Source: Blastocladiella emersonii ATCC 22665 (lineage: Eukaryota; Fungi; Blastocladiomycota). From it: 64,000 nt of DNA. Positions 1 to 64,000 of the stretch are shown piece by piece. The notes below the pieces were generated by a model, which saw only the letters and a list, made by a program, of their open reading frames with translations, was not told the origin of the DNA and made no database searches. Within the stretch, counting starts at the first letter, position 1. Every line of letters begins with the position of its first letter. Position numbers and translations under genes: made by a program. The stretch covers positions 186,001-250,000 of the forward strand of contig JANHCV010000008.1 of the NCBI GenBank assembly GCA_025594325.1. Reading direction: 5' to 3'.

Positions 1-1
1 A

Positions 2-994
2 GCACTTGATGTCGGTGAGGGCGCGGCCCTGGTGCGCCGCCGCCCGCTGCCGAATCGCGCCAACGTCCATGGCGTCCGGGTCCGGGACGAGCTTGGCCGC
101 GACGCCCGTCGCCCCGCCCTCGTGCACCAGGAAGTGCTCGACCATCTTGTCGAAACGGTAGCCCTTGCGCAGCGAGGCGAAGGCCACGTCCGCGGCCAGC
201 GGCGAGTTGCCGGCCGTGACCACCAGGTAGAACTGCATCGCCAGCTCGCTGAGCGCGCGGTAGCCTGCACCGGACGCGGTCTGGCGGAACTTGGAGACGA
301 AATCGCGCGCCGGCATGGCGCCGCGCACGTACTTGAGGTTCTTGAGCTCGTGCGCGTACTCGGTCTCCGACTTCTCGGCCGGCTGCGTTGACTTGACGAG
401 GGAGATGTAGGCGTTGAACGAGCCGTAGTCCTCAAACTTGGACCCGGCCATCGCCAGCTCCACGGCCTCGAGCACCTTGCCCGTCAGCTTGCCGTGGAAG
501 TGCGCAATCTTGAACTTCTCCGGGACGTTGAACGTGAGCTGGAGGATGCTCTCGTACTGCGTGATGGCGCTCTTGACCTTGAAGTTGACGCCGTCAACCG
601 AATTCATGCGCATCAGCGCGTGCATCGCGGCCGGCGTGAAGCCATCAACGCCCACGCCCGGCCCGCGCGCGCTGCTGACCTGGATGCTGTCGAGCTCGCC
701 CTGCAGGATACCGTTGAGCGGCTGGCTCTGCTGCGTCTGCCGCAGCTCGACCTCGAGCGCATACGCGCGGCGCTCCGCCGTCTCGGCGCGCCGCTCGGCC
801 GCGACCGCGCGGGCCTCGGTCGACACGCCCAGTTGCCAGTAGTCGCTGGCAACGTTGAGCGCGAGGAAGACGAGCTTGGCTTTGTCCTCGTACGGCATGA
901 CCAGGTCGCGCCACGGCGCGAGCTGGTACTCGGGGACAATGGCCGCAACGTCAAACGTCGCCAGCTTTTCGAGGAACTGTGCCGGCGTTATCAT
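2..994 (-). CDS. gag: Ty3/gypsy Gag (3' partial; absent from the ORF track because no stop lies in the window)
   Basis: My translation: MITPAQFLEK...YAHELKNLKYVRGAMPARDFVSKFRQ...PDPDAMDVGAI...DIKC. It shows a capsid-like region, the gypsy P-MD-x-A motif and the first Cys of a likely zinc knuckle at the edge. CAAAATG start context. Confidence 0.8.
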   Translation of the reverse strand, partial: MITPAQFLEKLATFDVAAIVPEYQLAPWRDLVMPYEDKAKLVFLALNVASDYWQLGVSTEARAVAAERRAETAERRAYALEVELRQTQQSQPLNGILQGELDSIQVSSARGPGVGVDGFTPAAMHALMRMNSVDGVNFKVKSAITQYESILQLTFNVPEKFKIAHFHGKLTGKVLEAVELAMAGSKFEDYGSFNAYISLVKSTQPAEKSETEYAHELKNLKYVRGAMPARDFVSKFRQTASGAGYRALSELAMQFYLVVTAGNSPLAADVAFASLRKGYRFDKMVEHFLVHEGGATGVAAKLVPDPDAMDVGAIRQRAAAHQGRALTDIKC

Positions 995-1037
995 TTTGCC
1001 GTCGTGGAAGAAATCACCGCTCGGAGGGGGTTTTACG

Positions 1038-1046
1038 GTGATACAA
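1038..1046 (-). promoter_or_regulatory. Putative self-priming primer-binding site (TTGTATCAC)
   Basis: Lies 2 nt after the LTR end, does not start with TGG, and is exactly complementary to GTGATACAA inside the LTR (1118-1110). Confidence 0.5.
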
Positions 1047-1048
1047 AG

Positions 1049-1222
1049 TGTAAGGTGCCGAGGGGGAGGGTCTTGTGCCACGAGGAATGACTAGCCGGAT
1101 AATGAAGGATTGTATCACGAATGACAAGAGAGAGGGAGAGCGAGGGCAACGCTCGGCTTATGAGGGACTGCGCCACCAGCCCGCGCCACCAGCCCAAGCC
1201 GTTGGATCACTGAACCGTGACA
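1049..1222 (-). repeat. Putative 5' LTR (174 bp)
   Basis: Minus strand reads TGTCACGG...CCTTACA, typical gypsy termini. The partner LTR is not in the window, so the boundaries are inferred. Confidence 0.55.
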
Positions 1223-2327
1223 CGCGGTCCCACTTTTCTTGGACTCGGACTGGGACGCGCCTGACCCAGGTTGAGGGCTCCCTTGGCGTGACTGGGGTAC
1301 GCGCAACAGGGAGCCTTGGAAGACCTGGACCTACGCGCTGCCTTGTTGGCGGGTCCTGGGTCGCTGTGACTGGCTGGACGTCGCTGCGTGGATAGAAGCC
1401 CTTGAGGCCTTGGACCTTGTAGCTTGGATTGCTCACGCCCAACCCCTTGCGCACGACCTGGACCTGGCTCACAGTTGTTGACCAGACCGGCTTCCCCTTG
1501 GCCTCCATGGCAGTCTTGTACGGCTCGCGGACTCGGACCTGGGTCCCTACCTTCAACAACGCGCTCAGAGGGTCGCCCTCGGGCTTGCCCTTGGCAGCTC
1601 GGATCTCCTTGAGCTCTTGCTTGGCCGTTTCGCGGGGCATGTCATGGAACGCGTTGGGTGCCTTGCTTGTGGCCCTCGACTTGCTGCTGTTGATCACAGG
1701 TTCAATGGTCTCGAGGTGCTTGGGCCAGTTGTTGTTGCCCGGGATGGACAGCCACGGTGTGAGCATCCGGCGGATGGTCCCGTTCATACGCTCAACAACA
1801 CCTTGACCGTATGGCACTCCTGCCTTACCCTTGATGTGCTTGGCCTCAGTCCCGGCCTCTATGCCAAAGAACTCGGTCCCATTGTCCGTCTGGATCGTGG
1901 CAGGTGCAAGGCTGTGCTTGGCGACCACGCTGGACCATGCTTCCCGCGTCTTGTCCTTGGTCTTGATGGGTTGGAGGTAGACGCGGCGGCTCGCCAGGTT
2001 GACACACGTAAGAATGTAACGGAAGCCCTTGTACGTACCGTTTTCGCCCATGTCAATGAGGTCAAGCTGAAAGTTGCAGCCAGGACTTGTTGAGTTGATG
2101 CTTTGAATGTCTCGGCGCTTCTGAGGTGCGCGCTTGTACTGCTGCCACACGGACTGTTCGCCAAGCCATCTCTCAAGCTGGGCGCGGTAGATGTGCTTCC
2201 CTGTGTGCTCTTGGTCGACAATGTCAAAGAGACGCCGGATCCCAACCCCAACATGGCCGCGTTTGTAATACAAGTCTTTCAGGTACTCGGACTGTTCAGC
2301 AGTCAAAGGTTCTTCGTGTGGATACAT
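1158..2327 (-). CDS. rve (DDE) integrase, Polinton/Maverick c-integrase type
   Basis: LYY..G..G, FQLDLIDM, IQTDNGTEF, QGVVERMNGTI and C-terminal KVGTQVRV...WS...Y...FY motifs. The last ~21 codons are read-through into the LTR. Confidence 0.9.
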   Translation of the reverse strand: MYPHEEPLTAEQSEYLKDLYYKRGHVGVGIRRLFDIVDQEHTGKHIYRAQLERWLGEQSVWQQYKRAPQKRRDIQSINSTSPGCNFQLDLIDMGENGTYKGFRYILTCVNLASRRVYLQPIKTKDKTREAWSSVVAKHSLAPATIQTDNGTEFFGIEAGTEAKHIKGKAGVPYGQGVVERMNGTIRRMLTPWLSIPGNNNWPKHLETIEPVINSSKSRATSKAPNAFHDMPRETAKQELKEIRAAKGKPEGDPLSALLKVGTQVRVREPYKTAMEAKGKPVWSTTVSQVQVVRKGLGVSNPSYKVQGLKGFYPRSDVQPVTATQDPPTRQRVGPGLPRLPVARTPVTPREPSTWVRRVPVRVQEKWDRVSRFSDPTAWAGGAGWWRSPS

Positions 2328-2348
2328 TTACAACAAAGACAACAAAAG

Positions 2349-3518
2349 TTACTTGGGCTTCACACGGTTGGTGTAGTACTTCTTGGACACCTTGGACGTG
2401 TGACCCATCTCATGGCAACGCTGCTCGCGCTCCAGCCATGGCACATCGGCACCCTTGGTTGCGACAACACGTTGGACCTTCTGCACGCCGCACTTCTTGT
2501 CCATGAGATCCAAAATCGTGCGGTCAATGGACTTGTTCCAGGTGTTGCGGAGACGCTTGTTGACCTCTTTGCTGGCCAGGTCCTCAATGGTGCGGTTGAT
2601 GAACACAAAGTCATGGCCCTCTGCCTTGCGCTTGGCAATGACACGCTCCAGGGCGGCTGCCACCTCGGGGCTGGGGATGACGTGTGAGAACTCGTGGCCG
2701 CGACCCTCGGTCTTGACACAGATTGGACCTGCCACAGTCTTGGTCTCCGGGTCGTAGTGCGGGTACTTGTCGTTGGGACTTGTGGTCAGGTACGCCATGT
2801 CGCTGCATGTGGCAGTCATGACCTGGAGGTACGCTCAGAGCTTGGTCATGGGCCCCTTGCCCTGGAGCGTTGCCCAGTTCTCAGCAGCAACAACAGCAGC
2901 CAGGAGGTCGTCACTGCTTGGGAGCGTCCCTGCCTCTTCAGCATTGCGCTTCTCACGGGCAGTATCAGCGTCCTGCTTCTTTGCCTCCGTGTACTTGGCC
3001 CCGAGTTCGGTCCACCCGTTCCAGGTGCAGTACTTGGCCAGGGCCTTGAGCGTCTCGACCTGCAGTCCCTGGACGTTCTTGGACCCCTTGGTCGCGCGGT
3101 AGGTGGCCACGGCATTGGACACGGCCTCGACGTCCTGGATGTCCAGACCTGAGGCGGCAAAGGCAAGGAGCACACGAGCCGTCTTGGCCTTGTCGTTGGC
3201 GTCCAGCTCGGCCAGCTCCCCGTTCTTGTTCACCACGGGCGCGTCGACACACGCAGTAATGGACTCTTCGGTCAGCTCAGCAAACTTGACTTGGGGCGGC
3301 TCCGGGGTGTCGACTTCCATGGGAGTGACTTGCTGATCGGTGCCGTGGTCTGGGTTGTGTGACTCGACAGTCTTGAGTCGCGCGTCCAAGTCCTTGAAGC
3401 GCTTGTCAATAGACCCAAATACGGGCTGGAGCTTGTCCATGACCTGCTGCACCACATCTGTGGCAACATGCTGAGCGAGGGCAAGGGCGACCTGGGAGGC
3501 AAGAGACTCAAGCGACAT
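2349..3518 (-). pseudogene. Tyrosine-recombinase-like gene with one in-frame TGA
   Basis: ORFs 3518-2835 and 2819-2349 are in one frame, separated by TGA 2837-2835 (KL*AYLQVMTATCSD). It has VKT, FVF and MGHTSKVSKKYY (GH...Y) motifs. The two expected catalytic Arg positions read Cys and Gln. Confidence 0.6.
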
Positions 3519-3639
3519 GGTTTACTGACTGTCAACAAAAAGGCTCCATGGGCTCAAGTGCATTTGAACGCAACGTTCTTTTTTCTGGGTAGCTGGGCCT
3601 GGGTCAGGGTCAGGGTGGTGGCAAGTCATGGACCATGGG

Positions 3640-4062
3640 AGGGCCCAGGTCACGGTTTGAGAGGGTCGTGACCTCGGCCTCTGCTGGCGCCCAAGTTGGG
3701 GTCATGGGGGGGTGGAGGTCCAGTTCTTTGCCCTCAGTCGCGTCCCAGGTCATGGTTTGAGCGGATTGTGACCTCGGCCTCGACTGGCTCCCAAGTTGAG
3801 CTCATGGGGGGTTCGTGACCTTGGCCTCTGCTGGCGCCCAAGTCAGGGTCATGGGGGGGGGGGGGGTGGAGGTCCGGTTCTTTGCCCTCAGTCGCGTCCC
3901 AGGTCACGGTTTGAGCGGATCGTGACCTCGGCCTTGACTGGCTCCCAAGTCGGGTCATGGGGGGGTGGAGGTCTGGTTCTTTGCACTCAGTCGCGTCCCA
4001 GGTCACGGTTTGAGCGGATCGTGACCTCGGCCTCTGCTGGCTCCCAAGTTGGGCTCATGGGG
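3640..4062. repeat. Complex tandem array (~100 bp units) between divergent genes
   Basis: GTGACCTYGGCC...CCCAAG..GGTCATGGGG subunit at 3668, 3768, 3815, 3922 and 4021. GTTCTTTGC.CTCAGTCGCGTCCCAGGTCAYGGTTTGAGCGGAT occurs three times. Confidence 0.9.
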
Positions 4063-4237
4063 GAGGTTGTGTCTGGGTCAGGGTCAGGTCACGCAAGGGC
4101 AGCTGGGCCTGGGTCAGGACAGTGGCAAGTCATGGGCCATGCCAACAAGGGCTCCCGGGGCACAGTCATTAACGCTAAATCCTGCGCGTTTAAACGCACC
4201 TGTCCTGTCACCTTTTCTGTTACCTCATCATAACAAC

Positions 4238-7228
4238 ATGCCTTGCAAGCAGGTTCCCGGTAAATATGGCACCGCCTTTGGTCTCAAGTGGTTCCATGGC
4301 AAGGATAGTGGCGACAGCAACATGGGCCCTCAGCGCACGCTCTTGTCTGAGCTGCAAGACGACGAGATGGTCATCAAGCGCCTTGTTGACAAGGGCGTTG
4401 ACAAAAATGGCCAGCCCATCGCAGCACACTACTTTGCCAAGGTCAAGACAGCCAACCTGGCCGGGCTCCTCGACAAGAACCGCTGCATCCAGGAGATGGT
4501 CCACCCCGATCGCCTGTCCAAGGTCTACTTTGACATTGACTGCCCAGGCAACCGCAAGGACGTGACCCTGGACGTCATCAAGAAGGTCATCCTGACCCAG
4601 TTCCCCGGCGCCAACCTCCAGGTCTGCGGCTACGAGACGGACCTCAAAAAGTCGTGGCACATTGTCATCAGCAACTACACGGTCACGCTCAAGGACATGC
4701 CATTCCTGAAGCTGTTCTGCAGCCACCCCGACCACGTCAAGCTTGGCTTTGACTCCAGCGTGTACAGCAAGCACCGCTTCATGAAGTGCATCAACCAGTC
4801 CAAGCCCAAGAAGACGCCCGGCGTGTGGATCTTGGGCAACAAGGACCGCCTGTCCAAGCACTTGATCCAGTGCGACTTTGACCCCAACTGCGTGCCGGTC
4901 TCGGACCTGTCCTTTGAAGAGTTTGTGTCTGCTGAGGCCAAGGCAGCGCGGGCCAAGCGCCACGAGGGTCGCCTCAACTTCAACCTGGACATTCCCAAGT
5001 TTGAGGGTGTGACGATCGACCCCGACTTCTTCTACTACGACGCCACGCCACTTGAGATCCTCCACAACATCCCCATCAGCCCCGAGAACGCGTTCCACAA
5101 CAACGTGACCTGGCGGATCATGACATGGGCCATGCGCAAAGGGGTCACATTTGACCAGTTCTGGGCGTGGACGTCGCAGCAGGACAACTCGGCTCAGCGC
5201 ATGCAAAAGTACTGGAACCGGTGGAACGAGATTGCCAGCAACGACAACTACCAGGTACCAGACAGCTTGATCAAGGGCATCTTTCTTGCCCGCTTCCCAG
5301 ACGCGTTCAAGTCCAAGGCCATGAAGCAGTTCAAGGAGTCGCTCCAGGTACCTGTGGACGTGACCAGCGAGGAACCGTACCTGTCAGGTGACGACATTAC
5401 AACTGCCAAGTTCAACGTGCTGGCTGCGGGTATGGGCTCCAACAAGACGGGCGCTGTTTGCGATTACATTGCCAAGTACCCTAATTCGCGCGTGGTCTGG
5501 ATCACCCCTCGCATCACCCTGGCCCACAACACGGAGGGTCGGCTCAACAACGAACACAACCTTGGATTTGTCAACTACTGCAACGTTGACAAGAAGACCA
5601 TGGGAGACAACAATCGACTCATTGTCTCGCCCTGTTCCCTGCACTACATCTCCAAGCCCTACGACATTGTCGTGGTGGATGAGTCAGAGACGGTCCTCAA
5701 AATGTTCCAAGACGACACGCTCCACAAGACCTCTAAGGGCAACAACTTGGTTGCCAACCTCATTGCCTTCAAGACGCTTTGCGAGCACAAGGACAGCAAG
5801 GGCATCTTCATGGACGCGTTCATCACAAACCTGACCATGGACGTCCTCCGCTCCTTTACTGTCGAGCACAACAACCTGACCATCATGAGTGGTAAGATCA
5901 AGGTGATCAAGAACAAGCTCCCCAAGAACTACGTGCCGCGCAAGATGACGTACATTGCCACCAAGAAGAACAAGGACCCGGCGCTCAGCCTACGCGCTGA
6001 GGACGTCATGGAACGCAACATCATCCAGGACCTGCAAGATGGCAAGAAGCTCTACCTGTTCATCCCGCGCAAGATTGACCCCAAGTCCATCTGGTCAGTC
6101 CAGACCTTTGGCGAGCACCTTGAGCGGGTCATGGGTTGGAAGATTGGCGAGGAGATCAAGGTGTACCACGGCGACCGTCCTGCTGATGAGTCCAAGGAAC
6201 TTGTTGACCCTGACACTGTTTGGGGCAAGGAGACGGTCCGCGTGGTCATTGCCAACCTCAAGATCACCGTCGGTGTCAACTTCTCGGAGAAGCGCAAGTT
6301 TGACAAGGTGTACGCGCGCTATGAGTCCTGGTTCCCGATCTGCGACTTCTTCCAAGCAATCTACCGCGTGTGCAACCCCATCGACAATGAGATTGTGTTC
6401 ATGGCCCAATCCAACGGTCGCAGCGCGTTCATCAACCGGACCATGGTCATCAACACCTTCCCAATTGGCGACATGCACAGCGCCATTGTCAAGAACTCGG
6501 TGCTCGAGAACGAGATGGCTGCAGTGACTGCTCGCCACCTTGTCTTTGACAAGTTCCACAAGATTGCCAACATTGTCATTGACAACTGCCCCAAGTACTA
6601 CTACGAGGTGCACCCCGAGATCAAGGAGGTCATTCACTTGGGCTGGTCCTTTGACTGGGCAAACGTCAAGCTGCCATCTGAGGAGGTCATTGACAATCAC
6701 GTGAATGGCTGCCTTGACAAGCCAACCTGGACCACCTGCCTCTCAATCCGCAAGAGCTTCTTTGTCCACACATTCAAGGGCCTGACCGAGGCCGACATGG
6801 AGTTCATCTGGGACAGCAACGCCGAGGGGTTCATGGAGCAGATCAAGCACTTTTACACCAAGGACGCGGCCCACGTCCTGCACAAGATCCTGGAGCACAA
6901 CAACATGGACCTTCGCACAGCCGAAAAGTTTGACATCCATGCAACTGTCCCTGCCAAGTTCAACGAGGGCATCAACAAGTACTTCAAGCGGGTCTGGGCT
7001 GGCTGTGGTGGCAACGCTGCCATGCTATCCCAGCTGCTCAACACCTACTTCAACAAGAAAATCACCCAGAGCGACAAGGAGAAGCCCCAAGTTGAGATTG
7101 CTGGCAAGCGCTACACTAACTTTGAGTGGACAGACAACCACAAGTACTTTGCCCTGTACAAGACCTGGACCACTGCTCCAGCCAAGTCGGCGCCGTTTGT
7201 CCTCGAGCTGGACCTGGACGAGCTCTAA
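4238..7228 (+). CDS. AEP primase + PriCT-2-like + SF2 UL9/origin-binding-type helicase fusion (996 aa from ATG 4238)
   Basis: VYFDID, SWHIV and FDSSVY primase motifs; Trp-rich linker domain; GMGSNKT, VVVDESE, MDA, TVGVNF and QAIYRV helicase motifs. AACAACATG start context. Confidence 0.85.
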   Translation: MPCKQVPGKYGTAFGLKWFHGKDSGDSNMGPQRTLLSELQDDEMVIKRLVDKGVDKNGQPIAAHYFAKVKTANLAGLLDKNRCIQEMVHPDRLSKVYFDIDCPGNRKDVTLDVIKKVILTQFPGANLQVCGYETDLKKSWHIVISNYTVTLKDMPFLKLFCSHPDHVKLGFDSSVYSKHRFMKCINQSKPKKTPGVWILGNKDRLSKHLIQCDFDPNCVPVSDLSFEEFVSAEAKAARAKRHEGRLNFNLDIPKFEGVTIDPDFFYYDATPLEILHNIPISPENAFHNNVTWRIMTWAMRKGVTFDQFWAWTSQQDNSAQRMQKYWNRWNEIASNDNYQVPDSLIKGIFLARFPDAFKSKAMKQFKESLQVPVDVTSEEPYLSGDDITTAKFNVLAAGMGSNKTGAVCDYIAKYPNSRVVWITPRITLAHNTEGRLNNEHNLGFVNYCNVDKKTMGDNNRLIVSPCSLHYISKPYDIVVVDESETVLKMFQDDTLHKTSKGNNLVANLIAFKTLCEHKDSKGIFMDAFITNLTMDVLRSFTVEHNNLTIMSGKIKVIKNKLPKNYVPRKMTYIATKKNKDPALSLRAEDVMERNIIQDLQDGKKLYLFIPRKIDPKSIWSVQTFGEHLERVMGWKIGEEIKVYHGDRPADESKELVDPDTVWGKETVRVVIANLKITVGVNFSEKRKFDKVYARYESWFPICDFFQAIYRVCNPIDNEIVFMAQSNGRSAFINRTMVINTFPIGDMHSAIVKNSVLENEMAAVTARHLVFDKFHKIANIVIDNCPKYYYEVHPEIKEVIHLGWSFDWANVKLPSEEVIDNHVNGCLDKPTWTTCLSIRKSFFVHTFKGLTEADMEFIWDSNAEGFMEQIKHFYTKDAAHVLHKILEHNNMDLRTAEKFDIHATVPAKFNEGINKYFKRVWAGCGGNAAMLSQLLNTYFNKKITQSDKEKPQVEIAGKRYTNFEWTDNHKYFALYKTWTTAPAKSAPFVLELDLDEL

Positions 7229-7362
7229 GACGCTCCCTTGCCTGTTAAGACGCTGCCTGCTAAGACGCTCCCGTACCCTGACCCCGTACCCTGACCCTTG
7301 TCCTGCCCAATACATTGATGCTGCTAAGACGCTCCCCTGCATTGACCCCCGTACCCTGACCT
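7225..7362 (+). repeat. Short direct repeats after the helicase stop
   Basis: TAAGACGCT four times and CCGTACCCTGACC three times. Confidence 0.75.
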
Positions 7363-7375
7363 CTTGTCTTTGAAA

Positions 7376-7445
7376 GTCCCAATTTCCCCTATAGAATGCT
7401 GGTACTCTATATAGACACTGACTGTTTCATAGGGGAAATTGGGAC
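7376..7445. other. Stem-loop: 17 bp perfect inverted repeat, 36 nt loop
   Basis: GTCCCAATTTCCCCTAT (7376-7392) and ATAGGGGAAATTGGGAC (7429-7445). Confidence 0.85.
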
Positions 7446-7732
7446 CTTTACAGTGAGTGGCTTCATAGCAGCCGCTTGCGGCAGGTGGTCAGGGACGGGC
7501 TCGGGGACTGGCTCGGGGACTGCTCACAGATCGACTTGCAGCTGTGCTCAGGGACCAGACCAGGGAACTCTGTCAGTGGGTAGCCGCAGCTGCGCTGCTC
7601 TTTGTCTCGCTGCGCTCGCCGGCCGCCGCCGACCGCTTGGGGTAAGCAATGGTCAGCCCAAGTGGTTGGTCAGGGACGGGCTCAGGGGTCAGGTCAGGGA
7701 CTCACTCCTGGACCACTCGCCCCTCCCTTCCA

Positions 7733-7904
7733 CCCACCCTCCCGCCCACCTGCTTTGGCCTTCGGCCTCCGTCTGCGTGTCATCGCCCTAAGGGCGATGA
7801 CAGTCTCAGTGATGTCACCCCACCCTCCCGCCCACCTGCTTCGGCCTTTGGCCTCTGTCCGCGTGTCATTGCCCTAAGGGCGGTGACAGTCTCAGTGATG
7901 TCAC
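7733..7904. repeat. Two tandem 86 bp units, each with a 25 bp palindrome
   Basis: 7733-7818 and 7819-7904 differ at 6 positions, all transitions. Core TGTCATCGCCCT-A-AGGGCGATGACA at 7778-7802. Confidence 0.9.
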
Positions 7905-8004
7905 CCGGGGTAAGCAACTGGGTCTCACGTGGTTACCCTGAGTGACTGCTGCCAACCGCTCGGGGTAAGCAATTGGTCAGCCCGAGTGGCAGTGGGTCAG
8001 CCTA

Positions 8005-8030
8005 TGTCGTATCCCTTAAGGGATACAACA
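8005..8030. other. 26 bp near-perfect palindrome forming the element terminus
   Basis: TGTCGTATCCCTT|AAGGGATACAACA with one mismatch; it abuts the truncation point of the host ORF. Confidence 0.85.
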
Positions 8031-9481
8031 ATGAGCCCAAAGAAAATGGATCCCGCAACACGACGCGTATCAGCCACGTGCGGACACCTGGTGAGCGGAT
8101 GTACCTGCGCCTTGCGCATGAGGGGCTCGAAGTGAAGGCAGTACGCACACGGCTTGGCGATTGCGCGAACAGATTTCGAATCACCGGCGGCAAGAGCGCC
8201 AATCAGCGCGGGGCTTGGGCTCTGTAGCGGATGGGCCGAGCTCAAAACCTCTTTCGACCTCGTGGACGTTTTGATGGGCGGCAACGGTGAGCGCGAACGC
8301 TCGCGCGTTTGAGTCCTCGTTGTATTTGAATGCGAGCGTGACGGCGAGCGCGAGCGAGAGAGAGAGAGAGTCCGAACTAAATGGTCTCCATGCGACCTCA
8401 GCTGTGGCCGTGACTGGCGATTCTCGACTGCAAGGCGCGACGCGAATGGCTTGGTTGGACCTGCTGCAAGCGCCACGATCAGGCGAGAGAAGGTCAAAGG
8501 CCGCATTGGTTCTGGGATAGTGGAGTTCGGTGCGCCAGTATTAATCGGTTTGGGAAAGATTGCCGGACCTATCTGAGCTGTGAGATCGCGAATCGAGAGC
8601 CCCTCGCTTTTGGCAAGTGCGGCGAGCCTTGGATCTCTCGCCTCTGGCAAAATCGCCATTTTCGCGAGGAACAATGGCTTGACGTGCGAAGCGTTTACGA
8701 GAGCCGAGATATTCTTCGAAGTCCGAAGGATTGACCACACCTGCTACTGGAAGACGTCAACTGTCGTTCCTGGCACTGGCACGGCGTCGATCCAGTCTTG
8801 GACCCATTTCGGCCGCCGAGCAGGGTCCAAAGCAAGCAGAAAATCGGCCGCTGCGTCATAATCTGATTGGTGTCGAGCGACGAGGACCGCATAAGCAAGA
8901 AAGTCCGCCTCAGATACGTTGCACTTTGAGAGAATAAGCGCACGGGCGAGGTGGCCGGGCGGGAAGAGTGTTTGGAGACAGTTGAGGAAGTCGCGCGGGT
9001 TATCAGTCGACCACCGTCCAGATGAGCTAGGAATCCGAAGTAGCGGGCCGCGGGTGCGCAGCAACTCGGCGAGCGAAAGGTGTCGGTCGTCTGGGCACCG
9101 CTTTGGTGGCGACGCTGAGGGTCGAGTCGGACTGCCAACGGCCGAGCCCCGGCTGAATCCGGTCGCGAGTTCGGACAGTGGAGCGGTGAGATTGGTTTCC
9201 AATGTTTGGCAGAGCCGTTGCAGTTCATTAAGGACGCCCAGGTCTTCCCGGTTCGAGCGCGCAAATTCGCGTGTGGGCGCAGGCTCAAGTCGTTCGGCCA
9301 GCACAGTGCGGACGAGACGCATGCGGATCTCCATCATGCGAAACGTGGCACCCTGCAAGAGTAGCGAGCGAGCTTGACGCGAAACGGGGAGCGCTCGAGA
9401 CCCAGTAAAGTAGTTGTCCACCGCGGCAGCGGCGCGGGATAGTTTGGAGCAAGGCTCTTTGAGTTCATTGCATACAGTCAT
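8031..9481 (-). pseudogene. Gag-like/RS/CCHC family copy A; in-frame TAG and 3' truncation by the element
   Basis: ORFs 9481-8744 and 8740-7997 share a frame (TAG 8746-8744). MTVCNE start, RGPLLRIP...STDNPRDFL, CAYC-x12-H-x4-C, cut right after SIFFGLI. Confidence 0.75.
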
Positions 9482-9593
9482 TGCAGTTAAATGCGTTTTT
9501 TCATTGTAAGGGAGGCAGGCGAAGATCGAGCGACCGCGTGCGCTTCAAACCGCGGTGGCGTCACGCATCCCTCCGTTCCCGCGACGGGGTTGA

Positions 9594-9617
9594 TCACATG
9601 ATAATACGACGCGTCTC
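9594..9617 (-). promoter_or_regulatory. Family upstream motif (copy A)
   Basis: Minus strand GAGACGCGT-CGTATTA-TCATGTGA, 113 bp before the ATG. Confidence 0.65.
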
Positions 9618-9756
9618 ACACGGGGCCGATGGTTGCTATCGAAGCGTGTCAGTTTGACAGGAAAGACGCGACTTTCATGCGCGCCGCGTCACCAGTTTCG
9701 GGATAAGTTTAGGGCGCGGGTTCCTGCAGGCCACCCCGCTCCCGCCGACCACAACA

Positions 9757-11265
9757 ATGCAACGCCTCGGCGCCATGAAATCACCATGCACTCCATGCAA
9801 CGAATCGCTCATGCTATTTCCACTACAGCCCAGCGAATGTGACGCGCTTGTCACGAGGCTCTGCTCGCCGCACGATCTCCCAGCCGACGACGCGGAGCTC
9901 TAGCGGCTGCTGCAGTCCGTGATTCTCCACACGATGAACCTCCGGACCCAGACCATTCGCATCGCGCTTGAACTCCGTTTCTACAGTGAACCGCACGAAA
10001 AGGTGCGGCCACTGCAGCGCAAGGCGGCTGACGTGGCGGCCACGATTGACGAGCTCGAGCAACTGCGCGCTTCCATCAAGCGGCGTCGCGAGGCTTTGCA
10101 TCAAAACGAGCCTCAAAAGGACATTTCTCTGCCACCAAAACCACAATCCCGCGCACCATCTCCTGCTCGGGAAGCGAGCGAGCGAGCCGCGCGCCGTCCG
10201 AGACGGTACCCGCCACTGGATCCCGGCGCGCACCGCGACTCGTACCAGACGGGCCGGTTCCACTATATCCGCGAGCACGCGCCACTGTTCGGGATCCGCG
10301 GCCCGAGACGGATGCGCGTCGCCGAGACCGCCGCCGAATTCGTCGATCTGCTCCGCGACCTGGTGCCCGAGATCCCGCTCGTCCAGGCGCTGTACCTGTC
10401 ACGCTTCAACGTTCCGAAACCCATGTTCCACGTCTTTGCCATCTTTGCGCGCGAGACCATCTCCGACGCCGAGGCGCGGCGCGTGTTCTTGAACGCGGCC
10501 GACCCGGACTGGAACCGCGCGTGGGTTGACCGGCTCCACGCGCTCGCGCCGCGGCCGGGCAGCACCGTGGGCAAGTTCTTTGCCGAGTTCCGCGCGCTGC
10601 TCGACGAGGTGATCGACATGGACGACCCGTGGGTGTCGAGCGAGCGGCCGATCAAGCACGTGTTCGCCAACAAGCTGTATGAGCCGCTCGGGCGGACCTC
10701 GGACCCGATTTTCGCTCGGGCAAGCGACGCGTCCATGACGGTTGCGGACGTGGCCGCCGAGTTTGCTTCGCTCGCGATCCCAGACCCCGCCAGCGCGCCG
10801 CCGGCGCTGCCTACGCCCGACACGGCGCTGGTCGCGCACCGCGACGAGGACTCGCGTAAATACTGCTGTCTCTTCTGCAACTCGATGAAACGCGAGAGGC
10901 ACGGCGCGGTGACGCACGAGACGCGGAACTGCCGCAAGCTGCAGCGCGTGCCGGTCGTTGCGGTGCTGCTTGCAGAAGCCGTTCACTTGGCCAGGCTTAC
11001 AGTCCCGATCGAGCTGTGGCGCGGGGACATCTCGTCTGCCCGCAGTTTGATCGAGGCCATGCAGAATGTGCGCAGGGAGGTGCAGGACTTTGGGCGCCGC
11101 GTAGCTGACAAGAAGGACCGGTCCAACCTCGAGTACTGCTACGAGCTGCTCAAGGGCCTCCTCGCGCTGCCGTTCGACCGCGAAGCGTGGGCGCTCAAGG
11201 CGGTGCAGGACATTTGGCGCGAAGCGCACTCGATCTCAATGAAGCGCGGATGGCGACTCTGGTAA
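9757..11265 (+). pseudogene. Family copy B (divergent, no RS tract), one in-frame TAG
   Basis: The frame extends upstream of 9919 through TAG 9901-9903 to TPCNE and ATG 9757. LAPRPGSTVGKFFAEF, IKHVFANKL and CLFC-x12-H-x4-C are present. Confidence 0.7.
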
Positions 11266-11333
11266 AATTATATGACACGGTGTAATAGCTTTTTTGATCC
11301 GTTAGCTTGGACTACATCGCCAGCGCGTGAGAC

Positions 11334-11357
11334 GAGACGTGTTCCAATATCACATGA
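11334..11357 (+). promoter_or_regulatory. Orphan copy of the family upstream motif
   Basis: GAGACGTGT-TCCAATA-TCACATGA; no family ORF follows. Confidence 0.5.
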
Positions 11358-11467
11358 GAAAAGCGTGATGACACTCGCGGCTTCACAAACTAATCTATTG
11401 AGGCGGTTGAAGCGGCTTCATGTTCCCGCTCCATCCAAAACATCTACATCCACGTTACCACTCGCCG

Positions 11468-13256
11468 TCACAGCGACGCCTGGACCTCGGCAGCCCAGTC
11501 GCGGAACTCGGGGTAGTTGCACTCGCGCGATCGCTGCACGAGAACGCGCCGAACCTCCGGGTCAGCGAGCACGGGACCGCTCCACATGGCGCGGAGCAGT
11601 GCGACGCGACCTTCGGCACGGTAGCCGCGGATGTACTCCTTGGCGCACTCGATCGACATGACCCACGGCTTGCCGCGCAGCGTCGTCACCTTGTTTGCGA
11701 ACTCGGCGATCATCGCCGCGTCGCCTGCGGCCACCGCCTCGAAGACGTAGTCCATGAGTAGCATGTGCCCGTTGAAGCCGTACCGGTGCGCGTCGCGCGG
11801 CTGGCCTTCCATATCGTAGTCGGACGCGGGCGTGACCACGTCCATGAGCCGGTGAATCTGGTCGACGGTCGCGTCGCAAAGAATCGTGCGCCATGTATCC
11901 AACACAACCCAACGAAGCGGTGGGTCCCAGCCATACTGCACGCGAGCCATGAACATCGTGTTGACATAGTGGGTGTGCCATTCGGTCGTCGAGTTTGGTG
12001 CAGTGCGCCAGATCCATTTCTGAGAGCCAGGTACTTGGTAGCCGTGCGTGATGTAGCACCAGGGAAGATGCTGCAGCGCGTAGAGGGCCAAGTCCGGGTC
12101 ATAGATTTGGCCAACTGCGCCGTGGAAAACCTTCATCGCGGCGTCTGAGGACTGCCCAGCGAAGCTCGCGGATCACTAGTTTAAGTGAAGCGACCGAATC
12201 GACGGGGCCTTCGTCGTGCGTAGGGTATGAAAGCGTCTTGGCCAGCTTGTGGCCAGTTTGAGTTAGATTCAGCAAGCGAATCGTCGTGTCCAGCCGCTGA
12301 CGTAGCTCAGTCGCTGCGCCCTGACCTTCACGAAGTAGTAAAGCTTCCACACGAGCACGAACCTGCTCCACGCCGCCGTCGGTGATGACAAAGCAACTAG
12401 GATCGAAGCGACGCTGGAAACTCTCGTGCGCCTGCGCAAGGACCACCAAATCCTTGACGACGCACGTACGCGGAGTGTTGATCCGGCCGAAAGATTCGTC
12501 AATAAGTCCGTTGAGAACGTCCACCAACTCGTTCGGCGACCACGAACCGCTGCTTGCAACGCGCAAGATGAATTTGAGACAAAAGTACCGACCGAAACTT
12601 AGAAGCCCGCGCAGCGCGATGCGTCAGAACCGATCAGCAAGAAGTGACTTTGCACACTGTAAAAGCATCGCTTGGTACTGGCTACGTTGGTGCGGGCCGC
12701 CGTAGACGTTGAGATTGGTGGACCGTTCAGCGAGGAGCGAGTCTAGTGTTGACTCGGTATTTGTTGATGCCATGAGGCCCGACGGCAGTTTCCATTCAAT
12801 CAAGGCGTGAAAGGCGTAAGGAGCACGCAGCTGGATCGCCAAGAGGATAAGGTCGTCGTGCTGGGCTTTGGTGAGCGGCCAGGAACTGTTTGCCCAGCTG
12901 TGCAGGGTGGTCCAGCGACGATCGGATTCGCCCAAGTTGAGCCGGACAAGGGCGCGAGCAAAGCAAAAGAACATGTGCGAGCGATCAGCTTGTTGTTTGG
13001 CAAGGACCACAGGATCGGCGCACTCCAACGAGTAGCGTGGAGCAAGCTCTGTGAACTCGGAGAATCGACCATAAGCAAGAGAGAAAGTGGCGCGCAGCCA
13101 CGGTCGAACGGCCCACAGCGCTGGAGCGGCACAAACTGAGCGGCAGGTCGCGCGGAGGGCGAGGGCGCTCGCGACGTCCAGACGTTGCGCGATGGTAAGC
13201 TGAAGCTCTTGCGGCAAGTGTACGAGCTGGAGAGTTTGATTCATGGCGGGTATCAT
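11468..13256 (-). pseudogene. F-box protein, disrupted
   Basis: LVHLPQELQLTIAQRLDVASALALRATCRSV F-box motif. In-frame TGA 12626-12624 joins ORF 12566-12099; frame change near 12140 into ORF 12136-11468. Confidence 0.65.
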
Positions 13257-13420
13257 TGCATTGCGAGTCGTGTTGCAGGAGCGGCAGCCAGAGTGTGGCC
13301 GCGATCAAGGTTACTGTTCTCGCGCGACCAACTGCACGTGTGGCGCCGAGTTTTCTGCTTCACGTCAGACCGCTCATGTAGGCCATGTCTAGTTCGCAAG
13401 CAATGAGGTGTATTTCAGGG

Positions 13421-14181
13421 CTACTCGCCGTTGTAGAAGGTAGACTTGAGCGAGTCGTACACGTATTCGCGAAGGGACTCGCGGGTCCAGGTCACTCCAT
13501 CAAGGACGTAAGGGAACTCGCCGCGGATCGTCCAGTTCTTGTCCACAACAAAGTCGGTGCAGTCACGGTGCGCGGCGGCTTTGAGATGAGCTTCAAGTGC
13601 GCGTGGGTCGGCGTGACCGCGCTTCGCCGCCCAAGGCTCACACAAATCTTGTGTCATTGCCTGATGAAGTTTGGTCGAGAGTGAGCGGGATCGCCAACGC
13701 GAGGATCTCCAGAGAACGCACCGAGGTGTTGCGGTACCGCTTAGGCCTCGCCTCGTTCGCGTCCGTAGTGGCGTGGGTGCCGCTGCTTGCGCTCAAGCCG
13801 TCAGCAGCTGACGTGGGCTGCGCAAGCGCGGGCGTGGTCACGGTGCCCGGGGCAAAGCACTCCAACGCAAGCACTCGGTCGAAGTAGGCAAGACGCGGGC
13901 CGTCGCGGTCGAGCGTTCGCTTGAGCCGCTCGTTCTCCTGCTGCACCGCGTCGTTGGTCTGCTCCAGGGCGGCATACTCGGCACTAACCGCATTAAGCTC
14001 GCGAAGGAGACCGTCGCGTTGTGCAGCAAGTCGGTCCCGATCACTTCGGAGGACCTTGTTCTCAGCCACAAGGCGGGCGGGCAATGTAGTCGGCGCAATC
14101 GACGGTCACGAGCTGGCCATCGAGCTCCACCTGGACAAAGTGGCCCTGCTGAGGATTCAGTTGCATGGAGTGTGTATTCAT
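13421..14181 (-). pseudogene. Hypothetical coiled-coil protein in three frames
   Basis: MNTHSMQLNP...ADY / ARLVAENKVLRSDRDRL...ENERLK / MTQDLCEPW segments overlap end to end, implying two frameshifts. Confidence 0.4.
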
Positions 14182-14476
14182 GGTTCGGTCAGGCTCAGGA
14201 GCGTGGGCGTGGATGAGGGAGGGGAAGGGAGAGACGGCAGCAAGGGAACTGACGCAACTGTCTCGCACCCCACATCACCTGATAACAGAACGCGTCGTTC
14301 TCAGCACTGATGATCTCAGAAGTCGAGAAGCAACATCCCGGAGAGCGCAGCGTACGCGCATCTACTTTTGCGCGGATCGGAATCCGTCCGGGTATCATAC
14401 GAGGTTCAGGTTTCGCGAAGGGCAACGAAGCGGTTCATCAATCACAAGTAGAGTATCGCCGCGAGAAATTGCCGTG

Positions 14477-14943
14477 TCACCCCGCCCTCTGGCCGCTCGA
14501 GGTATCCTCGCCACGACCGGTTCTCGCCGCCTACACGTTCGCCGCCCGCGTCAGCCCACCGACCCACCCCTCCACCCCGCCCTCCCTGACCCCCGCACCT
14601 CCTGCTCCACTCCCACTCGCGCCCTATAATCCTCCATCTCTTGCTCATACCGCTCCCGCTCACCCCGCGCCGCCTCGAAGTACGGCGCGCGCTGCTCGTC
14701 CGACATACCGCGCCACCGCGTCCCGCACACGCTCGCGATCGCGGCGAGACTCGAGGTCGGGTCGGCGGCCATGACCTCGGCGCGGATCTCGATGGCGAAC
14801 AGGATGAAGGGGCTGCGCGGGAGGCGGGGTTTCGGGATCGCGGGGGAGTCGGGCGAGGCGGGAGCGGGTGAGGGTGAGCGCGAGAGCGCGGTGCTCTCGG
14901 GCGGCGCGGCGGGTTGCGAGGAGTCCAGTGCATTCGAATCCAT
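14477..14943 (-). CDS. Single HMG-box protein (HMGB/NHP6-like), join(14943-14599,14530-14477)
   Basis: PRLPRSPFILFAIEIRAEV...RWRGMSDEQRAPYFEAARGERERYEQEM. Predicted 68 nt intron GTGCGG...GCTGAC...TAG. Confidence 0.8.
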
Positions 14944-15272
14944 TACTTGCTCCGCTGAGTCGTTCGGCGAGAGTGAGGGAGCGGCCAGCGAGCTGTGCGA
15001 CTCGCCCCTCGTTTCGGCGCCCACCGCACATCAGCTGACGGCCGCGGTGTGGCGCGGCGCGTCTCCTCTTCCCTCCCGCTCACCTTCCCCTCTCGTTCCC
15101 GTGCAGTCAGTCCGAACAGTCACGCAAAAGTGTGAAATGTGTTATTTTGAGGTGAGTGATTAGTGAAGCTACGACGGACCGATATACCTTGCCCCGCCCG
15201 CCGAGCTTGGCGGAGCCCACACATGCGACTGCAGCCCGGTCCGATAGCCACAGCCGCGCACCAAACCCGCCA

Positions 15273-17837
15273 CTACGCGGCGGCGGGTGCGAGCGTCTCG
15301 TCCTCGCCGTCGTCATCCGCGTCCGCGGCCCCGCCGTCAGCGCGCGGCCCGCCCCAGGTCCGCTCGTTCATGGTCCACGCCGTGTAGCAGTAGTAGAGCA
15401 TCTCGAGGATCTGGTTGGTGACGAGGAAGGCGAAGAAGAAGACGAGCGACTTGGCGCGGCGCTGCCACAGCGACCAGATGGCGAGGAGGACGAAGAACAT
15501 GGCCGGCACGCCAATCAGGAGGATAATGTCGACCGCGTTCGTCTCGTCCGGCGCTTCCACCAGAGTGATGAGGAGCGAAACGTAGAGGTAGTAAAAACAG
15601 GTTCCTCCGAGACGCAGCATCGAGGTGATCCGCAGGGCGATGAGCGCTGGGTACTTGGTGAGGAAGCTCGGCGTCGTGATCATGTACATTTCGTTCGTGA
15701 GAGACCCGAGCAGCCACCGGCGGCGCTGGCGGAGCAGGTCGTAGAAGATGTTGGGCGCCTCGGTCTTGGACACGGCATCGGGCACGAACCCGATCGAGTA
15801 CGCGGGCAGGTACTCCATGGCGAGGTGCGTCAGGAACCGGTCCTCGCCGAGCTTGCGGCGGCAGAACTCGAAGGTCGAGTCGACGTCGGGCTGGTGGAAG
15901 TAGATCTTGGCCAGCTCGTGCATCGTCTCGTACTTGATCATGGTCAGCGCGCCGGGGAGACACGTCACGCTGCCGAAGGTCGCCTCGACGTACCGCATCG
16001 AGACCTGCATGAAAATATACTCGGCCTGGAGGGGGACGAGCAAAGGGGGTGCGTGAGTTGGACGTTGGGGTGCGAGAGCGGGGGTGGTGGTGCGAGCGTC
16101 GTGCGACGACATCGCGTCACGAATAGCCGCAGCTCGGCGAGCGAGGCGAGAGCGAGCGGAATCGAGGGCGAGGAGCGTCGAGGGCGAGGAGCGTCGAGAC
16201 GACGAGCAGGAGCGAAACGACCGAGGCCCGCGAAACCGAGGGAGAAACCGAGTCAACGTACATCCTGCATCTGCTGAAGAAAGCTGTTCTGGTGCCCGTT
16301 GCGCGACACGATGAACCCGGTCGCACACGCGCTGGTCGGATGGATCTCGAAGTGGTCGACAAACTTGCGGATCGTGGACGAGACCAGCGTCGTGTCGCTG
16401 TCGACGAACAGGAGCAGCGCGTTGCGCGGGTACACGCCCGCATTCACGCGCTCCTCGACGAGGGCAAACATCTTGGCCTGGGTGTGCAGCTTGCCGCCGT
16501 GCTCGTAGCGGGCGATCGTGTAGTTGATGTTGCAGTACCGGATCTCGATGGCGCGCGGGTCCTCATCCACAGGTTCGACGCCGACGACGCTGCTCCGGTT
16601 GCTGCTGCCGCCGTATGTGCTGGGCGAGCCGAACGAGCGCGCCGACGACGGCGTGCGCGGCGGCGGCGGGGCGAGCGAGGTCATGGACACGGGGCTGGAT
16701 GTAGCGGCGAGCCCCGCGTTGTACTGCGACCGCAGGTCCGTCGACGAGCGAGTCTGGTGGGCGATCTTGAGCAGCCCGTTGTACTTGTTGCGGCTCTTGA
16801 ACTTTGGCAGCGTGTCGTACGCCGGCGGCGCCGCGTCACCCACGTCGACGCCGAGGCCGAGGTCCGACTCGCTCGCGACCGACCACCGGTTGGTGCGCGC
16901 CGCGTCGCCGTTGGCGGTCGCGGGCGTCGGCGGCGCCGCGTCGTAGCCCTGGACCAGGTCGCCGTTGAGGATGCGCTCGATCGTGTACATGGTGGTGAGC
17001 GTCTTCTCCGAGTCGTCGTCAAAGCCGACGAGCACGTGAATCTTCTCGGGCGGGTAGTCGGATTCGGTGATGGCCGAGATGGTCGACAGCAGGTTCGACA
17101 TGGGCTCCTGGTACGTGGGCACGAGGATGACCACGTCGCGGTCCCAGTCATACGTGCGCGGCGGCTCGGCAGCCGCACCCGCCGCACCGGCGCCGCCGCC
17201 GTACCCGGCCTCGGCCGTAGCGATCGCGGCGGCGGGCGACCCGTGGATCCCGAGACGCGCGTCGATCTCGGCCTTGCGCTGGTTGAGGTTGCGCATCTTG
17301 AACCGGTCGCGGACAAACGACGCGAGCGTCGTCGTCGCGGCGACGACGGCGGTCAGGGCGTAGTTGAAGAAGATGGCGTAGTAGATGGCGCGCAGGAGGG
17401 GAGGGGATCGGGTCCCAGTCGGTGCGCATCCACGCGGGGGCCGACTTCTTGTGCATCATGACGAGGACAAAGGTGAAGAGGACGAACAGGATGAATGCGC
17501 CGTAGAAGACGCCGACGACCACGGCCAGCGTGATGCGGCCGCGCCGCTCGTTGGTGTTGAAGGTCTGCACGGCGCCGACCTGGCCCTCGCGGCGCGCGAT
17601 CTGTGCGGACCCGATGAAGCCCCACTAGACGCGTGGACGGACGATCGCACGTGTGTGAACGGACGAAAGTGATCGGAGCGCACATGCAGGAGGAAGGTGC
17701 GAACGCACCAGGTTCATGCGCAGCTGGAGCAGGACGAACAGGGCGGTCGAGATGGTGACGACCGCGATCATGATCCCGAGCGCCGCGTCGAGCCACGGCG
17801 GCAGGCCCGTCGCGTCGTCGGTGGTAGTCGGTTGCAT
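15273..17837 (-). CDS. Chitin synthase-like GT2 enzyme; introns 17708-17625 and 16261-16026; apparent +1 frameshift near 17403
   Basis: GGK, FVDSDT, TCLPG, GEDRFLT and QRRRW motifs with transmembrane segments. Removing one C from a C4 run restores DPIPPLLRAIYY. Confidence 0.9.
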
Positions 17838-20152
17838 GGTGGTGGTGTGCGAGGAGTCGAGAACTGTGTCCGATCAGAGCCGGAAGCGGTCGCGGTCGCG
17901 GGCGCAGGTAGTAGTCGGTGCGTGTGCGTGTGCGCGCGTCGGTCGGTTGTTCGCCGCGGCAAGCGTGGGGAGAGAGGGAAAGCCGGGTGCGCGCGGGCAC
18001 GGGCTTTACGTATGGGGAGAGAGGGGAGGGGGCGAGGAAGCGCAGGCGGGCGGGACGCCGCGCACCGGGGCAAGGAAGGCGAAGCTAGAATCCGCGCTCG
18101 CGTGTTCCCGCCGAAACCCACGCCTGGGATCACGCCGACCGTTCGCGGCGGGCGGCCGGGATCGCAAACCTGTCCGCGCAAGCGAGGAGGAGCGCGGGCC
18201 GACCAATCGAAGCGAGCGCGCGCGCGGGGAAGCGGAAAGGTGAAACGGCGAGAGCAGGGACGCGCCGTTCAAATTTATGGTTGCGCATTCGGGGCAGCGC
18301 CCACACGCACCAATCGGAATGTCGGACCGCGTGTCCGCACGCCGCGGCGTATTTTTTCGCCCACTCTCCGCGCTCGCGCCCCGAAACTCGGCGGATAACT
18401 CTAACCCGCGCGCTCGGGCTGGACCGCACGAAACGTCCGCCCGCGCCTTCGCGGCGTCCAGGCACTCCCGGCGCGGTCGGGAGCGTGCTGCTACACGTGT
18501 TTCGATCGCGTATGCGTCACGCCCGATCATGCTGCGTCACCGCGCCGCCGCCTCCCGCTGATCCCGAGCCGCCCACGCGGACCCGACTCCAGCTATGTAT
18601 CCGGACGGCGTGCTTCCGTCCCGCTTCACGTCTCCCAGCGCTCGGCTGATGTCTCCCATCCGCTCGTTCGTTCGCTACCCCGCGTCGTCGTGAGCAACGC
18701 GTCGAGGGCTCAGACTTGCTGCTGCCGCGACAAGAGTTCGGGTTGCGATCGTCCACGCACCGCACGCACCGCACCGTGCAGGCTGATCGCTCACTTAAGG
18801 TTTTGATCCGGCCTAGCTGCGCCACCCACCCGTTCGCTCGGCCTCTATGCACCGCCACAGCTCTGAGGCAAACCTCACGCACCAGCCGTGATCAAACTCT
18901 CGCAGCGCTTCATGACCCCGCGACCGCAAGCCTCGGGCCGAATTCGTGGGCCATGCGTGAGAATCGGCCCGACCGCGTGATCGCTCCGCCTGAAACGCGT
19001 CGCGTCGCGCTTGAACTGGCACTCGCACGCGGTCGTATCGTGAGGGGACTGCAATCGAACGCAGCGAGCTACCCTTGAACCTGCGAGAACCGTTCGCGTG
19101 GCGGGTAGCGTACGGGAAGCTCGGCTGCGTCAGAGCCGACGCGCCAATCCCAGCCATGAATTGGCGGCCGTCTCTTCCGCGTGAACTGATGCCGCCGTTA
19201 CTCGCGTTGCATAATCGACGCGGGCGTGACGGCGCGCACGTAGGGCCGGACTTGCCAAGCGCTCGCATGCAACCTCATGAATCCCACTCCATGCATCGTT
19301 CATGGCGCGCGCATCGCAAGCAGTCCGCGCGCCGACCGGCGGCTGCGAGTGACTTGGTGCTGTCGCCCTCGCGCCGCGCCACTAGTTGGTGAGCGACTTT
19401 CTGTACGCTTTCAACCAGCGCTCAGGTACACCGGCAAGTCGCGCTGCCCGCCGAGGCCACAGCAGCCCCAAACCTCGTTGTTTCGCTCGTTGAAGAGTCC
19501 GCCGTGCGCGCTGCAAGCGCTGTCCAAAACCCCATCCGAGTGCGCTCTGCAGCGCCAGCGCCATAGAGGCACCTGCCCACGCACTTGGAGCCCTGCGAGG
19601 CCCAGCATAGGCTGCTGCAGCTGTCCGCGCGCGTTGACTTGAACACTTCAGCTCGATCATTCTGGCTTGCCGCCGCTGCCGTTCGACTCGAACCGAGCCG
19701 TCTTTGGTGCCATCATATTCGTAGCCGCTTACCACCGCCGTCTTCGTCTTCATGCGGTCACACATGAGGTATACGCTCGCTGGCTGATTCATCGGGCGCA
19801 GCCGTTGTTGACCCTGACCGCCGCCGCGTGTTGCTCGCGTCTAAAGGGGCTACTTGGCGCTCATCGCGCGCAATGAGGGCCAGAGTCGGCGCTGGACGCT
19901 GCCCGAACGCGGCGGCCGCGTAGAGCCGCTTGCACCGCAACCCTGTCGTGTACCCGCCGCCATAAGCAGCTATTTCGATCTCCGGCGTGCGTCGTCGTTC
20001 CCGCCGTCGCCGCGGCCTACCCTAATGTCATGTGCTCGCTTGCTGGGCGGGATTCCGCAGTGCGTCGCGACGAGTTGAGACTTTTGTTATGCCGCGCTTG
20101 CACGCAACGTATCTCATTTGCCGCAGGCGAATCCCGCGGGATGTTGAGGATC

Positions 20153-20174
20153 GACGCGTTCCGATATCATGTGA
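20153..20174 (+). promoter_or_regulatory. Family upstream motif (copy C)
   Basis: GACGCGT-TCCGATA-TCATGTGA, 98 bp before ATG 20272. Confidence 0.65.
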
Positions 20175-20271
20175 GCAGGGAGGCAAGTGTGGCGTGCAGC
20201 TCGCGCAGCAATCGCTCGGGTCGCTGAGCGCCGGGTCGTCGCAAATCCTCCCCGCCCTCAACCCTGTTGCA

Positions 20272-21900
20272 ATGTATCAACATGAAACTCCATGCAACCC
20301 GCTTCTTAGACCAGCGCCGTCACGCGACGACCGCATCTCTGACGTTTCTTCCCAAACCTTAACCCCATTGTTCCACGCGCCAGCCTCGGCGTCTGATCGC
20401 CTGGCGCTTCGCAAAGGGTTGCTGCTGCGTCTTCTTGACGCGCGCGCTCGGTCCGTGCACCTGATCTTGCGTGGGCGGGATCCCTCACTCGGCCGCGACG
20501 AGCTTGCTGTCTCACAATGTCAACTCTCGTCCACCACCGCTCTTATGGACGAGCTCGGCTCGCGCTTAACGCTCCTTGAAAGTTCCCCAGACCCTGAGCG
20601 TGTCGCACCGCGAGTTGAGGGCGTGGGCGGCGGGCCATCCGCGCTGCCCCTCAAAGTTGCGCGTTCCACTCCCACCCTCACAGTTGTGCAGGAGCGCTCG
20701 TCGCGCAGCATCTCGGGCTCAAGTGAAACTTCCGCGTACGAGCTGCGCCGATCTCGGTCTCGCAGCGAGCGCCATTCTCGTAACCGCACTCGCTCTCGCT
20801 CTCGATCTCCCGACCACTCGCCCCGCGCTCGACGTCACTCTCCTCAGCCGCAGAACGTGTCTACGTCACCTACAAACAGTCTTGCGCGCCCAGCTCGTCC
20901 CTTTTCGCCAGCGCGGCAGCTGTCGATGAAATATTTCCGCATCTTGTTCGAGCACCTGCGCAGGGTAACCCTGCGGTTTCAAGGCAACAGTTTGACGCGT
21001 TCGACAGACGATCCGCACCAGTATCTCGCATGCCTACAACGTGCCACGTCCTCGCCCGACTGCGCCCCGCAGCCGGTCTCCCTCGCGCTCGCGCTGCTTG
21101 CGTCGAGCGAGAGGGTGCCGCGGACCGTCCACCACCTGTACTAGGTGTTTCTTCGCACCGACATGGCAGACGACGAGGCCGCTCAAATCTTTCTCGATTC
21201 GGTCGATCCCGTCGACCCCGCGCGCCGGGAATGGGCCGCGCGGTGGCTCAATCTCGCGCGCACGCCGGGCACCCGGGTCGCCGATTTCTGCGCGCGGTTC
21301 CACGCGCTGCTCGAGGAGGCGGTGCCTGGCGGCGCGGACAAACTCGAGCGCACCTGGGCCATCAAGGTGGGCTTTGCCGAGCGCTAGCTGAGCGTCCTGG
21401 ACCCGAAACCCGGGCAGCTGTACGCGATGATCTGGGATCCGACGGAAACGGTGGCGCACATGAGCGAGGCGCTTTGCGACGCGACGTTTCCGGTGCACCA
21501 TCCATCCGCGGTCTCGACGCACCGTCCTGGGTGCTGGTTCTGCTTTGACTTTGTCCGCTTGTGCCCGCCCTCAAGCCACTACCACCCCAAGAATGCGTGC
21601 CCGCTCATCATGCACCCGCGCGCGCTGGGTGAAGCCGTGATCGCGGCTATGCGCGCTGCAGCGATCGATTGGCGGAGCTGCAAGCGCACAGCGCGGTCCA
21701 CAAAGGATGCACTTGGAGACCTTCATGCCCGCTTGCACCGAGCGACCAAGAAACCCGACGCGGTGCGGCTTGGGGAAACTGTGCTTCACGCAGTACTCGG
21801 CTCGGCTCGGCACGGCACTCGTTGCACATCCAGCGGCGACTGGTCTGCAGGATGGGGTCCGTTCTGGATGAGGCCGCGTCGTAGAGATAATATAGTTGAT
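20272..21900 (+). pseudogene. Family copy C (RS tract before the capsid-like domain), two in-frame TAGs; 3' end approximate
   Basis: ORFs 20032, 21145 and 21427 share one frame (TAG 21142-21144 and 21385-21387). TPCN, STDDPHQYL, LARTPGTRVADFCARF and CWFC-x13-H-x4-C are present. Confidence 0.7.
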
Positions 21901-22068
21901 CTGTCCGGACTGATGCGGAGCAGGAGACAGGCCTCGCGGCGTGCGTGTGTCGCGCCGCGTCGGACGCGTCGGATCGAACGTGGCTTGGGACGTGAGACAA
22001 TCTATCACGGGGAGGCCGGGGCGCCACAACGGCCCCGACTCGCTTCCGCTCTCGGCTTTCTGTTCATC

Positions 22069-23307
22069 ATGCACGCAACAATGGACGCTCAGGGATGGAA
22101 CCCGATGCAATACGCTTGGAACCTGCAGCCCAACGGATCACAGCGAGCGGCCAGCGCCGAGGCGAACTTTGCCGTTTCGCCGCTGATCGGGGTCGAGGCT
22201 TCGCCGGCAGTTGCGGGCCATAACGGTCCGCCTGGGTTTCTTGCTCCTCTGCTTCAAACCGTCGACGCAAAGCCGGCCTTGACGCAACTTCTCCCCGCGC
22301 CGCCCGTCGCTTCCCCCGCGAGCGACTTGGCACTTATCCGTGACCTGCGCGACCTCGTCCTTCCAACACTTGGCTCGCCCGACGTCGATCCTGCGGCCTG
22401 GTTCGATATCGTCGAGGCCGACTTGACTGCCCTCGGCGTCCCGCAGCGCCTTTGGCACTTTGCAGCGCTTCATCACGTCCAGCACGATCTCGCTCGTCGA
22501 CTCCGCGTTCGCGCGCACCAGCTCAACTCAACCGGTGCTGACCTGTGGCGCTCTGGCTTCCGCGCGGCTGTCCTCGAACTCGTCGCGCCTGCCACACCTT
22601 CGCCAGTAACTGAGTCCAAGCTTATTGTTCCCGACGCTTTGCCCAATGCGCAAGGCAATCACAACCAAGCATCGGCGGGTTCAATCGACTTGAAAAACGC
22701 TCCATCGGACGCGTCGCCCGTCGAGCCCGCGGAAGCTTCTACAATTCAACTATCCGACGTTTCCGTTGAACTTGCGGCCTCGAGCGGCTCTGCCATCGAC
22801 GGCAATAATACGGCGTGCGCTGCCGAGCCTCAGACCAAAGCCGAGCCGCTTGACACAGTTTCCGACGAGTTCTGGGTCGACGAGTACAAGGATACTTCCA
22901 GCTCGGTTTCCAACTCGGCCGATGCCCGCGACACCGCCAGAAGTTCGTCTATTTCGACTCTCCCAACGCTCGAGTCCATGCGCGCCGTGGCGGTGTCCAA
23001 GTATCTCTCGTCCACTACCACTCTGACGAGCGGTCCCACTTCGCAACATTCCGCTCCGTCTCGGCGCAACGCCTCGACTGGCAAGTCGAAAGCTGCCGGC
23101 GCTCGTGCGTCCAAACCGGTTCCCGCGCGCCCCAAGACCGCTTTCATGTATTTTGCCGAGGAAATGCGAGCCGTGGTCCAAGCGTCGCTCCCTGGCGAGA
23201 ATCCCGACATGGTTGACCGAACCATTCGCGAGTGCTGGCGCGGAATGAGCGAGAGCGAGCGAGCGTCGTACCACATCCTCGCCGAGATCGGGACTGGGGG
23301 CGATTGA
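22069..23307 (+). CDS. Gene D: Gag capsid-NTD-like domain fused to a C-terminal HMG box
   Basis: LPTLGSPDVDPAAWFDIVEADLTALGVPQRLWHFAAL...LWRSGFRAAVLE, then an S/T/P linker, then PARPKTAFMYFAEEMR...WRGMSESERASY. Confidence 0.65.
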   Translation: MHATMDAQGWNPMQYAWNLQPNGSQRAASAEANFAVSPLIGVEASPAVAGHNGPPGFLAPLLQTVDAKPALTQLLPAPPVASPASDLALIRDLRDLVLPTLGSPDVDPAAWFDIVEADLTALGVPQRLWHFAALHHVQHDLARRLRVRAHQLNSTGADLWRSGFRAAVLELVAPATPSPVTESKLIVPDALPNAQGNHNQASAGSIDLKNAPSDASPVEPAEASTIQLSDVSVELAASSGSAIDGNNTACAAEPQTKAEPLDTVSDEFWVDEYKDTSSSVSNSADARDTARSSSISTLPTLESMRAVAVSKYLSSTTTLTSGPTSQHSAPSRRNASTGKSKAAGARASKPVPARPKTAFMYFAEEMRAVVQASLPGENPDMVDRTIRECWRGMSESERASYHILAEIGTGGD

Positions 23308-23698
23308 TGTCCTCGCGTGCACGCGGAGGCGTGGACCGTCGACTTTGTTTTCGTTGATGTTAAATGCTTGATGTTTCTCTACCTTGATTTAATATACTCG
23401 CATGTTTCCGAACGGGCCCATGGCTGTGCAGCATACCAGATGATGAGTCTATGTTCTGCGGGCGACTCGTACATCATCCTGGTCGTGCGCACCGACACGA
23501 GGTGGAATGAAGAGAACATACGCGTGAGCTGTTATCGATTGAGGAGCCGAGTCGCTGCGCGCGAGGGCCCTGGTCGCGTTGCGCCACAGCGTGTGTGAGA
23601 CATGAGACATGGCATCACGTGGCGCTCGAACATCAAACACAAGCCGCCTCCCCTCGCCCGCCGTCTTCTCCCCGGCAACCCCTCACACACACGCAGCA

Positions 23699-25925
23699 AT
23701 GGAAACTCATGGATGGGACCCTATGCAATACGCTTGGACGCCGTGGCCCGACGGGTCGCTGCTTGCGGCGGGCGCCGGGGCGGCACTCGGTCTGTCGCCT
23801 CAGGCCGCCGGGCCGCAGCTCGACGCTTTTGGTTACGCCGCCCCGCCGTCTGCGCCTCCCGGCTTCAGCTCGCTCTTGAATCAACCCAACACGTCAGCAC
23901 CGAACACGGCGCACGCTGACGAAACCTCCCCGTCATGCTCTTGTGCAACCGACGTTGCCGCGCTTCGCGAGGCGCGCAAGCTTATCCTGCCCGCACTTGG
24001 TTCCGCCGACTTTGATGCCGATCCCGCGAAATGGCTCGAGATCCTCGAGGTCGACTTGGCTGCGCTCGGCTTGCCCGAGCGCCAGCGGCACCTTGCTGCG
24101 CTTCATCACGTTCAACCTGAGCTTGCGCGCCGGCTTCGCGTGCGCACTCACCAGCTTGCTTCACCCGGAACCGACTTGTGGCACGACGGCTTTCGCGCAG
24201 CTGTTCTCGAACTTGCGCCGGCTACTCCTTCGGTGCACGCAACCAACGTGCCCGCGGAGTCCGAACCCGACTCGATTGCATCCTTGCCGAGTCTCGATCC
24301 TGTCGAATCGAGCCCGAACGTAACGCCGACTCACGATACGCCGCTGCCCTCGAGTGAAGATCACGTCGATGTTTTGTTATCGTGTGAAGCTTCGCTCGAG
24401 TCCGCGACACGCTACGAAGACGATAAGCCGTCCTCGATTTTCCCGGTCCCCGAACCAACTAGCTTTGACGACTCTACCGATGTTGGCTCGTGCGCAGTTC
24501 AACGGGACGTCACGAGTGCTGATGATAGCAGTTTTGTGCCCGCTTCCGTCGAGTCACCTGAGCCGACGCCCACTGCCCAAGATTCCGCGGCCGATTTGCT
24601 ATTGTTGGAGACGACCACCTTGGCAGTCGAACTTTGCACGAAAGCCATGAACTTGCCGCGCGCGGGTGTCCCTGGCTTGCACGCGTCCGCGTCTGATTCG
24701 AATGCAGCTGCCGTCAGCGACTCCGCAGTCCCAACTCCCGTGCTCTCTCACAGCTCGGACGGCAATTCATCCGACGCTGGCGACTCGGACGCGTCGTTGC
24801 CCGACTCTTCTGTATCGCTTCCGACGCAAATCGCTGAACTGCAAGCGGTTCCGCTTGCTCCTCCGTCACCCGCCCGAACTGAGGCCGTTGAGAACATTCG
24901 CGTGAATTTGGTCGCCGAGCGGATCCTCTTCCTCGCGAGTTTCTCTTCTCAAAGTTTGGCTATCATGCCGGCCCAGGCCACCATTCTCGACGTGTACGAA
25001 CGTTTCAAGCTCACTAAAATGAGCTCTCCCGCGTATTATTGGGTGATGACCGACGTGGAGCTCGGGGCCTTGGGACTCAGCGGGTCTCTTGGCCCCGCGG
25101 GCCTCATCGCTGACGCGAACACGTCCATTTCGCTGCTGGCCAAGCCGATTCCACGACAGTCGCGTGACGGGAGCTCGGTCGTTGCTCAGCTCTCTATTTT
25201 CCGTATCGAAGGCGAGACGCCCGAGCATATCGCGGCCGCACTTGCAGCCGATCCGCCCTATACTTCTCTCAAACTCCGCGAGCAGACCAGCATCGTCTCG
25301 TCGCGACTCATGCTCGCCGTCAAGCTTTACTCGAGCGCGACGCGGGTGCGGTACGTCAGCACCGTGTGGGTTGACTGGAAGGACACGCCGTCGACCTTGA
25401 TCTGGACCGCCCTCGCCAAGAACTTGTTGGGTAAACGCGATTGCCTTTGCGCGAAGTCGCTCTTCGCTTCGCTGCTCAACGTGTCCGAGGAGCGGGGCAC
25501 CGCGGCGCCGCGCTCGCTCAACGCCAAAAAAGTCGTGGCGGTCGCTCAACGTGCGGTTCGGCGCCATGATCGTGCTCGAGTTTGGCACACCCGATTGCGT
25601 CGGCCTCTATCACGCTCTCCCGCCGTGCGAATTCCATGTTGGCGGATCGGGTTTCTTCGTCTCAACAGGCAAGTCAACAGGTTCCGTTGCGGTCGAACAT
25701 GCTCCACTTGCTGTCAAAGGTTTCTATCATCCCGACAACATGGGCCTCGCTGTCCCGTGGGCCATTGACGCGTTGATTCTCGGCCAAGCTCAACTGCCAG
25801 TCCCTGAGCATGTGACGCAGTGGTCGGCAAATCTCGACCACTACCACGGCTTTCGCGAGCATCTGCGTATTCTCAAGGAGTGTGGGACTTCGCCGGACGT
25901 GCTTTTGAAGCTGTTTGGTCAATAA
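23699..25925 (+). CDS. Gene E: paralog of D with the same N-terminus and a different C-terminal domain; frame change near 25550
   Basis: METHGWDPMQYAW matches D's MDAQGWNPMQYAW; DPAKWLEILEVDLAALGLP...LWHDGFRAAVLE. Continues in ORF 25551-25925. Confidence 0.55.
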
Positions 25926-26374
25926 ATCTCTAGTTTATCGCGACGATGGTGCCGTCTCGTAGTTTCTGAAAGTGGCGCGCGATTCACGGCCCACGACGAA
26001 GTCGCGAAACGAGACCCGCTCGCGCCGCTCATATCACATGATTCCTTGACGCGAATCGCACCGAACACAATGCTCTCCTTGTCGCTATTTACCGTGGCCG
26101 CTCAAGAGTTGTCTCTGGTCGCTGAATATCAAAGCTGATCGCTGTGAGCCAATGCGGTCAAACCTGCGCAACGCTGCCGCACGCATGCGAATCGAACGTC
26201 CGCTGGTACGCGTATTAAGCAAGGTGAAGTAAGATCAGAGAGAGGGATATTGTATTCGCGCTTCGCCCGCGCATCAAATTTGCGAGCTAGCTGGACAGGG
26301 ATTCGAGCGATGCACGCCCACAACGGCCGCGTCGCAACGACCGCGACTGCTCGCCAGCGTGCGCGCCGGACCGC

Positions 26375-27256
26375 TTAGTAGTGCTTAGCAACCTTGGTCG
26401 GCTTGCACTTCTTGGTCTTGCGCGAGTGCGTGGGCTTGGCGGGGGCGGGGGCGGGGGCAGGGGCAGGGACCGGGAAGACGGGGGCGACGGGCTCGGGGGC
26501 CGGCGCGGGCCCGGGGACGATCGGCGTGGGCGCGGGAGCGGGGATCACGGGGTCGGGGTTCTTCGGCGCGGGCGCGGGGACCGGGGCGGGGGCGGGAGCG
26601 GGCGTAGGGGCCGGGTTCGGGTTCGGGTTCGGGTTCGGGTTGACAGGCGTGGGCTTCGGGTCGACGGGAGCGACGGGGATGGGCGGCTCGCGCGGGTCGA
26701 CGTTGGTCGGGGTCGGGTTGATGGGCGAGGTCGCCGTGGCGGTGGTCGTGGTCGTGGACGTCTGGGTGGTCGCCGAGGAGGTGGTCGAGGACGTCTGGGT
26801 GGTCGCCGAGGAGGTGGTCGTGGTCGAGGACGTCTGGGTGGTCGCCGAGGAGGTGGTCGTGGTCGACGCGGTCGACGTGGAGGTAGGCGTCGTCGTGGTC
26901 GTTGACGTGGACGTAGGCGGCGTGGTCGTCGTTGACGTGGACGTAGGCGGCGTGGTCGTCGTTGACGTGGACGTAGGCGGCGTCGTCGTCGTTGACGTGG
27001 ACGTAGGCGGCGTCGTCGTCGTTGACGTGGACGTAGGCGGCGTCGTCGTCGTTGACGTGGAGGTAGGCGGCGCCTTGGTCGTCGACGTGGACGTAGGCGG
27101 CGGCGTCGTCGTGGTCGAGGACGTCTGGGTGGTCGCCGAGGCGGTGCCGGTCGACGACGACGTGGCGACGGCCGTGATGTTGTCGTCGCGGATGGGCGCG
27201 GCCTGGGCCAGGACGGCGAGGACGGCGAGAAGGACGGTGATGGCGGAGATGCGCAT
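26375..27256 (-). CDS. Secreted S/T/P-rich mucin-like or cell-wall protein
   Basis: Signal peptide MRISAITVLLAVLAVLAQA, PPTSTSTTTT 30 bp repeats, NP and PA tracts, basic C-terminus. Confidence 0.85.
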   Translation of the reverse strand: MRISAITVLLAVLAVLAQAAPIRDDNITAVATSSSTGTASATTQTSSTTTTPPPTSTSTTKAPPTSTSTTTTPPTSTSTTTTPPTSTSTTTTPPTSTSTTTTPPTSTSTTTTPPTSTSTTTTTPTSTSTASTTTTSSATTQTSSTTTTSSATTQTSSTTSSATTQTSTTTTTATATSPINPTPTNVDPREPPIPVAPVDPKPTPVNPNPNPNPNPAPTPAPAPAPVPAPAPKNPDPVIPAPAPTPIVPGPAPAPEPVAPVFPVPAPAPAPAPAKPTHSRKTKKCKPTKVAKHY

Positions 27257-29421
27257 GGTGGTGCGTGGCGGATGTCTGTCTATCGGGCTCTATACAGCGG
27301 CTCGGTCTAGGCGCTCCGTCTCGTCTTGGAGAGCGAGGGCGCGGCGGGAGGGCGCGCGAGCTTTATACCGGTCCGCGAGCAAGCGGGCGCCAAGCGACAC
27401 GGATCACGCAAGCGCGCGGCCGCAAACGTGGCGACGCCGTGGCGGCGGCGAGCGAGCGAGTGAGCGAAAACAAGGGCGAAGCGCTGAAACGATCCGATGC
27501 GGACAGTCGCGAGGTGGCCCACGCTGGTCAGCACGCTGGTCGCCCTCCGTTTGCAACGCTCCTCCGCGCCAAATCACGTCACGCCCGCTGCCCAACTCGT
27601 GTCCAGCCCCTGATCCGTCACCCGCTACTAGTATCGCGCTCTTCTTGAAGGACCTCACGCGTCCGATCGGCTCTCAAGCGGGCAGACCGCGAGGCGGGCG
27701 GCGCGAAGCGCGGGGACGTCCACTGCAGCCGGGGAGAGCTGCGCGGCGCCGACGCATGGATACATTCGATGCCATGTGTGCGTGACCGATTGCATGTGAG
27801 CGTCGTCCCCGACGTTGCGAGCAAACGGCCCGCCGGCGGGCCACGCGCGCGGATCTGCCCAAGCGCGCGAGCCCTCGCCAAACCGCGACGTGGCGCAAGC
27901 CGACGCCCGTCACGTGCCGCTCACATGATATCCCGGCGCGTCTCGCAGGCTGCCTCGCGCCGCTCGTCGACGCGTATCTCCAGTCTCTGCTTCTGTAACG
28001 CAGACAAAGGATGCGGTGGGACGACATCGCGCGTCAACAGCTGAAGACATTTGAGGAAACGGGTCCATATAGGTGAAGCGAGCGGCGTATTGACTCGTCC
28101 CTGTCGGACGTTTTCCTCAGTCACTCAGAGCGCTCTCTATCGACGGCTACGCGAGCGACTCCATAACGCCCAAAAACTCTTGCGTGCACGCATCCGCCTC
28201 GTCGTCAGTCCGTGCGAGGTGTGAAACCGCGCGTGCCGCACCAAGACCTTGGTGACAGTCGGGTGCGGCAGGAACGTTCTACCGAGCTCGACGCGCGCTG
28301 AGAACAAGTCGCGTCGCGTGTGTCAAGGGTTGTGTGCGCATCGGTCCAGCAGCTCACCATCTTGGTGGGCGTGACCTCGCAAGGGGACCGCGTCACGCGG
28401 GTGTAATACAGGTTCAGCCGCTGGCGGTCAGCGATGAGGTCGTGCGGCGAGCGCGTAAAGAGAGGCATCTGGCTTGCGCCTTGGCCGTCACGCGTCAGAA
28501 CGGCGGTGATCTCGGCGGCGATGGCGAAAAAAGTAATCGCGTAGCAGCTGGATCACCGCGTGCACCGCCTCGCTCGCATCGTCGTTGGGCATGGTCAAGT
28601 CTCACTGTTGAAACGTCTACCGCAAACATGTACGCCTGGCTCATTGAGCACGGCTGGGATCTCAGGACAAGGACATGTGGCACCGTCGGCGGGTAGTGTG
28701 TACCACGGTACGCCATTCGCTCGATCTGTTTCTCGCCTTGCTCGCCACGTTTGATCGCGCGGTGCGCGAGTCGCACATGGCAGACAGACGCGAACTTCAT
28801 CATCACGCTTTGCGCCTCGCGGACATAATGCAGCTGCCACACAGTCGCGTAGTGGAGCTCTTGTGTGGGGCTTGGTTGTCTGATAGGGATGAGCTCATGA
28901 TGTACGGTTGCGACTAGCAGTCTAAGAAAGGTTGACGCTCATATCTTAACAGCGAACAATGTAACCTTCTGTTCACAACGCCATCGCGCGTCGTGGCAGC
29001 GATGTTTGACGTGGAACCATGGCTCTCTCTCTTGATCCTTGTGAGGCTTGAGTGCGGCGTGGACGGTACCTGGGTGACGCATCGCCTCGTGTTGTTTGAG
29101 TCCCGTAACTCGCTCAACCTGTTCTTCGCGCAGATCGCCACATCCAACTGCGCATCGCGCGAGCCGCGACACAAGAATCACCATCACTCCAAGCGAGCCA
29201 AAGCCGCGGCTCCATCATTCTTGCCCAACAACGGCGCGCTGCTCAGCTGCTGAGGTTTTTGACAGCAAGTCTCGATCTCATACCGTTGGTGATATGATAC
29301 TTGAGGCAAAAACGCAAGTTATAATAAACTCACAATACTTCCTTCTTTCATCGTGTCTCAAGTGCGGGACAGTCCCGCTCGTTGCATCTATGACGCCTAC
29401 TCGCGGCCGCTGCTGAACTGT

Positions 29422-31578
29422 TCAGAGCAGCTCGAGCATGACCATTCCACGCAAAATGCGCTTGCCGGCCACCTGCGGCAGCGACGTGCTACGCGGCGCT
29501 CGTGCAGTGTACTGGTTTGGGCGAGTGCGCGGAATGCCCCAGGTTGGCGTACGCTGGTCGGTGTGCGCAATCATTCGCGCCTCGGTCATGCTGCTGCAAG
29601 CTAAAGCCGGCACAGTGCACCGCGAATACGTAAGGAAACACACACGTTCAAGGACGGTTGCTCGCTTGTCAACGTAAAGCGCGCCGAGTTCATCTGGCGA
29701 GCGAGTCTGCCTACAAATCCGTGGTTTTAAGGTGAGCGAGCCTTGTTGAACTAAATGGTTATCACAGAAAACGTACAGCAAAATTCCGCGCCGCGGTTGG
29801 TCGTCCTTTGGCTTTGGGGCCACGCGCATCTGGACCGATCGGCCGCCGAAAAAGACGGTTGGTCCCGAGCACGTCGCTGAAAAGTCATCGTTGACCTCAA
29901 ACGAGAATGGAAGTCGCAAGCGGTGCCGCCGAACAGCCGTCATCGAGGCAACGGTCGCGTCATTCATTTTGCGCAGCGACTGAGTTTCGTTGCCGCTTTC
30001 GGTCGATCCATTCCCCAAACCGACACTAGAATCGTCAAGCCAACTGGGATCAACCAACGGCTCTGGATCGTTGGGCGGTTCGGGATATCCAGTAACGAGA
30101 AGGCGATCCGCGCTCGGATTGGCGAGGGTGACAGCGTTTTGGAGCAAGTGCGCATCGAACGCAATGGAGCGGACCCCCGATGCAAAAATGGGGTCGCGCA
30201 CGGCGAGAGGGGACTCGAGGACCTGGACAAGCTCTTGGTGGTTCATCATGCTGAAAATGACGGCTTGGAGAATATTGGACGGGGCGACGTTCATCTCGCT
30301 GAGGAACTGGTAGCGGGTGAGCTCGTCCGAGGAGTAAAAGTTGGGGCCCAAGACGACGCGGCGAACGAGCTCGCGCGAACTTTGAGCAAGAATGGCACGC
30401 GTGAGAGGATGCGGTCCAAGGAACTGGAGATGCTCGACCGTGACGCGCAGAAGCGACCGGATCGACAGCGGGAAAACGCATTCCGGGTCGTGGACCATCG
30501 CAAGTACGCGGACCGCAAGGGATGGGAACGGATCATTAGCGAGGTCGGCCGCCGAAGATGAAGCAGAGAGTCCGTTGGTATAAGCTGCAGCACAAATATC
30601 GAGCAGACGCGGTATATCTAACAAGTCAACGTCAGTTGCGCGCTCCACAATCAAGCACAACGTGCGACGTACCAAAGTAGCTCGCAGTCTCGACGGTGTC
30701 AAGGAAAGTGCTCGTTGAAATCCGCGAGGTGAGGTGCTTGGTGCAGCCGCCGTACAGCGCAACGAGGGCCGTTTCCCAAGCGAAGACAGTGCGCGATGCA
30801 ACAGCTCCTTCATCGTCGTCGCCGCCGTTGCTGTTAGGTGACACGGAGAACTCGAGACGGTGCTGGCAATCGTCGTTGGGTAGGTGCCAAGCGTCGCCAA
30901 AGAGCGCGGCGAAATAGGGGCTCTGGCCAAGCACGACTCGGTGAAGCGCGTAGGTGCGACCGTGGAGCACGATGGTGATGTCCGACTGCTCGCCGCTGAC
31001 CGCCTTCAGTTGGAAGTAGCGGACGAGCGGAGGGTGCTGCTTGGTGCACTCGCATTCGCAGAGCGGGTTGCAACAGCTTCGTCGTCCGTCGGCTCCAATA
31101 TCGGGCCAGCAGAAGCGGATGAGTCCTCGTTGTCGTTGGTACGAGTATTGCTCACGGTAACGGCTCCATTGTTGTCGAGCTCGTCCGAGCCCGGACTCGT
31201 GGTCGGGTCACTGGCAGACGCTTCTTCGCCGCTAGACTCGTCGGATGCATCGTCGCTCACATCGGATTCATCGTCGCTGCTATCGTTTCCAAATTCGCCC
31301 GATAGCGCAAAGTCAAGTGCAAACGAGCCGCCATCCACAGGCGCGCGCCACGCGTCGTTGAGCAAGGCCGCGAAGAACGGGCTCTGCACGAGCACGGCGC
31401 GATGTAAGGCGTATGTGCGCCCATGAAGCGAGACGGTGATGTCCGACTGGTCGCCCGAGACGGCAAGTTTCTGAAAGTGGCGGACGAGCGGCGGGCACTT
31501 GGCCGCGCACTCGCACTCGGTCGCGAGCGTGTCCTTGAAGGACAGCGGCTTTACATCAGTTGCATCGGGTTGGTCCAT
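29422..31578 (-). pseudogene. BTB/POZ protein with duplicated BTB, BACK-like and MATH-like regions; two frame changes
   Basis: SDITVSLHGRTYALHRAVLVQSPFF, then an acidic linker and a second SDITIVLHGRTYALHRVVLGQSPYF. Frame changes near 31060 and 30640. Confidence 0.7.
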
Positions 31579-32005
31579 GTTATATGAAGTGGCAGATAGG
31601 GAGTGAGAGCTTGAGCGGACGAGCCTCTATCAAATTTGTTGGCATGATCGCGGACTTACGTGTCTCCCACCAAGCCGTGCAGCCGCCTGGACTCCTCAGG
31701 AGTGAACGTCAGTTTATTTCTCCTATTTTTCTGCGTGTGTAGCCTCTTTGAGATACTGACTGACTGCGAATATGCAGCTTCAATCACAAGCAACCGATAG
31801 GGGCACCTACTGGGCAGCCCTGGCATCGCGATGGGTCTCGTGGGCGAATGACATGACGATAAAGGTGTCTATAATCAAAGTGTTGACTAGTTATCGGGTG
31901 CGGCGATGGCTGACAGACGGACCAGCGCAAGACGCGCTGCGCCACAACGCCACATCACATGATTGCACAAAATGAAGGGCTGGGCGTTGCGCCAGGGGGG
32001 CTAAG

Positions 32006-32337
32006 TGGAGCCGTTGCGGAATTCGGCCGTGGCCCGAATTTCGCGGCACGTGTCGCTAGCTGGCGTGAACACGCGACGCGTCGCCGCCGCCAGCTTGAGG
32101 GCTTGCCCGCGGCCTGCCACCCCTCTCGCTGCTCGCGCGATCCGGGCGACAGCGCAACCCCAGGCCCGAACTTCCAGGCCTCGTGTTGCGGTCGCGGCTG
32201 AAATGAGCGGGGTGTGACGGGCGTGGCAGGCCGCCGCCGTTGCAGCAAGTCAGCGGCGGCGACGCGTCGCGTGTTCACGCCAGCCAGCGACACGTGCCGC
32301 AGAATTCGGGCCACGGCCGAATTCCGCAACGGCTCCA
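32006..32337. mobile_element. MITE-like element with ~92 bp terminal inverted repeats
   Basis: 32006-32097 is the near-exact reverse complement of 32246-32337; non-coding spacer; duplicated CAGGGGGGCTAAGTG in the flanks. Confidence 0.7.
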
Positions 32338-33727
32338 GTGGGGGTGAGCAGCAGGGGGGCTAAGTGGGGGTGAGCAGGCCAGCCAAACCGTTGTCCCCGA
32401 CCTCTGCTGCAGGTCACACGTGAGCTGACCCGCTTGCTTTGTTCCAGCAGCTCGGGTCACTTTGCCTCGTGGCGGCACGGGCCTTTCACCTCACCCACGT
32501 GTCCCCCAGCGCCCCCACCCTTCAGTTGTCGATCGCTCGCACTCTTTCTCTCTGAAATACGTTCGCCCTAACACGTTGATCATCTCTTGGAACTCACGTC
32601 CCGCTACGGCTCGGCCCCGCCGACCAGGCGCCGCGCGGCCACCAGCTGTCCGCCGACCTCGCCGCCCCCGCTCTCGCGCAGCCTTCCCCGCTCGATCTTG
32701 AACTCGTCGCCCTCCCCACTCGCACCTACCGACGTGCAGGCGGGGCTCGCGGCCCTGCTGATGCCCGTCCTCGCTACAGACCTGCCCCACCCTCCCTTCT
32801 GCCCTCGCCGACTCTGCCCCGCTCCTTGGCCTTCGCCCCTGATCCGCTCGCCGCTCAGCTCGCCGTTCGCCGTTCGCCGTTCGATCGAACGCCTGAGCGC
32901 GCAGCCGCTACTTGCATGGTCAGCCGGCACTTGGGGCTCTTGAACTTGTGAGCCTCGTCGTGTGCCACGTCGTCCAGCCCACGCGCATGCACCGACCTGA
33001 CCGCCACCCTCGTCTCTTCGCTCCCCTCGCGTCTCTCCCTCCCCGGATCCGCTCCCGCCGCGCCAGCTTGCGCCCTAGAGCGCTTGCGAACCTCTTCGCG
33101 GTGGTCGTTGGACGTTGCTGCGCGGCATTTGCTGGCGACGGCCGTGGCCATGCTCGACCGCCTCGTCCGTCCCTTGCTCGTGATGCTCCACACCTCGCCC
33201 TCGCTCCATCTCGCAGCAGCCGCTTGTATTTCTCTTCGGTTCGTTCCCTGCCGATCTCAACTCGCAATGTTACATGTCCGGATCGCCGCCGCGACGACTT
33301 GTGCAGCAAGTCCAAGTCGCTGCTCGCCCTTCATGCCCCCTTCGCGTGCTGTCACCCTTCGGACACGCTACCCACCAACGCTATCGATGCCCTCGCGCCG
33401 CGTGCGTCGTGATCCGCACGGCTCCAGGCCCACCGCGTGCGCGCCCTTCCGCAGCGAGTCGCATCACGGCCCGCTACCTCGTTCGCGACTTTCATCCATT
33501 CTCACGCGCTGCACGGCCCACGAAACTCGGATCTGAGTTGCTACTTTATGTGAGCGCGAGTATGGCCAACCTGAGGCCCAACCGCAAGCGGATCGGACGA
33601 CCATGATTAACGCAATATAGGTGTGAGACACTTTGATAAATCGTGGGCGGTGAGTTGACACGAAACGATTGGCTCCCCGACCAGGGGTGCTAGTGGGGTG
33701 TGCGAGCCCGAAGGGCGAGCGAGTTTT

Positions 33728-35080
33728 TCAGTTCGGGGTTTCTCCGACACAGGGAGCGATTTCTCCGACACGCGTCGCGCGGTCAAAAACTCCGTACATG
33801 ACCACATACCGCCCCATGGCATAATTCCCAACGGGCGTCTCCAGGTAAACCGACCAGTACCACCCACCAATGAAAATAGGCGTGGTCTGATGCAAACCCG
33901 ACGACCAGTTGTACTCGATTACGAAGTTGAACGGAATGCGCAAGCAGTGGTTCCGAACCGTCGTGATGACCTTCATGGTTGCCGCGCCTGCGTCGGGAGC
34001 CAGTTCCACAATGCCGTAATTGATCACATCCTCCGAGCTCTGCGGCGGGTCAGGGTACCCGTCCGCGCTCCTGCGCTAGCTGTCCGTGCCAGACGCTAGC
34101 ACTGACGCGCGGGGCGCCGTGGCCTCGTACGCGCGAGCTTTCACGCCAGCTAGGAAAACGCTATCTCGGACGGCAAGCGGGCTTGCGCAAACACGGCGGA
34201 GCGACAGATCAGCCATATTCGCAAAGTGAGCGACGCGAAGGATGTCGGCGGGGGCAATGTCAAGATCCGCAAGAAACTCGAAACGCGTGAATTCCGACTG
34301 CGCCCAGAACTCGGGCGCGACAACGATACGGCGCACGAGATCGTGAGGGCAGTGTACAAGTCCCGCCTTGGTGACAGGGTGCGGGCCGAATAACTGGAGG
34401 TGCGCGATCGTGGCAACGAGGTGCGAGGCGATTGGGTCGGGGAAGCTGTGCTCGAGGCAGCTGGTCATGACGCGCGCGGCAAGCGGTGGGAACGAATCGT
34501 GCGCGGCGTCCTCGATCGAAGCGTACTTCATCAAGCGGGAGGTGTAAAGGTCAAAGTATACGGCCGCGAGCTGCGGAACGTCTATGGAACGGGGACGGGT
34601 AAGTGAGAAAGTGAGCCGGGGAGTTGCCGCCACGTCCACGAACGAAAGTACGACGCCGCGTGGATGGCGTCAAGCAAGTTCGCGTGGTCGATGCGCGAAC
34701 CGAGAACCTTGGCGCACCCGCCGAAAAGCGCAACGATAGCCGACTCCCACGCATAGACAGCACGAGCCAGACCATCGTCTTCGCCAACAGCTTCGCTGTC
34801 GTCGGGCAACGTAAACTCGAGACGAAGCGAGCACCCGTCGACAGGCGCGTGCCACGCGTCGCTCAGCAGCGCCGCGAAAAAGGGGCTCTGCACGAGTACA
34901 GCGCGGTGGAGAGCGTAAACGTGTCCGTGGAGCAGTACGGTGATGTCCGTCTGGTCGCCCGAGACGGCAAGCTGCTGGAAGTGGCGGACGGTGGGCACTT
35001 CGCCGCGCACTCGCACTCGGCGACAAGCGTGTCTTTGAAAGACGGTGTTTTTTTTCATCCGTTGCATCAAGTTGTTCCAT
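33728..35080 (-). pseudogene. Second BTB/BACK/MATH-like paralog, disrupted
   Basis: MEQLDATD start parallels MDQPDATD; TDITVLLHGHVYALHRAVLVQSPFF; frameshifts near an A8 run; in-frame TAG 34078-34076; PIFIGGWYWSVYL. Confidence 0.7.
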
Positions 35081-35639
35081 GTTTTTATGTGGGTGTCTTT
35101 TGGGATGTTGGAGAGAGGGAGCGGGCGTTCGTGCGGCGGCCGACCTCGCGCCAGCTGCCCTGGTCCCTTCGTCTCTTCACGGCCGCTTGCAGGCACGGCC
35201 GTGGCCGTGGCCGCGGGCTCTCACAGCGCCGGGACTTGAAACGCAACCACTAAAGCGTCTCTGTAACCTCTTCTCGTCCGTATGCCCACGTGTTGAGAGC
35301 GGGACCGCCGCGTTCCCCGTTCCAGCCCGCAGCTGCGCCGTGACGCGCTCCGTCCTCCCACACGAGCTGGCAGACGCGCGAGGCGTAGCGTACTTTGCGA
35401 TCTGGGTCCGGAACACCTGAGCGTCGAGCGTGCCGATGTCGCGGCTGCGAGGGCGATGCGGTGAAGGGCAAGGCTGCACGCAGATCAGGTTGCAGATCAG
35501 CGCAAGGAAGCAGAGCGCGGGACGGGGCACGGACTTCGGTGAACTCCACACCGGCTAGGTCAGGGAGGGAGGAAGCTGTAGCCGAGACGTCGCATCACGA
35601 TGAGCTGTGCAGCCGTCAGGGGGGCGGTTGAGCGCGAAC

Positions 35640-36070
35640 TCGGCGACCATTCTCACCTCGCTGACCACGGTCAGCGACCACGCTCACCTCACTGACCACG
35701 GTCGACGACCAGCGACCTCGGCGCGTCCAGTCGCTGTCGCGTCCAAGTTCCTGTCGTTGACGAGCTGGTGCTTCGAGCTCTCACACTAGACCGCGACAAT
35801 GTGGGCAAGGTCTGCTAGTGCGCTGCTCGAGCGACTGCTTGCCGCCGACCCGCTCAGCGGCCTCACGTCCCGCGTCGACGGCGGGATGGCTCTCAGCGCG
35901 TCGCTCACCGACCAGCTCAGCGACCAGCGACTACTCAGCGACCTCGCGTCATGCCTGGCTCTCGCCTCTCACTCGCACGCGAGATCGCACGGACGTAACC
36001 CAAGTCCATAGCTCGGGCGCGACTTGAGCGACCGCTTGCCGACCAACCGCTCAGCGACCTCGCGTCGTGC
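35640..36070. repeat. Low-complexity region of short imperfect repeats
   Basis: CTCAGCGACC several times and CTGACCACGGTC twice; no convincing ORF. Confidence 0.4.
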
Positions 36071-36158
36071 GAGTCAAGCTTCCATCTCCCTCCAAGCCCT
36101 CGCGCACAAGACCATCGACTACTGTACCAAGAATCTACTGCTATATTGTGCAACTTCT

Positions 36159-39123
36159 CTACTCCTCGCCACTATGCCCCGGCGACGGAACCGCATCATC
36201 ACCTTCTTCCTCCGTCGCACTCCGCTCCCTCGCCCCCACTTGCCGCGGGGACACGCTCCGCGCACGCGAATTCGCGCTCGCCCGTGCCGCGGCATACAGC
36301 GCAATGCGGGCCTCCGCAACCTTGGTCGCGAGCGTATCGATCCCCCCAAACTGCGCAAGCGCGGCGCGGTGGAAGTCGACGGCGTACAGGCTGCGGATCG
36401 CGGCGAGCAGGCGGCGGGCGACGGGGTCCGGGATATCGGCGAGATCGGTTTCCGCAAGATTGGGGGAGGGGAGAGGGAGGGAGCCGTACGACAGGCGGAG
36501 CAGGGCGGCGAGCTGGGCGGGGGTCGGGTCCGGGTTTAGGTGTTCGGGGGTGATATCGTCATCGGCCGCCTCGTCATCGGTCGCGGCGGGCGACGGCGGG
36601 CGCACGACCACGTCGTCGGACCCGGGGAGCTCGAGGACGACCGTGAACGGGTCCGACACCGCGACGACCGTGTGCGACTCGTCAAAGTGCAGCCGCGCCT
36701 CGTACACGCCAGGCGTCCAGACGAGCGCCGCGTCCTCGAACGTGACCTTGCCCGCAACCACGGGCACGCCGGCCGACGAGGGGACCGTCGGCGCCGACAC
36801 GGGCTGCGCGGGCGCGGCCTGCGCGTTGTTGAGGTACTTCCAGTGGCCGTGCGACGAGACGGGCGTGACGGCGAGCCGCTGCGTCGTCTCGCCCGCGCCG
36901 TTGACGCGGTACAGGGCGATCCAGTCGCGCCGCCCGGCGTGCCCCGCGGGGACGCGGAACTCGACGGTCACGGGCTGGCCGAACGCGAACGTGGGCCCGC
37001 CGACAACGGCGAGCGCGTACGCGTCGAGCGAGGTGCGGGGCGGGAGCTTGGTGACGGCGGCGGCGACGGACGACGACGCTGAGGCCGCGGAGACGGCGAG
37101 GGCCGACGTCGATTCGCCGGCCACCCCCACAACGGCCTGCGACGACGACGCGAGGATGCCCGAGATCGTGGACGTGGCGCGCTCGAGGGTGCGGGGCAGG
37201 GCGTCGGAGACGGGCGGCGGGAGGAGCGGGGCGACGCGGGGCACGACGCGTTCGCGGACGAGTTTGGCGAGCCCGGACTCCTTGCGAACGCGCGACCCGT
37301 ACAGGCGCGTCATGTGCGGCTCCTCGACGGTCTGCAGGAACACGAAGTTGGCGAGCTGCGAGACGAGGGCGAGGGCGAACATGGTCCAGGACCCGGCCAT
37401 GAGGGCGATGCCCCAGAAGGCCGCGTGGCCCATGATCTTCTCGGGGTTGTTGACGAACCGGTAGATGCCCGTGTAGAAGAGGTCCGAGGGGAGCTCGGTG
37501 CGGTCGATGAAGAAGTCGCCGAAAAAGTACCCAAAGTCGCCCAGCACCTCGAACACGCTCATCGACGTCCAGATGTGCAGGAGGATCAGGACCGACCCGA
37601 GCACGTGGCGCAGCGCGACCGTCTGGACCGTCCAGTCGGCGGGGATCGAGTAGTTTTTCCACGCCGCGACGCCAAACGACACGTACAGCATGGCGATCGA
37701 CAGGTTGTAGATGGCCTTCCAGTGCTCGAACGCGTCCTTGTTGGTGGCGCCGAACCGGATAAAGTGGCGCGTCCACGCCTTGGTGCGCGACTGCTGGTAC
37801 AGGACCGCGCCGAGGATGCCCGTGTGGAAGACGATCCACGCCATGGCCTGCGCGGTCGCGAACCCGGGAGTCCCGAACAGCCCGGCGAGCAGCGCGTAGG
37901 CCCCGATGATGAGCGTGAACAGGTCGGGCGACCGGCACACGTCCATGTTGCGGAACAGGCCGACGAGGTCGCGGCTGAAATAGTTGCGGAAGACGCGCAC
38001 GTACTGCGGGTTCGAGAAGATGTGGTGGGGCAGGTGGCGGTCCTTGCCGTACGTCTTGAAGATGTGCGGGTTCTCGACCACGGTCAGGAACGCGAGCTGG
38101 CCGAGGTGCGCGACCAGCGACACGTAGAGGACCGTGTAGCTGCCCGTGATGAGCGACACGCCGTAGTAGCCCGCGTACCCGACCGAGTACATCGGGTGCG
38201 GGGCCATCTCGAAGACGCCGTCGAAGGTGAGCGACGGGTTGTTGAGCAGGAAGAAGAAGTCGCCCCAGTACCACGCAAAGTCCTTGACGACGCGGTGCGC
38301 GTCCACCTTGACCCACAGGTTGAAGACGACGATCAGCAGGCCGCCGACGACGCGCAGCAGGTCCGTGAACCCGAACGAGTAGCTCGACGTGTCCCAGTAC
38401 GCGACGAAGAAGATGCAGTAGGTGCCAAAGTCGTTGATGAGGACCAGGTCGACGATGGAGCGGAACAGGAGCCATGCGTTGAACTCGACGGGCATCGCCT
38501 GTACGTTGTCGGGTTGCGAGTCGTCAGCGAGGTCCGCGCGCAAGTGAAGAGAGAGAGAGAGAACGTACGTCAAACTGGTACGTGAACCCCATCTTCTTCT
38601 CGAACTCGCGCTTGAAGAAGGCGTGCGCGGCGGGGTTCTTGTTGGCGTCGAACAGCCCGTGGTCGTTGACCTGGCGGATGAGCCACCCCTCGTCCGACTG
38701 GTGCTTGAGCAGCCAGCCGAGGCCGACGTTGTAGGCGACGCGCCAGAAGAGGAACAGGAACAGGAAGAAGACGCGCGGCACGGGGACCAGGAAGAACACG
38801 GCGATCTGCGCGGCCAGGACGGCCAGCGTGATGTGGTCGAAGGCGTTGGACTGCGGCACGCGCCCAGAGGGGGAGGAAACGCGGGGGCGCAGGTTGCCGA
38901 AGACGGACGTCAGCATGTCGCTCGTCTTGGGCATCTCGAAGGTGGTGCCGTTGGCCGTCACGCCGTCGAGCGGCTTGTCGTCGGCCGGCTCGGGCGTCGC
39001 GGCGCGCTCGGTTGTCGATGCATGGGGTGGTGTCGATTCATGTGCGGCGGGATGGCGCTGGCGCAGGCCGGTCGGATCCGCCGTTGCCGTCGCGGCGGCG
39101 GTTGAGGGAGGAGCAGCGCTCAT
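36159..39123 (-). CDS. CHO2: Phosphatidylethanolamine N-methyltransferase, join(39123-38569,38498-36159), 964 aa
   Basis: MPVEFNAWLLFR, AWYWGDFFF, FEMAPHPMYSVGYAGYYG, FFGDFFI and IYRFVNNPE motifs. 70 nt intron GTACGT...GCTGAC...CAG. Confidence 0.95.
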
Positions 39124-40059
39124 GGCGGAGAGTGCTACGCGACGAGGCGGATGTGCGTGAGTCGGACACGCGCGCAGCGAGGCGAGCGAGACACGGCAGC
39201 GTACCACGCAGGCGAGCGAGCGAGCGAGCGAGCAAGACCAAGAGCGACGAACGGCGGGAAGTGCCGTGAGGAGAGAGAGAGGGCGGCGGGAAGGCGACAA
39301 CGAGAGAGCGGCGGTCCCCAAGACGCGGGCGGGGTCGGGTGGGTGGCGAGCGGGCTTTATTCCGCGACGCGTTGGCAACTAGCGTGGCATTTTTCTTCTC
39401 CCCTCTTGCTCTCGCTTCCCTCACACTCCCCGCAACGAGCCGAGACGCTGGTTTCATGACATCAGCAGCGTAGTCGGTCGCTTCACGGCGACGACGGCGG
39501 CGACGGCGACCTTCCGCGGGCATTTAAGGCGGCGGCCCCGTCCCTCTCGCGCATGCTGAGACAAGCATCCGCTGCCACCCTAGCGGGTCGCGGGTGAGTG
39601 AGATGAAGGGCAGCGGGCCAATGAGCGTGCCGGGGCACAGTCAGCGACCGAGGCGAAGCGCCACGAACGTGACTGTTGGCCAACCAGCGCGCGGCGCGGC
39701 ACGACGCGTCGATGGCGTGCTCGGCGTCTCAGCCTCGAGCTGAAGCTTAGGCCTTTCACCCGGCTTGTTGACCCGCCGGATGGTTCCGGAGCTCCTCGGG
39801 ATGTAAAAGTGGAGTCAACGAGCGTGCAAACCGACCGAGCGGACGCGCGCCTATCAGCTGCGAGAAGGAGTGGGTGTCTCGCAGTCTGTCTCGCACTCGC
39901 GCTCAGCGTGTCCCACGCGGTGACCATGACCAACAGCTTCCGTTCTCACCACGTCGCGCTGCTTCTGCTTTCTGCTGCGCTGCGTCGTGCTCCGCGTCGT
40001 ACGCGTCGATCTCACGCTGAACCTATCCCGCGCGGTGATCGCCATGAACAACTTCTATT

Positions 40060-40692
40060 CTACTCCGCCGCCACCTCACACATCTGCGCCGCAACCCGCT
40101 CCGCGACATACCCGTCGACCTCGGCACCATCCCCTTCGCCGCTGCCGCCCTCCGTCCGTAGCACCGTGCTCGTGTCGCCCGAGAACCACGCCTCGAGGCT
40201 AAACTTGTCCCCCTTGAGCAGCCACGGGAACCACAGCGGGTCGTCGGCCCACATCTCGTCGAACGGCACCTCCTCGAACGCGAACCACGCGGGCCGCATC
40301 TCGTCCGTCTCGAACGGCGGCTCCCCGGGCTGCCCCGCGAAGCGGCCCGCGTCCCACTCGACCTGGTAAACAGCGACGTGGAAGATGCTGCTCGGCGCGT
40401 CCGGGGCGCCGTCGGCGGCGAAGTCGAACCACAGCGTGCCCGCGCGGACGAGGTCGCGGGAGGGGTCAGCGACGAGCAGTCCGCACTCCTCCTGCAGCTC
40501 GCGCGCCGCGGCGTTTGGGAGGGACTCGCCCGGCTCGAGCTTGCCGCCGAACCCGTTCCACCGGCCGGCGCCGAACCCGCGCTTCTTCATGCCCAGCAGC
40601 ACGCGGCGGTGCGGGGTGTCGGTGACCAGGATCAGGGTGAACTGCTTGAGCGGTTTCGCCGGTTGGGCGAGGATCATGTGCGGGAGCTTCAT
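40060..40692 (-). CDS. NUDT1: Nudix hydrolase, MTH1/NUDT1-like 8-oxo-dGTPase
   Basis: VLLGMKKRGFGAGRWNGFGGKLEPGES...ARELQEECGL, EMRPAWF and MWADD..WFP. Confidence 0.9.
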   Translation of the reverse strand: MKLPHMILAQPAKPLKQFTLILVTDTPHRRVLLGMKKRGFGAGRWNGFGGKLEPGESLPNAAARELQEECGLLVADPSRDLVRAGTLWFDFAADGAPDAPSSIFHVAVYQVEWDAGRFAGQPGEPPFETDEMRPAWFAFEEVPFDEMWADDPLWFPWLLKGDKFSLEAWFSGDTSTVLRTEGGSGEGDGAEVDGYVAERVAAQMCEVAAE

Positions 40693-40947
40693 GGCGTTGA
40701 TTCTATGCTTCGTGAGGACGAGGAGAGGGTAGTGGGAGAGCAAGGGACCGATCGCTTCAACGTCGAGAGAGGCCCGCGCGACTAGCCCACGTGATGCGCG
40801 TACACACGCCCGCGCCGCGGCCGCGCTCGGCCTGCTCCCCGCGGCCGCGTTCTCACACACGTCGCCCTCCCCCTCTCTCGTCCCCATCACACCAGCACCT
40901 TGCACTTGCACATGCATCTCTAATCAATCAACCACTCAACACCTACC

Positions 40948-42574
40948 ATGCAAACTCGATCCAAAGGCGCCGCGCCCGCGCCCTCCGCGCCGCCGCCCAC
41001 CACCCCGAAACGCAAACGCACCACCGCCTCGGCCGTCGCGTCCGCGAAACCCGACTCGCCGCGCATCTCCCGTCGCCGCCCCGCCGCCCGCGTCGCGAAA
41101 GCCGACCCGGCCGTCACACGCGCCAAGTCGCCCGCGGCGTCGCCACGGACATCACCGACGGCGGCGGGGAAGCGGAAGCCGAAGCCCAAGGTCGCCGTGC
41201 GCGTGCCCGCCAAGGGCAAGAAAAAGGCGGCCGGTGTGATCATCGACGTGGTCCCCGCGCCGCCCGAGATGATGGTGGTGGCGGATGAGATGGCGATTGC
41301 GCCGGCGGCGGGCGAGATTAGTGGGACGGCGATGGATGTCGATGAGGCCGTCGCGGTGCAGCCCGAGCCGGAGCCGCCAAGCGGCGAGGTCGCCGTGACC
41401 GAGCCGGCACCGGCGCCCGCGCCCGTCGTGCAGCTCAAGTCGGCGCTCAAGCACCCACCACCATCTTCGTCGTCTTCGACGGCGACAACGCCATCGCGGC
41501 CGCGGAAAAAGGGCAAGCTCGCGCGCAAGTTTGTGCAGTTCGTCCCCGCGGCGCAGCTCGAGACGGCCTTCGAGGTGCCGAGCAAGGCCGAGTACAACCG
41601 CGGCGTCACGGACGGCGACTGGTGGATCCAGTTCGAGCGTACGCTTTTCGGTTCCTCGCACTGGGTGCTACGCACCACTGACCCACTCACCCACCGCCAT
41701 CGTAGAGAACAAGATCGGCCACGCCGAGACCGTCGACGTGTACTGGCAGCTGGACGTGTACAAGCTGTACGAGATGGTCCCGACGATGCCGGCCTGCGCG
41801 CAGGCGACGGTGCGGTTCGATCTGCTCAAGACGCCCGCGCAACGCGCCTCGCTTTTGGCCGATCTCGACTACGCCGCGGCCCGCGCCCTCACCTTGCCCC
41901 AAATCCAGGACCGCCTCAACGAGCGCCTCCTCGAGTACGACCCGGCGTTCCGCGCCGTCACGCCCACGCTCCAGGCGTACATGGACGCCCTCGTCACCAT
42001 GGTCATGCCGTACGAGGACGTGTACAACGCGGTCGCCGGCATCGAGCCCGCCGTCACGCCGACGAAAAAGCGCGGCAAGGCTGCGCCCGCCGACCCCGAA
42101 CCAACCCCACCCGCGGGCCCCGCCTTCAACATCCACCGCGTCTTCACCCTGTGGACCGCCGTGCACCCGTCGCTGTGCCGGCTCGCCTCGCCCGCGGCCG
42201 TCGCGAAGGCGTGCGAGGTCGATCCTGGGCGCCTGCGCGAAATCGAGCCGTTCGTCAACACCATGCACGACGTCTACTTCACGCCCCGCGGCGCCGAGCC
42301 CGACCTCGACGCACGCAGGAAGCTCGCGATGCTCGTCGTCATGGCGCTCGGCGAACGGCCGCCGCCCAAGGTCGCGCCGCGCGCTGCGGCAGCGGCGGCA
42401 CGGGCCAAGGCGAAGCCAAGGGCGGCAGCGGCGGGCAAGGTGAAGGCGAAGGCGAAGCCCAAGACGCAGGGCGGGCGCGTCGCGAAAGCCAAGGCCAAGC
42501 CGAAACCCAAGGTCGCGGTCGCGGCGGTCAAGAAGGCCCGCGTGGTGCCGAAGCGGAAAGGGGCGGCGACTTGA
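40948..42574 (+). CDS. Hypothetical protein with basic low-complexity ends, join(40948-41638,41706-42574)
   Basis: A 67 nt intron GTACGC...CTGAC...TAG joins WWIQFEQNKIGH. Strong host codon bias; K/A-rich tail. Confidence 0.75.
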
Positions 42575-42639
42575 CCGATTGATTTGCAATGAAAAAAAGG
42601 ACTTCCACTATTCCACAATACTGTACAAGCATTCCCCCC

Positions 42640-43815
42640 TTAGTCGCGCATGCGGCCGAGCTTGGCGTCGGTGCGGCGCACGCGGTCCGTGACGCCGTCC
42701 GTCTTGCGCGAGATGCGGTCGGCCTGGCGCGACGACGCCTCGATTGAGTCGCCCATGGCCGACGCCATCATCTTGAGCCGGCCGAGCCCCGCCGAGATCT
42801 CGTCGAGGTTGCTGTCGATCTCGCGCTCCTTGTCGCAGTCCTCCTCGCCGTCGAGGTAGTGCGCGCGCGAGCGGCTGCCACCGTTCGCACCCCCAGAACG
42901 GGACGGGTAGTGCCCGGGCGTATGCCGTCCCTCGGCGTCCGCGATCGTCGTCTCCATGGCGCGATGCGCCGCGGCGCCCGCCTTGCGCTGCTCCTCCTTC
43001 TCCTCCTCGAGGCGGCGCTTCTCGTCGATCTCGCGGCGCAGCTTCTCCTCCTTGCGCTTGGACCGCGTGAAGGGGTTGGAGAAGGAGAAGGCGGACGCGA
43101 TGAAGTTCTTGTTGAGGCGCTGCAGGTCCTGGGTCTTGTTCTCGGCGCGGTGCGCGTGGTACTCGGCCTCGGTCATCTTCTGCTCCACGTGCGTCAGCTT
43201 GTCCGTCTGCTCCTGCAGCTTGCGCGCGGTCCCCGCCGCGACCTCCTCGGTCTCGCGGATCCGCCGCAGCGCCGAGCGCGACGTGTCGACCGACTGGTCC
43301 TTGACCCGCTCGATCGCGCCGCGCGTCTCCTGGTACGCGTGCTCCTCGTCCTCGGCGCTGTAGAAGTAGCCCTCGTCCTCGCGCTCGTGCCGGCGACGCT
43401 CGTACGAGGCCGCGGCCGGCGGGTACGCGCCGCCCGCGTTCGGCGGCGACGGGCCGGTGCCGGTGCGCGAGCGAGGGTCGTACCCGCTGCCCTGGAACAG
43501 CTCGTCGCGGCCGCGCTCGTCGTACTGCGGCGCGCGCGGGTACCCGCCCTGCGGCTGGCGCGGCGCGGGGTACCGCGAAGGCGAGGGGGCGCCGTAGCGC
43601 GATGAAGAAGAGCCGCCGTCGTCGTGGCCCAGGTAGCCCGAGTCGGACCGCCCGCCGTAGCCGCCGCGGCTGCCGTAGCCGGACGAGGAAGAAGGGGCGG
43701 GCGCGCCGTAGCGGTCGTCGGCCGGCCCGCGGCTGCGCGAGCGCGAGTAGCCGCCGCCGCCGTTGGAGCTGCTGGAGCCGCCGTAGCGGTCGCCGCCGTA
43801 CTTGCTGCTGCTCAT
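42640..43815 (-). CDS. SEC9: Sec9/SNAP-25-like t-SNARE
   Basis: G/Y/S-rich N-terminus and two SNARE motifs (QSVDTSRSALR...EQTDKL and EREIDSNLDEISAGLGRLKMMA...SRQADRI). Confidence 0.9.
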   Translation of the reverse strand: MSSSKYGGDRYGGSSSSNGGGGYSRSRSRGPADDRYGAPAPSSSSGYGSRGGYGGRSDSGYLGHDDGGSSSSRYGAPSPSRYPAPRQPQGGYPRAPQYDERGRDELFQGSGYDPRSRTGTGPSPPNAGGAYPPAAASYERRRHEREDEGYFYSAEDEEHAYQETRGAIERVKDQSVDTSRSALRRIRETEEVAAGTARKLQEQTDKLTHVEQKMTEAEYHAHRAENKTQDLQRLNKNFIASAFSFSNPFTRSKRKEEKLRREIDEKRRLEEEKEEQRKAGAAAHRAMETTIADAEGRHTPGHYPSRSGGANGGSRSRAHYLDGEEDCDKEREIDSNLDEISAGLGRLKMMASAMGDSIEASSRQADRISRKTDGVTDRVRRTDAKLGRMRD

Positions 43816-44163
43816 GATGGTGATGGGGGTGATGAGGGTGTATGCACTCGCGGAGACGAGGACGACGGGTTGCGGGGGATGCGCGGGTAGCAGCTCGTCG
43901 TCGTGGTCGAGGGGAGGGCACGGCAGCAGGCTACGGCGCCGAGTCGAAGGTGTTGATGCGTGGAAGTGGCGGTGCGCTGAGGAGAAGAGAGAGAGGAAGG
44001 CGGGACGCCGAAGAAGGGCGCGGCGGTGGCGAACGCCCGCGAAGCTGGAGATGAAGCGGCGCCACCCGCGCCACGCCCGCACGTGCGCTCCGCCCTCGGC
44101 TTGCCGACGCGGCGAAGGCTCTCCGGCATCCGCAGTTGTTGTGAGTCGCGAGGCAGATGAAGC

Positions 44164-45166
44164 GTGACACGGCGCAACGAGGAACCCGTGCTCGAGCCAT
44201 GCCGCGGTCCCGTACTCGATCCCCGACCACGAGTCGCTCGCGCGAGAACGCTACCCGCCGCCCGCGCTACCCGCTGGCCGCGACTCGCTGTTCCGGATCC
44301 TCGAGAAGAGGCTGTGCTGTATCCGAACAGTCGTCGCGCGTCTGACCCTCGTCCATGCGGCCGACACGAAGCCCTCAATCGTGTCTGCTTCGCCCGTGCT
44401 TGCCGTGTCAGATTTGCCCATGTCGGACGTACCAGCTTCGCCTTTGCGCACCTCCAGTCCTTCCCCACATGTCAACTGAGTTCCTCAACAGCTTGCACCG
44501 TGCGTTTCGCAAAGTCCGGCTCCCCGTCCAGCCGCTTGCGCTCCACCCACACTTGCCCCTCCGCCTCCATCCGCCTTGCCCCGGCACCTTTGACACTCAC
44601 TGTCCGTTGTGAGCTTCAAAGATGGCGTCTCGCGTCCCGTCCAGCGATTCCGCCTCTGCTCTCGCCGGCCGCGCCTCGACCAACGACCCAGCCCGCTTGC
44701 TACAACTGCTTGGCGCGGCCCTCACCAACCAGCTTGACTCGCTTACCACCGCCTTGCTCAATTCGCGCATTAACGTACCGCACGATGATTACCTCGCACA
44801 AGCGCCGCCTTCCACATCGATGCCGCCGACCCCGCTGTGTACCGGCCGCTGCTCGCCGTCGCGCCCGAGCTCCTCGACTTCCACGCGTGTTTCGTCCGCG
44901 CACTCACCAGCATGCCCCTCGCGCGCCACCTTCGTACTGCAACCCGCATCAAGCGCACCTTCGCCATCATGGTCGCGGACTGCGTCCCCGCGGCAGGCAG
45001 GGTGTCAGCCTTGAAGCTCGGCAAGAAGTCGGGCGCGGCTGTTGATGACATAGCGAGGCGGCTCGGGCGTGGTGTGGTGCGATCGGTGCGGGACGGGCAC
45101 GGCAAGGAAGCCGCGGCGACGATTTTGCGCGGCGCGAATCTTCCGCGAGTAGAGGCAGTGCGTTGA
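44164..45166 (+). pseudogene. Array copy 1, degraded
   Basis: GTG start TRRNEE, LFRILEKRL, STNDPARLL and AVAPELLDFHACF...IKRTF spread over three frames. Confidence 0.65.
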
Positions 45167-45360
45167 CTGCGCGATGTCGCTGACCCGGACCCACATGATG
45201 CGGGAACGCGAGCAGTCGCAGGGTCGGTACTGGTATCTCGCGAGGTGGAGAGGGTCGCACGCACGGCACACCGTACCCTTAGTGCTTATGACATTGACGA
45301 CTATGAAGCTGACGCCTCGTTTCAGCTCGGGATCGAGCTCGCGCGGAGGTGGCGCCGCGA

Positions 45361-45382
45361 GACGCGTTTGGAAATCATGTTT
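45361..45382 (+). promoter_or_regulatory. Family upstream motif (copy 2)
   Basis: GACGCGT-TTGGAAA-TCATGTTT. Confidence 0.55.
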
Positions 45383-45505
45383 TCGCGGTGTGACTGCAGC
45401 GCCACCCACACGCGTGGCTGGCGGGCTTGGCCGAGCGTTCGCGTTCGCGCTTCTTGGCCTCGCTGCGCTGTCCCACCAAACCACCCAACGCTAAACGAAT
45501 GAATC

Positions 45506-46933
45506 ATGACATGGTGCAACGAGGACCCGCTGTCGACGTCGACACCGCAAGAGTGTGTCGCACCGCTTGAGCTTGGCTCCTTGTCCTTGCCGGCACTCGT
45601 GCACTACCCGCCGCCCGCGCCGACCACCGACAGCGGCGCGCTATTCCGGATCCTTAACCAGCGGCTCACCTGTATCCGGTCGGCTTTGACGCTTCGCGCT
45701 CTCGTTCATGCGACTGATGTGTCGCCGTCGCCAGCAGTCGCTCCTGCGGGCGGTCCAGACGCGTCGTTGCCAGCAGTCGCGCAGGCAGCAGAGGCCGAGT
45801 TCTCGACCAGACCAAAACTTTTTACAGGCAGCAGTCCTGATTGTATGCCGGCGGTCTCTCCAACGATTGCTCTAGCGGCTGAGGCCGAGCTCTTGAGCGA
45901 CGCGAAATCGCTTGCCGACGCCTGTCATGATGTTTGCGTGGGCGCGACGACCATCGAGTCCGACTTCGCGTCCGCTTCGCCAGCGCCAACGCCTCCGCTT
46001 TCATCCTTGCGCACTCCAACACTTGCAAGTTCACCTCTCGATCAGCCTGGACCGTGTGTTTCGCCGCATCCGATTCCAGCACCAACACCTTCACCTTCGC
46101 CCGACGGAAGCACCTTGTCGCCTTCCCCTGTCCCCTCACGGCCGTCCCAACCCGCGCGCCAGGCGCAATCTATGACCCTCGAAGAACGCATCGCTCGCCA
46201 CGGCCCGCGCTTCCGCCTTCCCGCCCCTGACGGCTGCACGACGACCGACGACCCAGAACGCTTCCTTCACCTGCTCAGCACGACGGTCACCAGGACCGAA
46301 AGCTTCGCCGCCGCCCTGCTCGCGTCGCGCTACAACGTGCCGCGCCACATCTACCTCGCTTACGCGCCGTGCATCTTCCCGGAGCCGCGCACCAAGAACG
46401 CGGTCCACGCCTTCCGCACCGCCGCCGCCAACCCCGCCGCGTACCCGCCGTGGCTCACGAACTGGATCGCTGTCGCGCCGGAACCGGGCGAGCTGCTCGC
46501 CGAGTTCCACGCCCGATTTACGCAGGCACTGAAGCGCATGCCGCGCGCCCGCGAGCTGCCGACCGAAGCCCATATCAAGTCCATTTTCCTCGAAATGGTT
46601 GCAGTCGCGGCGCCGAGCGTCGATACAAGGGAAGCCGAAAAGCTTGTGCAGGTCGCGACGGCAACCGTCGACGACGTGTTTCGCCGGCTTACGCTCGGGC
46701 TTCCGCCGCGGCCTGGGCCCACGTCCGCCGCGACACCAGTGCAGGGACGCGGCGAGGAAAACCGGCCGCCGTGTATTGACGCGCAACTGCAACTGCGCCG
46801 CCGCGACGCGGACCACTACTCGCCGCGGTCGCATCGGCGCCGGTCGCGGTCGCGGTCGCGCGATCGCTCGCCGGACCGCTCGCGGGATCGGAGTCGCGAG
46901 CGAGACCGCGAACGGCGCCGCCGACGCCGCTAG
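45506..46933 (+). CDS. Array copy 2: N-helix + capsid-like + RS/RD tail, no zinc module
   Basis: MTWCNEDP, LFRILNQRL, GPRFRLP...TTDDPERFL, WIAVAPEPGELLAEFHARF and RSRSRSRDRSPDR. Confidence 0.8.
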   Translation: MTWCNEDPLSTSTPQECVAPLELGSLSLPALVHYPPPAPTTDSGALFRILNQRLTCIRSALTLRALVHATDVSPSPAVAPAGGPDASLPAVAQAAEAEFSTRPKLFTGSSPDCMPAVSPTIALAAEAELLSDAKSLADACHDVCVGATTIESDFASASPAPTPPLSSLRTPTLASSPLDQPGPCVSPHPIPAPTPSPSPDGSTLSPSPVPSRPSQPARQAQSMTLEERIARHGPRFRLPAPDGCTTTDDPERFLHLLSTTVTRTESFAAALLASRYNVPRHIYLAYAPCIFPEPRTKNAVHAFRTAAANPAAYPPWLTNWIAVAPEPGELLAEFHARFTQALKRMPRARELPTEAHIKSIFLEMVAVAAPSVDTREAEKLVQVATATVDDVFRRLTLGLPPRPGPTSAATPVQGRGEENRPPCIDAQLQLRRRDADHYSPRSHRRRSRSRSRDRSPDRSRDRSRERDRERRRRRR

Positions 46934-47203
46934 CTCCTTGCACGTATGCCCGCACCCACGCCTCGCTCGGGTGTATAATAGTACTTGATTGCGCATGGCT
47001 TCCCGGTTTCATGCTCACGAAGGTCGCAGTGCTGAGCAGGTCTCCGCTCTTCGTTTGTGGGAGATCCCGTCGATTGCGCGACCGTTCCAGCGACGTTCGC
47101 GTTCATGCGCACGTGGCAGGCGACGCGTAGACGCGTCGTCAATCCCCGACATCGCGCCGTGGTCCCCTCGTTGCCGTTTAGTTAGACGCGAAAATTATGA
47201 AGC

Positions 47204-48526
47204 ATGCCATGGTGCAATGAGGAGCATGCGCTCGAATTGCGCGCGGCCTCGCACGCGACCCGCGTCGACTTCGGGTCGCTGGCGCAAGAGTGCTACCCGC
47301 CACTCGCGCCACCCGCGGACCGCGGCTCGCTGTTCCGGATTATCGAGCAGCGGCTGCAGTGCATCCGATCGGCCGCAGTGCATCGATCCCTTGTCCATGC
47401 GGCCGATGTACCGGCTTCCGCGGTTGCGCCAGCGGCTGACGCGGAGTTCTCAAGCGAAGATGCGGAGACGCTTGTTGACGTCAATCATCAAGTCGATTGC
47501 GCGGACACGACGACCAAACCCCTCGTGCTCGGATCCAATACGCGCACGCCAGGCGCGCTGTCTTCGTCCTTGCGCACACGCAGTCCCTCGCTACCGCACC
47601 CTGCCCGTCACATGCCCGCCCTGAGCCTCAAGGATTGCGTCTCGCGTCAAGGACCACAATTCCGCTTCCCTGCTCTCGCTGGTCGCGTCTTGACTGACGA
47701 CCAGGACCATTTCCTTGACCTGCTCAGCGCGGTTCTCACCGACCACGGCGACTCGCTTGCCGCCGCCCTCCTTGACTCGCATATCACCGTCCCGCACGCC
47801 GTCTACCTCGCGTACGCCCCGGCCATCCTCCCGCACACGTGTTCCGGCGAAGCCGCCGCCGCGTTCCGCATCGCCGCTGCCGGCGATCCCACGACGTACC
47901 CGCCGTGGCTTACCCGCTAGCTCGCTGTCGCGCCCGAACCCGGCGCGCTGCTATCCACTTTCCACGAGCGCTTCCTCCGTGCCCTCGCCGACATGCCCCT
48001 CGCGCGCCACCTCCCCACGGCGAGGCACATCAAGCGCGTCTACGCCAACATGGTCGTCGACCGCGTCCCGTTCGCGATCAGGGCCATGGTGTTCCAGCTC
48101 GTCCAGACACCGACGGCGTCGGTTAGGGATATTGGTCGCTGGCTCGGGTTCGGGTTCGTGCCAGCAGCGCAAGAAACACGCGGCGGGAGCGGCGGTAGTT
48201 GGGCGAGAGCCGCGGCGACGGTTGGGGCGTCGCGTGGCGGGAATCTCTCCTCGCGAGAGGAGCCGATGCGGGTTGACGGCAGGACCGGGCCGCGGGGATG
48301 GTTGCGAGTGGGAGCGCCATCGGCCGCGGCACCACAGCTGGATTTTGATGTTTGCACCCGTCGCATATATTCTTCGCTCCTATGGCCCATGTCAATTAGA
48401 TTGCCTTGGTTCAGCCTCATGCTCGGCTCGACCCGCGCGTCGGCTCGCGACGGGGGACGCGTTCCGAAATCATGTGAGCAGGCACGGGATGCGAGGCGAG
48501 CCGATCTGTCTCGCGTCTCCGCTTAG
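47204..48526 (+). pseudogene. Array copy 3, in-frame TAG at a conserved Trp; 3' end uncertain
   Basis: PPWLTR*LAVAPEPG (TAG 47918-47920); ORF 47993 continues in the same frame. Confidence 0.7.
48456..48477 (+). promoter_or_regulatory. Family upstream motif (copy 4)
   Basis: GACGCGT-TCCGAAA-TCATGTGA. Confidence 0.7.
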
Positions 48527-48565
48527 TCGCCGCTCCCTTTTGATACGCACGAAACATCGCTTGCT

Positions 48566-50386
48566 ATGCAACTACTCCATGCAGACGACCCCGAAGCTCT
48601 TGCGTTCATGGATTATCTGCTTGTTCCGGGCGCGCTTCACCATCCAAATCTCGCTGACGAGGAGGCGAGCAGCGGGAACGGCTACTCGCTCGAGCAGCAA
48701 CTTCTGGCACTGCTCAACTCGAGGCTTTGCTCCATCCGCACCGCGTTGCGGCAGCGGATACATGCGGCCGACGCTTCGCTTACGAGTGACCCCGTGGCGA
48801 AGTGTGTCAACACTGCGGCTGTTGACCGTGCCGCCAGCGAGGTCACTGCATCCCAATCAACTGCTTCATTTTCTCCAGATTCGGTGACGCACGAGCGCGG
48901 CACCATTCCGAAAGCATCGTCATCTACCTGGCCGCTACCGCTTCGACCAGTGATGCCAGTCCCAGGGTCCATGCCTCTTGCTGAGCTCGTTCGCTCCCGC
49001 GGGCCATACTTTCGGCTCCCCGCTCTGCCGGGCCGGCGCAGCACCGACAAACCGCGCGAGTTTCTCAAATGGATGAAGGCCCTTGTACCTCCCGGCCAGC
49101 TTGCACAAGCGCTCATCCTTGCCAAACCCAACGTTGAGCCCGACAGCTACCTCGCCTACGCCGTCATGGTGTTTCCCTCGCTGTCCGACATCGATGCCGC
49201 GCACAATTACTTCGTGGCACTTGATATCGCATCGCGGCCACGCTGGATCAACATGTGGGTCAGCTTGCGACGAGCGCCTGGGATCACGGCGGCTAGATTC
49301 AATGCGGCCGTGCGCGGCTTGTTTTCTACATCCAAGGTTGCACCGCTTCTTGCCGATGCAGAGCACGTCAAGCAGCTGGTTCTCGAGAAGATGGCGAAGG
49401 TGCCCGGTGGTGCAGACGGGCCACCCAGACCTCGCCCTGTTGTAGGACTGGCAGCGAAAGCGGGGCACTCGCCGAGGGAAGCGCACGAACGGTATAACCC
49501 AAACCGGCCCGGTCGAGCTCTCGGCACTTCCCCGCAGTCACGTTCACGCACGAGCGATCGTGTCACATCTTCTTGGACTCGCGGCCGTTCGACGTCTCCC
49601 CGTTTGCGCGCACGGCGAAATCGATCTCGCTTGCGTTCGCGTACTCTGTCCCGCTCCGGGTCGCATTCACGTGACAGCTCCCGCTTTCATTCGCGCGCTC
49701 GGTCGCCTTCTCGCTCTCGCTCTCGCTCTCGCTCTCGCTCTCGCTCTCGCTCTCGCTCTCGCTCTCGCTCTCGCTCTCGCTCTCGCTCTCGCTCTCGCTC
49801 TCGCTCTCGCTCTCGCTCTCGCTCTCGATCGATGTCGCGATCTATATCGCTTTCTCGGTCTCCGTCTCAATCTCGGTCGCGCTCTCGAGCTTGCTCCCCC
49901 ATTTCACTTCGCAAATCAGAACTCTCGCTATACCTGAGCCAAAGTCGCGCAGCAACAAACTCCAACTCAGACCGCGCCCGGTTAGTACCATGCGTGTACT
50001 GCGCCACGCTGTACCCGGAATCATCTACCACATGCACCCACACGCTCATCGAGTGTGTCTCCGTCACACGGACCCGCGACATCGCCGGGTGCATCTTCTT
50101 CGGCCTGCGCTATTTGCGCCAGTTTCCACTGAAGAACGACATGCTCAGCCAGTCGCGCACGACGCTGGGCGCCCTCTGCCGCGACTACGCGGCGCGGCTG
50201 AGCGAAGCCCACAAGGATTCGCTTGCCAACCCAGCGGTGGCGAAGAAGGAGACCGACTCGCTTCGCTACGCGAGCTGTCGGCTCGCGGCGCTTGCTGAGA
50301 TCCCGGATTCGATGGTCGAGTCCCACGTTGCGCCCGTGTGGAACGAGGTCGTTGCGGTTTGTCGCCGGTTCAGAGTGCGCCTATAG
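48566..50386 (+). CDS. Array copy 4, intact full architecture (606 aa)
   Basis: QLLALLNSRL, RGPYFRLP...STDKPREFL, WVSLRRAPGITAARF, long RS tract, CVYC-x12-H-x4-C and a tail ending PVWNEVVAVC. Confidence 0.85.
   Translation: MQLLHADDPEALAFMDYLLVPGALHHPNLADEEASSGNGYSLEQQLLALLNSRLCSIRTALRQRIHAADASLTSDPVAKCVNTAAVDRAASEVTASQSTASFSPDSVTHERGTIPKASSSTWPLPLRPVMPVPGSMPLAELVRSRGPYFRLPALPGRRSTDKPREFLKWMKALVPPGQLAQALILAKPNVEPDSYLAYAVMVFPSLSDIDAAHNYFVALDIASRPRWINMWVSLRRAPGITAARFNAAVRGLFSTSKVAPLLADAEHVKQLVLEKMAKVPGGADGPPRPRPVVGLAAKAGHSPREAHERYNPNRPGRALGTSPQSRSRTSDRVTSSWTRGRSTSPRLRARRNRSRLRSRTLSRSGSHSRDSSRFHSRARSPSRSRSRSRSRSRSRSRSRSRSRSRSRSRSRSRSRSRSRSRSMSRSISLSRSPSQSRSRSRACSPISLRKSELSLYLSQSRAATNSNSDRARLVPCVYCATLYPESSTTCTHTLIECVSVTRTRDIAGCIFFGLRYLRQFPLKNDMLSQSRTTLGALCRDYAARLSEAHKDSLANPAVAKKETDSLRYASCRLAALAEIPDSMVESHVAPVWNEVVAVCRRFRVRL
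49709..49822 (+). repeat. (TCTCGC)19 microsatellite encoding Ser-Arg
   Basis: Counted directly. Confidence 0.95.
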
Positions 50387-50493
50387 TTGCTTTATACGAT
50401 CGGGTTGCGTTTAAATGTTGATGGACTTGTTCCCGCGCCTTCACACTTTCATTGTTGCGCGCGGTGCCAGGGATGGCGGCACACGGACTGCGA

Positions 50494-50515
50494 GACGCGT
50501 TTTGAAATCACGTGA
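50494..50515 (+). promoter_or_regulatory. Family upstream motif (copy 5)
   Basis: GACGCGT-TTTGAAA-TCACGTGA. Confidence 0.7.
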
Positions 50516-50618
50516 CCCCTGAGTTGGAACGCGAGAGCCTGTTCGTCTCCCCTCGTCTCTGCTCTCCTTTCTCACCATCCGCACCATCCGCACCATCCGC
50601 TATGAATGCATATTCACA

Positions 50619-52379
50619 ATGACTTACTGCAATGAAATACCTGCTGAATCTTGCTCCAGTTGTTCCGGTGGGGTCGCTAAGGTCGAGCAACATCACCAAC
50701 CGGCCGTTCGCAATCTCCCCGCGACACCGGAAGAAAGATTCGTTCTCCCCCGAGACACCCTCGAGAAGCTTCTTGACGCCCGGATTGACCTCATACGCCC
50801 TCATTTGTTGCGTCAAATCGGATCGGCAGCGGCTGTCGCCTCAGGGACTGACCCTGCGGTCCCAGTGACGGCCCAAGCTGTTTATGAGCTTGAGCAACTT
50901 CGTGATGTGGTTCTTGCTAACCAATCAGACTTGCATGGTGGTGTGGATCATTCTTCCAGTGATCCGACGCCAGTGACTTTGCTTGCCTCGCCAGTTGTGC
51001 TGCCCCCTCGACCCTCGTCGGCCACGGCCGACACTCCCGCGCTTTCAGAACGAGGAACGTCAAATGACCCGCTTTGCGCTGGCCAGCACACGCTCACGAC
51101 TGCTGTACTCACGCCGCGGACGCGACATGCGAGTCGATCGCGCTCACCAAGCGCTCTGCCGCTTAAAGATCGAATCCACCGCTTTGGTCCCGTCTTCCGC
51201 CTTCCCGCTTCCGAAAACAACACCTCAACGGACGATCCCGACGAGTTTATTCACCTGCTTCGGAAGGTCTCCAAGGATGGCTCACTTGTTAAAGCGCTCT
51301 TTGCTTCGCGGGATTACATGCCGCCAGACGTTTACGAGGTTTGCACGGCGCTACTGGGGCCTTGCTCTGCACCGCGCGAGGTGGCCGAGGCTTTGCGCGT
51401 CGCCGCTGTGGACCCCGCGTCCCGCCCGCGCTGGCTGACCGAATGGCTCGCCGTCTCTTACAATCCCAACAAACCGCTTGTCGCTTTCCATTCCAAGTTT
51501 TACGCGGTGCTCCGCGACGTGCCGCGTCTGCGGTTCCTGGTTTCCAACGAGGATGTTAAACGCATCTATATTGGCAAACTGGTTGACGCAGTGCCCGAGG
51601 CGCGAAATGGGGCTGTGGAGGACCTCATCCGTGACCGGTCGGTGACCCTCGACATTCTCTTCAATCATCTCGAGCGATTGATGTCAAATGGTCAATCCCA
51701 GCGTCAGCGCTCCCGCTCTCGGTCTCGACCAAGGTCCTCGTCGCACCGCAGTGACCGAAACAGCAGTAATACGCGCTCTCACTCGCGCAATCGCTCGCGC
51801 CGCCGCCGTAGTCGTGGACGCTCGCGCTCGAAATCATGATCCCGCGCTTCCTCTGCTCGATCGCATACTGCTCCTTCGCGCGTCGTTGCTGTGGCGCCTC
51901 TGCCACCGCCGTCGTCGCACTGCGCACCGCAAAATGATACTGGTGGGACCCCCAGTTTGGGCGACTTGAGGGCAGTCCGCGCGCTCCAGTCCCCCTGTGC
52001 GTTCTGCGACCGCATCATCAATCTACATGCGAAATCGCGCGGGCACACGCTGGCAACGTGCACGAGCGTGCTTGACGTGAACCGTATCGCCCACTCGATC
52101 TTGAACGGTATCTCGCATCTGTCCGACTTTGAACCCGCCGCCGTCATGACCAGTGGCTCTTACGCGGCGCTCATGGAGCTCTGCGTTAGTCTTGCCCGCC
52201 GCTTCGACGACGCCAGGTGGGCAAAACCGCGGCCTGATCCGTCCTTGCTGGCCGCGTTGCGGTACGCGCATACGTACCTAGCGGCCATGACGGCGATCCC
52301 CGAGTCAATGTACCCGACGCAAATGGTGCCGATATGGAACCGCATCGCGCGGCTGCTTCCAAAGGCAAGTTGCGAATAA
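50619..52379 (+). pseudogene. Array copy 5, in-frame TGA between the RS tract and the zinc module
   Basis: ORFs 50619-51839 and 51891-52379 share a frame; RSKS*SRAS; CAFC-x12-H-x4-C lies downstream. Confidence 0.75.
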
Positions 52380-52535
52380 ATTAGTGAGTTGATCTAGCCA
52401 GCTGGCGCTCCCGTTCGCTCCTCTGGACCTTCCCTCGCACTTGAGTAACCGTTTATATCGCATATACATCGTCGCTAAACTCTTAGCGCGAGACACGGGA
52501 AACGCTCGCAACGTCTCGCGCGGCACGAGCTGCGA

Positions 52536-52557
52536 TACGCGTTGAAAAATCATGTGA
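52536..52557 (+). promoter_or_regulatory. Family upstream motif (copy 6)
   Basis: TACGCGT-TGAAAAA-TCATGTGA. Confidence 0.7.
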
Positions 52558-52628
52558 CCGCCGCAAAACAAACCTGATCGAAAGTCTCGCGCGGTCTACC
52601 CCCCGCCTCACCACCTACCATGTAATCG

Positions 52629-54449
52629 ATGACCATCATGACATGCTGCAATGGATCTTTTGCTGAATCTTGCTCCAGTTGCGCCAGCGACGCCGCCGAG
52701 GTCCCACGACGCCACCCGAGCGTGGTTGGCGACCTTCCATCTTCGAACGAGGAGGATCGGACCACCCTGCTTCGCAACACGCTCCAACAGCTACTTGATG
52801 CGCGGATACACGTTATACGGTCTCGCTTGTCTGATCGGAACCGATTGGATGCGGGCGACGCGTCGGCGACTGGTCCTGCAGACTCAGCCACCGCACAGTC
52901 GATTCACGAGCTTGAACGCGTTCGTGACGCGATACTTGCCGGAGAGCCCATGCCAGCTTGCGGTGTAGAACGTTACAGCCGCGATTCGAACCGGGCGTCG
53001 GTGCTTGCCTCTCCGGTTTCGCGTGCATCTTCGTCCTCCGCACCAGACTCCCCGTCACGTTCCGCTCCACGGTCACCAGCTCGCTCGCACGGCACTGACG
53101 CGCCTGCGCGTGCGTTGCCGGCGCACGTGCAACACACGCAGCGTACCGGCACAACGCGTGCACTACACACCCTGCCGCACGAAACTCGCGTCCGCTGCTT
53201 TGGGCCCATGTTCCGGCTCCCCGCTTCCGCGAACCACCCCTCGACCGACGACCCTGACGAATACATCCGCCTTCTGCGCACCCTCTGCAAGGGCCTGCCG
53301 CTCGTCAAAGTGCTTATGGCCTCGCGCGACCACGTCCCGCCCGACGTGTTCGCCGTCTATTCCTCGCTTCTGGACGAGGGCTCTTCGCCACACGAGACTG
53401 CCGAGGCCTTCCGCGTGGCCTCCTTGGACCCCGCGTCGCGCCCGGACTGGCTTACGACTTGGCTCGCCGTCTCCTACGATCCTACGAAGTCGCTCGCCTC
53501 CTTTCACGCGCAGTTCCATGCGGCGCTCCGAGCCTTGCCGCGCGCACAGTTTCTGACTTCCAAAGCTGACCTCAAACGGGTTTACCTTCGCAAGCTTGCT
53601 CCCGCGATCCCCGAGGCTCGAAGCAGCTCCATGGAGGACCTCGTGTGCGACCCGTCGCTGAATCTCGATTATCTTTTGAATCAGCTCGAGAGAAAAATCT
53701 TCAAGCGCAAAACAACGCGACAGCGCTCGCGGTCACGATCGCGATCGCGAACAAGTGCGCGACACGGTCGTGGGCGTAAGCGGAAATCGGGTTCTCGTTC
53801 TCGTTCTCGCTCGCGCGAGCATTCTAGCCGGCATCGGCGCACCCGCAGTCGAACCCGCTCGCATTCTCGCTCGGTTTCCCGCTCGCTTCGGAAGCGAGAT
53901 CGGTCGCTCTCCAAGGCACGATCCCGTTCCCGCTCGCGTCGAAATAGTGCTGCTTCTTCGAGGCAGTCGCCGCCTCCAGCACCTTTGGCAGTGGCAACCA
54001 CCATCGGGAAAGTATCCGCACTGCCCCTTTCCATCGACCCTCGGGCCACACGCGCACTGCAGTCTCCTTGCGCGTTCTGCCGCCACCTTATCAAGTTTGC
54101 GGCGGATGCGAAGCGGCACACGCTGGCGGCGTGCACGCGCGCGCTCGAGGTTGAGTACATCGCCCACTCGATCATGATCGGTATCAGACACCTCACCGAG
54201 CTGCCACCAGCGGTGGAAATGACAAGCGGCGACTACGCGACGCTCATGACGCTCTGCGTCAGCACTGCTCGCCGCGTCGGAGACGTCAAGGGCGCAACGC
54301 AGCCGCTCGACAGGGCTGCCTCAGACGCCTTGCGGTACGCGCACATGTACCTCGTGGCCATGACGGCGATCCCAGAGTCTATGAACACGACGCACATGGC
54401 GCCCGTGTGGAACTGCATCGCGCGAGATGCACCGCGAAGAGGGCGGTAA
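52629..54449 (+). CDS. Array copy 6, intact full architecture (606 aa)
   Basis: QQLLDARI, GPMFRLP...STDDPDEYI, DPASRPDWLTTWLAV, RS tract, CAFC-x12-H-x4-C and AMTAIPES...APVW. Confidence 0.85.
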   Translation: MTIMTCCNGSFAESCSSCASDAAEVPRRHPSVVGDLPSSNEEDRTTLLRNTLQQLLDARIHVIRSRLSDRNRLDAGDASATGPADSATAQSIHELERVRDAILAGEPMPACGVERYSRDSNRASVLASPVSRASSSSAPDSPSRSAPRSPARSHGTDAPARALPAHVQHTQRTGTTRALHTLPHETRVRCFGPMFRLPASANHPSTDDPDEYIRLLRTLCKGLPLVKVLMASRDHVPPDVFAVYSSLLDEGSSPHETAEAFRVASLDPASRPDWLTTWLAVSYDPTKSLASFHAQFHAALRALPRAQFLTSKADLKRVYLRKLAPAIPEARSSSMEDLVCDPSLNLDYLLNQLERKIFKRKTTRQRSRSRSRSRTSARHGRGRKRKSGSRSRSRSREHSSRHRRTRSRTRSHSRSVSRSLRKRDRSLSKARSRSRSRRNSAASSRQSPPPAPLAVATTIGKVSALPLSIDPRATRALQSPCAFCRHLIKFAADAKRHTLAACTRALEVEYIAHSIMIGIRHLTELPPAVEMTSGDYATLMTLCVSTARRVGDVKGATQPLDRAASDALRYAHMYLVAMTAIPESMNTTHMAPVWNCIARDAPRRGR

Positions 54450-54597
54450 TACATGGACCTCGCGTTTTGAAGGAAGCATGCGGCGTGCGTGAGTGCTTGT
54501 CGCGTGGCGAAGAAGGTGAAACGCGACGTGACGTGATCGCCGCGCAAACCTCAACTCTTCTCTCTCTTCGCGACACCCTTGCTATGAATCCGTCAAC

Positions 54598-56510
54598 ATG
54601 ATGACTTGCTGCAATGAATACATGTCTGGCAATGACGCGGAAATCTGCAGTGGTGCCGCCAAGGTCGGGTTGCGGCAACTGGGGCCCGTTCCCACGCATT
54701 TGGAGAACCCCGCGACGCTGCAAGAGACTTTCCACCAGCTGGTTCAAGCACGGTTGCAGTGGGTGTCCGCTTCCTTGCATCATCGCGTGCACGGAACTTG
54801 TCTCGGATCGCCTGCACGCGAGCTGGAATTTATCGCTTACACGGTGCAGGAGCTTGAACGGCGCTGCGACGACCTGATTGCGAGGCGACCCGGCTCGCTC
54901 GGTACGCTAGCGCAAACCGGTCTCACCTTGCTGCCGAAATCTGACGAGTCGCCTCCATCCTCAGAGCGCCGTCCACGGTCCCGCTCGCCCCAAACAGAGC
55001 CCCCTCGCCCCGAATCGCATCAACCAACGCCTACCGCCTCGGTTTCTTTGCTACATAAATCGGGCCCCTGGTTCCGCGTCGCTGCTCCTCAAGGTTGCAC
55101 CTCGACAGACGATCCAGACGAATTCCTCGACCAGCTCCGCGCCGCGAATCCATTTAAACCTCTCGCCGTCGCAATCCTCGCATCGCGCGACAACATGCCG
55201 CAGGACGTCTACCTTGTCTGCGCGGTCCTTGTGTCCCCCATTTTATCACAAAGCGAAGCCTCGGACGCCTTTCGCACAGCAGCAATGAATCCCGCCTCGC
55301 AGCCACACTGGCTCACGGCTTGGCTCAACGTCCCCCACCTTCCGGTGAACGAGATCCATCGCTTCCATGCACAGTTCCGCCGTGCACTCAATAACTTGCC
55401 GCGATCACAGGTATTGGCTTCAGCCACGGTCATCAAACGCATCTACATCGATAAGCTTGCGTCCGTTCTCCCGGCGGCGCGTGACGCGTCAGTGGACGTC
55501 CTCGTCCGCGATCCGTGGATGACGATACACGACATCCTGTGGCAAGTCCAGCGTTTGGAGGCCAAACGTGGATCAACGAGGTCGTCTCCCCGCTCGCGGT
55601 CGCGGTCTCGGTCGCGTGGTCGCCGCGGCGACAAGCCGTACCGCGACTTCCGCTCGCGCTCCCGATCGCGCGGCCGTACAATTCGGCGTGCGCGTGATTA
55701 CGAACGCGAGTTCTCACGTTCTCCGTTCCGCGGCCGCTCAGCTCGGCGTGCGCGCAATGTCAACCGCAGGTCCTCGCGTTCTGTTTCGCTTTCTCAATCT
55801 CGATCTCGTTCGCGGTCCCGTTCACTTTCACGTTCTTACTCCCGATCTCGCTTCCGCCCTCTTTCTTGTTCGCGACTCCGTTCTTATTCGCGATCCCGTT
55901 CTTTTTCGCGATCCCGTTCGCGATCCCGTTCGCGATCCCGTTCGCGATCCCGTTCGCGATCCCGTTCGCGATCCCGTTCGCGATCCCGTTCGCGATCCCG
56001 TTCGCGATCCCGTTCGCGATCCCGTTCGCGATCCCTTTCGGCTTCACGTTCGGCTTCATGTTCAAGTTCGCGTTCTCTTTCTCGTTCGCTTTCTCATTCT
56101 CCTTCTCGCCCTCGCTCACGTCGATCAGAGCGCAATACGCCTTCCGAATCGAGCGCCAGTGCGTCTTCATCGAGCCCTGATTCTCAGTTGGCACGGTCGC
56201 ATCACACCGCTCAACGTGCCCTTGATGAACCTGCCTCGGCAGACCAAAACGCAGATTAAAAGGCCGCACGAAGTTATGATCATGGCATGCGGCTCGTATC
56301 CGGCGCTCGCTGTGCACTGACCTCCCCCGCCGCATCAAAGACGCCCAGTTGGCTGGCCCGCCTCCGGTATGGGACAAGATAAAGAGTCTACGACACGCGT
56401 GGGCGTATCTTGCCGCCATGACGAACATTCCTGAGTCGATGCACGCGACGCAGATGGCGCCCGCATGGGCGTTGGTCGCGAGCGGCCTTCACCTCTACCG
56501 CCGGGGCTAA
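54598..56510 (+). CDS. Array copy 7: ORF 54598-56259 ends after the RS tract; out-of-frame remnant of the helical tail to 56510
   Basis: MMTCCNE, STDDPDEFL, long RS tract. SLRHAWAYLAAMTNIPESMHATQMAPAW lies downstream without the zinc motif. Confidence 0.75.
55912..56031 (+). repeat. (TCCCGTTCGCGA)10 repeat encoding SRSR
   Basis: Counted directly. Confidence 0.95.
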
Positions 56511-56628
56511 CGAAATCGTGCATGTTATATATATTTTCAGCTTGACCAGAAGGTTTTTCACACTCTGAGCGACGACGCGCAGAGAGGTGAAAGAGGCGTA
56601 ACACGCGATCGATCGGCAAGCGGCCCGA

Positions 56629-56650
56629 GACGCGTTGCAAAATCAGGTGA
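56629..56650 (+). promoter_or_regulatory. Family upstream motif (copy 8)
   Basis: GACGCGT-TGCAAAA-TCAGGTGA. Confidence 0.65.
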
Positions 56651-56724
56651 TGAGAGCTTGGCTCGGCGTCGTATCGCGCGGCTCGGCTCCACTCTCTCAA
56701 ACACCACTCAACGCAACACTTGCA

Positions 56725-58370
56725 ATGAAACCACTACATGCAAACGATCCCGACGGCCTTGCGTTCATGGACCCTCAGGTTGTACCAGCGGCTTCCGACC
56801 ACGCCCTGCCGTCTGCTTGTAACATGTCAGCGTACGGTGCTCAAGCAAACTCCCCCGAGCAGCTCATGTTGGATCAACTTACATCACGGCTTCTCGGTGT
56901 CTGTGACGTGCTGCGACATCGGGTACATGGGGCTGAAGCGGTAACCATGCTTCATCGGACCGAAAGTCGCGCTGGCATCGCGGCAGACGAGGAGCTTGAC
57001 CGCTTCAGCGAGGACTCGATCTCTCGACCAGCTACCGTTTCGAGTGCGACTTCCACGCTTCGACGTGACTCTCCGTCTTGCATTTTACCCGTGGAACGGC
57101 CCCCGCTCGACAACCCCATTCCCTGCGACGATCCGGCTCCTGCCGACATGCCAATTTCGCTGAAGAGCTGGTGCAAACTCGTGGACCGTACTTCCGTCGT
57201 CCTGCACCGCCGCCGGGGCGGCGCACGACCGACAACGCGCGCGAGTTCCTTGGGTGGATGAGGCAGCTTGTTCCCGCTGGCCACCTCGCTCGCGCGCTTC
57301 TTCACGCCAAGCCCAACGTGCACGCTGGCGAGTACCTTGGTTACGCCGTGTCGATATTCCCGTCACACTCCGATTCGGAAGCCACGCAATAATTCCACAA
57401 CGCAGTCCTATCGAGTACACGGCCTCGGTGGGTCAGCGACTGGGTCGCCATCCAACCGCGGGCCGGAAGGCCCTTGAAAAGGTTTCTGACTGCCGTCCAA
57501 TACTTGTTTCTGCAATCGAAATCAAGTTCGCTTCTCGTCAGTAACCCCACAGTCAAGGAGTTGTTCGTCGAGAAGCTGGGCGGCCTTTATCCCGAGGCGC
57601 GTAGCGAGCGCGTCGCCGTGCTGGTGAAACGCGATCGCTGCTCGCTTGCTGATATCGTGGACGAAACGAAACCATCAGTCTTCCACGCCCGACGAGACCT
57701 GCCGTAGAGCAAAAATGGTTGGTCGCGGCTCGTGATCGATCTCGCTCGCGTGGCAGGAGCATATCGCTTGGCAAACGGAATCGAGGCAAACATGATCGAC
57801 TTAATTCACCTTCCGACTGGACTCGGCGCTCTCGTTCAAGATCACGAGGCCGCGGGCATTCCAAGCGGGCTTCCGAGACCTTTTCTCCCACTCGTGGGCC
57901 TTCCCGCATTCCTGCCTCAGCTCGAGTCGATTCTGGCGATGACCGCAAGTTGGATCGTGCTTTGATGACACCGTGCTTGTATTGTGCCATCCTTGGGACT
58001 TCTGTTCGCAAGGCGCAGGAACACACGCTTATCGAACGCTTACACGCTGCCGAAACAGCGCGCATCCCCGGATCGATCTTCTTTGGGTTGCAGCTGGTCT
58101 CGTTTTTTTCCCGCCAAGGATGCCATGTTGAGCAGGTCATACAGCACGCTGACCGAGCTCGCTCGCACGTACGCGGGTCGTTTGAAGTAAATTCGCTTTG
58201 TGGGTGATTGGCGCCCCGCCCTTACCTCAAAGGAGGAAGAGTCGCTCCGCTACGCGCAACTCCGGCTCACTGCTCTCACCGAGTATCCAGCCGCAATGCT
58301 CAACTCGCATATCGCGCCCTTGTGGGTGGAGCTCGTTGCGATCTGCCAGCGGCGGAGGGTCCCCATCTGA
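56725..58370 (+). pseudogene. Array copy 8, several frameshifts and stops
   Basis: MKPLHANDP, RGPYFRRP...TTDNAREFL, TAA 57390-57392, CLYC-x12-H with the last Cys read as Arg, and tail APLWVELVAIC. Confidence 0.75.
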
Positions 58371-58637
58371 TGGACCGGTCTGGACGGTGTTATTTTTCCC
58401 ATAGAATCTCGTTTTTCAGGGCATTTTTGCATTTTCTCTTTGTCGAGTCTTGAGTGGGGTGCCCTTGAGGCGGTAACTCGCTTGCATTTGCGCGTCGCAC
58501 AAGGATCGGCCCGAGTCCTAACTGCATCACAGCCGTCGTAACCGGCGTATCAGGGATTGCTGAAGACGAAACGGTTATCACATTGCGACTGACTGGTTGG
58601 TTTGCAACTGGGAAAGGGGCTCGGAGACAGGCTGCGG

Positions 58638-58659
58638 GACGCGACGGGAAAACACGTGA
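58638..58659 (+). promoter_or_regulatory. Family upstream motif variant (copy 9)
   Basis: GACGCGA-CGGGAAA-ACACGTGA. Confidence 0.5.
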
Positions 58660-58772
58660 TCTTTTTCGCGGGCGGCGTGCCACAGCGCGCCCGAGGTGAC
58701 GCATCCTGTCGCTCCGTACCCTACCGCATGGACTCATGAAGCACCCCGCACACTCCCTGCAATGAATTAAAC

Positions 58773-61009
58773 ATGAAAGACACAACGCTGTTTCGTGAAG
58801 GCGCCGCCGGGTCGCCCGAATTCGATCCCGCCCGGAAACTGCCCGCGACTCGCGCGGAACGCCGCGCCCTGCTTGAACGAGTTCTCGTCCAGCTTCTGGA
58901 AGCCCGACTGAAATGTATCCGGTTATGCCTGGATCTTCGAACGGATCCCCACAGAGCCGCTTCTGGCCTGCGAGCGGCCAAGGAAACGGTCCGCGGGCTG
59001 GAGGCGCTCCGTGCCCGGCTTGAGGCGCAGCTTGAGCCCGACCATGCGCCCTCCAGATCGACATCAGCAGCCCTCCCCGTGCAATCATCGAAGCCCGCCA
59101 ACGAAACGCTGCAGTCCATCGAGAATCGTGTGCGGCTCCACGGCCCACTGTTTCGCCTCCCTTCGCGCGACGGGCGCATGTCAACGAATGATCCCCGTGC
59201 TTTCATTAGCTCTTTTGCTCAATTTATTCCGGGCCACCCTTTTAAGAAACTATTGATCATGGCGACAACATGCCCCGCAACGTCTACCTGGCGCTTGCGC
59301 CGCTTTTGCCCTCTGTCACACCCGACGAGCTGGGCACTAAAGCATTCCTCGAAGCGGCAGACGCCTCGACTCACACGCTGTTTTTGAGAACGTGGCTCTC
59401 CGTTGCTGCCCGTCCTGGCTATCGACTCGACTACTTTCATAGCCAATTTTGGGGTGCACTCCGACTCATGGGCGACTTCCGGTCGCTTATCAGCTGCCCC
59501 CACATCAAGCGCATCTACCTGGATATGCTTGCCGCGCTGCCTGCGTCGTGCGACCCGAAGGTAGTCGCCATGATCGACCAGCATACCATGTCAATCATGG
59601 ATATCAAGGAGCGGCTGGGCAACCCGACCATCCCTACGCAACCGCCGAGCCGCGACTTGGTCGAACCCACGTCAAAATCAAGATTGCCATCACCCATCAA
59701 GGTGTTGTCATCGAGTCCGCGTCGCAGTAGCGCTAGCGGCCGTTCTCGATCCCCTTCTCGCTCTCGCGGCACCCGTATTCGAACGCGGTCCGGTTCCTGT
59801 GACCGTGACACGGCGCCTCAAGCGCGGTCCCGCTCCCGTTCTCGGTCAATCCCACGTCGCCCCGCTCGTTCCCGATCCCGTCCGCGTCATCGCGCTCGTT
59901 CCTGCTCGAGCTCACGTTCTCGTTCACGGTCGCGATCCAAGCGGCCAAGGGACCGTTCCCAGTCCGCTCCTCGCTCACCCCATCGGCCGCGCACTCGCAC
60001 GCGCTCGTGCTCTCGATCCCGCAGCCCCACTCGGACTCATGACAAGCCAATACTCTTTCGGCTTTCTACTTCACCAGGCCGCGCGACCACTGATTGTCCG
60101 CACGAGTTTCTCAAGGCACTCGTCGCACGCAATTTGAGCAACGGCTTGGCGGCTGCACTCATCGAGGCGCGCAACACGATGCCTCGCGACGTGTTTCTCG
60201 CGTGCGCTCCCTTCCTGCTTTCGAACACGGCAAATCCTGCCGCAAGGCAGGCTTTCCTTAATGCGGCCGACGTCTCGACCCGACCACGCTGGCTCCGCGA
60301 TTGGATCGCACTTGAATGGGCGCCTGGCGAATCGCTTGACCGCTTCTTCCTCCACTTTTCGATCATGTTTCGAGTCACTGGATTGGCCAAGGACCTCATC
60401 GAGCTTACCCACATCAAGGAAATCTACCTCCACAAGCTCTCGCGACTGCCCGAAGCTCACCAGACCAAAATTACCGACATGGTCACAGCCAAGCTTGTCT
60501 CCGTTCACGACATGCAAGCTCGGCTCAAAGAAATGAAACCCGCTTCTGCCCTCCCAGCTCAGCCAACCTTGACGTCATCGGCGCGGGCTACTGATCCTTT
60601 GACCACTGCAATGTACCAGCTCCCATGTTGCTACTGCATCAACTTCCCAGCGATCCGCCGCCGGGCGTCGAACCACGCCATGAACGAGTGCACGACAGCG
60701 GCCAACCTCAAGCTCATTATTGACGGCATCATGGACGGGTTCACGGCCGCCGATCTGTACCCGCCCTTCGCGACCATGGCCCGCGGATCGCACGAAGAGC
60801 TTGTGACGCTCGCCTCGCGGTGGTCAGACGTTCTTCGGGCGACAGCATCGGAGAAATCCATGAGGCCGAAGAAAGTTCGCCAGAGGATCCGGCAGGGCGC
60901 CATTTACCTGGACGCGGTCGCTGGGTTCCTGCTCGAGCTGTACTCGACGCGCTTGATGCCGGTCTTTTTGCAACTCGCGATGCTTTGTGGACGTGTGAAA
61001 GGGAGTTGA
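58773..61009 (+). CDS. Array copy 9 with two capsid-like domains; one-base frameshift near 59265
   Basis: ORF 58773 (HGPLFRLP...STNDPRAF) shifts into ORF 59270 (MPRNVY...), then RS tract, second domain (TTDCPHEFL...LEWAPGESLDRFF) and CCYC-x12-H-x4-C. Confidence 0.75.
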
Positions 61010-61231
61010 AGGTACACCAGTTCGTTTTTGTTGCCACTCAAAGCCAGGAGTCCGATGAGGAGGCCCTGTGTTGTGGCGACAAGGGCGAGCGACGGGACGC
61101 ACATTGCAGTTGCTTCTGGAGCGGTAGGAACGGTGTGGGAATCTATTTAAGGCTCGTGCGACCTCTCTACATAACATGTTCTCATTTCCCTCTGACCTGA
61201 GCTGCGGCTTCGTGTCTCACGCGGGGTGAGA

Positions 61232-61253
61232 GACGCGTTTGGAAATGGCGTGA
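61232..61253 (+). promoter_or_regulatory. Family upstream motif variant (copy 10)
   Basis: GACGCGT-TTGGAAA-TGGCGTGA. Confidence 0.55.
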
Positions 61254-61320
61254 CCGCTTTCCCTCCAAATTCAAGCCACATCCATTGAGCGGCGCAGCAA
61301 CTCTCCGCTCGCTCCCCTCA

Positions 61321-62828
61321 ATGGATCTCGCAATGCAAACCATGGATGCATCTTCAACTGGCTGCAATGAAACCGTCACCTTGAAGGCTTTACCTGGCGT
61401 CAATGCGGACCCAAAACTGGGCACGTCACCCGAGCTCGACGTGTCGCGCGGGGTCCCGTCCACGCGCGGCGAGCAACAGCACTTGGTTTCCAACGGCATC
61501 TACCCTCTCATGAGCAAACGCTTGGCCTGCGTTCACCGTGCTCTTGAGCAACGGATCAGTGGTGGCGGCAACTCGAAGTGCGCAGCTGCGATGAGTCCTG
61601 CGGCGGTTGGAAAGCGCAAACCGTTGCCTGGCGTCGTGTCGTAGCCGCTTCATCAGACTTCGCTGGTCATACCGGACACTCCCTTCCGCGCCGTTGCCCC
61701 TCTCTCACCGCCAAAGTCGACCAAGTCGTCTCCCGCTTTGGGACCACCTCCGTCCAAGCTACCGATTAAAGCCGAAATCAACACTTACGGTCCACTCTTC
61801 CGGCTCCCCGCTCAGCCCGGGCGCACCACGACGAGCGATCCGCAGTTATTTCTTGATCGGATTTCTCAGTGCGTGTCCACAATTCTCCTGTCGAGGGCGA
61901 TACTTCTCTCCTGCGGAAACATGCCCGATGACGTCTATGCTGCCTGCGCTGTCCTGATCCATCGGTCCACGTCGGACAAGGAGACGGCCCAGGCGTTTCC
62001 CGTCGCCGTCGACCCGGCAAAACGCCCGATTTGGATACAAAGCTGGTCTGCGCTCACCCCAATTCCCGGAACCTCGCCGAAGCGGTTTTGGATGACCTTT
62101 TGGGAGCCGCTAAAGCATCTGGAGACTTCAGAGATGCTCGCCATCAGCGTCGCAATCAAGAAAGTCTTTCTCAGCAAGTTTTCGATGCTCCCTGATTCTC
62201 AAGACCCGAAACTTGCCGCCATGGTCTCGAGCGATTCCGCGACCGTTTACAACATCGCCTTTCGCCTTCGGCACGCCCTCTTCCCGAACCCAGCGCCGCA
62301 TCGGCGGCGAACGAACCCGAATTTGCGCATTGCGCGTACAGCTCGCTTTGCGGCCGCGCACGCTCCCGCTCACCTTTGCCACGGCGCAACCGTGAATATC
62401 GCAGTCCGCCACAACTCAGGTATTCCGCCGCTGCAGTTCCCTTCAGCTCGCAATCGCTTGATTTATGTGCTTATTTTATTGCAAACACTTTGCGGTGTTC
62501 GCTCCCGACGCGGATACCCATTCCATCCCTCGCTGTCGCCGCTCAACGAACGTGGAGTTCATCGCCTCCAAGGTCCTTCTTGGGCTCATGCAAATGGGTC
62601 ACTTCCCGCCGCGGGAGGTGATGCGGACCACCTTGCACGCGACGCTCACCGTCATGTCCCTTGGAACGCGCATCGCGTGCTGCCGCCGAGGAGTGGCGCT
62701 CGTCATTGGATCGAGGCAACTTGCAGTTCGCGAGCCAGTACCTCGCGGCCATTGCCGAGTTCCCAACCGAAGGTTTCGGGTGGCGGCTCGTCGAGATTTG
62801 GTGCATCGTGGATTCCCAGCTCGGATAG
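61321..62828 (+). pseudogene. Array copy 10, in-frame TAG plus frameshifts
   Basis: GCNE, TAG 61642-61644, YGPLFRLP...TTSDPQLFL, zinc motif in ORF 62465 and tail YLAAIAEFP in a third frame. Confidence 0.7.
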
Positions 62829-62965
62829 TGAGTGGCCTCGGTCGGCGCATGATCCAGATTGCCCGTCGAGGCGGAGCATTGGATAATATATTAGCGTCCG
62901 TTCGTTGAGCCTGAGGACCGTGTCGGCCAGCCCCCCTGATCGGCGCGCCGGGTGGAGTCGCGAAG

Positions 62966-62987
62966 GACGCGTCGCGCGATCACATGT
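62966..62987 (+). promoter_or_regulatory. Family upstream motif (copy 11)
   Basis: GACGCGT-CGCGCGA-TCACATGT. Confidence 0.55.
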
Positions 62988-63074
62988 TCAGCGGGTCACA
63001 CGGACATCGACTACGCGCCAGCCTTGCGCGCTGAGCGCGCGCTCCCCTTTTCCTGCACATCTACTCACGGAGAA

Positions 63075-63914
63075 ATGTATAAACTTGATGCAATCGTAGT
63101 CGGCGCTAGTCACTCGATGGATTCTCCGGCTACGCCGACAGCACAGCACCAAGCAGTTTCGCGTGAGAGTGGCACACTTGCACCGCTGCCCGTACTAGAG
63201 CACTCGCTCGAGACGCAGCTTTTGATGCAGCTCGATTCGCGACTTTCTTGCATCCATCGCGTACTTCATCAACGACTCAATGTGGCCGCGTGCACTCCTG
63301 GCCTTGACTTGCACATGCATTCCAGCCAATCGCATCCGTCAGCACCAAACGCGGCGGAAATGACGCACACGATCCACTCGCCAAGCGCCCAAGCGTTGCT
63401 TCATCGCAACAAACCAAATGAATTGTCGCTCTTGACACCATCGGAAACCCGACCACAGTCAACGTGTTCGACGACCATGGCCCGCAATGCGAAGCTAGCC
63501 CGCGCCCTCGCAAAGCCCTGCCTGTACTGTCTCAACATCCGATCGGCCGCTCGTGGAGCGCGCGATCACACGCTGGCTCGTTGCAAGTACGCCGCCAGAG
63601 TGGCCGACGTCGCTGGAACTATCTTCTTTGGACTGCGGCAGTTGCCGGGCTTCCCACCCAAAGACTCCATGTGCAGCCGCTCGTACGAGACCCTGAGCGC
63701 CCTCAGTCACGATTACGCAGAGCGCACGCGTCGATTCCACGCCGACACGTTCACTATCTCCACAGTCAAGTCCAAAGCAGCCGAAAACCTCCGCTTCGCA
63801 AACCTCGTGCTTACGGCGCTGGCTGAGTTCCCGCCGACGATGGCTGAGTCGCACCTCGCTCCCGTGTGGAGGGAAGTTGTCGCGATGTGCTCGAGGTTCG
63901 GTATCCGGCTATGA
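63075..63914 (+). CDS. Array copy 11: N-helix fused directly to the zinc module and tail (no capsid-like or RS part)
   Basis: QLLMQLDSRL, then CLYC-x12-H-x4-C, GTIFFGL and ALAEFP...APVWREVVAMC. Confidence 0.8.
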   Translation: MYKLDAIVVGASHSMDSPATPTAQHQAVSRESGTLAPLPVLEHSLETQLLMQLDSRLSCIHRVLHQRLNVAACTPGLDLHMHSSQSHPSAPNAAEMTHTIHSPSAQALLHRNKPNELSLLTPSETRPQSTCSTTMARNAKLARALAKPCLYCLNIRSAARGARDHTLARCKYAARVADVAGTIFFGLRQLPGFPPKDSMCSRSYETLSALSHDYAERTRRFHADTFTISTVKSKAAENLRFANLVLTALAEFPPTMAESHLAPVWREVVAMCSRFGIRL

Positions 63915-64000
63915 TGGATGCGCGGCTGATTTCGCCCATGTTCTCGCCTGGTGGCCGGCCTTTCCTTGGCCATCAAACACGCCTCGCGCTCGTGTTGTGT

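What the first reader, a model, noticed from the sequence alone, without database searches (positions are those of the whole stretch)
1158..8030. Polinton-like element with two integration enzymes and a primase-helicase instead of a polymerase
Seen: a Polinton-type rve integrase and a YR-like gene in tandem, divergent from a 996 aa AEP-SF2 helicase, with a repeat array between them and a structured end. Known: classic Polintons use protein-primed PolB and end in AG-rich TIRs; some Polinton-like viruses use primase-helicases and carry one type of integrase. Inferred: this gene set with a TGT...ACA end may be an undescribed lineage of endogenous DNA virus or self-replicating transposon. Capsid genes are not visible here.
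Basis: partly seen in the sequence, partly recalled or inferred. Interest (0 to 1): 0.8.

Follow-up and report, generated by a model that had tools for sequence, protein, structure and literature searches.

The report
Endogenous Polinton-like virus in Blastocladiella
The region is the replication and integration half of a decaying 16-kb capsid-encoding virus-like element integrated in the water mould Blastocladiella emersonii, a new member of the Polinton-like viruses already reported from zoosporic fungi, unusual in carrying a second, tyrosine-recombinase-like gene beside its retroviral-type integrase.

Summary
Window 1224-8030 carries, in order, a retroviral-type (rve) integrase gene, a tyrosine-recombinase-like (YR-like) gene, a tandem repeat array, a 996-aa AEP-primase/UL9-like SF2 helicase gene, and an 801-bp terminal inverted repeat (TIR) ending in a palindrome.

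The window comes from Blastocladiella emersonii ATCC 22665. The three genes are not unrelated neighbours. They are collinear in at least five copies and belong to one ~16.4-kb element with 0.8-kb TIRs, 5'-TGT...ACA-3' ends and a 5-bp target duplication.

The other half lies outside the window, beyond a 5.3-kb Ty3/gypsy insertion. It encodes a double jelly-roll major capsid protein (model pLDDT 93; Foldseek hit to the PBCV-1 capsid protein, 8.5e-18) and an A32 packaging ATPase.

The element is therefore an endogenous Polinton-like virus (PLV). It is related to a PLV-like locus in Spizellomyces punctatus and to PLV-sized virome contigs. PLVs were already reported from S. punctatus and Allomyces. 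The AEP+UL9-like protein architecture is also known from other viruses.

The less ordinary points are these:
- A YR-like gene sits beside the rve gene. Its fold is only weakly supported.
- It shares a promoter-like motif and a divergence pattern with the helicase gene, not with the rve gene.

The window copy is inactivated by two in-frame stops and the gypsy insertion, and it shows CpG-deamination decay.

The parts
1..1223 (-). Right part of a nested Ty3/gypsy (chromovirus-type) LTR retrotransposon. It is a neighbour, not part of the virus-like element. The whole insertion is about 5.3 kb and continues left of the window.
   Evidence: blastn against uninterrupted copies shows the element's homology stopping at 1223/1224 and resuming beyond the insertion. 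Pfam on its ORFs finds protease, RVT_1, RNase H, Integrase_H2C2, rve, chromodomain and a gag zinc knuckle. The LTR pair is 176 bp, 97.7% identical.
1158..2327 (-). rve (retroviral-type DDE) integrase gene as it stands, a 389-codon ORF. It is broken once: its 3' end is cut by the retrotransposon insertion and the ORF runs on into the LTR. It has no stops or frameshifts.
   Evidence: Pfam rve E 1e-4 (window copy) and 1.6e-6 (uninterrupted 370-aa paralogue). PDB phmmer returns only retroviral integrase cores, best 4e-4, with the TDNG and ER..NG motifs aligned. It is 27% identical (1e-9) to an rve+chromodomain ORF of an IMG/VR contig and matches an S. punctatus rve+chromo ORF.
2349..3518 (-). Tyrosine-recombinase-like gene (378-380 aa in uninterrupted paralogues). 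It is broken once in the window copy by an in-frame stop.
   Evidence: Pfam Phage_integrase E 5.6e-3 on one piece only. A low-confidence AlphaFold model (pLDDT 52) nevertheless has only tyrosine-recombinase-superfamily chains among its top ~38 Foldseek PDB hits, E 4e-3 to 1e-1, TM 0.2-0.3. Alignment A2 shows conserved R, K, R, H and Y with R-to-H 22 and H-to-Y 9 residues. Profile searches against PDB and NCBIfam were negative.
3558..3571 (-). 14-nt promoter-like motif, 39 nt upstream of the YR-like start codon.
   Evidence: The same motif lies 38 nt upstream of the helicase start codon. Both are conserved at the same distances in all five copies examined.
3599..4141 (.). Tandem repeat array between the divergent YR-like and helicase genes. 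Units are about 99-154 bp, each holding a GGTCACG...CGTGACC inverted pair. Copy number differs among copies. It is a candidate origin or iteron region.
   Evidence: TRF and the repeat finder. The array is longer in the L004 copy. The motif GGTCAKGG occurs 25 times in the window against 3.9 expected, 16 of them inside the element. The origin function is inferred.
4186..4199 (+). Second copy of the 14-nt promoter-like motif, 38 nt upstream of the helicase start codon.
4238..7228 (+). Primase-helicase gene, 996 aa, open. It has an N-terminal AEP (PrimPol-like) domain and a UL9-like superfamily 2 helicase domain.
   Evidence: Pfam Herpes_ori_bp 4e-16. A profile of 38 relatives matches herpesvirus origin-binding protein chains at 1e-26 (helicase part) and human PrimPol at 6e-4 (N-terminal part). 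Invariant or near-invariant D99/D101, S139/H141, D172, K403, D481/E482 and R710.
7230..8030 (.). Right terminal inverted repeat of the element.
   Evidence: It is 99% identical over 804 aligned bases to the inverted left TIR, which lies outside the window (L006 16472-17275). Homology to the other copies ends at 8030.
7733..7906 (.). Two tandem 86-bp units inside the TIR, each with a palindrome of about 25 nt.
8005..8030 (.). Terminal 26-nt palindrome (TGT...ACA), conserved at both ends of all copies read.
8031..8035 (.). Right copy of the 5-bp target-site duplication (ATGAG). The left copy abuts the left terminus outside the window.

Best explanation
Window 1224-8030 is the right half of one integrated genome of a Polinton-like virus (PLV) of the zoosporic fungus Blastocladiella emersonii.

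Shown:
- The whole element spans 21.7 kb of contig JANHCV010000008.1, made of about 16.4 kb of its own DNA plus a nested 5.3-kb Ty3/gypsy retrotransposon.
- It is bounded by ~0.8-kb terminal inverted repeats whose last 26 nt are a palindrome.
- The left half, outside the window, holds the particle-building genes: a double jelly-roll major capsid protein, an A32-type packaging ATPase, a candidate penton protein and a fibre-like protein.
- The right half holds the rve integrase, a YR-like protein and an AEP-primase/UL9-like SF2 helicase.

Inferred mechanism:
- The rve integrase inserts the linear genome by its TG...CA ends. This made the 5-bp target duplication seen at this copy.
- The primase-helicase opens and primes the genome at the repeated sites in the intergenic array and in the TIRs, and a polymerase from the host or a helper virus copies it.
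- The YR-like protein works with the replication module rather than as a second integrase, for example by resolving replication intermediates at the palindromic ends. It shares a promoter-like motif with the helicase gene and diverges together with it.

State of the window copy: it is no longer intact. Two genes each carry one in-frame stop, and the rve gene's 3' end is cut by the retrotransposon. Its private substitutions are mostly CpG-to-TpG, the mark of a methylated, silenced insertion.
For: One element:
- The same gene order and ends occur in five loci of the same genome.
- The TIR is 804 aligned bases at 99% identity.
- TGT...ACA ends and an ATGAG duplication on both flanks.
- The family has at least 8 loci with a full-length capsid gene and 7 with a helicase gene.

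Virus nature:
- The 406-aa protein of this same copy gives an AlphaFold model with pLDDT 93.3 and pTM 0.90.
- Its Foldseek matches are PBCV-1 Vp54 at 8.5e-18, then EhV-201, iridovirus, faustovirus and Sputnik capsid proteins, and capsid proteins again in BFVD.
- It has 475 relatives at E<=1e-3.
- Pfam Pox_A32 hits the neighbouring 265-aa protein at 1.2e-12.

Replication protein.

rve.

Selection: dN/dS between copies is 0.17-0.49 for helicase, rve, YR-like, MCP and A32.

Kinship:
- The MCP profile hits an S. punctatus ORF at 1e-20 and 13 of 49 IMG/VR contigs that also carry the helicase. Twelve of those 13 also have an A32 gene.
- The S. punctatus locus also has rve+chromodomain and A32.

YR-like and helicase coupling:
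- A shared 14-nt motif lies 38-39 nt upstream of both start codons in all five copies.
- The capsid arm through rve is 92-98% identical among copies, while YR-like, array and helicase are about 80% identical.

Decay: break counts are. Of 112 private substitutions in the window copy, 67 are C>T or G>A at CpG.
Against: - The tyrosine-recombinase assignment is weak. The model has pLDDT 52 and the Foldseek E-values are only ~4e-3. Profile searches against PDB, Pfam (on the uninterrupted paralogue) and NCBIfam gave nothing.
- Only one clean target duplication was seen. Two other copies have inverted-duplicate flanks and no duplication.
- No particle, transcript or free genome was observed. The origin role of the repeats, the reliance on a borrowed polymerase and the role of the YR-like protein are all inferences.
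- The candidate penton protein and the 571-aa Q/N-rich protein were not tested by structure.
- No maturation protease was found.
Confidence: 0.85

Rival explanations
1. The second protein is not a tyrosine recombinase, so the element has one integration enzyme (rve). The 378-aa protein would be another DNA-binding or replication accessory protein of the helicase module.
For: The uninterrupted paralogue has no Pfam hit at E<=0.1. A profile of nine sequences finds no PDB chain. NCBIfam finds nothing. The AlphaFold model has pLDDT 52. The residue three positions before the second conserved arginine is not the usual histidine.
Against: The top ~38 Foldseek hits all belong to one superfamily: Cre, XerA/XerD, TelA, Tn1549 integrase, lambda integrase. 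Conserved R, K, R, H and Y have the canonical spacing of 22 and 9 residues (the spacing of lambda integrase is from established knowledge). One piece gives a weak Pfam Phage_integrase hit.
Confidence: 0.3
2. The YR-like protein is a genuine second integrase, giving the element two routes into DNA, for example rve into the fungal chromosome and site-specific recombination into another replicon such as a giant virus genome.
For: Tyrosine recombinases are the usual integration gene of PLVs and virophages (PMC10120064; bioRxiv 10.64898/2026.06.19.733378). A metagenomic relative has a weak Phage_integrase ORF right after its helicase gene and no rve in the part read. Giant viruses of zoosporic fungi exist (PMC13533422).
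Against: The one clean insertion has the rve signature of TG...CA ends and a 5-bp duplication. No insertion with a recombinase-type attachment site was seen. The gene shares a promoter-like motif and a divergence pattern with the helicase gene, not with rve.
Confidence: 0.25
3. The three genes are unrelated neighbouring insertions.
For: A real nested insertion (gypsy) sits next to the rve gene.
Against: rve, YR-like, array, helicase and TIR are collinear in five loci. They lie inside one pair of 99%-identical TIRs with a target duplication.
Confidence: 0.01
4. It is a capsid-less, self-replicating DNA transposon rather than a virus.
For: No capsid gene lies inside the window.
Against: The same copy encodes a double jelly-roll MCP and an A32 ATPase beyond the gypsy insertion. 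Both are open, and both evolve under purifying selection among copies.
Confidence: 0.03

Closest known systems
Polinton-like viruses of zoosporic fungi: the 'S. punctatus group', the Allomyces macrogynus MCP/ATPase/helicase insertions (Bellas & Sommaruga 2021, PMC7805220), and the chytrid A32 genes noted in bioRxiv 10.64898/2026.06.19.733378
   Same: A 15-20 kb element with TIRs, integrated in a zoosporic fungus. It has a double jelly-roll MCP, an A32 ATPase, a primase-helicase and no PolB. The helicase is 46-51% identical to Allomyces proteins and 29% to S. punctatus SPPG_01932. The MCP profile hits the S. punctatus ORF at 1e-20. The rve and A32 of that locus also match.
   Different: The host genus is Blastocladiella, and no paper in the searched library links it to Polintons. 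A YR-like gene sits beside rve; none was found in the S. punctatus locus. The rve has no detectable chromodomain, whereas the S. punctatus one has a Pfam Chromo hit at 5e-13. There is no DNA methyltransferase. The S. punctatus locus I read is not shown to be the one described in the paper, whose supplement cites SPPG_00926/00927.
Polintons/Mavericks (Polintoviricetes)
   Same: rve integrase, TIRs, a 5-6 bp target duplication, a double jelly-roll MCP and an A32 ATPase.
   Different: There is no protein-primed PolB and no detected adenain-like protease. Replication uses an AEP-SF2 primase-helicase. The MCP family is that of the PLVs named above, and no Polinton protein came back as a named hit.
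AEP + UL9-like SF2 helicase proteins of large DNA viruses: mimivirus R8, ASFV pF1055L, Ostreid herpesvirus 1 and mriyavirus SF2_hel (Yutin et al. 2024, PMC11253617)
   Same: The same two-domain architecture with intact AEP motifs and a helicase domain closest to herpesvirus origin-binding protein.
   Different: Here the protein is carried by a 16-kb integrating PLV. No direct comparison with those proteins was made, because none was retrieved by the searches.
Mavirus-type virophages and endogenous mavirus-like elements
   Same: Integration by an rve integrase with a short target duplication, long TIRs, many endogenous copies, and association with Ty3/gypsy insertions (PMC8547959, PMC10120064).
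   Different: Mavirus has a PolB and a virophage-type MCP. Dependence on a giant virus is unknown here.

Membership tests
Polinton-like viruses (PLV; morphogenetic module plus non-PolB replication gene) | Double jelly-roll major capsid protein | tested here: met
   The 406-aa protein of the same copy gives a model with pLDDT 93.3. Foldseek matches PBCV-1 Vp54 at 8.5e-18 and many other DJR capsid proteins. The gene lies outside the window.
Polinton-like viruses (PLV; morphogenetic module plus non-PolB replication gene) | A32/FtsK-type genome-packaging ATPase next to the capsid genes | tested here: met
   Pfam Pox_A32 1.2e-12, above the gathering score. The gene is open in the window's own copy.
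Polinton-like viruses (PLV; morphogenetic module plus non-PolB replication gene) | Minor (penton) capsid protein | not tested
   A 303-aa candidate lies next to the MCP.
Polinton-like viruses (PLV; morphogenetic module plus non-PolB replication gene) | Genome of 14-40 kb with terminal inverted repeats | tested here: met
   About 16.4 kb of own DNA with an 804-base TIR at 99% identity. A second copy is 17.0 kb.
Polinton-like viruses (PLV; morphogenetic module plus non-PolB replication gene) | Primase-helicase or helicase in place of protein-primed PolB | tested here: met
   AEP+SF2 helicase. No PolB hit on any ORF scanned.
'S. punctatus group' of PLVs (defined by MCP cluster, PMC7805220) | MCP in the same sequence cluster as the S. 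punctatus element's MCP | tested here: inconclusive
   A profile of the Blastocladiella MCP's relatives hits a 417-aa S. punctatus ORF at 1e-20, but direct phmmer finds nothing. I could not show that this locus is the published one. No MCP tree was built.
Polintons/Mavericks | [quoted passage not shown] | tested here: not met
   None found in any copy. The replication gene is the AEP-SF2 helicase.
Polintons/Mavericks | rve integrase | tested here: met
   Whether it is of the Polinton clade was not testable, because no named Polinton hit came back.
Tyrosine recombinases (for the 378-aa protein) | Catalytic-domain fold | tested here: inconclusive
   The model has pLDDT 52. Its top ~38 Foldseek hits are all from the superfamily, but at E 4e-3 to 1e-1 and TM 0.2-0.3.
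Tyrosine recombinases (for the 378-aa protein) | R-K-H-R-H/W-Y catalytic set | tested here: inconclusive
   R, K, R, H and Y are conserved among uninterrupted paralogues with spacing 22 and 9. The first histidine position is not histidine. Two copies, the window's among them, depart at one of these positions.
Tyrosine recombinases (for the 378-aa protein) | Significant match to a family profile | tested here: not met
   Pfam Phage_integrase reaches only 5.6e-3, on one piece of the window copy. There is nothing for the uninterrupted paralogues, and nothing from a profile search of PDB or from NCBIfam.
AEP primase | Motifs I (DxD), II (sxH) and III (hD) | tested here: met
   D99/D101, S139/H141 and D172 are invariant or nearly so in 38 relatives. 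The profile matches human PrimPol at 6e-4.
Virophages (dependence on a giant virus) | Replication only with a giant helper virus | not testable with these tools
   No giant-virus sequence is in the window. Giant viruses of zoosporic fungi are described (PMC13533422), but no link was examined.

The most novel reading that the evidence does not exclude
The YR-like protein is not an integrase. It would be a replication partner of the primase-helicase that acts on the palindromic ends or on the repeat array, either as a telomere- or dimer-resolving enzyme or as a protelomerase-like one. This fungal PLV lineage would then separate integration (rve) from end resolution (tyrosine recombinase) and replicate through palindromic or hairpin termini.

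Hints in favour:
- The terminal 26-nt palindrome is conserved at both ends of all copies.
- The motif shared with the helicase promoter region lies at identical spacing.
- The YR-like/array/helicase block diverges jointly.
- TelA protelomerase chains are among the Foldseek hits.
Probability: 0.15. Interest if true: 0.65.

Novelty: new member of a known kind. Interest (0 to 1): 0.42.

Why it matters
Blastocladiella emersonii is a laboratory model among the early-diverging fungi. Large surveys of endogenous PLVs left fungi out (PMC10120064), and for zoosporic fungi only brief mentions exist.

A multi-copy family with complete ends, a confidently modelled capsid protein and genes under purifying selection gives a concrete, well-bounded reference for fungal PLVs. 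Giant viruses of zoosporic fungi have just been described, so such elements are the natural candidates for virophage-like partners. Their expression and distribution can now be examined.

The pairing of a YR-like gene with the primase-helicase, apart from the rve integrase, is a small but testable clue to how PLVs with long palindromic TIRs replicate.

The CpG-biased decay and the gypsy insertion show how the host genome disables the copies.

Tried and rejected
- The 571-aa protein next to the A32 gene was my first capsid candidate, and one word search went on it. Its sequence is Q/N-rich and helical, and it has no family or PDB match. I rejected it as the MCP. The 406-aa protein is the MCP.
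- Sequence-only searches for the MCP failed: Pfam gave one stray Capsid_N hit among 77 relatives, and a profile search of PDB gave nothing. Only structure comparison worked.
- For the YR-like protein, the word search found only Blastocladiella paralogues. Profile or phmmer searches against PDB, Pfam by member and NCBIfam gave nothing useful. AlphaFold with 8 close sequences gave pLDDT 52.
- PHROGs gave only weak transposase hits for rve.
- My own iterative profile searches for rve-like and YR-like ORFs in 49 IMG/VR loci found one rve and no YR. A Pfam scan of 31 ORFs next to the helicase found that same rve plus one weak Phage_integrase hit.
- No TIR can be found inside the window, because the left end lies outside it.
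- The Allomyces arbusculus contig holds only the helicase gene plus host genes.
- The MMBR review on the polinton-like supergroup is not held.
- The second 406-aa ORF in the window (50619-51839) is a coincidence of length and has no similarity to the MCP.

Method notes. The count of private substitutions used agreement of the two other copies column by column and printed counts only.

Full report
**Where the window comes from.** The 996-aa protein of the finding is found, letter for letter, on contig JANHCV010000008.1 of Blastocladiella emersonii ATCC 22665 (GCA_025594325.1). Window position 1 is record position 186001. The host is a zoosporic fungus with about 60-70% G+C. The finding's region is somewhat lower, at 56-59%.

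**Check of the observation.**
- On the minus strand, one reading frame from 3518 down to 1158 holds a YR-like gene followed by an rve integrase ORF. On the plus strand, 4238-7228 is an open 996-codon gene.
- Pfam gives rve (1e-4) and Herpes_ori_bp (4e-16). It gives a weak Phage_integrase hit (5.5e-3) on one piece of the YR-like gene.
- Between the divergent genes lies a tandem array at 3599-4141, with units of about 99-154 bp.
- Downstream of the helicase gene there are tandem 86-bp units with internal palindromes. The last 26 nt (8005-8030) are themselves a near-perfect palindrome, TGT...ACA.

The description is accurate.

**One element, and most of its other half is outside the window.**
- The helicase protein has six paralogues of 59-71% identity in the same genome.
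- I fetched four of their loci and the window's own surroundings and compared them. Homology with every copy runs from window 1224 to 8030 and stops exactly at 8030.
- To the left it is interrupted by 5.3 kb and then resumes.
- The interrupting DNA has 176-bp LTRs that are 97.7% identical. It encodes gag with a zinc knuckle and a protease-RT-RNase H-integrase-chromodomain polyprotein, so it is a Ty3/gypsy chromovirus. Window 1-1223 is its right part.
- Beyond it, outside the window, the same copy continues with six further genes.
- The last 801 bases of the window part (7230-8030) recur, inverted and 99% identical, at the far left end. This is the TIR.
- The sequences just outside the two termini are unrelated, except that both begin with the same 5 bases, ATGAG. 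This is a target-site duplication.
- The element therefore occupies record positions 172355-194030: 21.7 kb, of which about 16.4 kb is its own.
- A second copy read end to end is 17.0 kb.
- The genome holds at least eight loci with a full-length capsid gene and seven with a helicase gene.

**It encodes a capsid.**
- Gene order in uninterrupted copies is: a 303-aa protein, a 406-aa protein, a 265-aa protein and a 571-aa protein (all on one strand), an 83-aa protein, a roughly 680-codon ORF on the other strand, then rve, the YR-like gene, the array and the helicase.
- The 265-aa protein is an A32-type packaging ATPase (Pfam Pox_A32 1.2e-12).
- The 680-codon ORF has a Phage_Tail_Tip match above threshold (7e-9) and internal repeats, so it is fibre-like.
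- The 571-aa protein, my first capsid candidate, is Q/N-rich and helical and matches nothing.
- The 406-aa protein of the window's own copy (P0061) has 475 relatives at E<=1e-3 in the exhaustive search. With 77 of them as alignment it gives an AlphaFold model with pLDDT 93.3 and pTM 0.90.
- Foldseek places that model among double jelly-roll major capsid proteins: PBCV-1 Vp54 at 8.5e-18, EhV-201, iridovirus, faustovirus and Sputnik. The BFVD library gives the same picture.
- The 303-aa neighbour is the natural penton candidate but was not tested.
- No PolB and no maturation protease were seen.

**The replication protein.**
- In an alignment of 38 relatives (22-73% identity), the invariant or nearly invariant residues include D99/D101, S139/H141 and D172. 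This is the AEP motif I-III pattern.
- They also include K403/T404, D481/E482 and Q706/R710, the helicase motifs.
- The profile matches herpesvirus origin-binding protein chains at 1e-26 over the helicase part, and human PrimPol at 6e-4 over the N-terminal part.
- This AEP + UL9-like SF2 architecture is already described for mimivirus R8, ASFV pF1055L, Ostreid herpesvirus 1 and some mriyaviruses (PMC11253617).

**The rve integrase.**
- Scores are modest but one-sided. Pfam rve is 1.6e-6 for an uninterrupted paralogue.
- There are 83 PDB matches at E<=1; all 60 listed are retroviral integrase chains. The second aspartate and the glutamate motifs are aligned.
- It is similar to the gypsy integrase next door (9e-7) and to rve+chromodomain ORFs of a virome contig (1e-9) and of S. 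punctatus.
- The element's TG...CA ends and 5-bp duplication are what this enzyme class produces. That is established knowledge for retroviral-type integrases. The link to this particular protein is an inference.

**The YR-like protein.** This is the weak point of the finding.

Evidence for:
- Among uninterrupted paralogues, the C-terminal 150 residues keep an arginine, a lysine about 30 residues later, an arginine about 80 later, then histidine at +22 and tyrosine at +9. This is the spacing of the catalytic residues of lambda integrase (my knowledge of that enzyme's numbering).
- The predicted secondary structure there is helix, three strands, then helices.
- Although the model is poor (pLDDT 52), its first ~38 Foldseek hits are all tyrosine-recombinase-superfamily chains: Cre, XerA, XerD, TelA, Tn1549 and lambda integrases.

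Evidence against:
- E-values are only 4e-3 and worse, and TM-scores are 0.2-0.3.
- The uninterrupted protein has no Pfam hit.
- Profile and single-sequence searches of PDB and NCBIfam give nothing.

I put the fold assignment at about 0.65-0.7.

**Context of the YR-like gene.** Two observations tie it to the helicase gene rather than to rve.
- A 14-nt motif (GCGTTYAAAYGCAC) lies 39 nt upstream of its start codon and 38 nt upstream of the helicase start codon. This holds in all five copies, and the motif occurs nowhere else in the element.
- Identity among copies is 92-98% from the capsid arm through rve (rve protein 95%). It drops to about 80% for the YR-like gene, the array and the helicase (proteins 60% and 72%).

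The element is thus a mosaic, and its variable block is YR-like + array + helicase.

**Are the genes alive?**
- Between copies, dN/dS is 0.17-0.49 for all five genes tested. Most divergence therefore arose under selection, that is, in replicating lineages.
- The window copy itself is damaged. The YR-like gene has one in-frame stop, and the 571-aa gene has one in-frame stop. The rve gene has lost its 3' end to the retrotransposon insertion.
- The helicase, MCP, A32, fibre-like and 83-aa genes of this copy are open, and there are no frameshifts.
- In three other copies the helicase gene has one to three in-frame stops and no frameshifts.
- Of 112 substitutions private to the window copy in the capsid arm, 77 are C>T or G>A, and 67 of those are at CpG. 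The two other copies compared show the same bias. This is the signature of deamination of methylated CpG. Methylation itself was not measured.

**Relatives elsewhere.**
- The helicase has relatives in Allomyces (46-51%), Spizellomyces punctatus (29%), other chytrids and many metagenome contigs.
- The S. punctatus locus also has an rve+chromodomain ORF, an A32 gene, a DNA methyltransferase and a 417-aa ORF that the MCP profile hits at 1e-20. No YR-like ORF was found there.
- Forty-nine IMG/VR contigs of PLV size carry the helicase. Thirteen of them carry the same MCP family and 21 an A32 gene, but only one has an rve ORF.
- A JGI metagenome contig has a weak Phage_integrase ORF right after the helicase gene.
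- So free-living relatives mostly lack an integrase in the parts read, the endogenous fungal ones have rve, and only the Blastocladiella family showed both.

**Literature.**
- Bellas & Sommaruga 2021 (PMC7805220) report a PLV integrated in S. punctatus and name an 'S. punctatus group'. They also report MCP, ATPase and helicase genes in Allomyces macrogynus.
- A 2026 preprint notes A32 genes from many chytrid genomes.
- The large protist survey excluded fungi and describes 'either' a tyrosine recombinase 'or' an rve integrase per element.
- No paper in the library combines Blastocladiella with Polinton.

**Verdict.** It is a new member of a known kind: an endogenous Polinton-like virus of a zoosporic fungus. 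The window copy is nested with a gypsy element and decaying. The points that go beyond the known are the YR-like gene coupled to the primase-helicase and the long TIRs ending in a palindrome. The first of these still needs a proper fold assignment.

Noticed in passing
L004 13107-21266 and L011 13062-21221; L005 14237-15000 and L010 17563-18326 (other copies, same genome): Two other copies of the element lie between flanks that are inverted duplicates of each other. One pair runs more than 8.1 kb at 99.96% identity, reaching the end of the fetched DNA. The other runs 764 bp at 99.7%. Neither copy has a target duplication. This could be end-copying templated on the other TIR, or a mis-assembly.
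   Followed up: partly
L005 13600-13786, and both TIR arms of that copy (L010 1-1679 and 16436-18114): A 177-186 bp stretch 96-97% identical to the gypsy LTR lies inside the 1127-bp TIR of another copy. Because the two arms are 99.8% identical without gaps, it is present in both arms.
   Followed up: partly
Capsid arms of three copies (L006 9600-16400, L010 9600-16400, L011 7020-13000): Substitutions private to one copy are mostly C>T or G>A at CpG: 67 of 112 in the window's copy, 34 of 64 and 28 of 54 in the others. All gene breaks counted are in-frame stops, never frameshifts.
   Followed up: partly
window 45500-64000, plus strand: A run of paralogous ORFs of 380-606 aa, all on one strand. 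They share a conserved block (FRLPA...TDDP.EFL) and long Arg/Ser repeat tails, have no Pfam match, and sit in DNA of lower G+C (0.59-0.61) than the neighbouring host DNA. Their nature is unknown, and they are not similar to the element.
   Followed up: no
window 21427-25768: Two adjacent paralogous ORFs of 626 and 719 aa share 75-78% identical stretches. The first ends in an HMG box (Pfam 1.4e-7).
   Followed up: no
window 11468-17228, minus strand: The nearest large annotated host gene to the right of the element is a chitin synthase, with an HMG-box hit in the public gene call. A 317-aa gene call (window 10312-11265) lies between it and the element, which sits about 2.3 kb from that call in a stretch without called genes.
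   Followed up: no
window 26700-27150: A long, imperfect tandem array of 9-30 bp steps in a G+C-rich coding-like stretch (repeat finder family D1).
   Followed up: no
(tool output): the listing of cluster members returned one '90% identity' cluster holding both the 406-aa capsid proteins and the 303-aa neighbours, which share no detectable similarity.
   Followed up: partly
L008 13527-16752 (S. punctatus locus): The S. punctatus relative carries a 1046-aa DNA cytosine methyltransferase gene call (PF00145) directly after its primase-helicase gene. The Blastocladiella element has none.
   Followed up: no
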